Assembly (NCBI RefSeq): GCF_004102945.1
Contig: NZ_CP019384.1
Span: 630,001 to 662,000, forward strand
Origin: Candidatus Velamenicoccus archaeovorus
Lineage (GTDB): Bacteria; Omnitrophota; Gorgyraeia; Velamenicoccales; Velamenicoccaceae
Direction of reading: 5' to 3'
Length of the DNA stretch: 32,000 nt
Position numbers and translations under genes: made by a program
The notes under the pieces: model-generated
The model's database searches: none
What the model was told of the DNA's origin: nothing
Seen by the model: only the letters and a program-made list of their open reading frames with translations
Part shown: piece after piece, positions 1-32,000 of the stretch
Layout of the letters: every line of letters begins with the position of its first letter
How positions within the stretch are numbered: position 1 is the first letter of the stretch

Positions 1-690
1 CACTGGGATGACGAGCCTTTCGACGCCATCGTTTCCAATCCGCCGTATTCCATCAAATGGGAAGGTGACAGTAATACGCTTCTTATAAATGACCCGCGCT
101 TTTCACCGGCAGGAGTATTGGCGCCAAAGAGCAAGGCAGATCTTGCCTTCACCATGCATATGCTTTCTTGGCTTTCTACCAGCGGCACAGCGGCAATCGT
201 TGAATTTCCCGGAGTGTTGTATCGTGGAGGTGCTGAGCAGAAGATCCGCAAATATTTGGTTGATAACAACTACATCGATACCGTGATCCAGCTCCCACCT
301 GATCTTTTTTTTGGCACGACTATCGCTACCTGCATTATCGTGCTCAAAAAAAGCAAAAAGGATAACAAAACCCTGTTTATTGACGCTTCAGCCGAATTTG
401 TGCGCGGTGGAAACAAAAATAAGCTTACTGAAGAAAACCGCGCCAAAATAATGGAGGCGTTTACCAAGCGTGCAGACAAAGCGCATTTTGCCAAATTGGT
501 AAGCAACAAAACCATTGAAGAAGATGACTACAACATCACGGTCTCCAGTTATGTGTTGCAAAAAGATACCCGTGAGGTTGTTGATATCAAAAAACTCAAC
601 GCCGAGATCAAAGGCATCGTTGCACGGCAGAACGAACTCCGCACGGCAATTGATGAGATTGTAGCTGATATTGAGGGTAGCCATGACTAA
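1..690 (+). CDS. hsdM: Type I restriction-modification methyltransferase subunit M, C-terminal part (5' end outside window)
   Basis: Frame 1 is open from base 1. The translation [20 protein letters not shown] carries the N6-adenine MTase NPPY motif (bases 37-48) and continues into track ORF 118..690. The stop overlaps the hsdS start (ATGACTAA). hsdS and hsdR follow. Confidence 0.9.
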
Positions 691-1177
691 ACCCATGAAT
701 AAAATAGAAAAATTGATCGACAAGTTTTGTCCCAAGGGGATAGAGTTTAAGGAGTTGGGTGAAGTGTTAGATTATGAGCAGCCCACTAACTATCTTGTGC
801 AATCCACTGAATATGACGATGATTTTGTTACGCCAGTATTAACTGCTGGCCAAAGTTTTATTCTTGGTTATACAGACGAAAATGATGGAATATATAAAGC
901 GAGCAAAGAAAATCCCACTATTATTTTTGATGACTTCACTACATCATTTCATTGGGTTGATTTTGATTTCAAGGTTAAATCTTCGGCGATGAAAATGCTC
1001 CGACCCGAAAAGAGTGCCGATGTTATTTTTAAATTTATTTACTATGCGATGAAATGTATTGAGTACTCACCTCAAGACCATGCGCGTCATTGGATTTCTA
1101 AGTATTCAAAATTCAAAATCCCCATCCCACCTCTGCCGGTGCAAGAAGAAATCGTCCGCATTCTGGATAAGTTTACA

Positions 1178-1225
1178 GAACTAGAAGCAGAACTAGAAGC
1201 AGAACTAGAAGCAGAACTAGAAGCA
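1178..1225 (+). repeat. Four perfect tandem copies of the 12-bp unit GAACTAGAAGCA, encoding (ELEA)4 in the HsdS central spacer
   Basis: Counted directly in the sequence. The repeat is in frame with hsdS. Confidence 0.95.
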
Positions 1226-1276
1226 AGGAAGAAGCAGTATGAATATTATCGTACTGAACTGCTGACGTTCAACGAA

Positions 1277-1325
<49 letters not shown>

Positions 1326-1863
1326 GTAAGATGGGTAACACTAGGAGAAATAGGGAAGATTGTTAGGGGGACTGCCATTACAGCAAAGGAAGCGACAGGT
1401 GGAAAAATTCCGGTAGTTGCCAATGCGCCTAAAGCCATTTATTTTCATGGTAAAAGTAACAGAAGTGGAGAAACAATCGTTATTGCTAGATCTGGAGCTT
1501 ATGCTGGGTTAGTCAGTTTCTGGGATGAACCGATCTTCCTCACTGATGCATTCAGCGTTCATGTGGAGTCTACTTTGCTCAAAACCAAATTTGTTTATTA
1601 CTTATTGAAGCAAAAACAGGAAACTATCCACTTCATGAAGAAAGGTAGTGGAGTGCCGCATGTTCGAGCAAAAGAGTTTGAATCTTACCGTATCCCCATT
1701 CCTCCTGTCGCCGAACAAGAGCGCATTGTTACCATTCTCGATAAATTTGACACACTGGTAAATGATATTTCTGTCGGCTTACCGGCGGAAGTGAACGCCC
1801 GGCGCAAACAATACGAATACTACCGGGACAAGTTGCTTACTTTTAGTCCATTGGAAGAAGAAT

Positions 1864-4800
1864 ATGCCAAGCAATAAAAAATACAATTTAGTAGCGGAAA
1901 ACCCGCAAAGCACCGTGGTGGCGGAATATACACCTCAGTATCGTACCGCAAAGGCGTACCAGAGCGAGGCGGAACTGGAGCGCGCTTTTATTGAGCAGTT
2001 AGGATCACAGGCGTATGAGTATTTGTCCATTGCCTCTGAAACTGATCTCGTGCTTAATCTGCGCAAACAACTGGAAAAGCTGAATGATTTCACCTTTTCC
2101 GATGCGGAATGGGAGGCGTTTTTTGCCGAAGAGATCGCCAACCCTAATCAAAGTATTGCTGAAAAAACAGCCACTATTCAGGAAGACTACATTAAAAATC
2201 TAAAATGTGATGACGGAACGGTTAAGAATATCTATCTGTTCCGCAAAGACAAGATCCACGAAAACAATTTACAGGTGATCAATCAATACACCACCGAAGA
2301 AGGCCAAAGATCCAACCGCTATGATGTAACGGTGCTGGTCAATGGCTTACCGCTTGTGCATATTGAGCTTAAACGGCGCGGGGTGGCAATTCAGGAAGCG
2401 TTCAATCAGATTAACCGTTACCAACGTGAGAGTTTTTGGGCTGGCTCCGGGCTCTTTGAATATGTACAAGTTTTTGTCATCTCCAATGGCACGCATACCA
2501 AATACTACAGCAATACTACGCGCTCCGAACATATCAAAGAATCTATCGAAGGATCTGTTAAGAAAGGGAAACGCTCGAGCAACAGCTTTGAGTTTACCAG
2601 CTGGTGGGCAGACGCGACTAACAGACCCATTACAGATCTCGTAGATTTTGCCAAAACTTTTTTTGCCAAACACGTGCTTCTCAATATCCTTACCCGCTAC
2701 TGTGTGTTCACCGCTGAAAAACAGCTTTTAGTGATGCGGCCTTATCAGATCGTGGCGACAGAGAGGATATTGAGCAAAATCGAAGTCAGCACCAACTATA
2801 AAAAACTCGGCACTGTGGAGGCTGGCGGATATATCTGGCACACCACCGGATCGGGTAAAACCTTGACCAGTTTCAAGACAGCCCAACTGGTGAGCAAGCT
2901 GCCCTATGTTGACAAAGTGCTTTTTGTCGTTGACCGCAAAGACCTTGATTATCAAACCATGCGTGAATACGACAAGTTTGAAAAAGGCGCGGCTAACAGC
3001 AATACCAGTACGGCGATATTAAAACGTCAGCTTGAAGACTCAAATGCGCGTATTATTATCACCACAATTCAAAAACTTGACCGGTTTATAGGGCACAACA
3101 AGGGACACACAATTTTTAACGGCCACATAGTGCTGATTTTTGATGAATGCCACCGCTCGCAGTTTGGCGAGATGCACGCTGAGATTACTAAAGCGTTTAA
3201 AAGCTATCACCTTTTCGGTTTTACCGGCACGCCGATCTTTGCCGTGAATGCTTCTGCCGGTGGGCGTCCCGATTTTAAAACTACCGCGCAGGCTTTTGGC
3301 GATAAATTGCACACCTACACTATTGTGGACGCTATTGCCGACAGAAATGTTTTGCCGTTTAAGGTGGATTATGTTTCTACCGTGCGTGAAGCCGAGGATA
3401 TTGAAGATAAAAAAGTGCGTGACATCGACCGGGAAGCAGTGCTTGCCGCGCCGGAACGGCTGGCAAATATTGTGAAATATATCCGCGACCATTTTGACCA
3501 GAAAACCAAGCGAAACAGTTTTTACAAACTCAAAGACCGGAGACTATCGGGGTTCAACTCCATTTTTGCCGTTTCTTCCATCGACGCGGCCAAGAAATAC
3601 TACGCGGAATTTCAACGACAGTTAAAAGACGCGCCGAGTGATAAAAAACTGAAAATAGCGCTTATTTACAGCTTTGGCGTAAACGAGGAAGAAATTGACG
3701 GCGTGATAGATGAAAACTCCGAAGACACCAGCGGGCTGGACAAAAGCTCAAGAGATTTTCTTGAGAACGCCATCAAAGACTACAACGTCATGTTTGGGAC
3801 ATCCTACGACACTTCTTCTGATAAATTTCAGAATTACTATAAAGATGTCAGCGAACGCGTAAAGAATCGAGAAGTGGATATTCTGCTGGTGGTCAATATG
3901 TTTTTGACCGGCTTTGACGCAACTACGCTCAATACCTTATGGGTGGATAAGAATCTGCGCTTGCATGGTTTATTGCAGGCATATTCTCGCACAAATCGTA
4001 TTTTAAACACCGTCAAGACGTTCGGAAACATTGTTTGCTTTCGCAATTTGGAAAAAGCGACCAATGAATCCATTGCCCTCTTTGGCGATAAGGAAGCCAG
4101 CGGGATTGTGCTGTTAAAATCGTATGACGAATACTACAACGGCTACAAAGATGGCGACAAGGAAGTCCGTGGATATAAAAGTCTGGTTGAAGAGCTTTTA
4201 ACAAAATTTCCGGTTGGCGAGCGCATTGTTGGAGAACAAAATCAAAAGAGTTTTATCCGGCTGTATAGCGCGATTTTACGGGTGAGAAATATCTTGATTA
4301 CTTTTGACGAATTTAGCGGCAATGAAATTCTAACTGAGCGGGACCTTCAGGATTATCACAGCGTCTACATTGACCTTTACAACGAGTTTCGCAAGGCAGA
4401 CGAAGGCGAAAAGGAAAATATCAACGATGACATCGTGTTTGAAATGGAGTTAATTAAGCAAATTGAGATCAATATTGATTATATTTTGGGGCTTGTCAAA
4501 AAGTACCATGAAGATCATATCAAGAACCGTGAACTGCTTATCGACATTAACAAGGCAATCGACTCAAGCGTTGAACTGCGCAACAAAAAAGATCTCATCA
4601 ACCAGTTTATCGCTTCGCTTGATGCTCATTCGGTCGTGGATGAAGACTGGCAGAAGTATGTGGAGAAGAAAAAGATTGAGGAGCTGGAAGATATTATTAA
4701 ACATGAAAACCTTGATCACGACGAAACCTATAAATTTGTGCGAAATGCATTTCGTAACGGCAGTGTCGCAACCACAGGCACTGCTCTGGCAAAAGTTTTA

Positions 4801-4917
4801 CCGCCTGTATCGCGCTTTTCTCCCGGAGGAGAGCGTTCCAAGAAGCGCGAGAGCGTTCTGGATAAATTGACACGATTCTTTGAGCGATTTTTTGATATTT
4901 CTGATGGGAAGATTTAA
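1864..4917 (+). CDS. hsdR: Type I restriction enzyme R subunit (helicase/endonuclease)
   Basis: 1017-aa ORF overlapping the hsdS end. It has a Walker A motif (TTGSGKT) and a DEAD-box-like motif (FDECHRSQ). Its size and its position after hsdM and hsdS are typical. Confidence 0.95.
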
Positions 4918-5179
4918 AGATGACTTGGAGCTTTTGAAATGGCAGAATTGCCTTAGGCGAAAGGAAACCTCGGTAGATTCAAAATACCTCCTGCCTTTCT
5001 ATCGCCCTCTGGGTTGGGCGTGGTGGTGGAATTGATGGGGTTGGAGTTGATGGGGGCATACGGTAGCCTTCGGGCGGTGCGAAGAAACCGCCCCAAAAAA
5101 ACTCCCGTATGCCCGGGTGCGTAACGCGCTCATACATAAACAGGTTAACGGATGAAAGCCGTGTGATTGTAAAAAACGC

Positions 5180-5208
5180 TTGACAAATACTGTATTACGC
5201 TGTACGCT
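5180..5208 (+). promoter_or_regulatory. Candidate sigma70 promoter of the XRE gene (TTGACA-N17-TACGCT); the mRNA would be nearly leaderless
   Basis: TTGACA lies at 5180-5185 and TACGCT at 5203-5208. The ATG at 5218 has no Shine-Dalgarno sequence upstream. Confidence 0.4.
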
Positions 5209-5217
5209 TATAACTAC

Positions 5218-5589
5218 ATGAGTAACGAATTTGGGAAGAAGATAAAGCAGGAACGGCTTCATCTTGATTTAAGCCTTCGTAAAGTTTGCGAAGCCGTATT
5301 TAGTGACAAGAAAAAACCGATATCTGTATCATATCTTAATGATATCGAGCAGGGGTATCGGAATCCCCCCGATAGTAAAATAATTGTTCAACTAGCCAAA
5401 GTCCTAAAACTTGAGCCTCAAGATCTTTTGAATTTGGCGGGGAAGGTTCACCCTATTATTGAGGATGTAAGCAAGAAAACAGAAGTTGGCGTTCTCTTTC
5501 GGAAGATAGCTGAGCATATTGAACGCGATCCTGGATTCGCTGCAAAAATCCAGGAACAGCTTGATAAAAATAAGGATGATCAAAAATGA
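5218..5589 (+). CDS. XRE-family helix-turn-helix transcriptional regulator (CapH-like position)
   Basis: 123 aa. The N-terminal segment KIKQERLHLDLSLRKVCEAV...SYLNDIEQG looks like an HTH_XRE domain. Its stop overlaps the start of the downstream metallopeptidase gene (ATGA). Confidence 0.75.
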   Translation: MSNEFGKKIKQERLHLDLSLRKVCEAVFSDKKKPISVSYLNDIEQGYRNPPDSKIIVQLAKVLKLEPQDLLNLAGKVHPIIEDVSKKTEVGVLFRKIAEHIERDPGFAAKIQEQLDKNKDDQK

Positions 5590-6305
5590 TGCGATGGATT
5601 GACGATGATCAAAGTGTCTATGGCCGCCGGCTCATCGCTACAGGCATAGATATAGATGAGGCTATGGAAATAAAATATCTGGAATTTTTTAATGGTAAAT
5701 GTGACATTGATCATCCAGCCCTTGACATCGAGCGCTTTATAGATGAAAATTTGAGAAAAGATAACATTGAATTTGAACCGGAGGCGACTGAGTTACAACA
5801 TAATGCTTTGGGGGCTACAAAGTTTAACCCGGATGGATCTCGATTGATTCAAGTTAATGCCAAACTTTATCGGCAAAGGAATTCAACAGCGCTAAAAGGC
5901 CGTTTCAGGTTTACGTGCGCTCATGAAGTGTTCCATGCCTTATTTCATGATAAGCTTTTTCGTAGCGAGGGTCATTTGAAATGTTTCGAACATCATATTC
6001 AGGAAGATATGGTTGAACCAGAGAAAAAATCGAATGATTTCATCGAGTGGCAAGCTAACCGAGGAGCGGCGGCGTTGTTAATGCCAGGATCAATTTTTAA
6101 AGAAAACGTTAAGCGAATCCGCGCCATATCTCACGATCACGAATCGTTAGTGCGAGATTTAGCGTCTCGTTTTGATGTGTCTAGGCAATCGGCACTTATT
6201 CGGCTGCAGACGTTTCGATCCGTGGCTGTGCGCGAAGATGATTTCAATCTGGAAAATGACGGCATTGATAGTTACCAAGATGCCCGGAAAAGAACCTGGA
6301 ATTAG
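5586..6305 (+). CDS. ImmA/IrrE-family zinc metallopeptidase (CapP-like position)
   Basis: 239 aa with an HExxH motif (CAHEVFHALFH). It is translationally coupled to the XRE gene, which is the classic XRE plus ImmA/IrrE pairing. Confidence 0.8.
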   Translation: MMRWIDDDQSVYGRRLIATGIDIDEAMEIKYLEFFNGKCDIDHPALDIERFIDENLRKDNIEFEPEATELQHNALGATKFNPDGSRLIQVNAKLYRQRNSTALKGRFRFTCAHEVFHALFHDKLFRSEGHLKCFEHHIQEDMVEPEKKSNDFIEWQANRGAAALLMPGSIFKENVKRIRAISHDHESLVRDLASRFDVSRQSALIRLQTFRSVAVREDDFNLENDGIDSYQDARKRTWN

Positions 6306-6324
6306 GAAAATTTTTTTGATTAAA

Positions 6325-6345
6325 TTTTACGCAGTTAGCGTAAAA
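6325..6345. promoter_or_regulatory. Perfect 8-5-8 inverted repeat TTTTACGC-AGTTA-GCGTAAAA (candidate operator or RNA hairpin)
   Basis: Seen directly in the intergenic region between the ImmA-like gene and the DUF2188/Ubl operon. Confidence 0.35.
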
Positions 6346-6395
6346 GAACAATAACCTTAAACTAAGGAGACTTGTTAACATAAGAGGAGGAGTAA

Positions 6396-6629
6396 ATGGC
6401 AGAACGAAAACGAGTATGGGTTTCACCAGACGGTAAAGGCGGATGGGATGTTAAAACGCAAGGTGCCCAGCGGGCCGCCGGTAATTACGAGGACAAAACA
6501 GACGCATTATCAAAAGCAAAGGAGGTCGCGAAGAATGCACCCTTAGGACAGGTGGTTGTTCAAGGGCGAGATGGAAAAATCCAAACCGAATATACATATG
6601 GCAAAGACCCAGAGCGCTTCCCAGGTTAA
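6396..6629 (+). CDS. Small DUF2188-like protein
   Basis: 77 aa behind a strong RBS (AAGAGGAGGAG). The pattern WxV...GAQRAAGNYEDKTDALSKAKEVA...GRDGKIQTEYTYGKDP matches my memory of DUF2188. Confidence 0.6.
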   Translation: MAERKRVWVSPDGKGGWDVKTQGAQRAAGNYEDKTDALSKAKEVAKNAPLGQVVVQGRDGKIQTEYTYGKDPERFPG

Positions 6630-6659
6630 TACACAGGGCAACTGAAAGGAGAAAGAGTC

Positions 6660-6923
6660 ATGGAAAATCAAGGACAGGGACACAATAAGCAAGTCACGAT
6701 TATAGTAAATGCTCGCCCAGAAACGGTGGCGAAAGACGATATATCTTATAGTGAGGTTGTCGCTTTGGCCTTTCCGAATCCGCCAACCGGCGATAATGTT
6801 TCGTTTGTTGTTATGTACCGTAGGGGCCACGGCGATAAGACGCAAGGGACTCTTGTCCAAGGCCAAACAGTCAAGGTAAAGGAGGGGATGATATTTGATG
6901 TCTCACCAAATAATAAGTCGTAG
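6660..6923 (+). CDS. Multiubiquitin-type ubiquitin-like (beta-grasp) protein
   Basis: 87 aa with RBS GAAAGGAGAAAG. VTIIVNARPETVAKDDISYSEVVALAF...VSFVVMYRRG...GTLVQGQTVKVKEGMIFDV resembles the prokaryotic Multiubiquitin domain. It sits directly upstream of, and overlaps, the E2-E1 gene. Confidence 0.6.
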   Translation: MENQGQGHNKQVTIIVNARPETVAKDDISYSEVVALAFPNPPTGDNVSFVVMYRRGHGDKTQGTLVQGQTVKVKEGMIFDVSPNNKS

Positions 6924-8082
6924 TCCAGACCTTAAGCGACTTCGCGATGAAGGCTATGATATAGAGGTCAAGTCAGGATATCTTTTTATCAAGGATGTTC
7001 CATACGTCGATTCAGATAAGAAGATAGCGCGCGGCACCTTGGTATCAAAATTAACTGTAGCTGGGGACATGGCTGTGCCTCCTGATACCCATGTCGCTTA
7101 TTTTATTGGGGGGTCTCCGTGTGATGCGAATGGATCTCCTCTACAAAAAATTATCAACTCGAGCCAAAAACATAAGCTGGATAATGTTATCGAAGTTGAT
7201 CATACGTTTTCTGCGAAGCCTATGCCAGATGGAAAATATAAGGATAATTGTGATAAGGTAAAAAAATACATTGCTATGATTTCCGGTCACGCTCAGGCGG
7301 TAGATCCAAACGTAACGGCGGCAACCTTCCCAGCTTTGCCGACAACAGGAGAGGATAAATCATTCTTTAATTATATCGATAGCGCTTCTAGCAGAGCCCA
7401 GATCGGGGCGGCTACGAGCAAGTTGGAGATCGGCGGCATTGCAATCGTAGGAGTCGGTGGGACTGGTTCGTATATTTTGGATTTGGTGTCGAAAACTCCG
7501 GTAAGTGAGATTCACATTTTCGACAATGATAAGTTCCTGAATCACAACGCATTTAGAACGCCGGGTGCTCCTTCTATAGATGAATTGCGAAGGCAGCCCA
7601 AAAAGGTATTTTATTTGAGGGACATTTACTCAAGGATGCATCGGCATATTATTTCGCATGACGTTTATGTGGATGCGTCAAACGTAGATCTTCTTAAGCC
7701 AATGAAGTTCGTATTCATTTGCCTTGATAAAGGGGGCATAAAAAAGTGTATCGTTGAAAAGTTAGAAGAATGGGGTACTCCATTTATTGACGTCGGCATG
7801 GGCCTTCAGCTCGTTGACGAATCATTGACTGGTGTGCTTACCGTAACTGCCAGTACAATTGAGCAGCGCAAGCACATTAAAGATAGGATTTCTTTTTCAG
7901 AAGATAACGAAGGGAATGAGTATTCCCAAAACATACAAATCGCCGATTTGAACGCTCTTAATGCGGCTCTCGCTGTCGTCAAATGGAAGAAGATGTGTGG
8001 ATTTTATAAGGATCTTGAAAAAGAGTTCTTCTGTGCATATTCAGTGAACGGTAATACTCTAGTTAATGAAGACAAATCATGA
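6895..8082 (+). CDS. E2-like N-terminal domain fused to a ThiF/E1-type adenylyltransferase
   Basis: 395 aa. The C-terminal half has the E1 nucleotide-binding motif IAIVGVGGTGSYILDLV...IHIFDNDKFLNHNAFR. About 170 aa at the N-terminus are not E1. The multiubiquitin / ThiF / DUF6527 gene neighbourhood is a recognised trio. Confidence 0.75.
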   Translation: MMSHQIISRSPDLKRLRDEGYDIEVKSGYLFIKDVPYVDSDKKIARGTLVSKLTVAGDMAVPPDTHVAYFIGGSPCDANGSPLQKIINSSQKHKLDNVIEVDHTFSAKPMPDGKYKDNCDKVKKYIAMISGHAQAVDPNVTAATFPALPTTGEDKSFFNYIDSASSRAQIGAATSKLEIGGIAIVGVGGTGSYILDLVSKTPVSEIHIFDNDKFLNHNAFRTPGAPSIDELRRQPKKVFYLRDIYSRMHRHIISHDVYVDASNVDLLKPMKFVFICLDKGGIKKCIVEKLEEWGTPFIDVGMGLQLVDESLTGVLTVTASTIEQRKHIKDRISFSEDNEGNEYSQNIQIADLNALNAALAVVKWKKMCGFYKDLEKEFFCAYSVNGNTLVNEDKS

Positions 8083-8525
8083 AACGAACCAAAATATTAA
8101 CATATCGATTCCTTGAGTATATCCCTCGCGATATAGAGGAAGGGGTGATTTACATTTCAATGACATTTTCGACGGCGATTCATAAGTGCTGTTGTGGATG
8201 TGGTCAAGAGGTTGTAACTCCATTTGGCCGGACAGATTGGCAGTTGACTTTTGATGGCGAATCAATTTCACTGGATCCATCGATTGGAAATTGGAGTTTT
8301 GATTGTAAGTCACACTACTGGATAAGACATAATAAAATTATATGGGCACCTCGTTGGTCTAAGAAAAAAATTGATGCTAATAGGGCATACGATAAGCGGT
8401 TGAAGGATAGATATTTTATGGCTGTACAAGAGAAAGAGAATAGAAGTGATCGGAAGATAAGGCTTGCGGATTGGCTTGCTGAAAAGAATATATTGAAGCG
8501 GTTGAAAAACAATAGCTTAAGGTAA
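8079..8525 (+). CDS. DUF6527-like small protein (CxCGCG motif; candidate peptidase of the Ubl system)
   Basis: 148 aa, translationally coupled to the E1 gene (ATGA overlap). It contains HKCCCGCGQEV and the conserved-looking SIGNWSF.C.SHYWI. The family assignment is from memory. Confidence 0.5.
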   Translation: MKRTKILTYRFLEYIPRDIEEGVIYISMTFSTAIHKCCCGCGQEVVTPFGRTDWQLTFDGESISLDPSIGNWSFDCKSHYWIRHNKIIWAPRWSKKKIDANRAYDKRLKDRYFMAVQEKENRSDRKIRLADWLAEKNILKRLKNNSLR

Positions 8526-8647
8526 ATGTTTTAACAACAGAGATTCCTTCGCTCAGAATTTTTCGTTTTCGAAGTATCGAAAGATTTTGCTTAGAGAATA
8601 TTTCTTTCTTGATCTTGTAGTTTTTTTCTTGAGGCCGCAATAAGTAA

Positions 8648-8932
8648 GTCCTCCTTTCTTTTTCTTCGCCAAAAATACTCAATGCTTTAATTTCGTCAAC
8701 AAAATTCCGGAAATAATTCGTCTCCGTTCTTGTGGTCTGCCTCAAGAGCGGCTTCGCCCCTTCGGGGAGTCCTCAATTTTTTCCTCAGAATCCAAGAAGG
8801 TTCGTTCTCTCCCTCGTCGTTCTCTCTCCTTCGGCCAATCCTTGTTTTATTGACTAAACCGGCGCTTGTGGTCTGCCTCAAACGCCTTTAAAGGCCTTGA
8901 GTTCTCCTTTTTGGCGTAAAAGAAAGGAGGAC
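8648..8932 (+). ncRNA. Structured module A (285 nt): candidate cis-regulatory leader RNA or ssDNA-folding element upstream of the SpoVG-like gene
   Basis: The 15-nt GTCCTCCTTTCTTTT (8648-8662) is the exact reverse complement of AAAAGAAAGGAGGAC (8918-8932), which contains the SD. Further pairings are 8668-8675/8908-8915, 8677-8682/8897-8902 and 8691-8704/8845-8858. Internal hairpins at 8724-8751 and 8861-8886 both have the loop TGGTCTGCCT. Confidence 0.5.
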
Positions 8933-8935
8933 CAC

Positions 8936-9241
8936 ATGCGTCCAAAAGCAAAAAAACAGCAACAAAATCAGGAAAGGAAGGAGGTGAGCAAAATGTTCGA
9001 AGTCTCAAGGATCCATCGTATCGAAGGAAACGATACTCTGAAGGCCTTTGTGGACATCAAAGTCGCGGATTGCGTTTTGATCAAAGGCCTGAGAGTCATG
9101 GCGACCAAGGATGACACCTTGTTTGTCGCCATGCCGTCTCAGAAGGCGGAGGATGGCAAATACTATCCTACCGTCAAGCCTCTTTCCAAAGAGGCGAATC
9201 AAGAGCTGCAGGACGCAGTTCTTGCTGCCTATAACGAATAG
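8936..9241 (+). CDS. SpoVG-family protein (alternative start at 8993)
   Basis: MFEVSRIHRIEGNDTLKAFVDIKVADCVLIKGLRVMATKDDTLFVAMPSQKAEDGKYYPTVKPLSKEANQELQDAVLAAY aligns by eye with SpoVG. Both the ATG at 8936 (AAGGAGG upstream) and the ATG at 8993 (GGAAGGAGGTGA upstream) have strong RBSs. Confidence 0.75.
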   Translation: MRPKAKKQQQNQERKEVSKMFEVSRIHRIEGNDTLKAFVDIKVADCVLIKGLRVMATKDDTLFVAMPSQKAEDGKYYPTVKPLSKEANQELQDAVLAAYNE

Positions 9242-9290
9242 GCAGTAAAAAAAGCTGCGCTATCGGCTAGACGGGCAAAAATAAAAAATC

Positions 9291-9316
9291 GATCCCCGGC
9301 CAGGGGATCTTTTTTT
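9291..9316 (+). terminator. Intrinsic terminator after the SpoVG-like gene
   Basis: Stem GATCCCC / GGGGATC with loop GGCCA, followed by T7. An A-run precedes the stem. Confidence 0.7.
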
Positions 9317-9413
9317 GTGCCTGGCGCGGCTATCACCGTTTGCCGATCAGCCTCAACACCTTCCTTTCTGTCTCTTTTGTTGTTTTTTTTCTGATTTTTC
9401 AAGCGCCGGCTTC

Positions 9414-9701
9414 GTCTCCTTTCTGTTTGTTTTCGCTTTTCTAACCTTAAGCCCTGATTTTCGTCAATAAAATCACGAAAATAATTCGTCTCCGCTTTTG
9501 TGGTTTGCCTCAAAAGCGGCTTCGCCCCTTCGGGGAGTCCTCAATTTTTTTCGTGACCCAGGAAGACTCTCTCACTTCATCCGTCGTTCGTTCGTCTTCG
9601 GGCATACCTGTTTTTTTTGACCAAAACCGCCGGTTGTGGTCTGCCTCAACCGGCTTCAGGAGCTTAGGTCAAGACTTTTTCAGCGAAAACAGAAAGGAGA
9701 C
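9414..9701 (+). ncRNA. Structured module B (288 nt), paralogue of module A, upstream of the 94-aa ORF
   Basis: GTCTCCTTTCTGTTT (9414-9428) is the exact reverse complement of AAACAGAAAGGAGAC (9687-9701), which contains the SD. Hairpins at 9492-9519 (loop TGGTTTGCCT) and 9629-9654 (loop TGGTCTGCCT). A block of about 90 nt (9458-9548) is nearly identical to 8691-8779. Confidence 0.5.
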
Positions 9702-9707
9702 CAAGCC

Positions 9708-9992
9708 ATGAAAAACATGAACAAAAAAGAAAACGAGCAAAAATTCGACGAAGGGGTGTTGAGGGCTGACGGCTGCATGATGAGGCATAACCAGTCGCGT
9801 CAGGCAGAATTCCGTACGCAGGAAGAGGATTTTCCTGAGCATTCTTTCGGTAAGTCCGCGTACTGGGAAGAAAGAAGACTGCTTAACCGCGTCCATACGC
9901 TCAAGGCCATGGGTTTCAAGATCAGGCCTGAACAGACGCTCGAAGAGTTCGTCCAGGCGCATGAGGACGCGTTCACCGAGGACGTCCTATGA
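9708..9992 (+). CDS. Hypothetical protein (94 aa)
   Basis: The ATG at 9708 follows GAAAGGAGA. It is the first gene after module B and is coupled to the next ORF (ATGA overlap). No recognisable domain. Confidence 0.55.
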   Translation: MKNMNKKENEQKFDEGVLRADGCMMRHNQSRQAEFRTQEEDFPEHSFGKSAYWEERRLLNRVHTLKAMGFKIRPEQTLEEFVQAHEDAFTEDVL

Positions 9993-10171
9993 AGGTATCG
10001 GAGTTTCCCGAAAGCTTGAGGAAGATCATCTTGTCCAGCGTGGATGAGATGAATTTAGAGCAAGAAGTGACAATGGCGCAAGTGAGTATTTCCTTTCATG
10101 TGGGCCAGGAGATCCACGTTGAAGACTGGGAATACAAGGCAGGCGGCAGAGAAGGAGGAGTCAGATGTTGA
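9989..10171 (+). CDS. Hypothetical small protein (60 aa)
   Basis: Its start and stop overlap the neighbouring genes in an operon-like arrangement. No recognisable motif. Confidence 0.4.
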   Translation: MKVSEFPESLRKIILSSVDEMNLEQEVTMAQVSISFHVGQEIHVEDWEYKAGGREGGVRC

Positions 10172-10506
10172 CGGAAAGCGGGTTACGGCAATTCACAGGC
10201 ACGACGCAATGGTTCAGGCACTTGAGCGGCTATCTTTATACGGACGGCGTGCAATATGTGGCTGAACAAGGCGGCGCCTACTGGCTTTTGGACAAAATCC
10301 TGTTCATAACCCGGGCAAAGGCGAGGCTGCAGGAGTTCGGCGTCTGGAAACTGTCCGTGCGCGAAGACCATACAGCTCAGCTTGTCTGCGAAGACGGCAA
10401 CTATCACAAGCTCTACGATGAAAAGATCGACTGGACGGATTTTCCGCTCAAGAAGATCGAGCTGTGGTTTGAAAACGGCGTCCTGATACTGCCGAGCGAA
10501 CACTAA
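10165..10506 (+). CDS. DUF6876-like protein (a family seen on conjugative elements)
   Basis: 113 aa. FTGTTQWFRH...YLYTDGVQYVAEQGGAYWLLDKI matches my memory of DUF6876. Confidence 0.5.
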   Translation: MLTESGLRQFTGTTQWFRHLSGYLYTDGVQYVAEQGGAYWLLDKILFITRAKARLQEFGVWKLSVREDHTAQLVCEDGNYHKLYDEKIDWTDFPLKKIELWFENGVLILPSEH

Positions 10507-10529
10507 ATCAAAGGGAGGAGGTGAATGCT

Positions 10530-10760
10530 ATGCAATTAAACGATCTAAATGGGAAAACCACCATCAAGGTCGCAGGAGAGGAGGTCAGCGTCAATGCTTC
10601 TGATTCTGTCAAGGACACCTTAAAAAGGCTCCTTGAAGAGAAGGGCATTGATTCCTTCACGATCCTGGTTGACGGCGCTGAGGTGGCCTCAACGAGTGAT
10701 CTGCCTGAAACCTTCGCGGATCACGAAATCGAAGTGCAAAGATACGTCAAGGCAGGCTAA
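10530..10760 (+). CDS. Small ubiquitin-like beta-grasp protein ending in ...VKAG (PRTRC protein C / Prok_Ub-like)
   Basis: 76 aa from the ATG at 10530 (GGGAGGAGG RBS; the track starts at GTG 10521). It has a C-terminal glycine. Its size and position directly upstream of the E2-like, E1 and JAB genes fit a Ubl. Confidence 0.6.
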   Translation: MQLNDLNGKTTIKVAGEEVSVNASDSVKDTLKRLLEEKGIDSFTILVDGAEVASTSDLPETFADHEIEVQRYVKAG

Positions 10761-10777
10761 AGAAAGGAGAAAAACGC

Positions 10778-10814
10778 GGGAAAGAGGGGAGAGGTTCCCC
10801 TCTTTCCCTATTTT
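10778..10814 (+). terminator. Strong hairpin plus T-tract between the Ubl and E2-like genes (intra-operon terminator or attenuator)
   Basis: GGGAAAGAGGGGA (10778-10790) pairs perfectly with TCCCCTCTTTCCC (10796-10808) across the loop GAGGT. TATTTT follows. Confidence 0.6.
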
Positions 10815-10824
10815 AGAGGTCAAA

Positions 10825-11427
10825 ATGATTGATGAGAAGCTAATCCACAACGCAAGGCCGGCGTCCAAGATCGTAGAAAGTATTGACGAATCCTGGCGCC
10901 AATTTGTCGAGGACTTGAAAGAACAGACGTTCAAGATTCCCTTTAAGGGAAACTACAGGTGTTGTGTTAAAGATGGCTTTTTCCACGTTGAAGCCTACGT
11001 GGGCCTTCTTGTGATCGACAAGCTCTACGATGGCCACAATACCTATCTGCTCAAGACCCCTATTAAGCATGAGCCTTTTACGCTCTACGGCGAGTATGAC
11101 CAGACAGGCGACTTTCGCGATTTTGTTTCGGATCCTGAAATCGGCTGCCACTATCTAGCCATGAGCGATATGGACGCCGGCCGCAAGATCTGCACAGGAG
11201 ATATCCAGATCAACAATGCGAGCCTGAATTCGCTTGAAGCGCTCAAGGCCATGGCGCTTGAAGTCATCAAGTCTTTCAGGCTCATTAACCTGACGTCCTT
11301 GGGCACCGTGATATTGCCGGAGGAGCATTCTGCTCTCAGAGATGTCTTATCCGATAAGTCCAAGGACACGGACACAAAGACAAAGAGCCTCCTGGACGCC
11401 GGGTTAATTGAACCTCTATTAACATAG
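10825..11427 (+). CDS. E2-like (UBC-fold) protein candidate (PRTRC protein B-like)
   Basis: 200 aa from the ATG at 10825; the track ORF 10633 start overlaps the Ubl gene and the hairpin. GRKICTGDIQ resembles the E2 active-site G-x-ICLDIL context. It lies between the Ubl and E1 genes. Confidence 0.5.
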   Translation: MIDEKLIHNARPASKIVESIDESWRQFVEDLKEQTFKIPFKGNYRCCVKDGFFHVEAYVGLLVIDKLYDGHNTYLLKTPIKHEPFTLYGEYDQTGDFRDFVSDPEIGCHYLAMSDMDAGRKICTGDIQINNASLNSLEALKAMALEVIKSFRLINLTSLGTVILPEEHSALRDVLSDKSKDTDTKTKSLLDAGLIEPLLT

Positions 11428-11438
11428 GAGAAGAATCA

Positions 11439-12383
11439 ATGCCTCAAGGAGCCATTTATTCGCGTCAGGAGTTGATCGACCAATTGGACATACCGCAAAT
11501 CGCCACAGTCGTAGGATGCGGCGGGACAGGGTTCTGGACCGCGGTGTTTCTGGCGATGAGCGGGGTTGAAGAATTAGTCCTGATCGACCGCGATATCATC
11601 GAGATATCCAATCTGAACAGGCTGCTTTTGGAAGAGCGGCATGTGGGAAAGAAAAAGATCGAGGTTTTAAAAGAGGTCCTTTCAGATATCAGGAAATCTA
11701 CGCGGATCGAAATCCACGATATGCGCATCGAAAAATCTCCGGACTGTCAGGTTCTGCGCGGCAAGATATTCTGTTGCACGGACAATTTGAAAAGCCAACA
11801 GCTCATCTGCGCTTACTGTAAAAAGAACGATTTAATCTACCAGAGAATAGGCTATGACGGCACGATTTTGAACGTTTCCAGGGCTTTTCCCTTGTCTTTT
11901 GAAGAGACGGAAGAACGGCAGGGTTATACGTTTACACCTTCCTGGGTTGTTCCTGCGGTATTGGCAGCAGCGGCCGGCGTTGCCTCGGTCCTGTATAAGC
12001 ACCTGTCCTTGATGGAAGATTTGGGCAAGCTGCACATACAGCATTCTTCCTTTGTTCCTGAGAAGATTCTGGATGAAGCCAAGCAGGAGCATGAAGATTA
12101 CATCACGGATCACATTGATGATTATCTTCCAAGCGGTTACGGCTATTGCGACGACTGCACCCACTGCGATGACTGCAACAGGGTGGATCCGGAAGATCAT
12201 TGTTCAGATTGCGATAAGGAATATACCCAGGCCGATCTTGACGAAAAGATCGCCGAAGAAAAAGAAGAATGGCTGAAAGAAACGATCGAGGAGATCAAAT
12301 CAGGCAAGGTCTCCAGCGAAGAGTTAAAAGAAGCCTTAAAGCAATGGCTAAAAGCCGCCAAAAGGAGGTCTAAAAATGAATAA
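11439..12383 (+). CDS. ThiF/MoeB/E1-family adenylyltransferase with a Cys/Asp-rich C-terminal tail
   Basis: VVGCGGTGFWTAVFLAMSGVEELVLIDRDIIEISNLNRLLL is the E1 Rossmann/adenylation signature. The C-terminal CDDCTHCDDC...HCSDC cluster is a likely zinc site. Confidence 0.85.
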   Translation: MPQGAIYSRQELIDQLDIPQIATVVGCGGTGFWTAVFLAMSGVEELVLIDRDIIEISNLNRLLLEERHVGKKKIEVLKEVLSDIRKSTRIEIHDMRIEKSPDCQVLRGKIFCCTDNLKSQQLICAYCKKNDLIYQRIGYDGTILNVSRAFPLSFEETEERQGYTFTPSWVVPAVLAAAAGVASVLYKHLSLMEDLGKLHIQHSSFVPEKILDEAKQEHEDYITDHIDDYLPSGYGYCDDCTHCDDCNRVDPEDHCSDCDKEYTQADLDEKIAEEKEEWLKETIEEIKSGKVSSEELKEALKQWLKAAKRRSKNE

Positions 12384-13080
12384 TATCCAAAACAACGTCA
12401 GCAATATCTTGAATGTCAGTATCAAGAATTATACGGATTGCGGCTGGTGCTTGGATAAGGCCAACGAAGAGATCTTGAATATTCCCTGGTCCATCTGGAG
12501 CCAGTGGCTGTTTATGTCCCAAAGGATGGGCAAAAAAGAGTGGGGAGCGATATTTTGGGTCAAGGATAACACCGTCACCGGCTTTAAGATTCCCAAGCAG
12601 GAGGTCAATGCGGTTGAGTGCGCTTTCAAGGAAGAATTGGGCGGGGACGGAATTATCCATTCCCACCACGACATGGGCGCTTTTCATTCAAGCCAGGATG
12701 ACGCCCACGCGCGCAATCTTTATCGGTATTCAATAGTCCTTTCTAATTCCGATGGAAGCATCTGTACAAAAAAACTTAAGCTGCCCTGCGGTTCTTTCGG
12801 TTACGTCCAGGTGCGGCTCGGCATCATTGATCTGCCGAAAATTGATTTGGCAAAAATCGGCGAGAAAAAGAGAGAATTGATCTCGGAGCAACCCGAAGAG
12901 GAATTATTCCGGCAGGCTCGATATGACGAGTTGCAAATGCAGTGCGAAGAATGCGTAAGGTCTGATTGCCATGGTTGCGAGATTTTTCTTGCTATGCAGG
13001 AAATAGAAGCCGGAATGTTCGGGACCGGATTTGATGGATTCCAGAGACAGACACGGGAAGAGCCGAAATGTGGTCGATAG
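12376..13080 (+). CDS. JAB/MPN (JAMM) metalloisopeptidase (PRTRC protein A / BilD-like)
   Basis: HSHHDMGAFHSSQDD fits the JAMM motif HxHx7Sx2D exactly. RBS AAAGGAGG. The start overlaps the E1 stop. There is a C-terminal CxxCx4CxxC cluster. Confidence 0.85.
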   Translation: MNNIQNNVSNILNVSIKNYTDCGWCLDKANEEILNIPWSIWSQWLFMSQRMGKKEWGAIFWVKDNTVTGFKIPKQEVNAVECAFKEELGGDGIIHSHHDMGAFHSSQDDAHARNLYRYSIVLSNSDGSICTKKLKLPCGSFGYVQVRLGIIDLPKIDLAKIGEKKRELISEQPEEELFRQARYDELQMQCEECVRSDCHGCEIFLAMQEIEAGMFGTGFDGFQRQTREEPKCGR

Positions 13081-13338
13081 GGGATTTGGTTGATCCTTGG
13101 GATTCCGTCAAAGCCAAGGAAAAGTGGTTTTATATCTCTATAGCCCCATGGGGTATTGATGATGTGTCGAAAAGCGCCTCATCATGAAATTGGTCGATTT
13201 TTTTGTGATGATGGCGCAGGGGGCGATCTTAAGCGGACTTTTCCGTCGAGAAAAATGATCATTAGGAACGTCGGGAAAAAATCAGGCCAAAAATAAGTCC
13301 TTGATTTCTTTGGAGAAATATGTTATCCGTTACTCATC

Positions 13339-14124
13339 ATGGAGAAAGTTTTCATTTTCGATGAGGACATCAAAACACGGTCTTTCCTTTATGAGCTGAT
13401 TTCGGAACTGGGCTGGAGCGTGCACACGGTCGCCTCCGGCTCCGTGATCCTTGATTTGCTGAAGAACGAGCGCCCCGCCTTGATCATCCTCGCCGAGCAG
13501 GAGGGGGAGTTCTGCGGTTTTTCCCTTGTCAAGAAGATCCGCACATTCGATAAAGACGTAAAGATCATCGTTTTATTCAATTCCGCCTCCGGCCCCGGCC
13601 GGGATCCGGGTTTAGTCTCAAGAGAAGCAGATATCAGCACCTATCTTCCCAAGGATTTCCAGGATCCGCGCATCATTAAAGAAATTATCTCCGTCCTCAA
13701 TCAACAAATCTATATCAAGCCTGAAGGCATGACGATCCGCGGGAATATCCTCGTTGTCGATGATGAAATAGAAGGCAGGGAGACGGTGGCAGGTTTCTTG
13801 CGCAGGAGGGGTTTTGGCGCGGATACCGCCTTAAGCGGCGAAGAATGCGTAGAAATGATCAAACAAAAACCATATGATCTTGTTCTTCTTGATATTTCAT
13901 TGGCGGGCATGGACGGCCTGTTGACCCTCAAGCGGATCAGGGAGGTCAATGCGAACGTCAAGGTGATCATGAGCACGGGCCTCGCCAATCCTGACCTCGT
14001 TGAGCAGGCGAAGTCTCTTGGGGCGGATGATTATCTGGTGAAGCCTTTTAATTTCGGCAGCCTGGAAGCTTCTTTGATTGCTTTGCTGATCAGCAAAAAA
14101 AGGCAAAGCCAAGATGGTGTATGA
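13339..14124 (+). CDS. Stand-alone response regulator with two receiver domains (the first looks like a pseudo-receiver)
   Basis: The second domain is ILVVDDE...DLVLLDISLAGMDG...KVIMSTG...DYLVKPF. The first domain has ALIILAEQEG where the phospho-acceptor Asp is expected. Confidence 0.85.
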   Translation: MEKVFIFDEDIKTRSFLYELISELGWSVHTVASGSVILDLLKNERPALIILAEQEGEFCGFSLVKKIRTFDKDVKIIVLFNSASGPGRDPGLVSREADISTYLPKDFQDPRIIKEIISVLNQQIYIKPEGMTIRGNILVVDDEIEGRETVAGFLRRRGFGADTALSGEECVEMIKQKPYDLVLLDISLAGMDGLLTLKRIREVNANVKVIMSTGLANPDLVEQAKSLGADDYLVKPFNFGSLEASLIALLISKKRQSQDGV

Positions 14125-14177
14125 CATAACCCACTACGAGTATTCCAGTATTCCAGAGCCGAGCTCTTCCAGTATTC

Positions 14178-14212
14178 CAGAGCCGAGCTCTGGAGAGCTC
14201 GGCTCTGTTTAA
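14178..14212 (+). terminator. Intrinsic terminator after the response-regulator gene
   Basis: CAGAGCCGAGCTC-TGGA-GAGCTCGGCTCTG forms a perfect 13-bp stem, followed by TTTAA. Confidence 0.65.
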
Positions 14213-14291
14213 GCCTCAAAGGAGCGATCGTGAATAAGAAGACTTTTAATCTCATTGGGTTTAAGCGGGGGTTCATTTAAGTGGGGACTCA

Positions 14292-14319
14292 TTGACAAAT
14301 ATATTGAAAGGTGTATATT
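14292..14319 (+). promoter_or_regulatory. Candidate sigma70 promoter of the fic gene (TTGACA-N16-TATATT; further TATAAT boxes at 14325 and 14335)
   Basis: Hexamers read directly from the sequence about 70 nt upstream of the ATG at 14389. Confidence 0.45.
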
Positions 14320-14388
14320 TGGTATATAATCTGATATAATCTCATATAGTTGAAATACGAGTTTAACTTGAGAATCACGGGAGTCCTT

Positions 14389-15441
14389 ATGCCAAATGCC
14401 TTTAACCAAAGGTTGGAGAATCTCCCACCGGAAATCTGGTCAAAAATCACCAAGATAGAAGAATTAAAAGGCCAATGGATTATAGGCGCGCGCTTAAGCC
14501 CTCAGGTCCTAGGGCGCCTCAAAAGATCGGTTCTGGTTACCTCAACCGGTGCTTCCACGCGTATCGAAGGATCCAGGCTTTCTGATGAAGACATAGAAAA
14601 GCTTATGCGCGGGATCTCAATACAGAAATTTGCCGACCGCGACAAGCAGGAAGTAAAAGGATACTATGAATTGCTCCAGAATGTCTTTGACTCTTGGAAG
14701 CACATCCGTTTTTCCGAAAATACAACCAAGCATTTCCATAAAGAGCTCTTAAAATACGTCCAAAAAGACAGACTTCATCGGGGTGAGTATAAAAAAACCG
14801 AGAATAGAGTCCATATGGTTGATACGCAAGGGAAGTCTGTCGCCGTTCTTTTTGATACCACGCCGGCATACCTTACGCCCAAAGAAATGCAGGAGTTAGT
14901 CGAGGCGGCGCAAAATGCCTTTAAAGAAAATAAATATCCTCCTTTGTTGATTATAGGGAATTTTTTGGTTGAGTTCTTAAAAATTCATCCGTTCCAAGAC
15001 GGCAACGGGCGCATTTCGCGCATCCTTACGAATCTGCTTTTATTGCAGGCCGGTTATCAGTATATGCCTTATGTCTCGCACGAAAAGTTAATAGAAGACA
15101 ACAAAGCCGACTACTATCTGGCGTTAAGAAAAAGCCAGAAAACCTTAAAGACCAAGCCCAATATCGTCCCTTGGCTAGATTTCTTCCTTTCGCTGGTTTA
15201 TAAGCAGTCTCAAATGGCAGTTGAACTATTGTCTAAGGAAAACATTGAAAAATTGCTGTCGCCTAAACAAATCGCTGTTTGGGAATTTTTACAGACGGTT
15301 GCTGAAGCATCGCCGAAAGATATCTCGAAGAACGCCAAAGTTGCCCAGCCCACGGTAGCCCAGGCCTTGGATAAGCTAATTCGCCTTAAAAAAGTTGAGC
15401 GCATTGGACTCGGGAGGAGCACAAGATACCGAAAGATTTAG
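14389..15441 (+). CDS. Fic/DOC-family protein with a C-terminal winged-helix domain
   Basis: Contains the Fic motif HPFQDGNGRISR. The ATG at 14389 (MPNAFNQ...) is preferred over the track's TTG at 14350. Confidence 0.9.
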   Translation: MPNAFNQRLENLPPEIWSKITKIEELKGQWIIGARLSPQVLGRLKRSVLVTSTGASTRIEGSRLSDEDIEKLMRGISIQKFADRDKQEVKGYYELLQNVFDSWKHIRFSENTTKHFHKELLKYVQKDRLHRGEYKKTENRVHMVDTQGKSVAVLFDTTPAYLTPKEMQELVEAAQNAFKENKYPPLLIIGNFLVEFLKIHPFQDGNGRISRILTNLLLLQAGYQYMPYVSHEKLIEDNKADYYLALRKSQKTLKTKPNIVPWLDFFLSLVYKQSQMAVELLSKENIEKLLSPKQIAVWEFLQTVAEASPKDISKNAKVAQPTVAQALDKLIRLKKVERIGLGRSTRYRKI

Positions 15442-15499
15442 GACGAAATAAATGATTTTTGTTCTTGAGGGAAACAAAGACTGGGTATTTTGAATAAAT

Positions 15500-15541
15500 G
15501 CAGGCCTCTGCGGGAGTTATCGGCAGAGGCCTGCTTTTTTT
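15500..15541 (+). terminator. Intrinsic terminator after fic
   Basis: GCAGGCCTCTGC / GCAGAGGCCTGC forms a 12-bp stem, followed by T7. Confidence 0.85.
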
Positions 15542-15969
15542 AGAAAGAAATTCATGCTTTATGAAGACGCGGGGAACTCAATTTCTGATTTTTTGAATAG
15601 AGTAGAATGTGCAAGGCAAACGAGTATTAATACCCATTGCTATCTGGCGTTCGTGTGTTGTATATTTATGCTGGATACAGGCAGCCGTTGAAGGCGAAAA
15701 ACATCGAAGTTGCTATAATGTATTGAAAAACAATAAGTTATAGTTCTAAATAAATAAGTAGTGAGTTTGTTCAGCGGCTTGGTTTGATAAATGAAACACT
15801 CGGCGTTGTCAAGCACAAAGCAAAAAATAAGGGCTCAACAGGGCGAGAAAATCGGCCCCATGACATAAAAAAGTAAAAGTTTGTTTTGAAAATGCATAAA
15901 AACCTGTTCTAAAATTTTTAAAAAATCTTGATTTTTTTTCTCAACGTGTTATTTTGAAAACAAAGCCGC

Positions 15970-18585
<2,616 letters not shown>

Positions 18586-18610
18586 ACCGGATGTAAAAAA
18601 AGGGAGAATA

Positions 18611-18976
18611 ATGGTCGACAATGCGAAGAATTCCAAGGCTTATGAATCGGCATTTGATACGGCGATGGAAGTATTTTGGCTGACTAAAGAATATCCCAAG
18701 GAAGAGTTGTGTTCGTTGGCGGATCAGCTCAGAACGGCTTCCAGGTCTGTGGCGGTCAGCATAAGAGAGGGTCTCGTAAAAAAGCCGCATTACAGGGATA
18801 TTTTTGTAAGGCATGTGATCGATGCTTTGGGTTTTTGTGAAGAGACAAAAACGTGGCTTGATTTTTCCTTCGAGTGCAGATATCTGGGGCGGGATAAATA
18901 CGGCGAGTTGTCCAGGAAATACGACGAGATAAGGATCATGCTGTATCAATCCCTCGGCAGGAATCCTCGGCTTTAA
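18611..18976 (+). CDS. Four-helix-bundle protein (23S rRNA intervening-sequence protein family)
   Basis: From the ATG at 18611: AYESAFDTAMEVFWLTKEYPKEELCSLADQLRTASRSVAVSIREG... This is the typical family pattern (fPkeE..L..QlrRA..Si..NIaEG). Confidence 0.75.
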   Translation: MVDNAKNSKAYESAFDTAMEVFWLTKEYPKEELCSLADQLRTASRSVAVSIREGLVKKPHYRDIFVRHVIDALGFCEETKTWLDFSFECRYLGRDKYGELSRKYDEIRIMLYQSLGRNPRL

Positions 18977-19114
18977 AGCCGAGGAGAAATGCGGTATTGC
19001 CTCGGGAGGGAACCCCCAGGGGATTCCACTTGGTCAAAAATTGGAAGAAATGGTGAAGGCGTGATCCGGCAGGGAGCTCCGGAGATACGAAAAACAACTC
19101 AAGGAACGAAAGAC

Positions 19115-20716
19115 ATGTGTAAAACAAACAACGCAATCCCAACGCTCTTGAGGGCCAAGCATTTTAAGCCCGGCTTGAAATGTCTTTCGGGTTTCTTTTT
19201 GCTTTTGGGATTCTGTTGTTTGTTTTCTCCGCCCGCGCACGCCAACAACATCAAGGTCTCCGACGTCAGCCTCCAGAACCTGGATTCTACCGCGGGCACG
19301 GTGGACATCAAGTTCGACGTCTCCTGGGACAACAGCTTCACCCGCACGGACGCAAACGGCAACGCCACCTTTGACCGGGCCTGGGTCTTCGTCAAATACC
19401 AGATCGGCGGCACAGGAGCCTGGTATCACGCCACGCTTGTCTCAGGAGGTTCCCTGGGCAGCTACTCCACATCCACCGCTATCGGCATCACCTCGGACGG
19501 CAAGGGGGCGTTTTGCCGGCCGGGTCTTAATCAAACACTAAGGTGGAGTTTCCCCTATGGAACGTCGATGGATACCATCAGGATCAGGGTTTTTGCCATC
19601 GAAATGGTCTACATCCCCCAGGGCTCTTTTGTCCTGGGTTCCGGCGGAACGGAATCAGGCAGCTTTACGGACGGCTCATGGACGAGTGGAGCAACTATTC
19701 CCTTTACCATTTCTTCAGAAGATGCGCTATCCATAGCCGCGAGTGCAGGCAGTCTTTGGGGAACATCTACCTCCGGCAACAATACCATCGGTGACGCTGG
19801 GACTCTTCCCGCCGCCTTCCCCAAGGGCTACAGCGGCTTCTACGTGATGAAGTACGAGGTCTCTCAGGGGCAATACCGGGACTTCCTGAATACCCTGACC
19901 CGTGCCCAGCAGAACACCAGGACCGGAACCTCCCTGGCTGCGGGCACGACATCCGTCACCAACATCTACGTCATGAGCAACACGGCGACCATATCCTATC
20001 GCAACGGCATCCGCTGCGACGCGACCATCTCGTCCTCGGACCCGATCACTTTTTACTGCGACCTGAACGGCAATGCCGTTCCCAACGAATCCGATGACGG
20101 CGAGTGGATCGCCTGCAACTGGCTCTCCTGGGCGGACCTGATGGCCTATGCCGACTGGGCGGGCCTGCGCCCCATGACGGAGCTGGAATTCGAAAAGGCC
20201 TCGCGAGGCCCGGCCCGTTCAGGCTCGCCGACAGCCAACGAATACGCCTGGGGGAACACGACCATTGATTACTTCTCCGATCTTTCCAATGCAGGCACCT
20301 CAAGCGAGGCCATAGGCCCGACCCGGCCCAATGCCAACTGCAACTATTCCAGCGCCTCGCCCGACGGCCCGGTCCGCTGCGGCATGTTTGCCACAAGCTC
20401 ATCGAGCCGCACCACGGCAGGCGCTTCTTATTACGGCCTGATGGAAATGTCCGGCAACCTCTGGGAGAGGTGCGTCACCATCGGCAATGCCACAGGCCGC
20501 GCCTTCACAGGCTTGCACGGCAACGGCACCCTTGACTCCAGCGGCAACGCCGATGTTACAAACTGGCCTGGAACAGGCGCCACTGGTGGCGGTTTCCGCG
20601 GCGGCGCTTGGGATGATGACACATCGTACGCCCGCGTGTCAGACCGCAGCTACGCGGCGTACACGAATTCGTTTCGGTACTACAGTTACGGAGGTCGGTT
20701 CGCCAGGACCCCTTGA
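19115..20716 (+). CDS. DGR target protein 1: secreted FGE-sulfatase / C-type-lectin-fold protein with C-terminal VR
   Basis: The ATG at 19115 (start uncertain) gives the hydrophobic leader ...FFLLLGFCCLFSPPAHA. YVMKYEVSQGQYRDFLNTL and ...YYGLMEMSGNLWERCV are the FGE-sulfatase (DUF323) pattern. VR1 encodes the last 42 aa. Confidence 0.85.
   Translation: MCKTNNAIPTLLRAKHFKPGLKCLSGFFLLLGFCCLFSPPAHANNIKVSDVSLQNLDSTAGTVDIKFDVSWDNSFTRTDANGNATFDRAWVFVKYQIGGTGAWYHATLVSGGSLGSYSTSTAIGITSDGKGAFCRPGLNQTLRWSFPYGTSMDTIRIRVFAIEMVYIPQGSFVLGSGGTESGSFTDGSWTSGATIPFTISSEDALSIAASAGSLWGTSTSGNNTIGDAGTLPAAFPKGYSGFYVMKYEVSQGQYRDFLNTLTRAQQNTRTGTSLAAGTTSVTNIYVMSNTATISYRNGIRCDATISSSDPITFYCDLNGNAVPNESDDGEWIACNWLSWADLMAYADWAGLRPMTELEFEKASRGPARSGSPTANEYAWGNTTIDYFSDLSNAGTSSEAIGPTRPNANCNYSSASPDGPVRCGMFATSSSSRTTAGASYYGLMEMSGNLWERCVTIGNATGRAFTGLHGNGTLDSSGNADVTNWPGTGATGGGFRGGAWDDDTSYARVSDRSYAAYTNSFRYYSYGGRFARTP
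20588..20714 (+). repeat. DGR variable repeat VR1
   Basis: In my manual alignment to the TR it is the same length with about 16 differences, all at TR adenines (for example AAC->TAC/AGC and AAT->GAT/GCT/TTT). Confidence 0.9.
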
Positions 20717-20820
20717 TTTTTTGTTCTTTTACACTTTGGGGTTTTTGGGGGAATTAGTGGGTAAGCCGGTGAACAGGTTAGCCGGTGAATCGGTGAAATG
20801 AATAAACCAGAAAAGAAGGT

Positions 20821-21240
20821 ATGGGAAAGGTAACCCCAGTTGTGGAGAAGCACTACAGGCTGATTTTATGGACATTGCCCAAAATTGCCAACTTTCCAAA
20901 AGACCAAAGATTCCTGTTGGCCGACAGGATCGAGACGCTGCTTTTGGATGTGCTTCTGCTCTTGATCGAGGCGACATATTCGGCGGAGAAGAGGGAAATG
21001 CTGAAGAACGCCAATTTGAAAGTCGAGCAGATGAGATTTATGATGCGCATCGCCAAGGACATGGAATACGTGAATATCAAAGGTTATGACTTTTTCTGCG
21101 TTTCGCTTCTTGAAATAGGCAGGATGATAGGGGGTTGGAGAAAATCCGAGGAGGATAAACAAAACCAGAGTCCTTGTGTTCACGGATACAAGGAGCGGTC
21201 ACCGAAAGAAAGGGGTCCAGACGTCGTCACCTGTCCTTGA
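20821..21240 (+). CDS. avd: DGR accessory variability determinant (Avd), four-helix-bundle protein
   Basis: 139 aa. LPKIANFPKDQRFLLADRIETLLLDVL...IGRMIGGWRKS resembles bAvd. It lies immediately upstream of the TR and RT. Confidence 0.8.
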   Translation: MGKVTPVVEKHYRLILWTLPKIANFPKDQRFLLADRIETLLLDVLLLLIEATYSAEKREMLKNANLKVEQMRFMMRIAKDMEYVNIKGYDFFCVSLLEIGRMIGGWRKSEEDKQNQSPCVHGYKERSPKERGPDVVTCP

Positions 21241-21348
21241 CTTTTGTACAAGGTCGAGGCAAAAAGAGTTCGCCTGCCGCGCGGGAAAGCGGAACGCTTG
21301 CGGCGCGGCGAGGGTTGTAAAAAGGTGCGAGGTCGTAAAGCGTTGTCC

Positions 21349-21475
21349 GGCGGTTTCCGCGGCGGCAATTGGAATAATGACACATCGAACGCCCGCGTAT
21401 CAGACCGCAACAACGCGGCGAACACGAATTCGAATCGGAACAACAATAACGGAGGTCGGTTCGCCAAGACCCCTT
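21349..21475 (+). repeat. DGR template repeat (TR), adenine-rich with many AAC/AAT codons
   Basis: It translates as GGFRGGNWNNDTSNARVSDRNNAANTNSNRNNNNGGRFAKTP. It is homologous to VR1 and VR2 and sits 40 nt upstream of the RT start. Confidence 0.9.
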
Positions 21476-21514
21476 ACTTTCTCCTTATGGATCTTCAGCT
21501 AAGGCGAGGGAAAG

Positions 21515-22672
21515 ATGAAGAAAATTGAGAATATCTACACAAAAATCTGTTCCGTCGAAAACCTGTATGCCGCCGCAGCCATGGCGGCCAAGGGCAGACG
21601 GTATCGTGATTCGACGGCCGACTTTACCTTCCGTCTCGAGGCGGAGATCAACCGCCTGAAGAAGCAGTTGGAAAACGGGACGTACAGGCATGGGGCTTAC
21701 CGTGTTTTTGTCATTCACGACCCCAAGGAACGGCTGATCTCGGCGGCGCCCTTCCGCGACAGGGTCGTCCACCATGCCGTCCACGACGTCATTGAACCGC
21801 TTCTGGACAGGACGTTCGTTTACGATTCTTACGCCTGCCGCAAGACAAAGGGGACCCACAAGGCCGTTGACAGGGCGCAATCTTTCTTGAGGCTGAATAA
21901 ATTCTGCCTGCATTGCGACGTCAAAAAATATTTTCAATCCATCGACCACAACATATTGAAAGGGGTGCTGGCGCGCTGCATCGGCGACGCCAAAACCCTT
22001 GCGCTCCTGGATACCATCATTGATTCATCGGCGTATTTGGCCAATGTTTCTGCGGGGAACCGGATCGCAGGGCTGCCCATCGGGAACCTGACGTCCCAGT
22101 TTTTCGCAAACCTTTATCTCAATGAGCTGGATTATTACGTAAAGGTTTCCCTGAGGTGCCGTTATTACCTCAGATATATGGATGATTTTCTCGTTTTCGG
22201 CAACGACAGGGGCGCGCTTGAAGAAATCAAGGACCGGATCAGGGAGTTTTTAAGAAATAAATTGAACGTTGCCCTTCACGAGGGAAAATCCCAGGTTTTC
22301 GCAACCAAGAGGGGGATCAAGTTTCTGGGGTTCCGGATCTATAAGGATTTCAGAAGGCTGGCGACGGGAAATGTCAAGCGTTTCAAAAGGCGGCTCAAGC
22401 GGTTTCATTATTTGCTTGAAAAAGGCGAAACAGGCAGGGAAAAAGTCCGCGATTCGGTCAGGTGCTGGACGGCGCACAGCCTTTACGCCAATACGCACGG
22501 TCTGCGGTCGAGGATGGTCGTTGATTTGATGAAAAAAGACGCAAATTTCGGAGAAGGTCTTAAGGATATTTTGCTGCCTGTCGGCGGTCGTAGAGATGAC
22601 GAGCGAAGCCGGGAAGCGGCTAGGTTGAAGGAGAGAAGTGATGCGCGAGAATTCAGTTCTTTGCATCAATAG
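21515..22672 (+). CDS. DGR reverse transcriptase
   Basis: 385 aa with the RT catalytic motif YMDDFLVFG and the DGR-typical GLPIGNLTSQFFANLYL. Confidence 0.95.
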   Translation: MKKIENIYTKICSVENLYAAAAMAAKGRRYRDSTADFTFRLEAEINRLKKQLENGTYRHGAYRVFVIHDPKERLISAAPFRDRVVHHAVHDVIEPLLDRTFVYDSYACRKTKGTHKAVDRAQSFLRLNKFCLHCDVKKYFQSIDHNILKGVLARCIGDAKTLALLDTIIDSSAYLANVSAGNRIAGLPIGNLTSQFFANLYLNELDYYVKVSLRCRYYLRYMDDFLVFGNDRGALEEIKDRIREFLRNKLNVALHEGKSQVFATKRGIKFLGFRIYKDFRRLATGNVKRFKRRLKRFHYLLEKGETGREKVRDSVRCWTAHSLYANTHGLRSRMVVDLMKKDANFGEGLKDILLPVGGRRDDERSREAARLKERSDAREFSSLHQ

Positions 22673-22716
22673 CACAAGGCGGTTCGTTCCCGATCGGGTG
22701 CTGATGACCCGCGCGC

Positions 22717-22737
22717 GGGGGGGGGGGGGGGGGGGGG
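22717..22737 (+). repeat. Homopolymeric G21 tract
   Basis: Counted directly. It lies 45 nt after the RT stop and about 195 nt upstream of the target-2 start. Confidence 0.9.
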
Positions 22738-22930
22738 ATTGTCAGTTGCCAGCGTAGGACAGTCTCTGTTGCGCAATCTTGCGAGCGGTGCGTTTTCAAG
22801 AAAAGATGCAGGATTCACCAGGGGCCTAAAGGACAAAGGCACCGGTCGAAAGGCGGACGGGTGAACCGATAAACCGGTTAACCGGCTGACCGGCTCATAG
22901 GCAAACCGGGTAAGGTAACAAGGAATAGAT

Positions 22931-24484
22931 ATGAAGAAAATAACCCTTCTAACCTTAACGATTCTAGCGGTGATGATGGCTGCGCCGCAGGCGCACGCCA
23001 ACAACATCAAGGTCTCCGACGTCAGCCTCCAGAACCTGGATTCTACCGCGGGCACGGTGGACATCAAGTTCGACGTCTCCTGGGATAACAGTTTTACCCG
23101 CACGGACTCAAACGGCAACGCCACCTTCGACCGGGCCTGGGTCTTCGTCAAATACCAGATCGGCGGCACAGGGGCCTGGTATCACGCCACGCTTGTCTCA
23201 GGAGGTTCGCTCAGCAGCTATGCCACATCCACCGCCATCGGCATCACCTCGGACGGCAAGGGGGCGTTTTGCAAGGCCGGTCCCAGCCAGACGATCAGAT
23301 GGAATTTCGGCACCACTGGAGATAACGTCAGCAGTAGTTCCAGCATCCAAGTCAAAGTCATGGCCATCGAAATGGTCTACATCCCCCAAGGTTCTTTTGT
23401 CCTGGGTTCCGGCGGAACGGAATCAGGCAGCTTTACGGACGGCTCATGGACGAGTGGAGCAACTATTCCCTTTACCATTTCTTCAGAAGATGCGCTATCC
23501 ATAGCCGCGAGTGCAGGCAGTCTTTGGGGAACATCTACCTCCGGCAACAATACCATCGGTGACGCTGGGACTCTTCCCGCCGCCTTCCCCAAGGGCTACA
23601 GCGGCTTCTACGTGATGAAGTACGAGGTCTCTCAGGGGCAATACCGGGACTTCCTGAATACCCTGACCCGTGCCCAGCAGAACACCAGGACCGGAACCTC
23701 CCTGGCTGCGGGCACGACATCCGTCACCAACATCTACGTCATGAGCAACACGGCGACCATATCCTATCGCAACGGCATCCGCTGCGACGCGACCATCTCG
23801 TCCTCGGACCCGATCACTTTTTACTGCGACCTGAACGGCAATGCCGTTCCCAACGAATCCGATGACGGCGAGTGGATCGCCTGCAACTGGCTCTCCTGGG
23901 CGGACCTGATGGCCTATGCCGACTGGGCGGGCCTGCGCCCCATGACGGAGCTGGAATTCGAAAAGGCCTCGCGAGGCCCGGCCCGTTCAGGCTCGCCGAC
24001 AGCCAACGAATACGCCTGGGGGAACACGACCATTGATTACTTCTCCGATCTTTCCAATGCAGGCACCTCAAGCGAGGCCATAGGCCCGACCCGGCCCAAT
24101 GCCAACTGCAACTATTCCAGCGCCTCGCCCGACGGCCCGGTCCGCTGCGGCATGTTTGCCACAAGCTCATCGAGCCGCACCACGGCAGGCGCTTCTTATT
24201 ACGGCCTGATGGAAATGTCCGGCAACCTCTGGGAGAGGTGCGTCACCATCGGCAATGCCACAGGCCGCGCCTTCACAGGCTTGCACGGCAACGGCACCCT
24301 TGACTCCAGCGGCAACGCCGATGTTACAAACTGGCCTGGAACAGGCGCCACTGGTGGCGGTTTCCGCGGCGGCGATTGGTATTATGACACATCGTACGCC
24401 CGCGTCTCAGACCGCTACTACGCGGCGTACACGGATTCGGCTCGGAGCAGCAGTTACGGAGGTCGGTTCGCCAGGACCCCTTGA
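22931..24484 (+). CDS. DGR target protein 2 (paralogue of target 1) with C-terminal VR
   Basis: 517 aa with the signal peptide MKKITLLTLTILAVMMAAPQAHA. Most of its length is near-identical to target 1. VR2 encodes the C-terminus. Confidence 0.9.
   Translation: MKKITLLTLTILAVMMAAPQAHANNIKVSDVSLQNLDSTAGTVDIKFDVSWDNSFTRTDSNGNATFDRAWVFVKYQIGGTGAWYHATLVSGGSLSSYATSTAIGITSDGKGAFCKAGPSQTIRWNFGTTGDNVSSSSSIQVKVMAIEMVYIPQGSFVLGSGGTESGSFTDGSWTSGATIPFTISSEDALSIAASAGSLWGTSTSGNNTIGDAGTLPAAFPKGYSGFYVMKYEVSQGQYRDFLNTLTRAQQNTRTGTSLAAGTTSVTNIYVMSNTATISYRNGIRCDATISSSDPITFYCDLNGNAVPNESDDGEWIACNWLSWADLMAYADWAGLRPMTELEFEKASRGPARSGSPTANEYAWGNTTIDYFSDLSNAGTSSEAIGPTRPNANCNYSSASPDGPVRCGMFATSSSSRTTAGASYYGLMEMSGNLWERCVTIGNATGRAFTGLHGNGTLDSSGNADVTNWPGTGATGGGFRGGDWYYDTSYARVSDRYYAAYTDSARSSSYGGRFARTP
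24356..24482 (+). repeat. DGR variable repeat VR2
   Basis: Same length as the TR, with about 16 differences, all at TR adenines. It differs from VR1 at most variable positions. Confidence 0.9.
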
Positions 24485-24725
24485 TTTTTTGTTCTTTTAC
24501 ACTTTGGGGTTTTTGGGGGAAGAACGAGCGGGTAAGCCGGTGAACAGGTGGAGTGCGTGGTTCGTTGTTCGTGGTTCGTTCACGAGCAACAGCGAACACG
24601 AGACGAACCACGAGGCAAGAACGACGAGGAACGAGCTGACGTGGAATACGCTGTTCGTGGTTCGTTGTTCGGGATTCGTTTACGAACAACGAGGAACGAA
24701 ACGCGAGGCAGGAGAAGGAACGAAG

Positions 24726-25115
24726 ATGATAAAAAGCTACCGGGATTTAGACGTTTGGCAAAAAGGAATGGGGCTGGTTGAGACAGCGTACCAAATAACC
24801 GGAAAATTCCCCAAAGGAGAGCTCTTTGGGTTAACGAATCAACTGAGGCGTTCATCCGTGTCTATACCATCGAACATTGCGGAAGGGTTCCTGCGGCAGC
24901 ATGCGAACGAGATGATACAATTTTTGTATATAGCCTTGGGATCTTGTGGAGAACTAGATACGCAGACAGAGATCTCTTATCGGTTGAGGTATATCACAGA
25001 GAACCAAAAGAATCTCTTGAGCGAAGATGTTGATCATATTGCACGCATGATTCGCAATTTAATAAAGAGTTTGCGCAACCGAACCACGAAACACGAGGAA
25101 CGAACAACGAGCTGA
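24726..25115 (+). CDS. Four-helix-bundle protein (23S rRNA IVS protein family)
   Basis: From the ATG at 24726: MIKSYRDLDVWQKGMGLVETAYQITGKFPKGELFGLTNQLRRSSVSIPSNIAEG...LGSCGELDTQ, a canonical family pattern. The upstream part of track ORF 24255.. is out-of-frame read-through of VR2. Confidence 0.85.
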   Translation: MIKSYRDLDVWQKGMGLVETAYQITGKFPKGELFGLTNQLRRSSVSIPSNIAEGFLRQHANEMIQFLYIALGSCGELDTQTEISYRLRYITENQKNLLSEDVDHIARMIRNLIKSLRNRTTKHEERTTS

Positions 25116-25171
25116 CGATGCGAAAAACATCTCATCATTTTATGGGGGAAATGAAGGAATCGGAGAGAATT

Positions 25172-25384
25172 TTAGGCCGGTTGAAGGTTTTCCAATTTCA
25201 CCTGAGGCCGCTTATGCTCCAGAATGTATTTGCTGGCGTCGAGTATTTCAATGCCAACGACAGATCCGTCGGGAGCATAGTTAATGGCGATGTCTTCCGT
25301 AATTCGCTGCGTGGTCACCTGGAACCTGCCCTTTTTGAGCCTGATATACGCGGCATCTACCTTGGAGTCATAACTGATTTTCAT
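25172..25384 (-). CDS. DUF2283-like small protein (putative antitoxin partner)
   Basis: 70 aa. YDSKVDAAYIRL...DGSVVGIEILDAS is the DUF2283 pattern. It lies 9 nt downstream of the DUF4258-like gene. Confidence 0.7.
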   Translation of the reverse strand: MKISYDSKVDAAYIRLKKGRFQVTTQRITEDIAINYAPDGSVVGIEILDASKYILEHKRPQVKLENLQPA

Positions 25385-25393
25385 CGTGGCCTC

Positions 25394-25645
25394 CTAAAAA
25401 TAAAAAACGTAAACTGTGACGACAATAACGGATTTTTCTTCTTTGACTATGGGCATGACTTGTTTGACGCGGTAAAACTTGCCGCCCCAGTCTCCGTTAT
25501 GCTGAAAATTATGGCGATAACTCATGCGGCCGTGTTTAGCTGGAATTCTTTCGCCATGACGGATTGTTTGAATAATTTCTTCTCTGGAAGCGCCGCGTTC
25601 CAGCATCTGCTTTAGCGCGTGGTCCGAAAAGATGATGTGTTTCAT
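25394..25645 (-). CDS. DUF4258-like small protein (putative toxin)
   Basis: 83 aa. FSDHALKQMLERGASREEIIQTI...VVTVY resembles DUF4258. It is paired with the DUF2283-like gene. Confidence 0.65.
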   Translation of the reverse strand: MKHIIFSDHALKQMLERGASREEIIQTIRHGERIPAKHGRMSYRHNFQHNGDWGGKFYRVKQVMPIVKEEKSVIVVTVYVFYF

Positions 25646-25810
25646 GTTTCAATATTATCATTGCAGTTCAGGAAGTCAAGAAAGAATAATGATGAGAGAG
25701 ATGAACGGGTTAGCGGGTGGAGTGCGTGGTTCGGGGTTCGTGGTTCGTTCACGAACGACAGCGAACACGAGACGAACCACGAAACACGAGGAACGAACAA
25801 CGAGCTGACG

Positions 25811-28800
25811 ATGCGAAAAACATACCTTATAACCATAACGCTTTTGGCGGTGCTCGTCTTCGCAGCAAGCCCTGCTCAAGCGCAGTATAAGGGCGGCCGC
25901 GGGGACGGCGATAATTGTTCCGACGGGCTGGGATTTACTCTTTTCGCCGGCGGCTCCGGCGACGGCTGGGACTATCGCGCCATGTCGAGTACCGTTGTTT
26001 TGGCCAATGTGGGCTTTTTAAGGGGAACAGGCGTTGCCTTTATACGCGCGGGGGCGACCATCTCCTCGATCTCGCGGACAAATAACGTCGTTGAAGTCAT
26101 TCTAAGCGCTGCTTATCCGAATAATAACCTTAAGGTGGGCCAGAAGATCGTCATTGATCTTGGGACGGGCGGTACGGCTTCTTTTAACGGCGTTTTCCAG
26201 ATATCCCAGGTCACGAATCAGCAGATTTTCCGTTACGGACAATTCGGCAGCGATGCGACGGGCGTATTGGGGACCAGTCCGGTGGCCGGAGGCGACTACA
26301 CGACGCTGACGACCTGGCAGGCGGCTTTGCTGACCGACCTGACATTCGGCGGCGAACCCGCGATAGCCGAGTGTTACAACGACTGGCCCACCGGCCTCTC
26401 CGAAAATGTCGATTTGACCAACGTTTCCAATGAAAGTTACTATTTGAAGATTACCGTTCCTTCGACGGACCGCAACACCGGCACGACGGGGACGGGCTTC
26501 AGGATCTCTCCGTCGAGCGGAAACGCCATCGCAGCGTCAGGCGGCTATGTCTATCTGGATAGCATAGAGGCGACCCGGCCTGTTTCTCTTACGGCCGGGA
26601 CGCTCGTGACCGGCGCAGGTTCCCTCTATACAGGAGGGTTGACGGTAGGTGAAGGCACCACCTTGAAGTTGGAAGGCAAAAGTTTTTCGGGCATAGGGAC
26701 GGTAACGCTGCCGAGCGTGTCTACGATTGTGTATACGGGGCCCAGGTCTGATGAGACTGCAGGGGCTGTGACGCTTCTGAATCAGGCACACCACCATGTG
26801 ACATTTTCTCCGGGAACGGCCACAACGTTCAATCTGCCGTCAAATAACTTCGACGTCAACGGCAATCTGACGATCGGCGCATCCGCCACACTTGACGCGA
26901 CATCCAATAATTACAATATGAACGTCGCCGGCAATTGGACGGATTCAGGAAGCTTCACGGCCCGGGCGGGCACGGTGACGCTGGACGGCACAGGCCAGAC
27001 CATTTCGGGAAATAACTCATTTTACAATCTGACCAAGACCGTATCTTCGGCCGACACGTTGACTTTTGCCGCGGCATCTAGCCAGACGATCGCCAGCGGC
27101 GGCACGTTGACTCTCGGCGGAGCTTCGGGACAGCTCTTGAGTCTTCGTTCCGGCACAACGGACACGCAGTGGGGCGTGGCCGTCGGGGGGAGCACGGCCG
27201 TCAATTACGTCGATGTCAAGGACTCGGATGCCTCGGGAGGCAACACGATCACAGCCAATAATTCCGTTTCATCCGGCAATAATATCAATTGGGCTATCCC
27301 GGGAGGGACTTTGACCGGGACGAATGTCGAACCTGCGGGTTTGGTGGCCGGCATTACCGGGACTGTAACGGTAAGCTTTACCACCGCAAACCCTCTTTCT
27401 TCGGATGGTAAAATCAAGGTCACCTTTCCCGCAGGTTTTTCTTTCAGCTCCGGCGGCGCCACCGTTGTTTCTTCATCCTCTGGGATCGACGGTTCTTTTT
27501 CCGTCGGCGTCGCCGGACAAGCGATAACCGTGACGAGAAGCGGCGGTTCCTCATCGGTGCCGGGCGCCAAATCCATCACGTTGACGAATATAAAGAATCC
27601 CGATAACACGGGTTCTACGGGGACATACGCCATTGAAACCCAGAATGCGAGCGGTGTTGTTTTCGATTCGGACAACTCCGTTTCAGCAGATACCATCACC
27701 AACGGCGGTACCTTGACCTCGACCAATGTCGAGCCCGCCTCGCTCTATGCAGGCGCCTCCGGCAACGTCACGGTGAGCTTCACGACCGTCAATCCCATTC
27801 CTGCCGACGGCAAGATCGAAGTGACCTTCCCGTCGGGATTCGTGATCAGTAACGGCGGCACGACCGCCGCCACAAGCGGCAGCATGGACGGCTCGTTTGC
27901 CGTCAGCATCAACGGCCAGGTGGTGACGGTGACGCGCTCCGGCGGCACCCAGCAGGCCGCGGCCGCCGAATCCCTGACCTTAACGTATATCCGCGTGCCC
28001 ACGACCGCAGGTTCCACCGGCACCTATCAGATCAAGACAGCGTCTGCTAGCGGTTCATCCACCGGCCGCATCGACCAGGATACGGCTGTGGCGGCCGATA
28101 CGGTCCTGCGCCCGTCCTTGTCGTCCTGGGACTTAGACATGAACGCAGGCACGATGACCTTACACTTTGACACGACCGTTTCAGCCGCGAGCCTGAACGT
28201 GACACAGCTCACGCTCCAGGACGCGGCGACCGCGACCGCGATATATTCTCTGACCGACTCGACGACCGCGTCGCCCAACGGCGCCGACATTGTCATTACC
28301 TTATCGACGACGGACTTAAACGCCATCAAGTTCATCTCAGGGTTAGGCAAGTCTGCTGCCAACAGCTACCTGCGCCTGACCTCATCGGCCATTGCAGACC
28401 CTTACGCCAACACCGTCACGCCAATAGCTGATGGAGCGGCCCGCCAGGTCACAAGCTACACCGCCGATACGACCGCGCCCACGTTGAGTAGCTGGGTGCT
28501 GAACTTGAACACCCACCAGTTGACGCTCAACTTCAGCGAAGTGGTCAAGGCCTCCAGCTTCACGGCCTCGGCCTTCACGCTGCAGAACACAGCCAGTTCT
28601 CCAACTGTGACATATGCGCTGACCGATTCTGCGACTGCAAGCTCCAACGGCACCTCGATCGTCGTGACCTTCTCGACGACGGACTTTAATACCCTGACCG
28701 ACACGGCCGGCATCTGCCGCCAGACCGATAAATCCGACAGCTATCTGACCATGACCTCCTCGGGCATCACCGATATGGCGGCCACACCCAACTCTGTGAC

Positions 28801-31800
28801 GGCTGTTTCGACCGGCATGCAGACGACGACGTATACGGCCAATACGGTCACCGCGACCAAGTTCCACGTCACGACTTCCGCCGGTTCGAGTTCGACGACT
28901 GTCACCGCCGGCGGCACCAAAGACATTATTCTCAAGGCCTATGACAGCTCCGGCTATCGCACCCCGGCCTACACGGGTTCCAAGAGCGTCACGTTCGCCG
29001 GCTCCGATGTCTCACCTGACGGCAATGCGCCGACCGCCCGCGACGCCTCCAGCAGCGACATCGCCTTCGGCACGGCCACAAGCCTGACCTTCACGCGCGG
29101 CGAGGCCTCAAGCACCCTGATCCTTTATTGCAAGGCCTTGTCCGGCTCGGAGGCCATGATCGCCGCGACCGAAGGCTCGGTCATCACGGATGATTTCAAA
29201 CTCACTACAATAATCAACCCGGCAAGCTCATCCAAACTGGTTTTTTCACAACAACCTTCCAGTACCGCCATTATCAATGCCGCATTGACGCAACAGCCTA
29301 TCGTGTCCATCCGGGACACATACGGCAACCAGACGGCCGATACATATACCATCACCCTGTATGCCTCGACGAGTAATACGAGCTTCCTTCCGGCAAGCGG
29401 GACGCTCTCTTCAGATCAGACAGGTAACGCGATTGCCGCCGTCAACGGCGCGGCCACATTCTCCGGCGTCAAGTACGACACGACAGGGACGATCTATCTC
29501 TTTGCTTCTTTTTCGTCATTGTTTACTTTTTCCAATGGCATTACTTTTTCTGCGGCACAGACTTCTGCGGTTGAAGCCTCGTCTGCGCCGGTCGCCAGCT
29601 TCAACCTCGATCCTGTCAATGACACCCTGGCCGAAAAATTCAACGTTCTCAAGTTCAAGGTGACGGATAAAGGCTCAGACCTGACTCCGACACTTATTGA
29701 TCAGGTCCAGATTGCAATCGGAGGCACGGGCGGGGCGGCCGCCTCCGACATCGCCTGGGCCGGCCTGTATAAGGCAGGGGTCACGGATCCTCTGGTCACG
29801 GCCACAGGGGCAGCCATCACCAATTCGACCATCACCTTCGGTGCGACTCCGAATGCGGACTCGTCCGCGACCATCGACATCGTGCCCGACGGCTCCTCGG
29901 TGGAATACACCGTTGCCGTCTATATGAAGAACTCTAAATTAACGGCAACAGACGGGCAAACTTATACATTTATAACCGACAACGACAAAATCGGCGTAGA
30001 TCTGGGGACTTCGTCCAGAATGAAGGCTTCGAATGACGCAGCGGTGTCCCTCGTGACGGGAACGATTGCGGTGACGGCGACATATCTGGAAATCGTCAAC
30101 CAGTCCGATGATGCGACTTCCGGCACGGCGACAGCCGGGACAGCCAAAAACCTGCGGATCAGGGCAACGGACGCCAACAGGAATATCGACAAGGATCACT
30201 CGGGTGTGTATAGCCTGGCTTTTTACGGTCTCTCGTCGGTTGCCGGCAATACCCCCAAGGTCAACACAAGCTATGAATTCGGCGTGCCGCAGAGCATCTT
30301 ATTCGCCAGCGGCGTTTCACCTGTGACGGTGACACCCTATAAGTTGGAAACAGCTGATCTTTACGTTTCTGAAACAGGCTTGAGTTATTTTCCATATACA
30401 GCGAGCGTGGCGGCGGCTTCGGCGTCTTCGGTAGAGTTGACGAGCGGCAATAGTCAGTCGGGCGTCATCAATAAGGCTCTGGCGGCTTTTGTCGTGACCG
30501 CGCGCGACGCCTATACCAATGCGGCGTCCGGCGCAAACATCGCGTTTTCCATCTCAAGTTATCCGACGGGTGGCGGCGGATGTTCGCTCTCGGCGGCCTC
30601 GGGCGTGACCAATAGCTCGGGCGAAGCCTCAACCATCCTGACTTTGGGTGCGGCCGCAGGCACCTACCAGGTGCAGGCGACCAACGCCGCGCTCTCAGGC
30701 TCGCCTGTCACGTTTACCGCGACCGCCAGCGCGCCGACGGCTCTACAGAAGGTTTCAGGCGACAGCCAGACCAAGAATGTCGGCGAGACGGCTGATCCCT
30801 TTGTCATCAAGCTTGTCAATGAATCCGGCGCGGGGATTTCCAACGAGACGGTCAACTTCACGATCCAATCCGCGCCGACAGGCGCTACAGGCCAGTCGCT
30901 CTCGGCCGCTTCGGCCGTGACCAACAGCTCCGGCCAGGCTTCTGTGACGTTGACCCTGGGCAACAAGACCGGCAACTATGTCGTGCGCGCCAGCTACCAG
31001 GTTCTGGGAGGTGCGCTTCTGACAGCCGACTTTACGGTAGCGGCGCAACCGGCTGTGCCCTATAAGGTCATTTTGACGGGTCCGACCTCGGTCAATGCGG
31101 GTGCCGCCTCAAGCGCTTTCACAATCTCGATCAAAGACCAGAACGATAACCTGAGTCCGCTTTCGACAGGCCAAAGCATCCTGTTTAATTTGACGACAAC
31201 ACCGGCCTCCACAGGGACATTCTACAGCGACGCGGCATGCACAGCAGGCAATGAGATCACGACGGCAACCGTAACAGAAGGGGCGTCAACAGCGGTCTTT
31301 TACTACAAGCACACGGTGGTGGTCTCCGGCATCCAGGCGACCGTCACGACCACGAGTACCATCTTGAACGCCAGCTACCGCACGAGCTCGGTGACCTTCT
31401 CGGTCGTGCCGGCCTCCATGCATCACTTCGTTGTCTCGGCCTCGGATACCTCAGCCATGACCGCGGGCGGTTCCCGCGCCATCACCATCACTGCCTATGA
31501 TGCCTACGACAACCCGACGCAATACACCGGCTCCCTGGATATTATTTTCTCGGGTGCGGCAGCTTCACCGTCGCCTTCGACGGCCGCGGCAACCTGTTCC
31601 AATGCCTCCGGTACAGACATTGCTTTCGGCGCGGTGACATCTTTGGCATTCACCAACAGTGTTGCGACAACCACCTTCAAGGCCTACGGTGCCCAGACCG
31701 CCGTGATCAAGGCGACCTCGGGCAGTGTCGCGACGTCGGACGAGCAGGCCCTCAATCTCGTCGTGCGCCACAACGCGGCCGACCACATGAAGTTCCATGC

Positions 31801-32000
31801 GGCGCTCCCCACCCCGGTCGTGGCCGGCATCTCGTTTAACTTCGACACGACCTTGGACGTCGTCGACGTCTACGACAATATCTGCGACGGGGCCAACGGC
31901 GCCACCGCCTACACCGCCTCCAACCGCACGATCACCTACACCTTGAGCGGCACGGCCAACGGCCCCGAGTCGGGCGTGGATGAATACACGACCCTGGTCT
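25811..32000 (+). CDS. Giant secreted repeat protein / adhesin with bacterial Ig-like (Big_1/invasin-like) domains; 3' end outside window
   Basis: My manual translation from the ATG at 25811 (frame 2) shows no stop through 32000. The ORF is absent from the track, probably because it has no stop in the window. Signal peptide MRKTYLITITLLAVLVFAASPAQA. Tandem modules of about 134 aa start near 27302 and 27704. Repeated ...SGxxQSG...V.ARDAY.N...TNSSGEAS..LT.G...G.Y.V.A modules begin around 30.4 kb. Confidence 0.85.
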   Translation, partial: MRKTYLITITLLAVLVFAASPAQAQYKGGRGDGDNCSDGLGFTLFAGGSGDGWDYRAMSSTVVLANVGFLRGTGVAFIRAGATISSISRTNNVVEVILSAAYPNNNLKVGQKIVIDLGTGGTASFNGVFQISQVTNQQIFRYGQFGSDATGVLGTSPVAGGDYTTLTTWQAALLTDLTFGGEPAIAECYNDWPTGLSENVDLTNVSNESYYLKITVPSTDRNTGTTGTGFRISPSSGNAIAASGGYVYLDSIEATRPVSLTAGTLVTGAGSLYTGGLTVGEGTTLKLEGKSFSGIGTVTLPSVSTIVYTGPRSDETAGAVTLLNQAHHHVTFSPGTATTFNLPSNNFDVNGNLTIGASATLDATSNNYNMNVAGNWTDSGSFTARAGTVTLDGTGQTISGNNSFYNLTKTVSSADTLTFAAASSQTIASGGTLTLGGASGQLLSLRSGTTDTQWGVAVGGSTAVNYVDVKDSDASGGNTITANNSVSSGNNINWAIPGGTLTGTNVEPAGLVAGITGTVTVSFTTANPLSSDGKIKVTFPAGFSFSSGGATVVSSSSGIDGSFSVGVAGQAITVTRSGGSSSVPGAKSITLTNIKNPDNTGSTGTYAIETQNASGVVFDSDNSVSADTITNGGTLTSTNVEPASLYAGASGNVTVSFTTVNPIPADGKIEVTFPSGFVISNGGTTAATSGSMDGSFAVSINGQVVTVTRSGGTQQAAAAESLTLTYIRVPTTAGSTGTYQIKTASASGSSTGRIDQDTAVAADTVLRPSLSSWDLDMNAGTMTLHFDTTVSAASLNVTQLTLQDAATATAIYSLTDSTTASPNGADIVITLSTTDLNAIKFISGLGKSAANSYLRLTSSAIADPYANTVTPIADGAARQVTSYTADTTAPTLSSWVLNLNTHQLTLNFSEVVKASSFTASAFTLQNTASSPTVTYALTDSATASSNGTSIVVTFSTTDFNTLTDTAGICRQTDKSDSYLTMTSSGITDMAATPNSVTAVSTGMQTTTYTANTVTATKFHVTTSAGSSSTTVTAGGTKDIILKAYDSSGYRTPAYTGSKSVTFAGSDVSPDGNAPTARDASSSDIAFGTATSLTFTRGEASSTLILYCKALSGSEAMIAATEGSVITDDFKLTTIINPASSSKLVFSQQPSSTAIINAALTQQPIVSIRDTYGNQTADTYTITLYASTSNTSFLPASGTLSSDQTGNAIAAVNGAATFSGVKYDTTGTIYLFASFSSLFTFSNGITFSAAQTSAVEASSAPVASFNLDPVNDTLAEKFNVLKFKVTDKGSDLTPTLIDQVQIAIGGTGGAAASDIAWAGLYKAGVTDPLVTATGAAITNSTITFGATPNADSSATIDIVPDGSSVEYTVAVYMKNSKLTATDGQTYTFITDNDKIGVDLGTSSRMKASNDAAVSLVTGTIAVTATYLEIVNQSDDATSGTATAGTAKNLRIRATDANRNIDKDHSGVYSLAFYGLSSVAGNTPKVNTSYEFGVPQSILFASGVSPVTVTPYKLETADLYVSETGLSYFPYTASVAAASASSVELTSGNSQSGVINKALAAFVVTARDAYTNAASGANIAFSISSYPTGGGGCSLSAASGVTNSSGEASTILTLGAAAGTYQVQATNAALSGSPVTFTATASAPTALQKVSGDSQTKNVGETADPFVIKLVNESGAGISNETVNFTIQSAPTGATGQSLSAASAVTNSSGQASVTLTLGNKTGNYVVRASYQVLGGALLTADFTVAAQPAVPYKVILTGPTSVNAGAASSAFTISIKDQNDNLSPLSTGQSILFNLTTTPASTGTFYSDAACTAGNEITTATVTEGASTAVFYYKHTVVVSGIQATVTTTSTILNASYRTSSVTFSVVPASMHHFVVSASDTSAMTAGGSRAITITAYDAYDNPTQYTGSLDIIFSGAAASPSPSTAAATCSNASGTDIAFGAVTSLAFTNSVATTTFKAYGAQTAVIKATSGSVATSDEQALNLVVRHNAADHMKFHAALPTPVVAGISFNFDTTLDVVDVYDNICDGANGATAYTASNRTITYTLSGTANGPESGVDEYTTLV

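Follow-up and report, generated by a model that had tools for sequence, protein, structure and literature searches.

The analysis identified a cassette of six co-directional genes at positions 5180 to 8525 of the window (the whole 32-kb stretch of DNA that was analysed), the last three of which, bubA, bubBD and bubE, constitute, as judged from their sequences, a Bub operon of the classic Type II (6E.2) form. The cassette as a whole is very likely such an operon placed behind a CapH/CapP-like repressor-protease switch, with a DUF2188 gene as one accessory gene (Table 1). All six open reading frames claimed by a preceding sequence-only reading were present, and Pfam HMM searches matched every domain that it had named, in all six genes. 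From 5' to 3', the first two genes overlap by 4 nt, gaps of 90 and then 30 nt follow, and the last two junctions are overlaps of 26 and 4 nt.

Table 1 Genes, overlap and putative control elements of the cassette (window coordinates)
Feature	Position	Strand	Description
Putative promoter and putative degenerate operator copy	5180..5217	+	TTGACA 5180-5185; ATTACGCTGTACGCTTATA 5194-5212
CapH-like XRE/HTH repressor gene	5218..5589	+	123 aa; HTH_3, PADLOC capH, F-R motif
ImmA/IrrE-family (M78) zinc metallopeptidase gene	5586..6305	+	239 aa; Peptidase_M78, PADLOC capP
Perfect inverted repeat (candidate operator)	6325..6345	.	TTTTACGC-AGTTA-GCGTAAAA; M78-to-DUF2188 intergenic region
DUF2188 gene	6396..6629	+	77 aa; Pfam DUF2188, PADLOC PDC-S16
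bubA	6660..6923	+	87 aa; Multi_ubiq
bubBD	6898..8082	+	394 aa; DUF6791 + ThiF
bubA 3'/bubBD 5' dual-coding overlap	6898..6923	+	26 nt
bubE	8079..8525	+	148 aa; DUF6527

The bubA-bubBD-bubE trio

The combination of a multiubiquitin protein, an E2/E1 fusion and a DUF6527 protein, a computationally predicted ubiquitin-like system, matches exactly the Type II Bub class that Ye et al. defined (bioRxiv 10.1101/2024.11.21.623953; NSMB 2026). Sequence comparison found the full set of published Bub catalytic residues in BubBD and BubE, and the synteny of the three genes was shared, as were the 26-nt overlap and the Ser at the end of BubA, by 115 to 120 of 120 loci. The gene order is that of the Type II Bub operon of E. 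coli ZDHYS365, and both are without a JAB peptidase.

BubA matched Pfam Multi_ubiq (E = 5e-16) and resembled beta-grasp domain 3 of E. coli ZDHYS365 Ubl3 (PDB 9cd2; E = 4e-8), both proteins ending in KS; these matches support the earlier beta-grasp, multiubiquitin-like call. BubA is a single-beta-grasp ubiquitin-like protein (Ubl1), whereas E. coli BubA comprises three such domains (222 aa). The encoded Ser87 (...NNKS) of the protein studied here is predicted to be its reactive end. A C-terminal Gly-Gly is indeed missing, as the sequence ends ...SPNNKS. An encoded Ser (in KS, RS or QS) directly before the stop codon forms the end of BubA in 120/120 related loci, and native E. coli BubA (...DKS) was reported to yield ATP-dependent conjugates with BubBD alone (Ye et al.). 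Since the terminal Ser is encoded throughout and the native E. coli protein is conjugation-competent, C-terminal processing does not appear to be needed. The suggestion that the DUF6527-like protein matures the ubiquitin-like protein was thus not borne out; BubE has been described as a deconjugating Ser-His protease instead.

BubBD gave matches to Pfam DUF6791 (E = 1e-54) and ThiF (E = 2e-8) and to NCBIfam PRK06153.1-4 (E = 2.6e-174), which identify it as a fusion of an E2-like (DUF6791) and an E1 adenylation (ThiF) domain; it shares 38% identity with BubBD of E. coli ZDHYS365 (E = 4e-77). Catalysis is predicted to involve Ser105, assisted by His102 and Lys107, together with Arg220 and, in the crossover loop, Tyr342; the Ser/Lys/His E2 site, the adenylation Arg and the crossover Tyr are common to both proteins. 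S105, R220 and Y342 were invariant in alignment A1 and map onto S106, R219 and Y342 of E. coli BubBD, which were mutated experimentally by Ye et al.; K107 was at least 90% conserved in alignment A1 and H102 at least 90% in alignment A4. While the HMM matches uphold the E2-E1 fusion proposed before, a Foldseek search with the E2-like domain returned no significant UBC match (best E-value, 0.27), only weak ones to UEV, Rad6, Ube2N and Atg10.

The bubBD start conserved in the family is the ATG at 6898 and not the TTG at 6895, so the overlap with bubA and the protein length, formerly given as 29 nt and 395 aa, are corrected to the values in Table 1. A Shine-Dalgarno sequence, AAGGAGGGG, lies inside bubA at 6879-6887, 5' of this start, and the identical overlap was found in 115/120 loci, both bacterial and archaeal. 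This arrangement suggests that translation of bubA and bubBD is coupled, probably through the overlap.

BubE matched Pfam DUF6527 (E = 7e-26) and carries a charged C-terminal extension. Its predicted C4 zinc ligands (Cys37, Cys39, Cys41 and Cys76) and Ser68-His79 dyad, six residues invariant across 46 sequences, are the counterparts of C57/C59/C61/C99, S92 and H102 of Citrobacter BubE (bioRxiv 10.1101/2024.11.21.623953). BubE of the Type II Bub reference operon shares this zinc site and dyad, and the protein here is a predicted zinc-binding Ser-His protease of the DUF6527 family.

Regulator pair and candidate operators

CapH/CapP sits within a wider family that includes ImmR/ImmA and DdrO/IrrE. 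As in CapH/CapP of CBASS, an XRE-type HTH repressor (ca. 100-120 aa) is paired here with an HExxH metallopeptidase, upstream of an immune-type operon. The HTH protein matched Pfam HTH_3 (E = 1.4e-6) and, weakly but over its full length, PADLOC capH (E = 2.8e-3). It has an N-terminal HTH and, on its C-terminal helix, Phe94-Arg95; this F-R motif is conserved, in one column of the alignment, in most of the HTH partners linked to Bub and corresponds to the CapH cleavage site between F82 and R83 (Lau et al. 2022, bioRxiv 10.1101/2022.04.27.489752). The peptidase matched Pfam Peptidase_M78 (E = 4e-12), with HEVFH as the HExxH motif at residues 113-117, and PADLOC capP (E = 1.5e-19, over positions 16-153 of the 242-position profile), while its PDB matches, IrrE (8slm, 3dte) and CapP (7t5t), aligned only at chain residues 80-183. 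[quoted passage not shown] Lacking the GAF domain, the peptidase departs from canonical CapP and may be activated by a signal other than ssDNA.

The XRE/ImmA switch put forward in the sequence-only reading gains from the F-R motif and from the occurrence of CapH and CapP regulators in 31% of 544 catalogued Bub operons (Ye et al.), but its protease differs from the type member. CapH/CapP has been described as divergent (Lau et al. 2022), whereas the present pair is co-directional with the operon that it would regulate. Co-directional pairs are common among Bub loci, although the orientation, like the missing GAF domain, sets this locus apart from that of E. coli ZDHYS365.

The ATG start codon at 5218 has no Shine-Dalgarno sequence, and the transcript may therefore be leaderless. 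The block 5179-5230 was nearly invariant among the window and the related loci L040, L046 and L047, its two variable positions both lying in the spacer between the -35 element and the putative operator, while the sequence upstream of the block carries an indel. The palindrome at 6325-6345 occurs once without mismatch in the 32 kb, and the copy at 5194-5212 is one of only three imperfect matches (2-3 mismatches) to its 6326-6344 portion, making four matches in all versus 1.44 expected by chance. The palindrome was kept in L040-42 and L046-48, which have the same HTH protein, and was absent from the other 122 loci; together with the promoter copy, it was conserved only in loci with this HTH protein. 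These observations make 6325-6345 a candidate operator, ahead of the DUF2188 and Bub genes, to which the HTH repressor might bind.

The DUF2188 gene

The DUF2188 gene, located between the regulators and bubA, has no equivalent in the E. coli ZDHYS365 operon. Its product matched Pfam DUF2188 (E = 3e-17) and PADLOC PDC-S16 (E = 5e-20), and its AlphaFold2 model (pLDDT 81) shows a beta-beta-beta-alpha-beta-beta fold followed by a flexible tail ending ...DPERFPG, with no significant structural neighbours in the PDB. Roughly 5-9% of Type II Bub loci have DUF2188, either 5' of bubA or 3' of bubE, and it alternates in the same slot with DUF3892, which was there in six other Bub loci. The sequence-only reading had called the gene unexplained. 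Its association with HTH and metallopeptidase modules is already in the literature (Burroughs and Aravind 2020, as cited in Lau et al. 2022), but its recurrent placement inside Bub operons is new here, a link not previously described. In those modules with DUF2188 or DUF3892, the small DUF2188 protein likewise follows the HTH/metallopeptidase pair; the downstream cargo is a Bub operon in this locus and in at least nine other arrangements.

Our best guess is that DUF2188 is a stress- or nucleic-acid-sensing protein or an adaptor, acting alongside single-domain BubA. There is, however, an almost even chance that it is merely adjacent to the Bub genes, being either part of the HTH-M78 module or a defence candidate (PDC-S16) that acts independently as a single gene. 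The family, with ca. 5,000 clusters, is large and for the most part shows no linkage to E1 genes, and HTH-metallopeptidase-DUF2188 units without Bub exist, both at the related locus L048 and in cyclase/TIR and 'hypothetical' systems (Lau et al. 2022). Moreover, the slot is taken by DUF3892 or an HNH protein in other Bub loci, and an 82%-identical Bub trio lacks DUF2188, the DNA homology beginning exactly at the bubA ribosome-binding site. Against mere adjacency, the gene lies directly 5' of bubA on the same strand, with gaps of 0-125 nt, in 5/59 independent metagenomic loci; at another locus (L130) it follows and overlaps bubE; and two contigs carry it by Bub without an adjacent M78 gene (P0002 and, as far as this short contig shows, P0124). 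It was also enriched with short single-domain BubA (4/29 vs 1/64 loci; Fisher p = 0.03).

Genomic setting, role and proposed mechanism

The cassette immediately follows a Type I R-M system within an island of mobile or defence character; this neighbour, reported previously, proved real (HsdM fragment, HsdS and HsdR), and a DGR also adjoins the cassette. Such placement has been noted for Bub regulators (NSMB 2026), and the Type II Bub reference shares with this locus an association with CapH/CapP-like regulators and islands of that kind. The same set of six genes was found in the closest relatives, which are three contigs (93%) and one Omnitrophica MAG; the DUF2188 protein had a 99% match to a Ca. 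Omnitrophica MAG, by which the host probably belongs to an Omnitrophota-like lineage, unlike that of the E. coli operon. No Bub was found among 50,697 phage genomes searched, whereas 128 plasmids carried it.

The description of the cassette as a defence module was over-stated, as phage protection had been shown for no Bub operon as of 2024-2026. Bub may instead act in the stress response generally or serve a mobile element, in its maintenance or in competition, which we regard as possible but somewhat doubtful. In favour of this, Ye et al. could identify no Bub operon with a protective effect against phage in E. coli, as restated in 2026 (bioRxiv 10.1101/2024.11.21.623953; NSMB 2026). The cassette moves as a module within a larger conserved mobile block (at L046, SpoVG, DUF6876, ThiF/JAB and response regulator genes are syntenic), the Bub-bearing plasmids include conjugative and mobilizable ones, and DUF2188 is elsewhere fused to hemerythrin and other non-defence domains. 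Conversely, the R-M system and DGR immediately beside the cassette, the defence-type neighbours in relatives (SduA_C, SLFN/AlbA_2, nSTAND NTPase and HigB), CapH/CapP-type regulators typical of immune operons and the listing of DUF2188 by PADLOC as a defence candidate argue for defence.

Type I Bub (6E.1), Bil and Type II CBASS Cap2/Cap3 likewise use E1/E2-type adenylation and transfer of a protein C-terminus to targets and have a deconjugating peptidase partner. Unlike this locus, however, Type I Bub fuses Ubl to E2 and JAB to E1, and cleavage exposes its C-terminal Gly; Bil and CBASS rely on cysteines for catalysis and on JAB peptidases, and CBASS conjugates a CD-NTase instead of a Ubl. That the locus is a sulfur-carrier (ThiS/MoaD-ThiF/MoeB), Cap2-type (Type II CBASS/MBL) or Bil-type system has next to no chance and is effectively refuted by domain content: against weak matches to Pfam ThiF and, over the adenylation domain, NCBIfam ThiF and cap2_3, and weak PADLOC 'E1-E2' matches (1e-6 or weaker), stand the full-length match to PRK06153 (2.6e-174 vs 1e-5 for ThiF), the absence of a CD-NTase or cyclase, of a JAB gene within the cassette, of a rhodanese or Cys-containing domain and of a Gly-Gly terminus, and the DUF6791 and DUF6527 partners diagnostic of Bub.

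For a Type II Bub operon behind a CapH/CapP-like switch, we propose the following mechanism. The HTH repressor, bound to the palindrome and the degenerate promoter copy, would keep the cassette silent. Stress, which by analogy with CapP could be DNA damage or phage infection, would activate the M78 peptidase, which would cut the repressor between Phe94 and Arg95 and allow BubA, BubBD and BubE to be expressed, with DUF2188 co-induced. The conjugation chemistry has been shown for homologues and is inferred here from conserved residues. The C-terminal Ser87 of BubA would be adenylated by a BubBD dimer in an Arg220-dependent manner, and BubA would then be captured as an oxyester on Tyr342, passed on to Ser105 of the E2-like domain with the help of His102 and Lys107, and finally ligated to target lysines; BubE, through its zinc site and dyad, would take BubA off the conjugates. 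The cassette is a well-preserved case of an already described system, ordinary for its kind except for the extra DUF2188 gene.

Identity and catalytic sites of the cassette

The six co-directional open reading frames (ORFs) read from the sequence alone were recovered at the positions listed in the table, all on the + strand, and profile HMMs confirmed every domain that the sequence-only reading had guessed for them. Multi_ubiq, DUF6791 plus ThiF, and DUF6527 (Pfam) are encoded by consecutive overlapping genes, and no JAB peptidase gene was found within 5180-8525. This trio of a ubiquitin-like protein (Ubl), an E2-E1 fusion, and a DUF6527 protein is a Type II Bub operon, formerly 6E.2. In the Bub systems of E. 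coli ZDHYS365 and Citrobacter, the Ubl is conjugated via oxyesters, formed with a Tyr of the E1 crossover loop and then with a Ser of the E2, and BubE (DUF6527) is a zinc-binding Ser-His protease which strips the conjugates; ATP-dependent conjugation via oxyester intermediates has been demonstrated for these two homologues only (Ye et al., bioRxiv 10.1101/2024.11.21.623953).

Features of the window, with the matches or remarks that belong to them
Feature	Position	Strand	Match or remark
hsdS ORFs, two	671-1366, 1563-1877		Methylase_S in each (671-1877)
Putative HTH-gene core promoter, TTGACA	5180-5185
Degenerate repeat copy	5194-5212		three mismatches allowed
HTH protein	5218-5589	+	Pfam HTH_3 1.4e-6, residues 9-70; PADLOC capH full length but weak, 2.8e-3
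Peptidase	5586-6305	+	Pfam Peptidase_M78 4e-12; PADLOC capP 1.5e-19; HEVFH at 113-117
Perfect inverted repeat	6325-6345		between peptidase gene and DUF2188
DUF2188 (PF09954)	6396-6629	+	Pfam 3e-17, 63 bits vs cut-off 22; PADLOC PDC-S16 (defence candidate label) 4.9e-20
bubA	6660-6923	+	Pfam Multi_ubiq 5e-16; 87 aa
Internal Shine-Dalgarno	6879-6887		within bubA
bubBD	6898-8082	+	Pfam DUF6791 1e-54 and ThiF 2e-8; NCBIfam PRK06153.1-4 2.6e-174; 394 aa
bubE	8079-8525	+	Pfam DUF6527 7e-26
Direct ~210-nt copies, two	8678-8888, 9446-9656		73-87% identical, 768 nt apart
DUF6876	10165-10506		ahead of second cluster, as is SpoVG
79-aa protein ending ...YVKAG	10521-10760		second cluster
~200-aa protein	~10825-11427		second cluster; no family match
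ThiF-family E1, 314 aa	11439-12383		second cluster; Pfam 2e-24
Prok-JAB protein, 234 aa	12376-13080		second cluster; weak PRTRC_A match
Response regulator	13339-14124		two receiver-domain matches; between ThiF/JAB cluster and DGR
Fic/DOC-family protein	14350-15441		between ThiF/JAB cluster and DGR
Diversity-generating retroelement (DGR)	~18500-25600
23S_rRNA_IVP/bAvd-like proteins, two	18530-18976, 24255-25115		DGR
FGE-sulfatase/C-type-lectin-fold candidate targets, two	18989-20716, 22931-24484		DGR
bAvd	20821-21240		DGR
Reverse transcriptase	21515-22672		DGR

The catalytic residues of these homologues have counterparts in the window. BubBD was 38% identical (BLASTP, E=4e-77) to E. coli BubBD, the sequence of which was taken from Table S2 of the Bub preprint; R220 and Y342 correspond to E. 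coli R219 and Y342, and the E2-like motif H102-T-F-S105-A-K107 aligned to HWFS106NK108 with no catalytic Cys at the site. S105, R220, and Y342 were invariant and K107 and H102 at least 90% conserved in alignments of 29 and 37 sequences, and the crossover stretch carrying the invariant Tyr342, ...RISFSEDNEGNEYSQNIQ, is free of Cys. In BubE, the C4 zinc site C37/C39/C41/C76 and the dyad S68-H79 were invariant in 46 sequences and match C57/C59/C61/C99, S92, and H102 of the Citrobacter protein. The Bub family reportedly functions without catalytic cysteines. To our knowledge, the Bub pathways are the sole ubiquitin-like conjugation pathways with exclusively oxyester (Tyr, Ser) intermediates.

The AlphaFold2 model of the BubBD E2-like domain (pLDDT 84) showed a minimal UBC-like topology (alpha-alpha/beta4/loop with Ser105/alpha). 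Since the Foldseek matches of this model in the PDB were non-significant (best E=0.27; weak UEV, Rad6, Ube2N, and Atg10 matches with TM-scores of at most 0.36), the N-terminus is assigned as UBC on the basis of Pfam DUF6791 and of structures already published. Besides, this domain has an invariant Pro-Cys (Pro74-Cys75, 7117-7122), with the consensus His-Pro-Cys and Ser-Pro-Cys in the window; it is kept in E. coli BubBD (EHPCHP) and recalls the HPN motif of canonical E2 enzymes.

Type II CBASS (Cap2/Cap3) differs from the cassette in its CD-NTase substrate, Bil in its separate E2 and IAD-AAD-CYS E1, and both in their JAB peptidases and the catalytic Cys of E1 and E2; none of these is encoded in the cassette, and matches of the CBASS or Bil type in the cassette were weak and confined to the adenylation core. 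A ThiS/MoaD-ThiF/MoeB system would have a Gly-Gly carrier, an E1 with rhodanese or Cys, and biosynthetic neighbours, whereas these features are missing here, BubA ends in ...NKS, and the ThiF equivalog models (NCBIfam) scored far under their cut-offs on BubBD. By homology, Bub conjugation chemistry is predicted for the cassette with high confidence. The locus is a further example of a known operon type and brings no new chemistry. With its minimal Ubl and complete regulator, it is a compact, intact example, and modest novelty lies in the comparative points, namely the terminal Ser common to all loci, the overlap of 26 nt, the slot for DUF2188 or DUF3892, the peptidase without GAF domain, and the candidate operators.

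BubA terminus, gene junction and regulators

It had been proposed from the sequence that BubA requires C-terminal processing by the DUF6527 protein. This proposal was not borne out, as a Ser is encoded directly before the stop codon in 120 of 120 loci, and native E. coli BubA (...TQTDKS) formed ATP-dependent conjugates with BubBD alone. The survey covered 42 and then 120 loci from bacterial and archaeal genomes and metagenomes, with BubBD 43-93% identical; the endings were KS (94 loci), RS (15), and QS (11). Window BubA matched beta-grasp domain 3 of PDB 9cd2 (4e-8), which has the same KS end; in Type II Bub, it is the free BubA C-terminus that goes into the E1 site.

The overlap of bubA and bubBD, earlier given as 29 nt, had to be corrected to 26 nt, the conserved bubBD start being the ATG at 6898. 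Counted from this ATG, the overlap (6898-6923) was exactly 26 nt in 115 of the 120 loci, in bacteria and archaea alike, and window bubA contains an internal Shine-Dalgarno sequence. The overlap is a family-wide dual-coding junction, which probably couples translation. Neither the terminal Ser nor the overlap is discussed in the Bub preprint (bioRxiv 10.1101/2024.11.21.623953). Because the former is universal and the latter nearly so, constructs and annotation should keep the native BubA terminus and the bubBD ATG start.

In the HTH protein, the HTH is of XRE type and the C-terminal helix behind it contains VLF94-R95-K; F94-R95 sits in a conserved [VA][LA]-F-R-[KR] column in the alignment of the HTH partners of 19 Bub loci. 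CapP, the metallopeptidase of the CBASS pair CapH/CapP, cuts the repressor CapH at F82|R83, within helix 1 of the CapH C-terminal domain; the conserved F-R at the equivalent of this site makes the window repressor fit CapH. The peptidase (HEVFH) aligned with IrrE and CapP over the peptidase and linker regions only. The matches to CapP (7t5t, 291 aa) and IrrE ended at chain residues ~178-183 (query ~206-214), and the PADLOC capP profile was covered at positions 16-153 of 242 only. [quoted passage not shown] CapH plus CapP are present in 31% of 544 catalogued Bub operons (bioRxiv 10.1101/2024.11.21.623953), and, judged by its sequence, the window peptidase is CapP-like in the broad sense of that catalogue, not a canonical CapP; its activating signal may differ from that of CapP, for which ssDNA or DNA damage stimulates cleavage of the repressor.

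The CapH/CapP pairs of Lau et al. lie upstream and are divergent (bioRxiv 10.1101/2022.04.27.489752), while the window pair is co-directional with its operon. A phmmer census near Type II Bub operons found at least 11 co-directional and at least 11 divergent HTH/M78 pairs among 83 loci, both being lower bounds, as divergent pairs that are too remote (e.g. those of loci L057 and L094) were missed. Since at least 11 of the 83 loci share its orientation, a co-directional pair is nothing out of the ordinary around Bub.

The intergenic region that separates DUF2188 from the peptidase gene holds a perfect inverted repeat, TTTTACGC-AGTTA-GCGTAAAA. This repeat was kept in the six loci that have the same HTH, among them L048, a locus without Bub genes, and was absent from the other 122 loci. 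A second, degenerate copy with up to three mismatches, a level at which ~1.4 matches per 32 kb are expected by chance, lies within the putative core promoter of the HTH gene. This promoter is almost invariant, and no Shine-Dalgarno sequence stands ahead of the ATG of the gene. This arrangement suggests autoregulation by the repressor and a second candidate operator ahead of the DUF2188-Bub genes, and the candidate two-operator layout resembles the two-site layout demonstrated for CapS at a Bub operon. A consensus scan for promoters and terminators found no clear terminator after bubE and missed the conserved TTGACA of this promoter because of its weak -10 element. No Rfam RNA elements at gathering thresholds and no tRNAs were found in the window.

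Genomic setting

The restriction-modification system seen beside the cassette is indeed present: the upstream Type I system comprises a fragment of HsdM together with HsdS and HsdR, the last of which ends at 4917. The hsdS gene is apparently split, which may reflect a frameshift or phase variation. A mosaic island of mobile or defence type makes up the window; in it, the Type I system is followed by the Bub cassette, SpoVG and DUF6876, an unrelated ThiF plus JAB cluster, a response regulator, a Fic protein, and a diversity-generating retroelement. DNA homology of the cassette with its relatives starts at ~4989, just past hsdR. The Omnitrophica contig L046 shows synteny from the HTH gene through to the response regulator, but has a different left flank.

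Several further observations concern this island. The ThiF plus JAB genes form a second cluster of ubiquitin-like type (10521-13080), 2 kb downstream of the cassette, which is likewise syntenic in L046. Two direct ~210-nt copies lie upstream of the SpoVG gene and of the gene after it. Both have a TTGAC-type box, neither matched Rfam, and they may be repeats of a promoter or leader region; the antisense 'MRQTT...' ORFs within them look spurious. The GC content climbs from ~42% to 55-60% at ~16 kb of the window.

BubBD matches were found on 128 plasmids. Carriage of Bub by phages was considered and set aside, as BubBD had no hits among 50,697 phage genomes and only six loci in IMG/VR. According to the authors of the Bub work, in 2024 (bioRxiv 10.1101/2024.11.21.623953) and again in 2026, no Bub operon has been demonstrated to protect against phage.

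DUF2188 and the slot ahead of bubA

DUF2188 and DUF3892 have already been tied to HTH plus metallopeptidase modules and to defence islands (bioRxiv 10.1101/2022.04.27.489752), and the association of DUF2188 with Bub is missing from the published Bub table (bioRxiv 10.1101/2024.11.21.623953). The same six genes as in the window were found in relatives from three samples at 93% BubBD identity and in a Ca. Omnitrophica MAG, and a 91% relative has DUF2188-bubA-bubBD-bubE with no adjacent M78 gene. A DUF2188 84% identical to that of the window lies ahead of a 61%-identical BubBD, and one 87% identical follows an HTH-M78 pair without any Bub. A Bub trio at 82% lacks DUF2188; its DNA homology with the window is limited to 6646-8374, starting at the bubA ribosome-binding site and reaching as far as the BubE core.

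An independent sample comprised 80 loci from metagenomes, at BubBD identities of 50-60%; 59 of them had enough flank. DUF2188 was directly upstream of bubA in five of the 59 (L057, L062, L094, L106, and L119, the last with the full six-gene layout of the window) and in 0 of 34 genome Bub loci; BubA is short and has a single domain in four of the five (Fisher p=0.03). In another locus, L130, DUF2188 follows bubE and overlaps its end. Overall, DUF2188 recurs in ~5-9% of Type II Bub loci; BubBD as a whole forms more than 8,000 clusters. In six loci (L005, L067, L069, L071, L072, and L075), all of which are Type II Bub with co-directional HTH-M78 pairs, the slot between the M78 gene and bubA is filled by a DUF3892 protein of 94 aa that is conserved among them (Pfam 6e-18); in L110, it is filled by an HNH protein. 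Homology of DUF2188 and DUF3892 was rejected (HHalign probability 0.65%), and they are positional analogues only.

The DUF2188 model (pLDDT 81, beta3-alpha-beta2) had no significant PDB neighbour. Kinship with YegP/DUF1508, which is fused to some Bub Ubl1, was also considered and rejected: there was no PDB sequence hit, no Foldseek E value was better than 0.2, and YegP was not among the matches. As for DUF2188-Ubl fusions, all 61 close BubA relatives were single-domain, and no ORF matched both HMMs. The DUF2188 family forms ~5,000 clusters at 50% identity. Among the best 150 diverse representatives (P0242-P0391), the tail is typically a flexible YG-x-DP-x3-6-Gly-COOH, 113 ending in Gly and 109 of those 113 in DP-x3-6-G-COOH. 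A terminal Gly occurring across so many contexts is a family trait, and it was discarded as a Bub-specific feature. In fusions with hemerythrin, Cys-rich, membrane(-anchor), or HTH N-termini, DUF2188 is usually the C-terminal module; this pattern suggests that a free C-terminus would be important for its function.

In our reading, DUF2188 recurs in Bub operons under CapH/CapP control, either as an accessory or as the cargo encoded by the first gene. The stronger reading, that it is a genuine, so far unlisted accessory of a subset of Type II Bub, chiefly of systems with single-domain BubA, is allowed by its position-independent linkage (before bubA in the window and five loci, after bubE in L130) and fits its usual C-terminal place in fusions, but we consider it unlikely. 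Possible roles for such an accessory would be an adaptor or sensor, or a preferred conjugation target. Most speculatively, DUF2188 might be a second substrate or pseudo-substrate, the conserved ...DP-x4-Gly-COOH tail of which would enter the BubBD or BubE active site in parallel with the [K/R/Q]-Ser-COOH of BubA; this version is disfavoured because a terminal Gly occurs throughout the family and because most DUF2188 genes lack an E1 gene beside them. As recurrent occupants of the slot ahead of bubA, DUF2188 and DUF3892 are candidate missing partners of Bub, which might explain the lack of a phage phenotype with bare Bub trios.

Follow-up and report, generated by a model that had tools for sequence, protein, structure and literature searches.

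Invariant-loop hairpins of an Omnitrophota island lie within branched, strand-biased modules that may serve as single-stranded-DNA promoters

The window, a stretch of 32,000 nt from Candidatus Velamenicoccus archaeovorus, carries a SpoVG-family gene and, downstream on the same strand, a gene for a 94-aa protein. Directly 5′ of each gene lies a pair of hairpins with the same loop, to which an earlier note had drawn attention. The genes, the hairpins and the larger folds that contain them are as follows, in window positions.

8648 to 8938, minus strand: module A, a branched fold of about 290 nt directly 5′ of the SpoVG-like gene, with an inverted repeat; nhmmer match 8640-8942
8648 to 8675, unstranded: 5′ arm of the outer stem of module A, complement of the Shine-Dalgarno (SD) region; partner at 8908-8932
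8724 to 8751, unstranded: hairpin A1, CCGTTCTTG / TGGTCTGCCT / CAAGAGCGG, at the apical three-way junction of module A
8757 to 8767, unstranded: mini-hairpin of module A, CCCC-TTC-GGGG (minus strand, CCCC-GAA-GGGG); in homologues the stem is conserved and the loop variable
8861 to 8886, unstranded: hairpin A2, GGCGCTTG / TGGTCTGCCT / CAAACGCC, a side branch 4 nt past TTGACT
8923 to 8938, plus strand: SD sequence AAAGGAGG and ATG (8936) of the SpoVG-like gene, both within the outer stem
8936 to 9241, plus strand: SpoVG-family gene (PF04026, 3.3e-20), the Pfam match starting at an internal ATG, 8993
9291 to 9316, plus strand: hairpin and T run resembling an intrinsic terminator, between the SpoVG unit and module B
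9408 to 9710, minus strand: module B, directly 5′ of the 94-aa gene, with an inverted repeat; nhmmer match 9412-9712
9492 to 9519, unstranded: hairpin B1, CCGCTTTTG / TGGTTTGCCT / CAAAAGCGG, in module B
9629 to 9654, unstranded: hairpin B2, GCCGGTTG / TGGTCTGCCT / CAACCGGC, in module B
9708 to 9992, plus strand: gene for 94 aa, with no family assigned, preceded by a module in all related islands

Since a terminator follows the SpoVG-like gene and is itself followed by a new module, the two genes are taken to be separate transcription units. The SpoVG-like protein accompanies the modules without exception, but only on account of the homology of the entire island; on plasmids, its homologues occur only on Firmicutes megaplasmids. 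A PRTRC cassette was considered for the neighbouring ThiF and JAB genes and was rejected: of the NCBIfam/TIGRFAM models PRTRC A-F, only PRTRC_A matched, with 22 bits against a cut-off of 101.8. Several GC-rich hairpins, none of them decisive, are seen upstream of DUF6876 on a Rhodovastum plasmid.

All four hairpins are present as the earlier note described them, each with TTG-TGGTCTGCCT-CAA (one copy has a C-to-T change) and with stems that are unlike one another and yet pair. The arms also agree with that listing, including one T.G pair in hairpin 1 and one C/A in hairpin 2, and the spacing from loop to loop is indeed 136 nt in both pairs (8733 to 8869; 9501 to 9637). The 16-mer TTGTGGTCTGCCTCAA is found exactly at 8730, 8866 and 9634 and with one mismatch at 9498, always on the plus strand, where chance would give no copies at all. 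The covariation of the stems, proposed from these few hairpins, extends to 74 distinct hairpins from homologous loci: 88.4% of their stem cells are paired (58.4% in shuffles), the covariation score is 0.764 against 0.206 and is reached by 0 of 500 shuffles, and 9 of 9 stem pairs have changes on both sides. Among the same 74 hairpins, the loop consensus is YGGNNU(G/A)CCU on the plus strand, which reads (A/G)GG(C/T)ANNCC(A/G) on the minus strand. Even between sequences that have diverged by about 40% the loops stay unchanged, and compensatory changes in the stems are extensive. The earlier view of the hairpins as a conserved element under structural constraint, with a loop of invariant sequence, is supported.

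The earlier author recognised no RNA family in the hairpins, and a cmscan-type check likewise gave none: the Rfam covariance models had no match at gathering score in the window and 10 related loci, and at a permissive threshold (E up to 10) only chance-level matches appeared. A genome-wide scan with the 16-mer gives mostly chance matches, which were therefore filtered by flanking complementarity. A 16-nt hairpin tip of this kind, on unrelated and covarying stems, also occurs in structured intergenic elements of DPANN archaea and of one tailed phage; these loci were rejected as homologues of the modules, the match being limited to the hairpin itself. A sigma-54 or ECF promoter reading of the loop was rejected by eye, given its wrong spacing and the varying stems. 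The loop is kept by sequence and not by pairing, and it is therefore taken as the recognition site for a factor; that some factor binds there is a guess on our part.

The hairpins are not free-standing. Each pair lies inside a module of about 290 nt (A, 8648-8938; B, 9408-9710), and the two modules are copies of a larger repeat, with 105 nt at 87% identity, 44 nt at 80%, and a period of 768 nt. Long-range inverted repeats close both modules, 8648-8662 with 8918-8932 in A (15/15) and 9408-9428 with 9687-9707 in B (21 nt, 95%), and in the outer stem of each the SD region is paired with an upstream complement. The sequence GAGGACCACA does stand at 8927-8936, as reported; the pairing of the loop with the ribosome-binding region that had been suggested is not sustained, since the ACCA(C) beside the ribosome-binding site is not kept in homologues and the longest complementarity between loop and site, with a mean of 7.1 nt, does not exceed that of shuffles (7.3 nt).

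From Omnitrophota/PVC metagenomes we assembled a set of 61 homologous modules, of which 37 are non-redundant; nhmmer and a protein-based retrieval, the latter made without the motif, added further copies. Islands have two or three modules each (two in the window, up to three in L151 and L185), each with one to four hairpins, and they always lie on the gene strand directly 5′ of a gene. The homologues of ThiF imply that there are more than 300 islands.

Which strand is folded? The earlier note favoured the plus strand, that is, the mRNA, and this was not borne out: of the 37 non-redundant modules, 36 have a lower folding energy on the minus strand (-126.7 against -115.8 kcal/mol), and a composition-controlled net advantage of -6.3 kcal/mol remains, again in 36 of 37, in counts that are not independent because the related modules fall into about 7 divergent classes. 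With DNA parameters, the minus strand is also the better folder in both modules of the window, at -55.9 kcal/mol (z -7.2) against -49.0 (z -5.6) for module A and -76.5 (z -9.7) against -71.4 (z -8.3) for module B; the plus-strand RNA folds are highly significant as well (z -5.7 and -7.2). In a sliding 300-nt DNA-fold scan of the window for other hairpin promoters, GC content dominates, so that the scan is uninformative, and module A itself is not flagged. The wobble pairs likewise lean towards the minus strand. Module helices contain 45 A.C on the plus strand, which are G.T on the minus strand, against 13 plus-strand G.T; the corresponding numbers for the hairpin stems are 29 and 13; and RNAalifold finds 56 consensus pairs on the minus strand and 39 on the plus strand. 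The argument that the T.G pair of hairpin 1 singles out the plus strand fails, because the C/A of hairpin 2 becomes a G.T on the minus strand, which leaves the window alone without a strand preference. The validated Frpo2 of the F plasmid has an asymmetry in the same direction (-101.1 against -96.7).

Sigma-70-like -35 and -10 boxes are found only on this better-folding strand, and those of the window are these.

8694 to 8699, minus strand: -35-like hexamer TTGACG, paired in the fold with TTGACT at 8851-8856; the homologous columns are conserved
8672 to 8677, minus strand: -10-like hexamer TATTTT, its first two bases opposite a bulge (plus-strand TCTCC, 8903-8907)
9439 to 9467, minus strand: weaker promoter-like element of module B, TTGACG (9467 to 9462), 17 nt, TTAGAA (9444 to 9439)

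In module A, the arrangement TTGACG-16-TATTTT, read from 8699 to 8672, has 9/12 matches in a promoter scan. The element of module B occupies columns homologous to it and fails the stringent scan. In the homologous minus-strand columns, TTG is present in 31/32 sequences and TATTGT or TATTTT in 27/32, at a spacing of 16-17 nt; a third module class has TTGATA-16-TATACT, and TTGAAA-16-TATTGT is another good pair among the classes, conserved in position and correct in orientation. The stringent scan of 43 modules returned 45 matches on the minus strand and 0 on the plus strand, with a match at the homologous site in 15/43 modules against 4% in shuffles. In the minus-strand folds the -35 box lies in a duplex and the start of the -10 box in an internal loop, and the boxes point into the downstream gene. 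Several details fit a promoter less well: the -10 boxes of module B and of two other classes are poor (TTAGAA, ATCTCT, GATAAA), the commonest -35 box, TTGCAC, agrees with the consensus at 3/6 positions, and hairpin 2 springs from the template arm between the -35 and -10 boxes, a position not easily reconciled with a sigma-70 holoenzyme. Two other arrangements were tried and rejected. A plus-strand promoter running from TTGACA to a downstream -10 box would have a spacer of at least 22-23 nt, with or without extrusion of hairpin 2, and has 0 plus-strand matches in the 43 modules; a promoter near the base of the hairpin, reading loopward (TTGACG-16-AATGAT), is present in part of the Omnitrophota modules only and is not kept across classes.

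The company that the modules keep is conjugative. In related islands (L203/L201, L177), genes for TrbI, TraC_F_IV (VirB4), a secretin, T2SSE/F, PilS, TraU, TraF and TraH lie directly upstream and are co-oriented; the window itself contains no tra genes. The island borders of L199, L201 and L203 have no tRNA genes, and blastn of 8640-9720 against the 72,556 plasmids of PLSDB gave no match. We propose that the carrier of the modules is an integrative conjugative element of Omnitrophota. Neither an oriT nor a relaxase was found; that the minus strand is the transferred strand, and that this region enters early, is presumed in what follows.

Single-stranded-DNA (ssDNA) promoters account for the expression of anti-defence and establishment genes from conjugative plasmids whose complementary strand has yet to be made. 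To our knowledge, those established by experiment belong so far to enterobacterial F and IncI plasmids only. They are described as intergenic hairpins of about 300 nt upstream of several operons, with the -35 and -10 boxes rebuilt in the fold (PMC12672017, PMC9849209, PMC11541004). The modules agree with this description in the stable fold of the template strand and in their several copies, every one with its own operon downstream. We give about even chances to the proposal that the module of about 290 nt is a new, branched class of Frpo-like ssDNA promoter, active only while the transferred DNA is single-stranded. The tie between the hairpins and expression of the downstream genes, which the earlier note had suggested, is supported on this view.

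On this proposal, the template (minus) strand would enter the recipient as ssDNA and fold into a long, branched stem-loop, in which the arm complementary to 8648-8704 would come to lie opposite the arm complementary to 8845-8932. The duplex so rebuilt would bear TTGACG-16-TATTTT, with the -35 box base-paired and with positions -12 and -11 of the -10 box facing the bulge and thus already unpaired. The promoter would be aimed at the base of the hairpin, and the host RNA polymerase would start about 20 nt ahead of the ATG, just 5′ of the ribosome-binding site; given the position of the -10 hexamer, the predicted start is at about 8913-8916. The resulting mRNA would be free of the upstream complement of its ribosome-binding site. 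Once the DNA is double-stranded, the two halves of the promoter would be about 200 bp apart and, with no plus-strand promoter in the module, expression would therefore stop. The two loop hairpins are conserved branches of this fold, one at its apex and the other springing from the template arm directly past the -35 box.

What, then, is the role of the loops? The ssDNA-promoter model leaves their invariance without explanation. It is tempting, if rather doubtful, to see in the hairpins a dedicated recognition code on the transferred ssDNA, in which the (A/G)GG(C/T)ANNCC(A/G) tips would be read, so as to license or shut off zygotic expression, either by a factor that the element brings along or induces, for instance the SpoVG-like protein, or by a polymerase or primase of the host. 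Since the same tip is found in DPANN archaea and a tailed phage, such a code may be cross-domain, which would fit the archaeon-preying habit of Candidatus Velamenicoccus archaeovorus.

An unlikely though serious alternative is that the module acts on the plus strand, as a structured mRNA leader transcribed from an upstream promoter, its long stem hiding the ribosome-binding site and its loop hairpins binding a protein or RNA that opens or locks the structure. The pairing of SD and anti-SD is the most conserved long-range feature, the plus-strand RNA folds are significant, as given above, the plus strand has UUCG-type loops, and a weak promoter-like site lies on it at 8531-8559, upstream of module A; SpoVG-family proteins are nucleic-acid binders, and the SpoVG-like protein is one candidate partner. 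Against such a leader stand the better folding of the minus strand in 36/37 modules and the wobbles that favour that strand, the A.C next to the loop-closing pair of hairpin 2, which would weaken an RNA hairpin, the unconserved pairing of loop and ribosome-binding site, the lack of an Rfam match, and the absence of a conserved plus-strand promoter, module B coming after a terminator with no promoter-like site in between. A leader of this kind could also coexist with an ssDNA promoter, silencing read-through transcripts. Somewhat less probable still is an ssDNA element with another task, either a priming site for the complementary strand, as in ssi or sso, or a loading site, on the transferred strand, for some dedicated factor (a primase, say, or an SSB-like protein or the SpoVG-like one), the loops being the recognition determinant and the boxes incidental. 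The minus-strand bias and the conjugative context fit it equally well, the loops are invariant while the stems are free to vary, as in the conserved CS-6 loop sequence of ssoA origins, and the varying number of hairpins per module recalls arrays of binding sites; the title of Masai and Arai (1997, in PMC11541004) has Frpo also as a primer of DNA synthesis. This task would explain neither why the module ends exactly at the SD and ATG nor the conserved position and orientation of the -35 and -10 boxes, and the islands yielded no gene for a primase or a known partner.

If the minus strand were instead transcribed, it could give a cis-antisense RNA that controls the downstream gene, the loops starting kissing contacts as in FinP/traJ. 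The minus-strand folding bias agrees with this, and many Omnitrophota modules have extra minus-strand promoter-like sites just upstream of hairpin 2′ and hairpin 1′ (TTGACG-16-AATGAT, TTGAGA-17-AATACT), but these are absent from modules of the window type and from other classes, the one minus-strand promoter that keeps its position faces away from the module when the DNA is double-stranded, and identical loops before unrelated genes would be unexpected for specific antisense pairs; we regard this as quite improbable. Most improbable of all is a reading without structural function, in which the module would be a miniature inverted-repeat mobile element or just a duplicated repeat between genes. 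The length of about 300 nt, the long terminal inverted repeat and the multiple copies are suggestive of one, but the modules hold fixed positions in one island, in a single orientation and fused to the SD and ATG, and do not qualify as MITEs; a MAG with a near-identical region (CAYYFL010000008.1) has the 16-mer there only (L026, L046; genome scan), and the extensive compensatory changes, with loops invariant at about 40% divergence, speak against a repeat free of constraint.

If the ssDNA-promoter reading is correct, the SpoVG, ThiF and JAB genes, together with those for the 94-aa protein and DUF6876, become candidates for early-expressed establishment or anti-defence genes. The strategy would then be ancient or would have arisen more than once, and such promoters would be recognisable without homology, by a strand-biased fold, rebuilt -35 and -10 boxes, and pairing of the ribosome-binding site. 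The invariant hairpin loops would be an extra layer, absent from the F paradigm.

Among known systems, mRNA leaders that sequester the SD sequence (RNA thermometers and translational, riboswitch-like leaders) resemble the modules in having the ribosome-binding site paired upstream inside a large conserved fold, and differ from them in that the strand bias of the modules favours the antisense strand, no core resembling a ligand pocket is evident, and Rfam gives no match. The ssoA-type origins with their CS-6 loop and the minus-strand origin of M13 are also folded ssDNA with a conserved loop and varying stems, recognised by the host RNA polymerase; unlike the modules, they prime DNA synthesis, belong to rolling-circle replication and are not located at gene starts, and they have no sequence similarity to the module. 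The closest likeness is with Frpo/ssi (F; IncI1 ColIb-P9, pESBL): copies of about 300 nt lie between genes, each with an operon after it, on an element that is conjugative or, for the modules, is proposed to be so; the template strand, the better folder, takes up a highly stable stem-loop, in which the modules would likewise rebuild -35 and -10 boxes; and the genes are co-oriented with the tra genes of related islands, as are the leading-region genes, oriT and tra genes in the F plasmid. The modules have no sequence similarity to Frpo1/2 and ssi1-3 (class 1) (blastn, 72,556 plasmids); the published classes of ssDNA promoters are themselves mutually without homology (PMC12672017). The modules further differ from Frpo/ssi in their host phylum, Omnitrophota (PVC), and in being known here from sequence alone. 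Whereas the F Frpo is a single, unbranched long hairpin whose base lies about 47 nt before the ATG, the Omnitrophota module is branched, with at least two side hairpins bearing the invariant 10-nt loop, and its stem runs through the SD and the ATG.

The four hairpins described in the earlier note are present in the window. Their shared 16-nt tip, TTGTGGTCTGCCTCAA, is exact at three places (8730, 8866 and 9634) and carries a single C>T substitution at 9498; each copy is on the plus strand, where chance would yield none, and the stems and the 136-nt spacing reported for both pairs agree with the sequence. A repeat recurs here after 768 nt, its two copies matching at 87% identity over 105 nt and at 80% over 44 nt, and each copy is bounded by a long-range inverted repeat, in which the Shine-Dalgarno (SD) region pairs with an upstream complement.

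Modules in the window (gene strand, plus)
8648-8938, module A, 5′ of the SpoVG-like gene
8648-8662 with 8918-8932, enclosing inverted repeat of module A, 15/15
8724-8751 and 8861-8886, hairpins 1 and 2 of module A
9408-9710, module B, 5′ of the 94-aa gene
9408-9428 with 9687-9707, enclosing inverted repeat of module B, 21 nt, 95%
9492-9519 and 9629-9654, hairpins 1 and 2 of module B

These ~290-nt modules form branched folds of a stability far beyond that of shuffles (RNA z −5.7 and −7.2; with DNA parameters, z −5.6 to −9.7). The outer stem pairs the anti-SD with the SD; inside it come a stem of GTCAA (8695) with TTGAC (8851), an A/T-rich stem of GGAAATAATT with AATTTTTTCC and, at the apex, a junction of hairpin 1 and a CCCC-TTC-GGGG mini-hairpin, while hairpin 2 is a side branch directly after TTGAC. 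Rfam gave no match. Module A is followed by the SpoVG-family gene, an intrinsic-terminator-like site (9291-9316) and module B, downstream of which lie the 94-aa gene, DUF6876 and a ThiF/JAB cassette. The ATG supplied by module A starts a 19-codon in-frame extension, MRPKAKKQQQNQERKEVSK (8936-8992; also from 2560 onward in the homologous locus L107), and a second SD and ATG follow at 8993, where the SpoVG Pfam match starts.

A 16-mer scan across genomes returned mostly chance matches; the true homologues were near-identical modules in a ‘Planctomycetia’ MAG and modules in three Omnitrophota MAGs. A metagenome scan with hairpin 1 and GGGGAGTC as the query gave 53 loci. Combined, the scans give 61 modules, which reduce to 37 once redundancy is removed at 97% identity; a module HMM adds copies that depart from the exact pattern, with as many as three in one locus. 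Two loci fetched via their ThiF protein, a retrieval unbiased as to the hairpin motif, have two modules each, with four conforming hairpins. The window’s ThiF has 302 homologues with E below 1e-30, so the island is common; the closest, at 97% identity, is annotated as Candidatus Velamenicoccus archaeovorus, a member of Omnitrophota. All modules lie on the gene strand and terminate in AAAGAAAGGAGG-N5-7-ATG. The first codons come from the module: in Omnitrophota, ATGAGCCAAGTAAAAA begins both SpoVG-like and orf94-like genes, and since the same start, MSQVK, is found on two gene types, the module brings its own translation start.

Among the 69 (ungapped criterion) to 74 distinct hairpins collected, the loop consensus is YGGNNU(G/A)CCU, with G2, G3, U6, C8, C9 and U10 invariant; the loop-closing pair varies (G-C, C-G, A-U, U-A) and stem sequences are unrelated. 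Pairing reaches 88.4% versus 58.4% in shuffles, and covariation 0.764 versus 0.206, a value attained by 0/500 shuffles. Both-sided changes occur in all nine stem pairs, and the signal falls sharply when the partner column is slid. The covariation and invariant loop first noticed in four hairpins are real, and stronger than the window alone could reveal. Modules carry from one hairpin (locus L034) to four (the L063 type), and an extra third copy of the loop motif, unpaired (GGGCAUGCCU), lies immediately 5′ of the conserved TTGACA. Since the loop GG and CC never covary, simple stability does not account for loop conservation; the loops are kept by sequence. It is a reasonable guess that a putative trans-acting factor reads the loop, the SpoVG-like protein proposed earlier being only one candidate.

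Which strand folds? The plus strand had been favored because of a T.G pair, an argument that fails on the window alone: hairpin 1 has T.G on the plus strand and the C/A mismatch of hairpin 2 is G.T on the minus strand, so the two cancel. The homologues favor the minus strand. The RNA-parameter MFE is lower on the minus strand in 36/37 modules (mean −126.7 versus −115.8), and Watson-Crick-flanked single mismatches comprise 45 plus-strand A.C (minus-strand G.T) versus 13 plus-strand G.T. After subtraction of the own-strand shuffled mean, the minus strand is still −6.3 kcal/mol better (36/37 modules); with DNA parameters it is likewise ahead in both window modules. Inside hairpin stems the mismatch bias persists (29 to 13), and RNAalifold finds 56 consensus pairs in the minus-strand alignment versus 39 in the plus-strand one. 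Frpo2 of plasmid F, which is validated and served as a positive control, is asymmetric in the same direction (T-strand −101.1, z −6.5; complement −96.7, z −5.7). The strand counts across modules are phylogenetically non-independent, from about seven divergent classes, with an identical sign in every class. The evidence favors folding selection on the template strand over selection on the mRNA.

A conserved −35/−10 pair is found on the minus strand, in homologous columns, in the arm complementary to the module 5′ arm.

Promoter-like boxes (all minus strand)
Module A, TTGACG-16-TATTTT, also found by a promoter scan
Main Omnitrophota classes, TTGCAC-17-TATTGT or TTGAAA-16-TATTGT
L063 type, TTGATA-17-TATTCT
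Third class (loci L151c, L185c), TTGATA-16-TATACT
Module B, TTGACG-17-TTAGAA, weaker

A stringent sigma-70-like scan of 43 modules gave 45 matches on the minus strand and 0 on the plus strand, with a homologous-site match in 15/43 modules versus 4% in shuffles. The minus-strand matches include lineage-specific sites in many Omnitrophota modules, TTGACG-16-AATGAT just upstream of hairpin 2′ and TTGAGA-17-AATACT just upstream of hairpin 1′. The predicted minus-strand folds put the −35 box in a duplex, while −12/−11 face a bulge or fall in an internal loop; hairpin 2 leaves the template arm within the −35/−10 spacer, awkwardly for a promoter. If the boxes function as a promoter, as we infer, it would aim at the hairpin base, with the template arm running on into the gene, and transcription would start at about 8913-8916, immediately 5′ of the SD. 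The mRNA from this promoter would lack the anti-SD, which would be present in any transcript that reads through the module in double-stranded DNA.

Related islands have, immediately upstream of the module/SpoVG cassette and co-oriented with it, a conjugative type IV secretion (T4SS) operon (TrbI, TraC_F_IV (VirB4), secretin, T2SSE, T2SSF, PilS-type pilin, TraU, TraF, TraH). Housekeeping genes begin past DUF6876 and an HTH_17 gene; therefore, the cassette lies at one end of an integrated element. DUF6876 is found on 103 PLSDB plasmids, for example adjoining a ParB-family gene. Plasmid F has its leading genes, oriT and tra genes in one orientation; if the islands are analogous, the strand transferred would be the template strand of their co-oriented tra genes. 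Neither oriT nor the relaxase was found. Between T4SS genes and modules is a variable defence-gene slot, which in locus L199 holds CBASS-like genes (SMODS/patatin/MBL) and in the window a type I R-M system, an HTH/M78 pair and a Multi_ubiq/E1/DUF6527 set.

Defence slot and ThiF/JAB cassette in the window
118-6305, type I R-M region: HsdM fragment; HsdS fragments 671-1366 and 1563-1877, apparently a split gene; HsdR 1864-4917
5218-6305, HTH/ImmA-IrrE (M78) pair, after HsdR
6396-8525, just upstream of module A: DUF2188; Multi_ubiq (6660-6923); DUF6791+ThiF E1-like protein (6895-8082; NCBIfam PRK06153, 580 bits); DUF6527 (8079-8525)
10521-13080, also in homologues: orf79, orf200, ThiF (11439-12383), JAB (12376-13080)

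The Multi_ubiq/E1-like/DUF6527 genes make up a ubiquitin-like conjugation set, a type of system that has been linked to phage defence. The orf79-orf200-ThiF-JAB cassette resembles the PRTRC-type ThiF/JAB system, but the NCBIfam PRTRC models failed to place it there (the only hit, PRTRC_A, scores 22 bits, and its cut-off is 101.8); the element may use it for establishment or anti-defence.

DPANN archaeal MAGs, in a structured intergenic element of ~200 nt, and a single lineage of tailed phages have the same 16-nt tip, on other covarying stems; beyond the tip, these have nothing else in common with the module. The DPANN tip, TTG-TGG(T/G)TTGCCT-CAA on unrelated stems, is on Nanoarchaeota/Pacearchaeota MAG contigs (L052 810-825, plus; L115 213-242, minus; L120 5582-5609, minus; L089, two inverted copies, 4159 plus and 3811 minus) that are chromosomal, with an aminoacyl-tRNA synthetase nearby; the conserved element has a DNA fold z of −3 to −7 and no Rfam match. 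Two near-identical IMG/VR phage contigs with terminase large subunit and portal genes (L125, minus strand 2259; L129, minus strand 1161) carry tcaggtttTTGTGGTTTGCCTCAAaaacctg, which forms a perfect hairpin, in the gap following the terminase gene; this could be chance or the same motif.

Farther along the window is a diversity-generating retroelement (DGR), 18989-25115, with bAvd (20821-21240), a reverse transcriptase (21515-22672) and two 23S-rRNA-IVP (four-helix) genes. It has a 132-nt template repeat (TR, 21349-21480) and two variable repeats, VR1 (20588-20719) and VR2 (24356-24487), with identities of 86% and 90%, each located where an FGE-sulfatase/C-type-lectin-fold gene has its 3′ end; related DGR genes come after the module/DUF6876 cassette in four loci (L174, L155, L190, L192). 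A repetitive, Thr/Ser/Gly-rich ORF of >2,127 aa (25619-32000, running past the window end) looks like a surface protein, and Candidatus Velamenicoccus archaeovorus is known for a giant surface protein.

Taken as a whole, the modules are best explained as an ssDNA promoter, Frpo-like but branched, carried by a conjugative element of Omnitrophota, a reading to which we give an even chance. Its main rival is an mRNA leader. The SD/anti-SD outer stem would suit a leader, and the earlier reading of a structured, conserved, unnamed element tied to expression stands; the folded strand and the pairing of loop with ribosome-binding site that went with it are not supported, and we regard a leader as unlikely. 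Possibly, it could act alongside the promoter, not in its place.

Published ssDNA promoters comprise Frpo1/2, ssi1-3 and another two classes from pESBL. They are ~300-nt intergenic hairpins ahead of leading-region operons, with rebuilt −35/−10 boxes; there is no homology between the classes, and conversion to double-stranded DNA turns them off (PMC12672017, PMC9849209, PMC11541004). The ssDNA promoter proposed here would have architecture and, probably, context in common with these. However, the modules have no sequence similarity to them, differ in their branched fold and invariant-loop hairpins, and take the SD/ATG into the stem, whereas F’s hairpin base is ~47 nt from the ATG; for these reasons, they do not belong to the Frpo sequence family.

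Follow-up and report, generated by a model that had tools for sequence, protein, structure and literature searches.

The analyzed window, a 32-kb stretch of the genome of Candidatus Velamenicoccus archaeovorus (Omnitrophota), an uncultivated predatory bacterium, contains two gene units that are each preceded by a structured module of approximately 285 to 300 nt (Table 1). The modules, designated A and B, are paralogues, as the earlier note on this DNA had recognized, with 82% identity, and the start codons behind them are ATG 8936 and ATG 9708, respectively. Module A is followed by a SpoVG-like gene and module B by an operon that reaches position 13080, in which the gene for a 94-aa protein is succeeded by a 60-aa gene, a DUF6876 gene, a 79-aa gene, a 264-aa gene, and the ThiF and JAB genes. 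Homologues of the 94-aa protein number only 8 and are all close relatives, and a PHROGs search with eight downstream proteins returned just weak ThiF matches. When plasmids were searched by tblastn with the SpoVG-like protein, only canonical chromosomal-type SpoVG was recovered.

Table 1. Coordinates of the modules, their structural elements, the promoter-like hexamers, and the adjoining genes in the window
Feature	Position	Strand	Description	Basis or remark
Module A	8648..8932		Branched hairpin closed by P1, with stems P2-P5 and four side hairpins	Fold z -6.0 to -6.5; homologues
P1 left arm, module A	8648..8662		GTCCTCCTTTCTTTT	Anti-Shine-Dalgarno mimic
P1 right arm, module A	8918..8932	+	AAAAGAAAGGAGGAC	Includes Shine-Dalgarno sequence; stops 3 nt short of ATG 8936
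P5, module A	8707..8783		Invariant A/T-rich duplex GGAAATAATT / AATTTTTTCC	Helix 6: 6/14 pairs changed on both sides
Hairpin 1, module A	8724..8751		Top T-GG-TCTG-CC-T conserved; stem covaries	Helix 8: 4/7 pairs changed on both sides
Hairpin 2, module A	8861..8886		Same conserved top; branches from right arm within putative promoter spacer	Helix 13 of covariation analysis
T-rich flank	8604..8647		Conserved, upstream of P1	Carries motif CTTTCTTG
-35-like TTGACG, module A	8694..8699	-	In the fold, pairs with invariant TTGAC of right arm (8850-8854)
-10-like TATTTT, module A	8672..8677	-	16-nt spacer from -35	Second base (A) unpaired in the fold
4-nt internal loop, module A	8663..8666	-	Conserved	Predicted transcription start site
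SpoVG-like gene (101 aa)	8936..9241	+	Behind module A	PF04026, E = 4.6e-20
Bidirectional intrinsic terminator	9291..9316		Divides the two units
Module B	9408..9707		Paralogue of module A	Fold z -7.0 to -9.7
-35-like TTGACG, module B	9462..9467	-
-10-like TAGAAA, module B	9438..9443	-	Weak; 18-nt spacer; without final T	Missed by a stricter scan
Hairpin 1, module B	9492..9519
Hairpin 2, module B	9629..9654
First gene of module B operon (94 aa)	9708..9992	+	Function unassigned

The closing helix of each module contains a Shine-Dalgarno sequence

The two arms of P1 in module A are exact reverse complements of each other (100%), in full agreement with the earlier reading. The corresponding helix of module B, for which perfect pairing had been claimed over 9414-9428/9687-9701, holds over this segment and turned out to be longer, pairing 9408-9428 with 9687-9707 at 95% complementarity over 21 nt. 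In every copy of the module that we examined, the Shine-Dalgarno (SD) sequence lies inside the closing helix, the end of which is 0 to 7 nt away from the next ATG. Further inward in module A, the proposed pairings 8668-8675/8908-8915 and 8677-8682/8897-8902 are both perfect and the segments 8691-8704/8845-8858 pair at 12 of 14 positions; module B likewise carries the inner pairing CCTTAAGC/GCTTAGG that had been assigned to it.

The loop-conserved hairpins noted before in both modules follow the pattern TTG-TGGTYTGCCT-CAA, which occurs four times in the window, compared with 0.02 occurrences expected by chance. In module A, P5 encloses both hairpin 1 and a CCCC-TTCG-GGGG hairpin. Conservation within the module is highest in the apical domain, to which the hairpin tops of the general form GG-NNTG-CC belong. 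The conservation of the tops and of the apical domain is not accounted for by the promoter scaffold discussed below. To the left of P1, approximately 45 nt are conserved; farther left, the flanks of the individual loci are unrelated.

The fold is stable and is maintained by covariation

As single-stranded DNA (ssDNA), the minus strands of modules A and B fold at -55.9 and -76.5 kcal/mol, respectively, corresponding to z scores of -6.5 and -7.9 relative to shuffled sequences. The plus strands yielded z scores of -6.2 and -9.7 when folded as ssDNA and of -6.0 and -7.0 when folded as RNA, and in none of these cases did any shuffled sequence reach the stability of the native fold. With z scores of -6 to -10 as RNA and as DNA, the fold suggested in the earlier note is thus substantiated, and the covariation that had been claimed for it is borne out by the homologues. 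The fold is kept in 15 copies from about six lineages; across these copies, 86% of the cells assigned to pairs are indeed paired, compared with at most 63% when the partners are slid, and 26 pairs are changed on both sides, compared with 16.4 ± 2.2 in shuffles, of which 0 of 500 reached 26. Moreover, each arm pairs best with arms of its own type. The minus strand had the better folding energy in 15 of the 15 copies, yet shuffled sequences carry an equal bias. Read on the plus strand, the single mismatches among related sequences comprised 10 G:T and 21 A:C.

A pattern scan of metagenomes returned 25 loci, four of which (L013, L014, L018, and L026) contained true copies, and the others proved to be unrelated repeats holding GGTATGCCTCAA. 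Among one genome per species for 185,579 species, only two genomes matched. Without exception, the copies lie immediately ahead of a gene start and agree in position and orientation, and the SpoVG-like gene always accompanies the module in hits that were found by the DNA pattern alone. A blastn search (word size 11) of the region against the 72,556 plasmids of PLSDB gave no match, and no true copies were detected in viral contigs by two pattern scans followed by nhmmer. In Rfam, the whole window was without a match and the segment 8500-9800 produced only chance-level matches, all far below the gathering threshold.

A promoter-like site on the minus strand is in register in all copies

The earlier note had pointed to minus-strand promoter hexamers in the left arms, and both sets were recovered, the weak -10 of module B now being read as TAGAAA (Table 1). 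This -35/-10 combination is the only sigma-70-like site that is in register across 15 of 15 copies. The -35 reads TTGACG, TTGAAA, or TTGATA, the spacer measures 16 to 18 nt, and the -10 reads TATTTT or TATTGT; all variants are still promoter-like. Ten of the 15 copies score 8 to 9 of 12 and have a -10 with both A2 and T6, and the five remaining ones, all of the B type (winB, L013b, L002b, L037b, and relatives), carry the weaker TAGAAA or TACAAA, lack T6, and have an 18-nt spacer. The geometry is conserved as well: the -35 is paired, the -10 has unpaired bases, and the predicted start falls in the 4-nt loop, which is followed by P1. In the unfolded duplex the hexamers point to the left, whereas in the folded minus strand the promoter-like site is directed into the closing helix, the SD sequence, and the ATG. 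The transcript of module A would accordingly begin, under this model, at about position 8916 on the plus strand. P5 may serve as an UP element because it sits just upstream of the -35 on the minus strand. Hairpin 2 creates a three-way junction in the spacer, on its template side, for which we know of no precedent.

No conserved plus-strand promoter was found within 150 nt upstream of the modules. As a positive control, the hexamer scan was run on Frpo1 and Frpo2 of the F plasmid, where it did not recover a clear promoter; since the Frpo2 promoter was not clearly recovered, the simple hexamer scan does not represent a validated detector.

Related loci carry ardA, DUF932, and DUF6876 genes

A SpoVG homologue is located directly after ardA in loci L028, L030, and L036 and before DUF932, a gene that is also present in the leading region of F, in L032 and L034. 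In L028 and L036, ardA is preceded by a different hairpin of approximately 165 nt (z scores of -4.1 and -3.5), which closes on the SD sequence of ardA and carries, in a 15- to 16-nt bubble on the same arm, TGGTATAAT or TGGTACAAT, an extended -10. The module delimits a variable defense-gene hotspot.

The neighboring genes had previously been taken as typical of conjugative elements on account of their DUF6876-like and PRTRC-like products. The first half of this argument stood, as DUF6876 was found on 96 plasmids, 68 of which are typed as conjugative or mobilizable. The second half fared less well: when compared with NCBIfam families PRTRC_A to PRTRC_F, the JAB protein reached 22 bits against PRTRC_A, far below the cutoff of 101.8. 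The cassette is composed of ThiF, JAB, and a small beta-grasp-like protein and is therefore PRTRC-like only. Nor did the suspected transfer functions come to light: the search for a relaxase, oriT, type IV secretion system (T4SS), or SSB gene was negative for the 32-kb window, for 10 kb to either side in L037, and for the flanking DNA of L001, L002, and L028. No leading region next to an oriT was recognizable in these places, the context given by ardA, DUF932, and DUF6876 genes being indirect, and the literature search yielded no documentation of conjugation in Omnitrophota.

Discussion

We tentatively favor, with a little less than even confidence, the reading that the modules constitute a previously undescribed family of single-strand DNA promoters, which would be active only as long as the DNA is single-stranded, as is known for conjugative plasmids on entry, and the downstream duplex of which would double as an SD/anti-SD lock for transcripts that read through. 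On the template strand, the modules do form a large, stable, and imperfect hairpin that is conserved in the 15 copies. According to this model, the island would pass through a single-stranded state in which the minus strand of the window, the template for all these genes, folds up, and the 3′ arm of the fold (the complement of the left arm) would provide a sigma-70-type promoter with its non-template strand. Along this arm, the A/T-rich duplex of P5 would be followed by the -35 TTGACG and by a paired spacer of 16 to 18 nt, from which hairpin 2 would stick out on the template side. Next would come the -10 (TATTTT or TATTGT) between unpaired bases, the 4-nt start-site loop, and the closing helix of 15 to 21 bp, which would represent the downstream duplex of the promoter. 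RNA polymerase would bind here and begin approximately 20 nt ahead of the ATG; the resulting mRNA would have the SD sequence but no left arm and would therefore be translated. Synthesis of the complementary strand would then abolish the hairpin and leave the hexamers pointing away from the gene. A transcript reading through the entire module would, in turn, refold as RNA and hide the SD sequence, and with the SD sequence buried in the read-through RNA the genes would therefore be silent in the established state.

Two models, a leader RNA and a single-strand DNA promoter, had been put forward in the earlier note. The second has since gained specific support from the in-register hexamers, the loop at the predicted start, the lack of a conserved upstream promoter, the company of ardA and DUF932, and the ardA hairpins; the first retains the same fold in RNA. 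We regard it as a serious alternative, though one of clearly less than even likelihood, that the modules act purely at the RNA level as a cis-acting leader, analogous to EGeRS1 of Bacillus plasmids and transcribed from a farther-upstream promoter or by read-through, in which P1 hides the SD sequence until a trans-acting factor opens it. The hairpin tops would then be candidate binding sites and the neighboring SpoVG-like nucleic-acid-binding protein a candidate factor, which fits both the binding-site-like sequence conservation of the loops and apical domain and the constant company of the SpoVG-like gene in the DNA-pattern hits. The RNA fold is highly significant and identical to that of the DNA, and P1 is an exact SD/anti-SD duplex reaching to 0 to 3 nt from the ATG, with compensatory changes between the SD sequence and the ATG in B-type copies. 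A leader RNA is also suggested by the cUUCGg-type tetraloop on the plus strand, by plus-strand G:U pairs in some copies, and by the behavior of EGeRS1 (PMC8708921). However, plus-strand A:C mismatches outnumber G:U, no Rfam family matches, and an RNA leader would need an upstream promoter where a conserved plus-strand promoter is absent and a terminator stands right before the flank of unit B. It would also leave the in-register minus-strand -35/-10 and the loop at the predicted start without an explanation.

The remaining explanations are weaker. ssoA-type origins of rolling-circle plasmids and integrative and conjugative elements (ICEs) contain a hairpin with a conserved CS-6 loop, which the conserved-loop hairpin of the modules resembles, and they share with the modules folded ssDNA and, in the case of ssoA, recognition by RNA polymerase. 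The modules might by this analogy be a single-strand origin or priming signal that recruits RNA polymerase or primase for priming of the complementary strand and possibly acts as a roadblock, gene expression being secondary or absent. Precedents exist in Frpo, which also primes DNA synthesis, and in the ssp2 hairpin of F, which is a replication roadblock (PMC12672017; bioRxiv 10.64898/2026.01.09.698686). We nevertheless consider such a role improbable: the modules are tied to gene starts, every closing helix holding the SD sequence of the next gene and ending 0 to 7 nt before its ATG, two copies lie only 770 bp apart, each preceding a gene, and neither a replication initiator (Rep) nor a relaxase gene is nearby. 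The ssoA assignment itself was rejected, as the CS-6 motif TAGCGT/A is missing from both strands of 8600-9720. It is very unlikely that the hexamers belong to an ordinary duplex-DNA promoter that fires leftwards to give an antisense or divergent RNA, with the inverted repeat being incidental or an operator. Such a promoter would be consistent with the leftward orientation of the hexamers in duplex DNA and with the approximately 45 conserved nt to the left of P1; it would have to serve flanks that are unrelated among loci beyond this point and that have no terminator in the leftward direction, and it would explain neither the 26 covarying pairs nor the buried SD sequence. A leftward open reading frame was considered and rejected, as it is not conserved, the TTG start of the window being CTG in L001 and the frame meeting an early stop in L002. 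Finally, a miniature inverted-repeat transposable element (MITE) with the arms as terminal inverted repeats, an alternative named in the earlier note, could account for the inverted-repeat ends and the two copies. Its probability is negligible, and we rejected it: the window holds just two copies, none are dispersed at unrelated loci or present in viral contigs, only two genomes match in the collection of 185,579 species (one genome each), all copies precede gene starts with uniform position and orientation, and the SD sequence lies within the arms.

The single-strand DNA promoter and the RNA leader may be two faces of one device. A bolder version of this idea, which we hold to be doubtful but credible, unites the modules and the shorter ardA hairpins as promoter/leader hybrids in which the downstream duplex would itself be the SD/anti-SD pair. 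Expression would thereby need two permits, since only folded single-stranded DNA would be transcribed and translation would be limited to transcripts begun inside the hairpin. If the hybrid is real, it would extend zygotic-induction promoters to uncultivated bacteria of the Omnitrophota type and to islands without recognizable conjugation genes, point to a so far undescribed way for these islands to get into cells in single-stranded form, and offer a testable mechanism for EGeRS1-type elements.

Experimental demonstrations of single-strand DNA promoters have come only from the IncF and IncI plasmids of enterobacteria. How establishment and anti-defense genes are transiently switched on in other mobile elements is largely unknown, explicitly so for EGeRS1 of pLS20. 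The modules add an element that is conserved and covaries, the promoter geometry of which can be read and which has a putative built-in translational lock; it comes from a phylum without known conjugation. The model is concrete enough to be tested by mutagenesis, and it provides a sequence and structure signature for candidate entry-phase genes in uncultivated bacteria, including the SpoVG-like protein and several unknowns.

Comparison with known systems

Like SD-sequestering RNA leaders, which include riboswitches, RNA thermometers, and protein-dependent leaders, the modules have a long-range SD/anti-SD helix and a covarying conserved fold. They differ from such leaders in their length of approximately 290 nt, in the in-register promoter on the opposite strand, and in having neither an Rfam match nor a conserved upstream promoter.

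On the favored reading, the modules would be counterparts in function of Frpo/ssi from F and ColIb-P9 that belong to an unrelated sequence family. Frpo1 and Frpo2 of F, which are 92% identical, and ssi1-3 of ColIb-P9/pESBL belong to class 1; together with the promoters of classes 2 and 3 in pESBL and F they are, like the modules, imperfect template-strand hairpins of approximately 300 nt (PMC9849209, PMC11541004, PMC12672017), pESBL having six such promoters (PMC9849209, PMC12672017). In these promoters, hexamers in the stem lie on the base-ward arm with unpaired bases at the -10, an arrangement for which the modules show promoter-like hexamers, A2 and T6 of the -10 both being present in 10 of the 15 copies. 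The Frpo/ssi elements also occur as several paralogous copies, each heading an operon of co-oriented genes, as is the case here; their operons contain establishment and anti-defense genes (ardA, DUF932, ssb, and psiB). The hairpin upstream of the antirestriction gene of F has the same geometry as the modules, in that, by our own reading of the boxes, the 3′ arm of the transferred strand has a -10 TAAGAT inside a bubble, followed by a duplex of approximately 19 bp. On the other hand, the likeness to Frpo does not extend to the sequence level: blastn and nhmmer revealed no homology, and the nhmmer profile of the module had no match in the F leading region at E ≤ 10. The fold of the modules also differs in being multi-branched, with a hairpin protruding from the spacer and with conserved hairpin tops, and the helix of the modules includes the SD sequence and reaches the ATG, whereas the Frpo2 hairpin of F stops 47 nt short of the ATG and leaves the SD sequence outside. 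Unlike the Frpo/ssi elements of Enterobacteria, the modules are found in Omnitrophota and related uncultivated lineages, are known from sequence alone, and have no oriT, relaxase, or SSB gene nearby.

The other close parallel is EGeRS1 of the pLS20-family Bacillus plasmids, a repeated, structured, and branched element with a core of approximately 325 nt (Val-Calvo et al. 2021, PMC8708921). It lies just upstream of ribosome-binding sites belonging to several establishment operons, among them that of an antirestriction gene, yielded no constitutive duplex-DNA promoter, and blocks expression from upstream promoters in its native orientation only, by an unknown mechanism (PMC8708921). The modules are likewise repeated branched elements that abut a ribosome-binding site, and their SD-burying helix would similarly block expression from upstream. 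As judged from its published description, EGeRS1 is longer (420 to 750 bp) than the modules and, unlike them, GC-rich. The authors of the EGeRS1 study rejected a single-strand promoter on the ground that it is the non-template strand that is transferred (PMC8708921). They saw no promoter in its fold, whereas in the fold of the modules a promoter-like site is visible.

Fold and family of the two modules

The earlier note had described two paralogous modules, each closed by a long helix (P1) whose right arm holds the Shine-Dalgarno (SD) sequence. In module A, 8648-8662 is indeed the exact reverse complement of 8918-8932, while the closing helix of module B is present but longer than the 15 bp noted, pairing 9408-9428 with 9687-9707 at 20 of 21 positions; the inner pairings proposed were likewise found in the sequence. 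The modules share 82% identity across ~320 nt, including a 35-nt core without differences, and the TTG-TGGTYTGCCT-CAA hairpin occurs four times in the window versus 0.02 expected by chance. Folding of both modules with DNA and RNA parameters gave the same branched structure from the plus or the minus strand (z-scores of -6 to -10; no shuffle was as good), and module B ranks with the most structured 300-nt segments of the 32-kb window.

Pattern scans, nhmmer and gene-context look-ups of SpoVG homologues, with a genome scan of 185,579 species (one genome each) and a metagenome scan of the JGI collection, yielded 15 full and 2 partial copies of approximately six sequence types. The family has no match in Rfam or in the F leading region and is absent from 72,556 plasmids and from viral contigs. 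Every copy stands directly before a gene start and in the same orientation, which effectively excludes a MITE; the gene is SpoVG-like, a homologue of the 94-aa gene or, at the partial copy in locus L032, the gene after DUF932. The right arm of one copy (L039:1776-2189) carries three conserved-top hairpins, not one, and a 414-nt variant is therefore tolerated.

In a consensus of 90 pairs built from single folds of both strands, which derives from the same 15 sequences over which it was scored and in which P1-P3 are imperfectly aligned between types, 86% of cells are paired versus at most 63% with slid partners, and 26 pairs are changed on both sides versus 16.4 ± 2.2 in shuffles (0/500 reached the observed value). 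The both-side changes include pairs of outer P5 (6/14), hairpin 1 (4/7) and hairpin 2 (3/9). Hairpin stems vary from 7 to 16 bp, with the top T-GG-NNTG-CC-T fixed, and left arms pair best with same-type right arms, at about -40 to -52 kcal/mol versus -15 to -30 across types. Despite the limits of the consensus, the fold is real and under selection.

A promoter-like site in the left arm

When both strands of the 15 copies were scanned for sigma-70-like sites, one site alone recurred in the same place, on the minus strand of the left arm, with a -35 of TTGACG, TTGAAA, TTGATA or T(T)GCACA, a spacer of 16-18 nt and a -10 of TATTTT, TATTGT, TACAAA or TAGAAA. The hexamers pointed out in the earlier note are present and kept in register, and its impression of a weak module B -10 was borne out: in five copies like module B the -10 lacks the final T, and these were not called by a stricter tool. 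No conserved plus-strand promoter was found within 150 nt upstream of any module type, and a terminator precedes unit B.

The hexamer-bearing arm runs toward the hairpin base, and the order of elements along it in the folded minus strand is conserved among copies: P5, an A/T-rich duplex of invariant sequence; the -35, paired with an invariant TTGAC on the other arm; a paired spacer, with hairpin 2 branching off the other, template side 4-6 nt past the -35; the -10, with 1-3 bases unpaired; a conserved GCG helix of 3-4 bp; a 4-nt internal loop where the start site is expected; and the closing helix of 15-21 bp. A transcript from the predicted start would begin with A and have a leader of ~20 nt with a very strong SD sequence, AAAGGAGG.

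Under RNA parameters, 15/15 copies fold more stably as the minus strand, though shuffles are biased likewise by 4-10 kcal/mol and only the L031 type lies clearly above this bias; with DNA parameters the minus strand is better by 5-7 kcal/mol against a shuffle baseline difference of ~4. Single mismatches within Watson-Crick helices of the plus strand are mostly pyrimidine-pyrimidine, with 10 G:T and 21 A:C, the latter being G:T on the minus strand. The mismatch types lean only weakly toward the minus strand as the folding strand.

Gene surroundings

The genes of 118-25615 lie on the plus strand throughout, and the block containing the ubiquitin-like cassette, which resembles Bil-type or 6E-type anti-phage systems, has a counterpart in the related locus L018. 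Rightwards from module A, the block shows 80-95% protein identity in related contigs, the diversity-generating retroelement being kept in L026 and L037. The left-side genes differ between contigs while the right block is kept; module A therefore lies at the border of a variable hotspot of defence genes, with the conserved block as its anchor.

Features of the window and of related loci
Feature	Position	Strand	Remarks
Type I restriction-modification (RM) system	118-4917	+	specificity gene split: ORFs 671-1366, 1563-1877
HTH, ImmA/M78, DUF2188, then ubiquitin-like cassette	5218-8525	+	Multi_ubiq, DUF6791-ThiF, DUF6527
T-rich flanks	8604-8647, 9362-9407		motif CCTTTCTTG
Module A	8648-8932		
SpoVG-like gene		+	ATGs 8936, 8990
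Bidirectional terminator			after SpoVG-like gene
Module B	9408-9707		
94-aa gene, 60-aa gene, DUF6876, 79-aa gene, 264-aa gene, ThiF, JAB		+	in this order
Response regulator, Fic, DUF2341		+	before the retroelement
Diversity-generating retroelement	18530-25115	+	FGE-sulfatase-fold targets 18989-20716, 22931-24484
bAvd	20821-21240	+	retroelement part
Reverse transcriptase	21515-22672	+	retroelement part
Two 23S-rRNA-IVP/bAvd-like genes		+	retroelement parts
Two small overlapping ORFs	25172-25645	-	70 and 83 aa
Open reading frame	25616 to window end	+	at least 2128 aa
Left of module A, window	1-8525		RM + ubiquitin-like cassette
Left of module A, related contig	L002:1518-8000		Gabija-like OLD-TOPRIM + UvrD, NACHT gene
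Left of module A, related contig	L001:1-6429		MORC-like ATPase + D12 methylase
Left of module A, related contig	L037:1-9800		AAA ATPase + S8 protease, with IS110
Hairpins upstream of ardA	L028:7536-7693, L036:1349-1517		second class
Frpo2/Frpo1 repeat of F	L042:6016-6622, 11404-12012		~600 nt, 77-95% identity

The two in-frame ATGs of the SpoVG-like gene each follow a strong SD sequence. They are separated by 18 codons rich in Lys and Gln, whose DNA sequence is conserved in homologues; some homologues are annotated as 82-83 aa. The long frame at the window end probably opens a giant gene, very long proteins being a known trait of Ca. V. archaeovorus. The two small ORFs, the sole clear minus-strand genes of the window, look like a toxin-antitoxin-type pair.

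Of the conjugative neighbourhood that the earlier note had suggested, one part stood: DUF6876 is found on 96 plasmids, of which 68 are typed as conjugative or mobilizable, and on one plasmid it adjoins a large ParB-like gene with mobC near. The PRTRC label fails at NCBIfam cut-offs, and neither the window nor any related locus yielded a relaxase, T4SS, coupling protein, SSB gene or recognisable oriT.

SpoVG homologues (~60% identity) lie directly after ardA in L028, L030 and L036 and before DUF932 in L032 and L034; in F, DUF932 stands under Frpo1. The hairpin upstream of ardA belongs to a different, second class (~165 nt; z -4.1 in L028 and -3.5 in L036), at whose base the ardA SD pairs with an upstream copy of its own complement. 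Its base-directed arm (the minus-strand 3' arm) carries an extended -10, TGGTATAAT or TGGTACAAT, within a bubble of 15-16 nt, and no such extended -10 was found on the opposite arm (plus strand in duplex). These loci and the second hairpin class provide independent support for a promoter reading.

Candidate functions and comparison with known systems

Tentatively, and with slightly less than even confidence, we propose that the modules form a new single-strand DNA promoter family in which the downstream duplex also serves as an SD/anti-SD lock, leaving read-through RNA from duplex DNA untranslated. It is only when the minus strand is folded that the hexamers point into the gene; their direction in duplex DNA is leftward, and a leftward duplex-DNA promoter is a smaller rival. 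Counting against the single-strand promoter are the negative search for transfer genes in the window and related loci, the apical domain and hairpin tops, more strongly conserved than a scaffold needs, and the conserved CTTTCTTG flank upstream of P1, which this model leaves unexplained. The T-rich flank, which all module types carry 35-45 nt upstream of P1, could replace the left arm as pairing partner of the SD region.

A leader acting purely at the RNA level, as an EGeRS1-like element, is less likely but a serious rival. The modules closely resemble the EGeRS1 elements of pLS20, which are repeated, branched and directly upstream of establishment-operon ribosome-binding sites; EGeRS1 has no duplex-DNA promoter either way and blocks read-through expression in one orientation only (PMC8708921). 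Its authors decided against a single-strand promoter on the ground that it is the non-template strand that is transferred (PMC8708921), and this rejection, together with the resemblance, would count against a promoter reading of the modules.

Known single-strand promoters (Frpo/ssi) are hairpins in which -35, -10 and UP elements are rebuilt and from which leading-region genes such as ssb, psiB and ardA are expressed ahead of complementary-strand synthesis; F has two Frpo copies with 92% identity, and pESBL has six promoters of three unrelated classes with starts mapped by 5' RACE (PMC11541004, PMC9849209, PMC12672017, bioRxiv 10.64898/2026.01.09.698686). Such hairpins are priming sites for DNA synthesis as well and are able to stall it (same four sources), and a priming or roadblock element is another smaller rival. 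The F leading-region genes are transcribed toward oriT, and the transferred strand is therefore their template. The F Frpo2 hairpin (~315 nt, z -6.7), about half as long as the repeat that contains it, stops 47 nt short of the ssb ATG and leaves the SD outside, whereas in the modules the SD lies inside the closing helix. In F, the hairpin ahead of the antirestriction gene, with boxes by our own reading, carries TTGCAT...TAAGAT on the base-directed arm, the -10 in a bubble followed by ~19 bp of duplex, the same geometry as proposed for the modules. The modules are outside the Frpo sequence family; if the single-strand promoter mechanism holds, they would extend the Frpo kind of device with an unrelated sequence family.

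What the first reader, a model, noticed from the sequence alone, without database searches (positions are those of the whole stretch)
8936..13080. SpoVG-like + small ORFs + DUF6876-like + Ubl + E2-like + E1 + JAB operon: a second, complete ubiquitin-like conjugation/deconjugation cassette (PRTRC/Bil-like)
**Seen:**
- Eight co-directional genes with overlapping or closely spaced starts and stops.
- A 76-aa protein ends in ...VKAG.
- A 200-aa protein has an E2-like GRKICTGD motif.
- A 314-aa ThiF-type E1 carries GCGGTG...DxDxxxxSNLNR.
- A JAMM peptidase has a perfect HxHx7Sx2D motif.

**Established:**
- Ubl + E2 + E1 + JAB gene sets were predicted in bacteria. Examples are the 'PRTRC' ParB-related/ThiF-related cassettes of integrative and conjugative elements.
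- A related four-gene system (Bil) has been shown to conjugate a Ubl during phage defence.

**Inference:**
- This cassette performs reversible protein tagging.
- Its compact single-domain E1, the Ala-Gly terminus of the Ubl, and its association with SpoVG-like and DUF6876-like genes and the novel leader modules set it apart from the characterised Bil operons.
- Its function could be defence, anti-defence during transfer, or element maintenance.
Basis: partly seen in the sequence, partly recalled or inferred. Interest (0 to 1): 0.75.

Follow-up and report, generated by a model that had tools for sequence, protein, structure and literature searches.

The report
Ubiquitin-like tagging cassette on mobile elements
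This is a real but uncharacterised gene set for a ubiquitin-like protein tag, its activating enzyme, a probable carrier enzyme and a removing peptidase. It travels on mobile DNA of Omnitrophota bacteria under its own structured RNA leader, and it adds a new family to the few bacterial ubiquitin-like systems known.

Summary
Eight co-directional genes lie at 8936-13080 in Ca. Velamenicoccus archaeovorus (BU251_02645-02680): SpoVG, orf94, orf60, DUF6876, a 76-aa protein ending in VKAG, a 200-aa Cys protein, a ThiF E1 and a JAMM peptidase.

- **Core:** The Ubl-'E2-like'-E1-JAB order is the same in every related locus examined. Nearly all are Omnitrophota mobile elements.
- **E1 and JAB:** Both keep complete catalytic motifs.
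- **Ubl:** It is the best conserved component (72% mean identity). It ends in Gly, or Gly plus one or two residues.
- **'E2-like' protein:** It has invariant His109 and Cys123, and a confident model (pLDDT 95) whose helices and strands follow the E2 order. It has no significant sequence or Foldseek match to any E2, so the E2 call is plausible but unproven.
- **Membership:** PRTRC is excluded by its own family models. Bil membership is not supported: the E1 lacks Bil's multi-domain build.
- **New features:**
  - A ~300-nt covarying RNA leader hides the ribosome-binding site in front of SpoVG and orf94. It is absent from Rfam.
  - A conserved hairpin follows the Ubl gene.

Best reading: reversible Ubl conjugation serving the mobile element. 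Whether that means defence or establishment is unresolved. It is a new variant of a known kind.

The parts
8641..8935 (+). Leader RNA, copy 1. It is a structured 5' region in which an anti-SD (8652-8675) pairs with the SpoVG ribosome-binding site (8908-8931). It holds two hairpins with the conserved loop UGGUCUGCCU (8730-8745, 8866-8881).
   Evidence: Direct repeat with copy 2, spacing 768 nt. Fold z-score -3.9. Motif found 4 times against 0.02 expected. nhmmer found 28 copies, all on the + strand. No Rfam match.
8936..9241 (+). SpoVG-family protein of 101 aa with a basic N-terminal extension (BU251_02645).
   Evidence: PF04026, E = 3e-20. The exact sequence is named SpoVG family protein. It lies next to the core in most related loci.
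9291..9316 (+). Intrinsic-terminator-like hairpin plus a T7 run after SpoVG.
   Evidence: sequence read.
9400..9707 (+). Leader RNA, copy 2. The anti-SD 9408-9428 pairs with the orf94 ribosome-binding site 9687-9707 (21 nt, 95% complementary). Hairpin loops lie at 9498-9513 and 9634-9649.
   Evidence: (z-score -7.0).
9708..9992 (+). orf94 (BU251_02650). It is a conserved protein with no known domain, and it is the gene most often found behind the leader.
   Evidence: No Pfam, NCBIfam or PHROG hit. Homologs of 37-56% identity occur in many loci. It follows 38 of 57 leader copies in metagenome loci.
9989..10171 (+). orf60. It is a small ORF that overlaps both neighbours. It was found only in close relatives.
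   Evidence: 84-88% identity in L001, L015 and L017. No family hit.
10165..10506 (+). DUF6876 protein (BU251_02660).
   Evidence: PF21781, E = 1e-42. 72-90% identical in related loci, usually downstream of orf94.
10530..10760 (+). Ubiquitin-like modifier candidate of 76 aa, ending in RYVKAG (BU251_02665).
   Evidence: 139 homolog clusters at 66-92% identity. C-termini among 120 homologs...KAG 65...[AP]G plus one residue 52 (Cys in 47), other 3. Sub-threshold Pfam hits include the beta-grasp families DUF348, RBD, Fer2_4 and ubiquitin. UniRef names it ThiS. It is the most conserved component.
10778..10808 (+). Intercistronic purine/pyrimidine-rich hairpin (14 bp) between the Ubl and E2-like genes.
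   Evidence: An equivalent 10-18 bp hairpin is present in all 29 distinct Ubl-E2L spacers examined.
10825..11427 (+). E2-like Cys protein ('E2L') of 200 aa (BU251_02670). It has invariant P39, H109 and C123 in the motif ICTG[D/E].
   Evidence: 94 representatives in 1.84 billion proteins; AF2 pLDDT 95.4. The element order alpha1, beta x5, loop with Cys, then three helices matches the textbook E2 order (recalled, not computed). There is no significant homology or fold match. It is always followed by ThiF, even in the most distant relatives.
11439..12383 (+). E1-like adenylating enzyme of 314 aa. It has a single ThiF domain, a C-terminal 4-Cys (2x CxxC) motif and a helical tail (BU251_02675).
   Evidence: PF00899, E = 2e-24. 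Invariant GxGGTG, D50, D52, SNLNR, K73 and CTDN. The nearest solved relatives are PaaA, UBA5, MccB, TcdA, ThiF and MoeB.
12376..13080 (+). JAB/JAMM metallopeptidase of 234 aa with CxxC pairs (BU251_02680). It lacks part of the Cys-rich C-terminal region present in most homologs (about 270 aa).
   Evidence: PF14464, 28.4 bits against GA 25. E55, H95, H97, S105 and D108 are invariant. NCBI names it Mov34/MPN/PAD-1.

Best explanation
This is a self-contained ubiquitin-like conjugation and deconjugation module carried by integrative and conjugative elements of Omnitrophota.

**Proposed steps**
1. The 76-aa protein is a beta-grasp modifier whose reactive end is Gly76.
2. In homologs with one or two extra residues after the Gly, the JAMM peptidase first trims them (inferred).
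3. The ThiF-type E1, probably a homodimer like ThiF, MoeB or UBA5, adenylates Gly76 with ATP (inferred from the intact adenylation motifs).
4. The 200-aa protein takes the Ubl on its invariant Cys123, with His109 assisting, and passes it to amino groups of target proteins (inferred; this is the weakest step).
5. The JAMM peptidase reverses the tag.

**Expression**
- A ~300-nt structured RNA leader sequesters the ribosome-binding site. It sits in front of the SpoVG(-Ubl) unit and the orf94-DUF6876 unit, so the Ubl system, SpoVG, orf94 and DUF6876 appear to form one regulon.
- A conserved hairpin after the Ubl gene probably keeps Ubl in excess over the enzymes.

**Biological role**
The system acts in the conflict between a mobile element and its host or rival elements. 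I lean slightly towards a backbone function of the element (establishment or counter-defence) over cargo anti-phage defence. This is not resolved.
For: **Shown**
- Gene set and motifs.
- Strict Ubl-E2L-E1-JAB order in all 39 loci fetched through E2L or Ubl, wherever the contig reaches far enough. The same order holds in the most remote E2L relatives, E about 1e-11 to 1e-14, where the upstream small protein still ends in ...KPGKD or ...VTG and the downstream protein keeps the JAMM motif.
- Ubl C-terminus: Gly, or Gly plus one or two residues.
- The Ubl is the most conserved part: 72% mean identity against 60% (E1), 59% (JAB) and 50% (E2L).
- E2L has invariant H109 and C123. Its pLDDT-95 model has the element order alpha1, beta-meander, Cys loop, then three helices. 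E2 and UEV chains make up 8 of the 50 best, non-significant, PDB hits.
- The hairpin after the Ubl gene is present in all 29 distinct spacers.
- The leader is conserved and covaries. 96.4% of cells are paired against 50-71% when partners are slid, and 13 pairs show compensatory changes. Of 57 further copies, 48 precede orf94 or SpoVG.

**Mobile-element context**
- TraU/TraH.
- Tyrosine integrases.
- Serine recombinases with a TrwB-like ATPase and RuvC.
- Hosts are almost all Omnitrophota.

**Established knowledge**
E1+E2+JAB+Ubl operons conjugate proteins in Bil, CBASS and Bub.
Against: - No sequence or significant structural similarity links E2L to any E2.
- The Ubl fold was not modelled. hhalign against ThiS/MoaD/SAMP gave 1% probability, and the profile search of PDB sequences found nothing.
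- No Cys is conserved across residues 147-183, where a crossover-loop Cys would be expected. The conserved residues there are G162-Y163, S168 and S183. An E1~Ubl thioester is therefore doubtful.
- No E3 and no target are evident.
- There is no experimental evidence of any kind.
- The role is ambiguous. In the window and several loci the cassette sits among defence genes: RM, Bub, GmrSD, HEPN/NTase.
Confidence: 0.6

Rival explanations
1. The system works without an E2, as in archaeal SAMPylation (SAMP/UbaA/HvJAMM1) or Thermus TtuB/TtuC. The small E1 alone activates and transfers the Ubl. The 200-aa Cys/His protein is something else: a substrate adaptor, a target, or a second thiol peptidase.
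For: - E2L has no detectable relation to E2s.
- The E1 is of the small ThiF/MoeB/UBA5 type and gives a sub-threshold hit to the SAMP-activating E1 model (44.7 bits).
- No conserved Cys was found across residues 147-183, where a crossover-loop Cys would be expected.
Against: - E2L is strictly co-linear with the E1 across the whole family, including the most distant members.
- It has an invariant Cys in a loop between the beta-sheet and a long helix, with an invariant His 14 residues upstream. That geometry is E2-like.
- E2 and UEV chains recur among the weak fold hits.
Confidence: 0.15
2. The cassette is a sulfur-carrier (ThiS/MoaD/CysO/QbsE-type) pathway. The E1 makes a Ubl thiocarboxylate, the JAMM trims the C-terminus or releases a Cys adduct (as Mec+ or QbsD do), and E2L Cys123 relays a persulfide.
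For: - The E1's best family hits are ThiF and MoeB models, all far below their cut-offs.
- UniRef names the Ubl ThiS.
- About 40% of homologs end in Gly-Cys.
- JAMM plus Ubl plus E1 trios are known from the CysO and QbsE pathways (own knowledge).
Against: - No rhodanese domain was found in the E1.
- No sulfur acceptor or biosynthetic genes (ThiG, MoaE, CysM and the like) were seen in any of the annotated neighbourhoods.
- The cassette always sits on mobile elements, next to SpoVG, DUF2958 or DUF6876.
- All NCBIfam ThiF and MoeB scores are well below their cut-offs.
Confidence: 0.08
3. Same biochemistry, but the role is cargo anti-phage defence of the Bil type. The Ubl is conjugated to phage structural proteins to block virion assembly, and mobile elements merely carry the system.
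For: - The characterised bacterial E1/E2/JAB systems act in anti-phage immunity: CBASS Cap2/3 and Bil. Bub is suspected to.
- In the window the cassette lies next to type I RM and a CapH/CapP-controlled Type II Bub operon.
- Other loci carry RM-like, GmrSD, SLFN/AlbA and HEPN/NTase genes next to it.
Against: - The cassette takes up about a quarter of a compact element of about 13 kb.
- It recurs in at least three different element backbones, usually with SpoVG, DUF2958, DUF6876 or orf94 nearby.
- It shares a dedicated RNA leader with orf94-DUF6876. Together these look like a backbone regulon rather than exchangeable cargo.
- None of its proteins matched a PADLOC model, apart from generic E1 similarity to CBASS E1-E2 models.
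Confidence: 0.4
4. The cassette is a RiPP-like peptide or protein maturation pathway. The MccB/PaaA-like E1 chemically modifies the C-terminus of the 76-aa precursor, and the peptidase releases a product.
For: - PaaA and MccB are among the best solved-structure matches of the E1.
- A precursor-type gene followed by a hairpin is typical of RiPP loci (own knowledge).
Against: - The similarity covers only the shared Rossmann part, residues 21-104.
- MccB needs a C-terminal Asn, whereas this protein ends in Gly (own knowledge).
- A protein 76 aa long that is 70-90% conserved over its full length, with helix and strand propensities resembling those of ubiquitin, is not leader/core-like.
- No exporter or immunity gene was noted in the annotated neighbourhoods.
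Confidence: 0.04

Closest known systems
Bil (bacterial ISG15-like) operons, Types I and II: BilA Ubl, BilB E2, BilC JAB, BilD E1
   Same: The four-part list is the same, as separate proteins: Ubl, E2-type Cys protein, JAB/JAMM and E1. No E3 is present. The Ubl has a single domain, as in most Type II Bil systems. A JAB is available for both maturation and deconjugation.
   Different: - Gene order is Ubl-E2L-E1-JAB rather than A-B-C-D.
- The E1 is a 314-aa single adenylation domain plus a 4-Cys motif, not IAD-AAD-CYS.
- E2L and JAB have no detectable sequence relatives among solved structures.
- The Ubl ends in Ala-Gly.
- Hosts are Omnitrophota mobile elements.
- The cassette has its own RNA leader and is linked to SpoVG, orf94 and DUF6876.
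PRTRC (ParB-related, ThiF-related cassette); probably class 6d of Iyer, Burroughs and Aravind 2006 (the equivalence is my inference)
   Same: It is a mobile-element-borne set of a small Ubl, a JAB, a small single-domain E1 and an E2-like protein of about 200 aa. Its function is unknown (family sizes are from my own knowledge of the TIGRFAMs).
   Different: - The PRTRC family models are not met. PRTRC_A scores 22 bits against a cut-off of 101.8. There is no hit to the PRTRC ThiF, B or C models at E <= 0.1-1.
- No ParB was noted nearby.
- The 6d E2-like proteins have their conserved His after the Cys. Here the invariant His lies 14 residues before it.
- No relative was found in 72,556 PLSDB plasmids.
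Archaeal SAMP/UbaA/HvJAMM1 and Thermus TtuB/TtuC (E2-independent Ubl conjugation with a small E1)
   Same: A small ThiF/MoeB-type E1, a single beta-grasp Ubl with a C-terminal Gly, and a JAMM isopeptidase.
   Different: - Those systems lack an E2-like partner and double as sulfur carriers.
- They are chromosomal housekeeping genes, not mobile-element modules.
- The E1 scores 44.7 bits on the UbaA model against a cut-off of 450.
Type II Bub operon (BubA, BubBD, BubE), present immediately upstream at about 5218-8525
   Same: It is another bacterial Ubl-conjugation system in the same island. In its E1 a conserved Tyr in the crossover loop, rather than a Cys, carries the Ubl. That is a possible precedent for the invariant G162-Y163 here.
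   Different: Bub has an E2-E1 fusion (DUF6791+ThiF), a DUF6527 serine protease instead of a JAB, and CapH/CapP control. The two cassettes share no close homology. BubCD matches this E1 only at E = 2.6e-4.
Canonical UBC/E2 enzymes
   Same: The order of elements is the same: N-terminal helix, antiparallel beta-meander, a His at the end of the sheet, a Cys 14 residues later in a loop, then a long helix and two more helices. The local motif G-x-x-I-C-x-x-D resembles HPN...G-x-I-C-L-D (own knowledge).
   Different: - There is no HPN motif.
- Two beta-strands are very long (17-19 residues).
- hhalign probability is 1%.
- Foldseek E-values to E2-25K, Ube2T, Ubc15 and TSG101-UEV are 0.6-3, with TM-scores of 0.2-0.3.

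Membership tests
PRTRC system | ThiF protein meets the PRTRC ThiF family model (I recall this as TIGR03736) | tested here: not met
   NCBIfam scan at E <= 0.1 lists 23 families for the E1. The PRTRC ThiF model is not among them.
PRTRC system | JAB protein meets PRTRC_A (TIGR03735, cut-off 101.8 bits) | tested here: not met
   22 bits, E = 9.8e-5, covering the catalytic segment only.
PRTRC system | PRTRC_B (E2-like) and PRTRC_C (Ubl) models are met, and a ParB homolog lies in the cassette | tested here: not met
   The Ubl and E2L gave no PRTRC hit. None of 62 E2L family members hit PRTRC_B at E <= 1. No ParB appeared among the annotated neighbours.
Bil operons (Type I/II) | E1 (BilD) has the IAD-AAD-CYS multi-domain architecture | tested here: not met
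   The E1 is 314 aa with one ThiF domain (residues 23-131 in Pfam), a 2x CxxC motif and a helical tail.
Bil operons (Type I/II) | Separate Ubl, E2, JAB and E1 genes in one operon | tested here: met
   This covers the parts list only; the gene order differs.
Bil operons (Type I/II) | Sequence homology of E2 and JAB to BilB and BilC | tested here: inconclusive
   No solved-structure chain of any kind matched E2L or JAB by sequence. I could not confirm which Bil chains the PDB copy holds, and no Bil-specific HMM was at hand.
E1-like (ThiF/MoeB/UBA) adenylating enzymes | ThiF Rossmann domain with a Gly-rich loop, ATP-binding Asp, Arg finger (SNLNR), Lys and catalytic Asp (CTDN) | tested here: met
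   PF00899 at 86.4 bits against a cut-off of 28.1. G26xGGTG31, D50, D52, S57NLNR61, K73 and C113TDN116 are invariant.
E1-like (ThiF/MoeB/UBA) adenylating enzymes | Catalytic Cys in the crossover loop (needed for an E1~Ubl thioester) | tested here: inconclusive
   No Cys is conserved across residues 147-183. The invariant residues there are G162-Y163, S168 and S183. The loop was placed by offset from ThiF and UBA5, not from a structure.
JAB/JAMM/MPN+ metallopeptidases | E...HxH-x7-S-x2-D zinc site | tested here: met
   E55, H95, H97, S105 and D108 are invariant in 22 unique homologs. PF14464 scores 28.4 bits against a cut-off of 25.
UBC/E2 superfamily | UBC fold | tested here: inconclusive
   The confident model (pLDDT 95.4) has an element order congruent with E2. 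No significant Foldseek match was found. The best E2 hit has E = 0.6 and TM 0.20, and 8 of the top 50 PDB hits are E2 or UEV chains. BFVD gave nothing.
UBC/E2 superfamily | Invariant catalytic Cys, and an HPN motif about 10 residues upstream | tested here: inconclusive
   C123 is invariant, and H109 is invariant 14 residues upstream in G-x-H-[YF]. There is no Pro-Asn. No Pfam UQ_con or Prok-E2 hit was found in 62 members. hhalign probability is 1.2%.
Ubiquitin-like beta-grasp modifiers (ThiS/MoaD/Ub) | C-terminal Gly exposed, or exposed after trimming | tested here: met
   Among 120 homologs the C-termini are ...KAG in 65...[AP]G plus one residue in 52, and other in 3. G76 is invariant.
Ubiquitin-like beta-grasp modifiers (ThiS/MoaD/Ub) | Beta-grasp fold | tested here: inconclusive
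- Sub-threshold Pfam hits to the beta-grasp families DUF348 (22 of 34 members), RBD (14), Fer2_4 (5), ubiquitin (2) and Rad60-SLD (1), mixed with unrelated families.
- UniRef names it ThiS.
- A crude propensity profile is compatible.
- hhalign and the PDB profile search were negative.
SpoVG family | Pfam SpoVG domain | tested here: met
   72.5 bits against a cut-off of 29.6. It scores below the NCBIfam equivalog cut-off (58 against 108), so it is a family member but not the canonical septation regulator.
DUF6876 | Pfam PF21781 | tested here: met
   145.3 bits against a cut-off of 27, full length.

The most novel reading that the evidence does not exclude
The cassette may be a separate lineage of Ubl conjugation with four unusual properties:
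1. The carrier enzyme is not a UBC-fold E2 but a convergent Cys/His protein with a fold absent from the PDB.
2. The E1 has no catalytic Cys. It would hand the adenylate directly to the carrier, or use Tyr163 or a Ser as Bub does.
3. Expression is gated by a new class of ~300-nt RNA leader that hides the ribosome-binding site and carries twin UGGUYUGCCU loops. The co-encoded SpoVG RNA/DNA-binding protein may read those loops.
4. The job is to help Omnitrophota mobile elements establish themselves or disarm host immunity, rather than to defend against phage.
Probability: 0.2. Interest if true: 0.8.

Novelty: new variant of a known kind. Interest (0 to 1): 0.55.

Why it matters
Only a few bacterial ubiquitin-like conjugation systems have been characterised (CBASS Cap2/3, Bil, Bub), and those whose role is known act in anti-phage immunity.

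This cassette would add a family from a barely studied phylum of ultra-small, host-dependent bacteria. Its features are:
- a ubiquitin-sized, highly conserved modifier;
- a minimal E1;
- a carrier protein that current sequence and fold searches cannot tie to E2s.

If the carrier is a true E2, it stretches the known limits of the UBC fold. If it is not, it is a case of convergent Ubl transfer.

The cassette's place in the backbone of several element types, and its shared, dedicated RNA leader, offer a way to test whether Ubl tagging can serve a mobile element rather than the host. The leader is also a candidate new cis-regulatory RNA class.

Tried and rejected
**Attempts that led nowhere**
- A first AF2 run on the 11-sequence E2L alignment was useless (pLDDT 47.6).
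- Foldseek of the E2L model against PDB and BFVD gave nothing significant.
- hhalign of E2L against three canonical E2s, and of the Ubl against ThiS/MoaD/SAMP1/SAMP2, was negative.
- Profile searches of PDB sequences found only noise for E2L, Ubl and JAB.
- PHROGs and PADLOC gave only generic E1 hits.
- PLSDB plasmids hold no Ubl or E2L relative, and only Rossmann-level E1 hits.
- IMG/VR holds no relative of the Ubl.
- Rfam found nothing for the leader at gathering score or at E <= 1.

**Ideas rejected**
- *Ubl-E2 fusions.* The N-terminal extensions of some E2L homologs are unrelated SH3/KOW-like or Cys-rich segments.
- *The leader as a single-stranded-DNA (Frpo-type) promoter of a plasmid leading region.* It has a conserved TTGACA inside a helix. 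However, no -10 box lies at the right spacing, and the conserved helices use many G.U pairs on the sense strand. Those would be A.C mismatches on the other strand, which favours an RNA leader. The leading-region paper mentions none of these genes.
- *A sigma-54 promoter reading of the hairpin loop.* The spacing does not fit.

**Literature**
No paper in the held library describes DUF6876, DUF2958 or a Ubl system in Omnitrophota.

**Technical note**
A first script for finding genes downstream of the leader failed on its ribosome-binding-site rule and was replaced.

Full report
**Where the window comes from.** The 200-aa protein at 10825-11427 is identical to BU251_02670 of Candidatus Velamenicoccus archaeovorus, an Omnitrophota bacterium with a 1.97-Mb genome. 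The eight genes correspond to BU251_02645 to BU251_02680. Public annotation calls them SpoVG family, hypothetical, DUF6876, hypothetical (UniRef: ThiS), hypothetical, ThiF family adenylyltransferase and Mov34/MPN/PAD-1. No paper in the held library describes them as a system.

**Checking the observation.** All eight ORFs are on the + strand with overlapping or closely spaced junctions.
- SpoVG starts at 8936 (Pfam E = 3e-20).
- DUF6876 scores E = 1e-42.
- The E1 scores E = 2e-24 on ThiF.
- The peptidase passes the Prok-JAB threshold (28.4 bits against 25).
- In 21-22 unique homologs the E1 keeps G26xGGTG31, D50, D52, S57NLNR61, K73 and C113-T-D-N116. The peptidase keeps E55, H95xH97, S105 and D108.
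- The 76-aa protein ends in RYVKAG. The 200-aa protein contains GRKICTGD.

One correction: SpoVG is followed by an intrinsic-terminator-like hairpin with a T7 run at 9291-9316, and a second leader precedes orf94. The region is therefore two transcription units, not one operon.

**Is the gene set a unit?** The E2-like protein (E2L) has only 11 close homolog clusters. An exhaustive profile search found 94 representatives among 1.84 billion proteins. The 76-aa protein has at least 139 clusters at 66-92% identity.

In the 39 loci fetched through either protein, the order Ubl-E2L-E1-JAB never changes wherever the contig reaches far enough. Two of the most remote E2L relatives (E about 1e-11 to 1e-14) are still flanked by the same partners:
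- an 82-95-aa protein ending in ...KPGKD or ...VTG;
- a ThiF protein;
- a protein with the JAMM motif.

SpoVG is adjacent in most loci. orf94 and DUF6876 lie within a few kb in many, and DUF2958 in others.

The usual layout is leader-SpoVG-Ubl-E2L-E1-JAB, then leader-orf94-...-DUF6876. In the Velamenicoccus lineage the orf94-orf60-DUF6876 block has moved between SpoVG and the Ubl.

**Hosts and context.** Twenty genome loci are almost all Omnitrophota MAGs. The neighbours are mobile-element genes:
- TraU and TraH, with a secretin;
- tyrosine integrases with HerA/DUF87 ATPases;
- serine recombinases with a TrwB-like ATPase, RuvC and an HTH protein, in an element of about 13 kb bounded by housekeeping genes.

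No relative exists in PLSDB plasmids or IMG/VR.

In the window no recombinase is seen. Upstream lie a type I RM system and a CapH/CapP-controlled Type II Bub operon. Downstream lie a two-REC response regulator, a Fic protein and a diversity-generating retroelement.

**The modifier.**
- Among 120 homologs, 65 end in ...KAG, 52 in ...[AP]G plus one residue (Cys in 47) and 3 otherwise. G76 is invariant. That is the pattern of Ubls that are used directly or after trimming.
- It is the best conserved component. Mean identity to the window is 72%, against 60% for E1, 59% for JAB and 50% for E2L in the same 23 loci.
- Across 34 members, sub-threshold Pfam hits include beta-grasp families: DUF348 (22 members), RBD (14), Fer2_4 (5), ubiquitin (2) and Rad60-SLD (1). 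Unrelated families such as DUF373 and an SH3 domain appear alongside them.
- UniRef's automatic name is ThiS.
- A crude propensity profile is compatible with a beta-beta-alpha-beta-beta-beta layout.
- hhalign against ThiS/MoaD/SAMP and a PDB profile search were negative.

I could not model the fold, so beta-grasp remains inferred.

**The E2-like protein.** No member of a 62-sequence alignment hits any Pfam or NCBIfam family. Neither the protein nor its profile hits any PDB sequence. P39, H109 and C123 are invariant.

With the deep alignment AlphaFold2 gives pLDDT 95.4. The order of elements is:
1. helix 15-34;
2. five antiparallel strands, two of them 17-19 residues long;
3. H109 on the last strand;
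4. a loop carrying C123;
5. helix 137-151;
6. helices 166-176 and 182-191.

This matches the textbook E2 order (recalled, not computed). The His-to-Cys distance is 14 residues, and so is the distance from the Cys to the next helix. In UbcH5 these are about 10 and 14 (own knowledge).

Foldseek nevertheless finds nothing significant. The best PDB E-value is 0.36. E2-25K, TSG101-UEV, Ube2T and Ubc15 account for 8 of the top 50 hits, but at E = 0.6-3.1 and TM-scores of 0.2-0.3. BFVD gives nothing, and hhalign against canonical E2s gives 1% probability.

The protein is therefore either a strongly elaborated UBC fold or an unrelated Cys/His protein in the E2 position. Its unbroken linkage to the E1 argues that it acts on the activated Ubl.

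**The E1 and the peptidase.** The E1 is a single ThiF domain. Its nearest solved relatives by profile are PaaA, UBA5, MccB, TcdA, ThiF and MoeB (E = 2e-13 to 5e-11), aligned only over residues 7-139. Bub's E1 matches at E = 2.6e-4.

The E1 has two conserved CxxC pairs near the C-terminus (C237/C246 and C255/C258), then a poorly conserved charged helix. No Cys is conserved across residues 147-183, where ThiF and UBA5 would place the crossover-loop Cys. The invariant residues there are G162-Y163, S168 and S183. Bub E1s use a crossover-loop Tyr, so an E1~Ubl thioester cannot be assumed.

The JAMM protein has extra CxxC pairs. Most homologs are about 270 aa and have a longer Cys-rich C-terminal region than the 234-aa window protein.

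**Regulatory features.** Two ~300-nt leader copies precede SpoVG and orf94, at 8641-8935 and 9400-9707.
- Each folds into a closed structure (z-scores -3.9 and -7.0). An upstream pyrimidine tract pairs with the ribosome-binding site 230-260 nt downstream.
- Each holds two hairpins with the loop UGGUYUGCCU. The motif occurs 4 times in the window against 0.02 expected.
- nhmmer finds 28 copies in the first 39 loci, all in the sense orientation.
- On 20 aligned copies, 96.4% of cells are paired against 50-71% when partners are slid. Thirteen pairs show compensatory changes, and sense-strand G.U pairs are frequent.
- Rfam has no match.
- A metagenome scan with an invariant 23-24-nt stretch found 57 more copies. 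Of these, 38 precede orf94 homologs, 10 precede SpoVG, 3 lie at contig ends and 6 precede other ORFs.

Separately, a 10-18-bp purine/pyrimidine hairpin fills the Ubl-E2L spacer in all 29 distinct sequences examined. In the window it lies at 10778-10808. I read this as a device to keep Ubl transcripts in excess over enzyme transcripts.

**Comparison with known systems.** The parts list equals that of Bil and of class 6d of Iyer et al. 2006, which I take to be PRTRC.
- PRTRC membership fails on its own models.
- Bil membership fails on the E1 architecture, and no sequence tie was found.
- The small E1 plus JAMM plus single Ubl also recalls archaeal SAMPylation, which needs no E2. That is the main biochemical rival.
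- A sulfur-carrier pathway is unlikely. There is no rhodanese domain, no acceptor enzyme was seen in the annotated neighbourhoods, and the setting is always a mobile element.
- A RiPP-type pathway is unlikely for a 76-aa protein conserved over its full length and ending in Gly.

**Role.** Defence genes often sit next to the cassette. Against a cargo reading:
- it fills a large share of compact elements;
- it recurs in several backbones, usually with one or more of the same small partner genes nearby;
- it shares a dedicated leader with orf94-DUF6876.

I cannot decide between cargo defence and an element backbone function, and I lean slightly towards the latter.

**Verdict.** This is a new, previously undescribed family of bacterial Ubl-E1-JAB systems with an unverified E2 and a candidate new RNA leader. 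It is a new variant of a known kind and of moderate interest.

Noticed in passing
window 5218-8525: A Type II Bub ubiquitination-like operon with its regulators:
- CapH-like HTH (5218-5589) and CapP-like M78 peptidase (5586-6305).
- A 77-aa ORF that I guess is DUF2188-like (6396-6629; not scanned).
- An 87-aa candidate BubA Ubl (6660-6923; not scanned).
- A DUF6791+ThiF E2-E1 fusion (6895-8082; NF004805 at 580 bits).
- DUF6527/BubE (8079-8525).

This is the 'first' cassette implied by the finding's title.
   Followed up: partly
window 15970-25115: A diversity-generating retroelement with two targets. The variable repeats are VR1 at 20588-20719, at the 3' end of the FGE-sulfatase-domain gene 18989-20716, and VR2 at 24356-24487, at the 3' end of 22931-24484. 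The template repeat lies at 21349-21480, between bAvd (20821-21240) and the reverse transcriptase (21515-22672). It is 86% identical to VR1, and VR2 is 90% identical to VR1. Two 23S-rRNA-IVP-like genes and a DUF2341 protein accompany it. The locus is syntenic downstream of the cassette in L001 and L002.
   Followed up: partly
window 8641-8935 and 9400-9707; L001-L033 and L043-L095: A candidate new cis-regulatory RNA of about 300 nt. A closing helix pairs an anti-SD with the SD. It has twin hairpins with the loop UGGUYUGCCU, covarying stems, a CCCC-UUCG-GGGG hairpin and an invariant TTGACA. No Rfam match was found. At least 85 copies were seen, and where a downstream gene could be assigned it was almost always SpoVG or orf94.
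   Followed up: yes
window 10778-10808; Ubl-E2L spacers of all related loci: A conserved GA-rich/CU-rich hairpin lies directly after the Ubl gene. The sequence varies but the structure is kept in 29 of 29 distinct spacers. It is probably an attenuator or transcript stabiliser that sets the ratio of Ubl to enzymes.
   Followed up: yes
window 118-4917: A type I restriction-modification system. The hsdM ORF is cut at the window start, the hsdS gene is split into two ORFs (671-1366 and 1563-1877), and hsdR is intact (1864-4917). The G+C content here (39-45%) is lower than in the rest of the window (up to 60%), which suggests a recently acquired island.
   Followed up: no
window 13339-15441: A response regulator with two REC domains and no output domain (13339-14124) is syntenic with the cassette only in the Velamenicoccus lineage. 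A Fic/DOC protein follows at 14350-15441. A perfect 24-nt tandem duplication lies at 14143-14190.
   Followed up: no
P0153, P0156, P0157, P0162, P0171, P0180, P0189 (distant E2L homologs); L040, L042: Remote E2L relatives carry N-terminal extensions of 66-158 aa that look SH3/KOW-like or Cys-rich. They sit in regions of many small unannotated ORFs, possibly phage-like, still next to ThiF and a JAMM protein.
   Followed up: partly
P0016 (110 aa); cluster members P0251, P0259, P0262 (113 aa): P0016 is a Ubl homolog with an internal duplication of the helix-strand segment. Several longer gene calls (113 aa) also fall in the window protein's own 90% cluster; I did not inspect their sequences.
   Followed up: no
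window 24539-25823: Short GT-rich direct repeats (62-103 nt, 85-92% identity) lie at 24539-24641 and 25708-25810. A 51-nt exact repeat lies at 25080-25130 and 25773-25823, downstream of the second DGR target. Their meaning is unknown.
   Followed up: no
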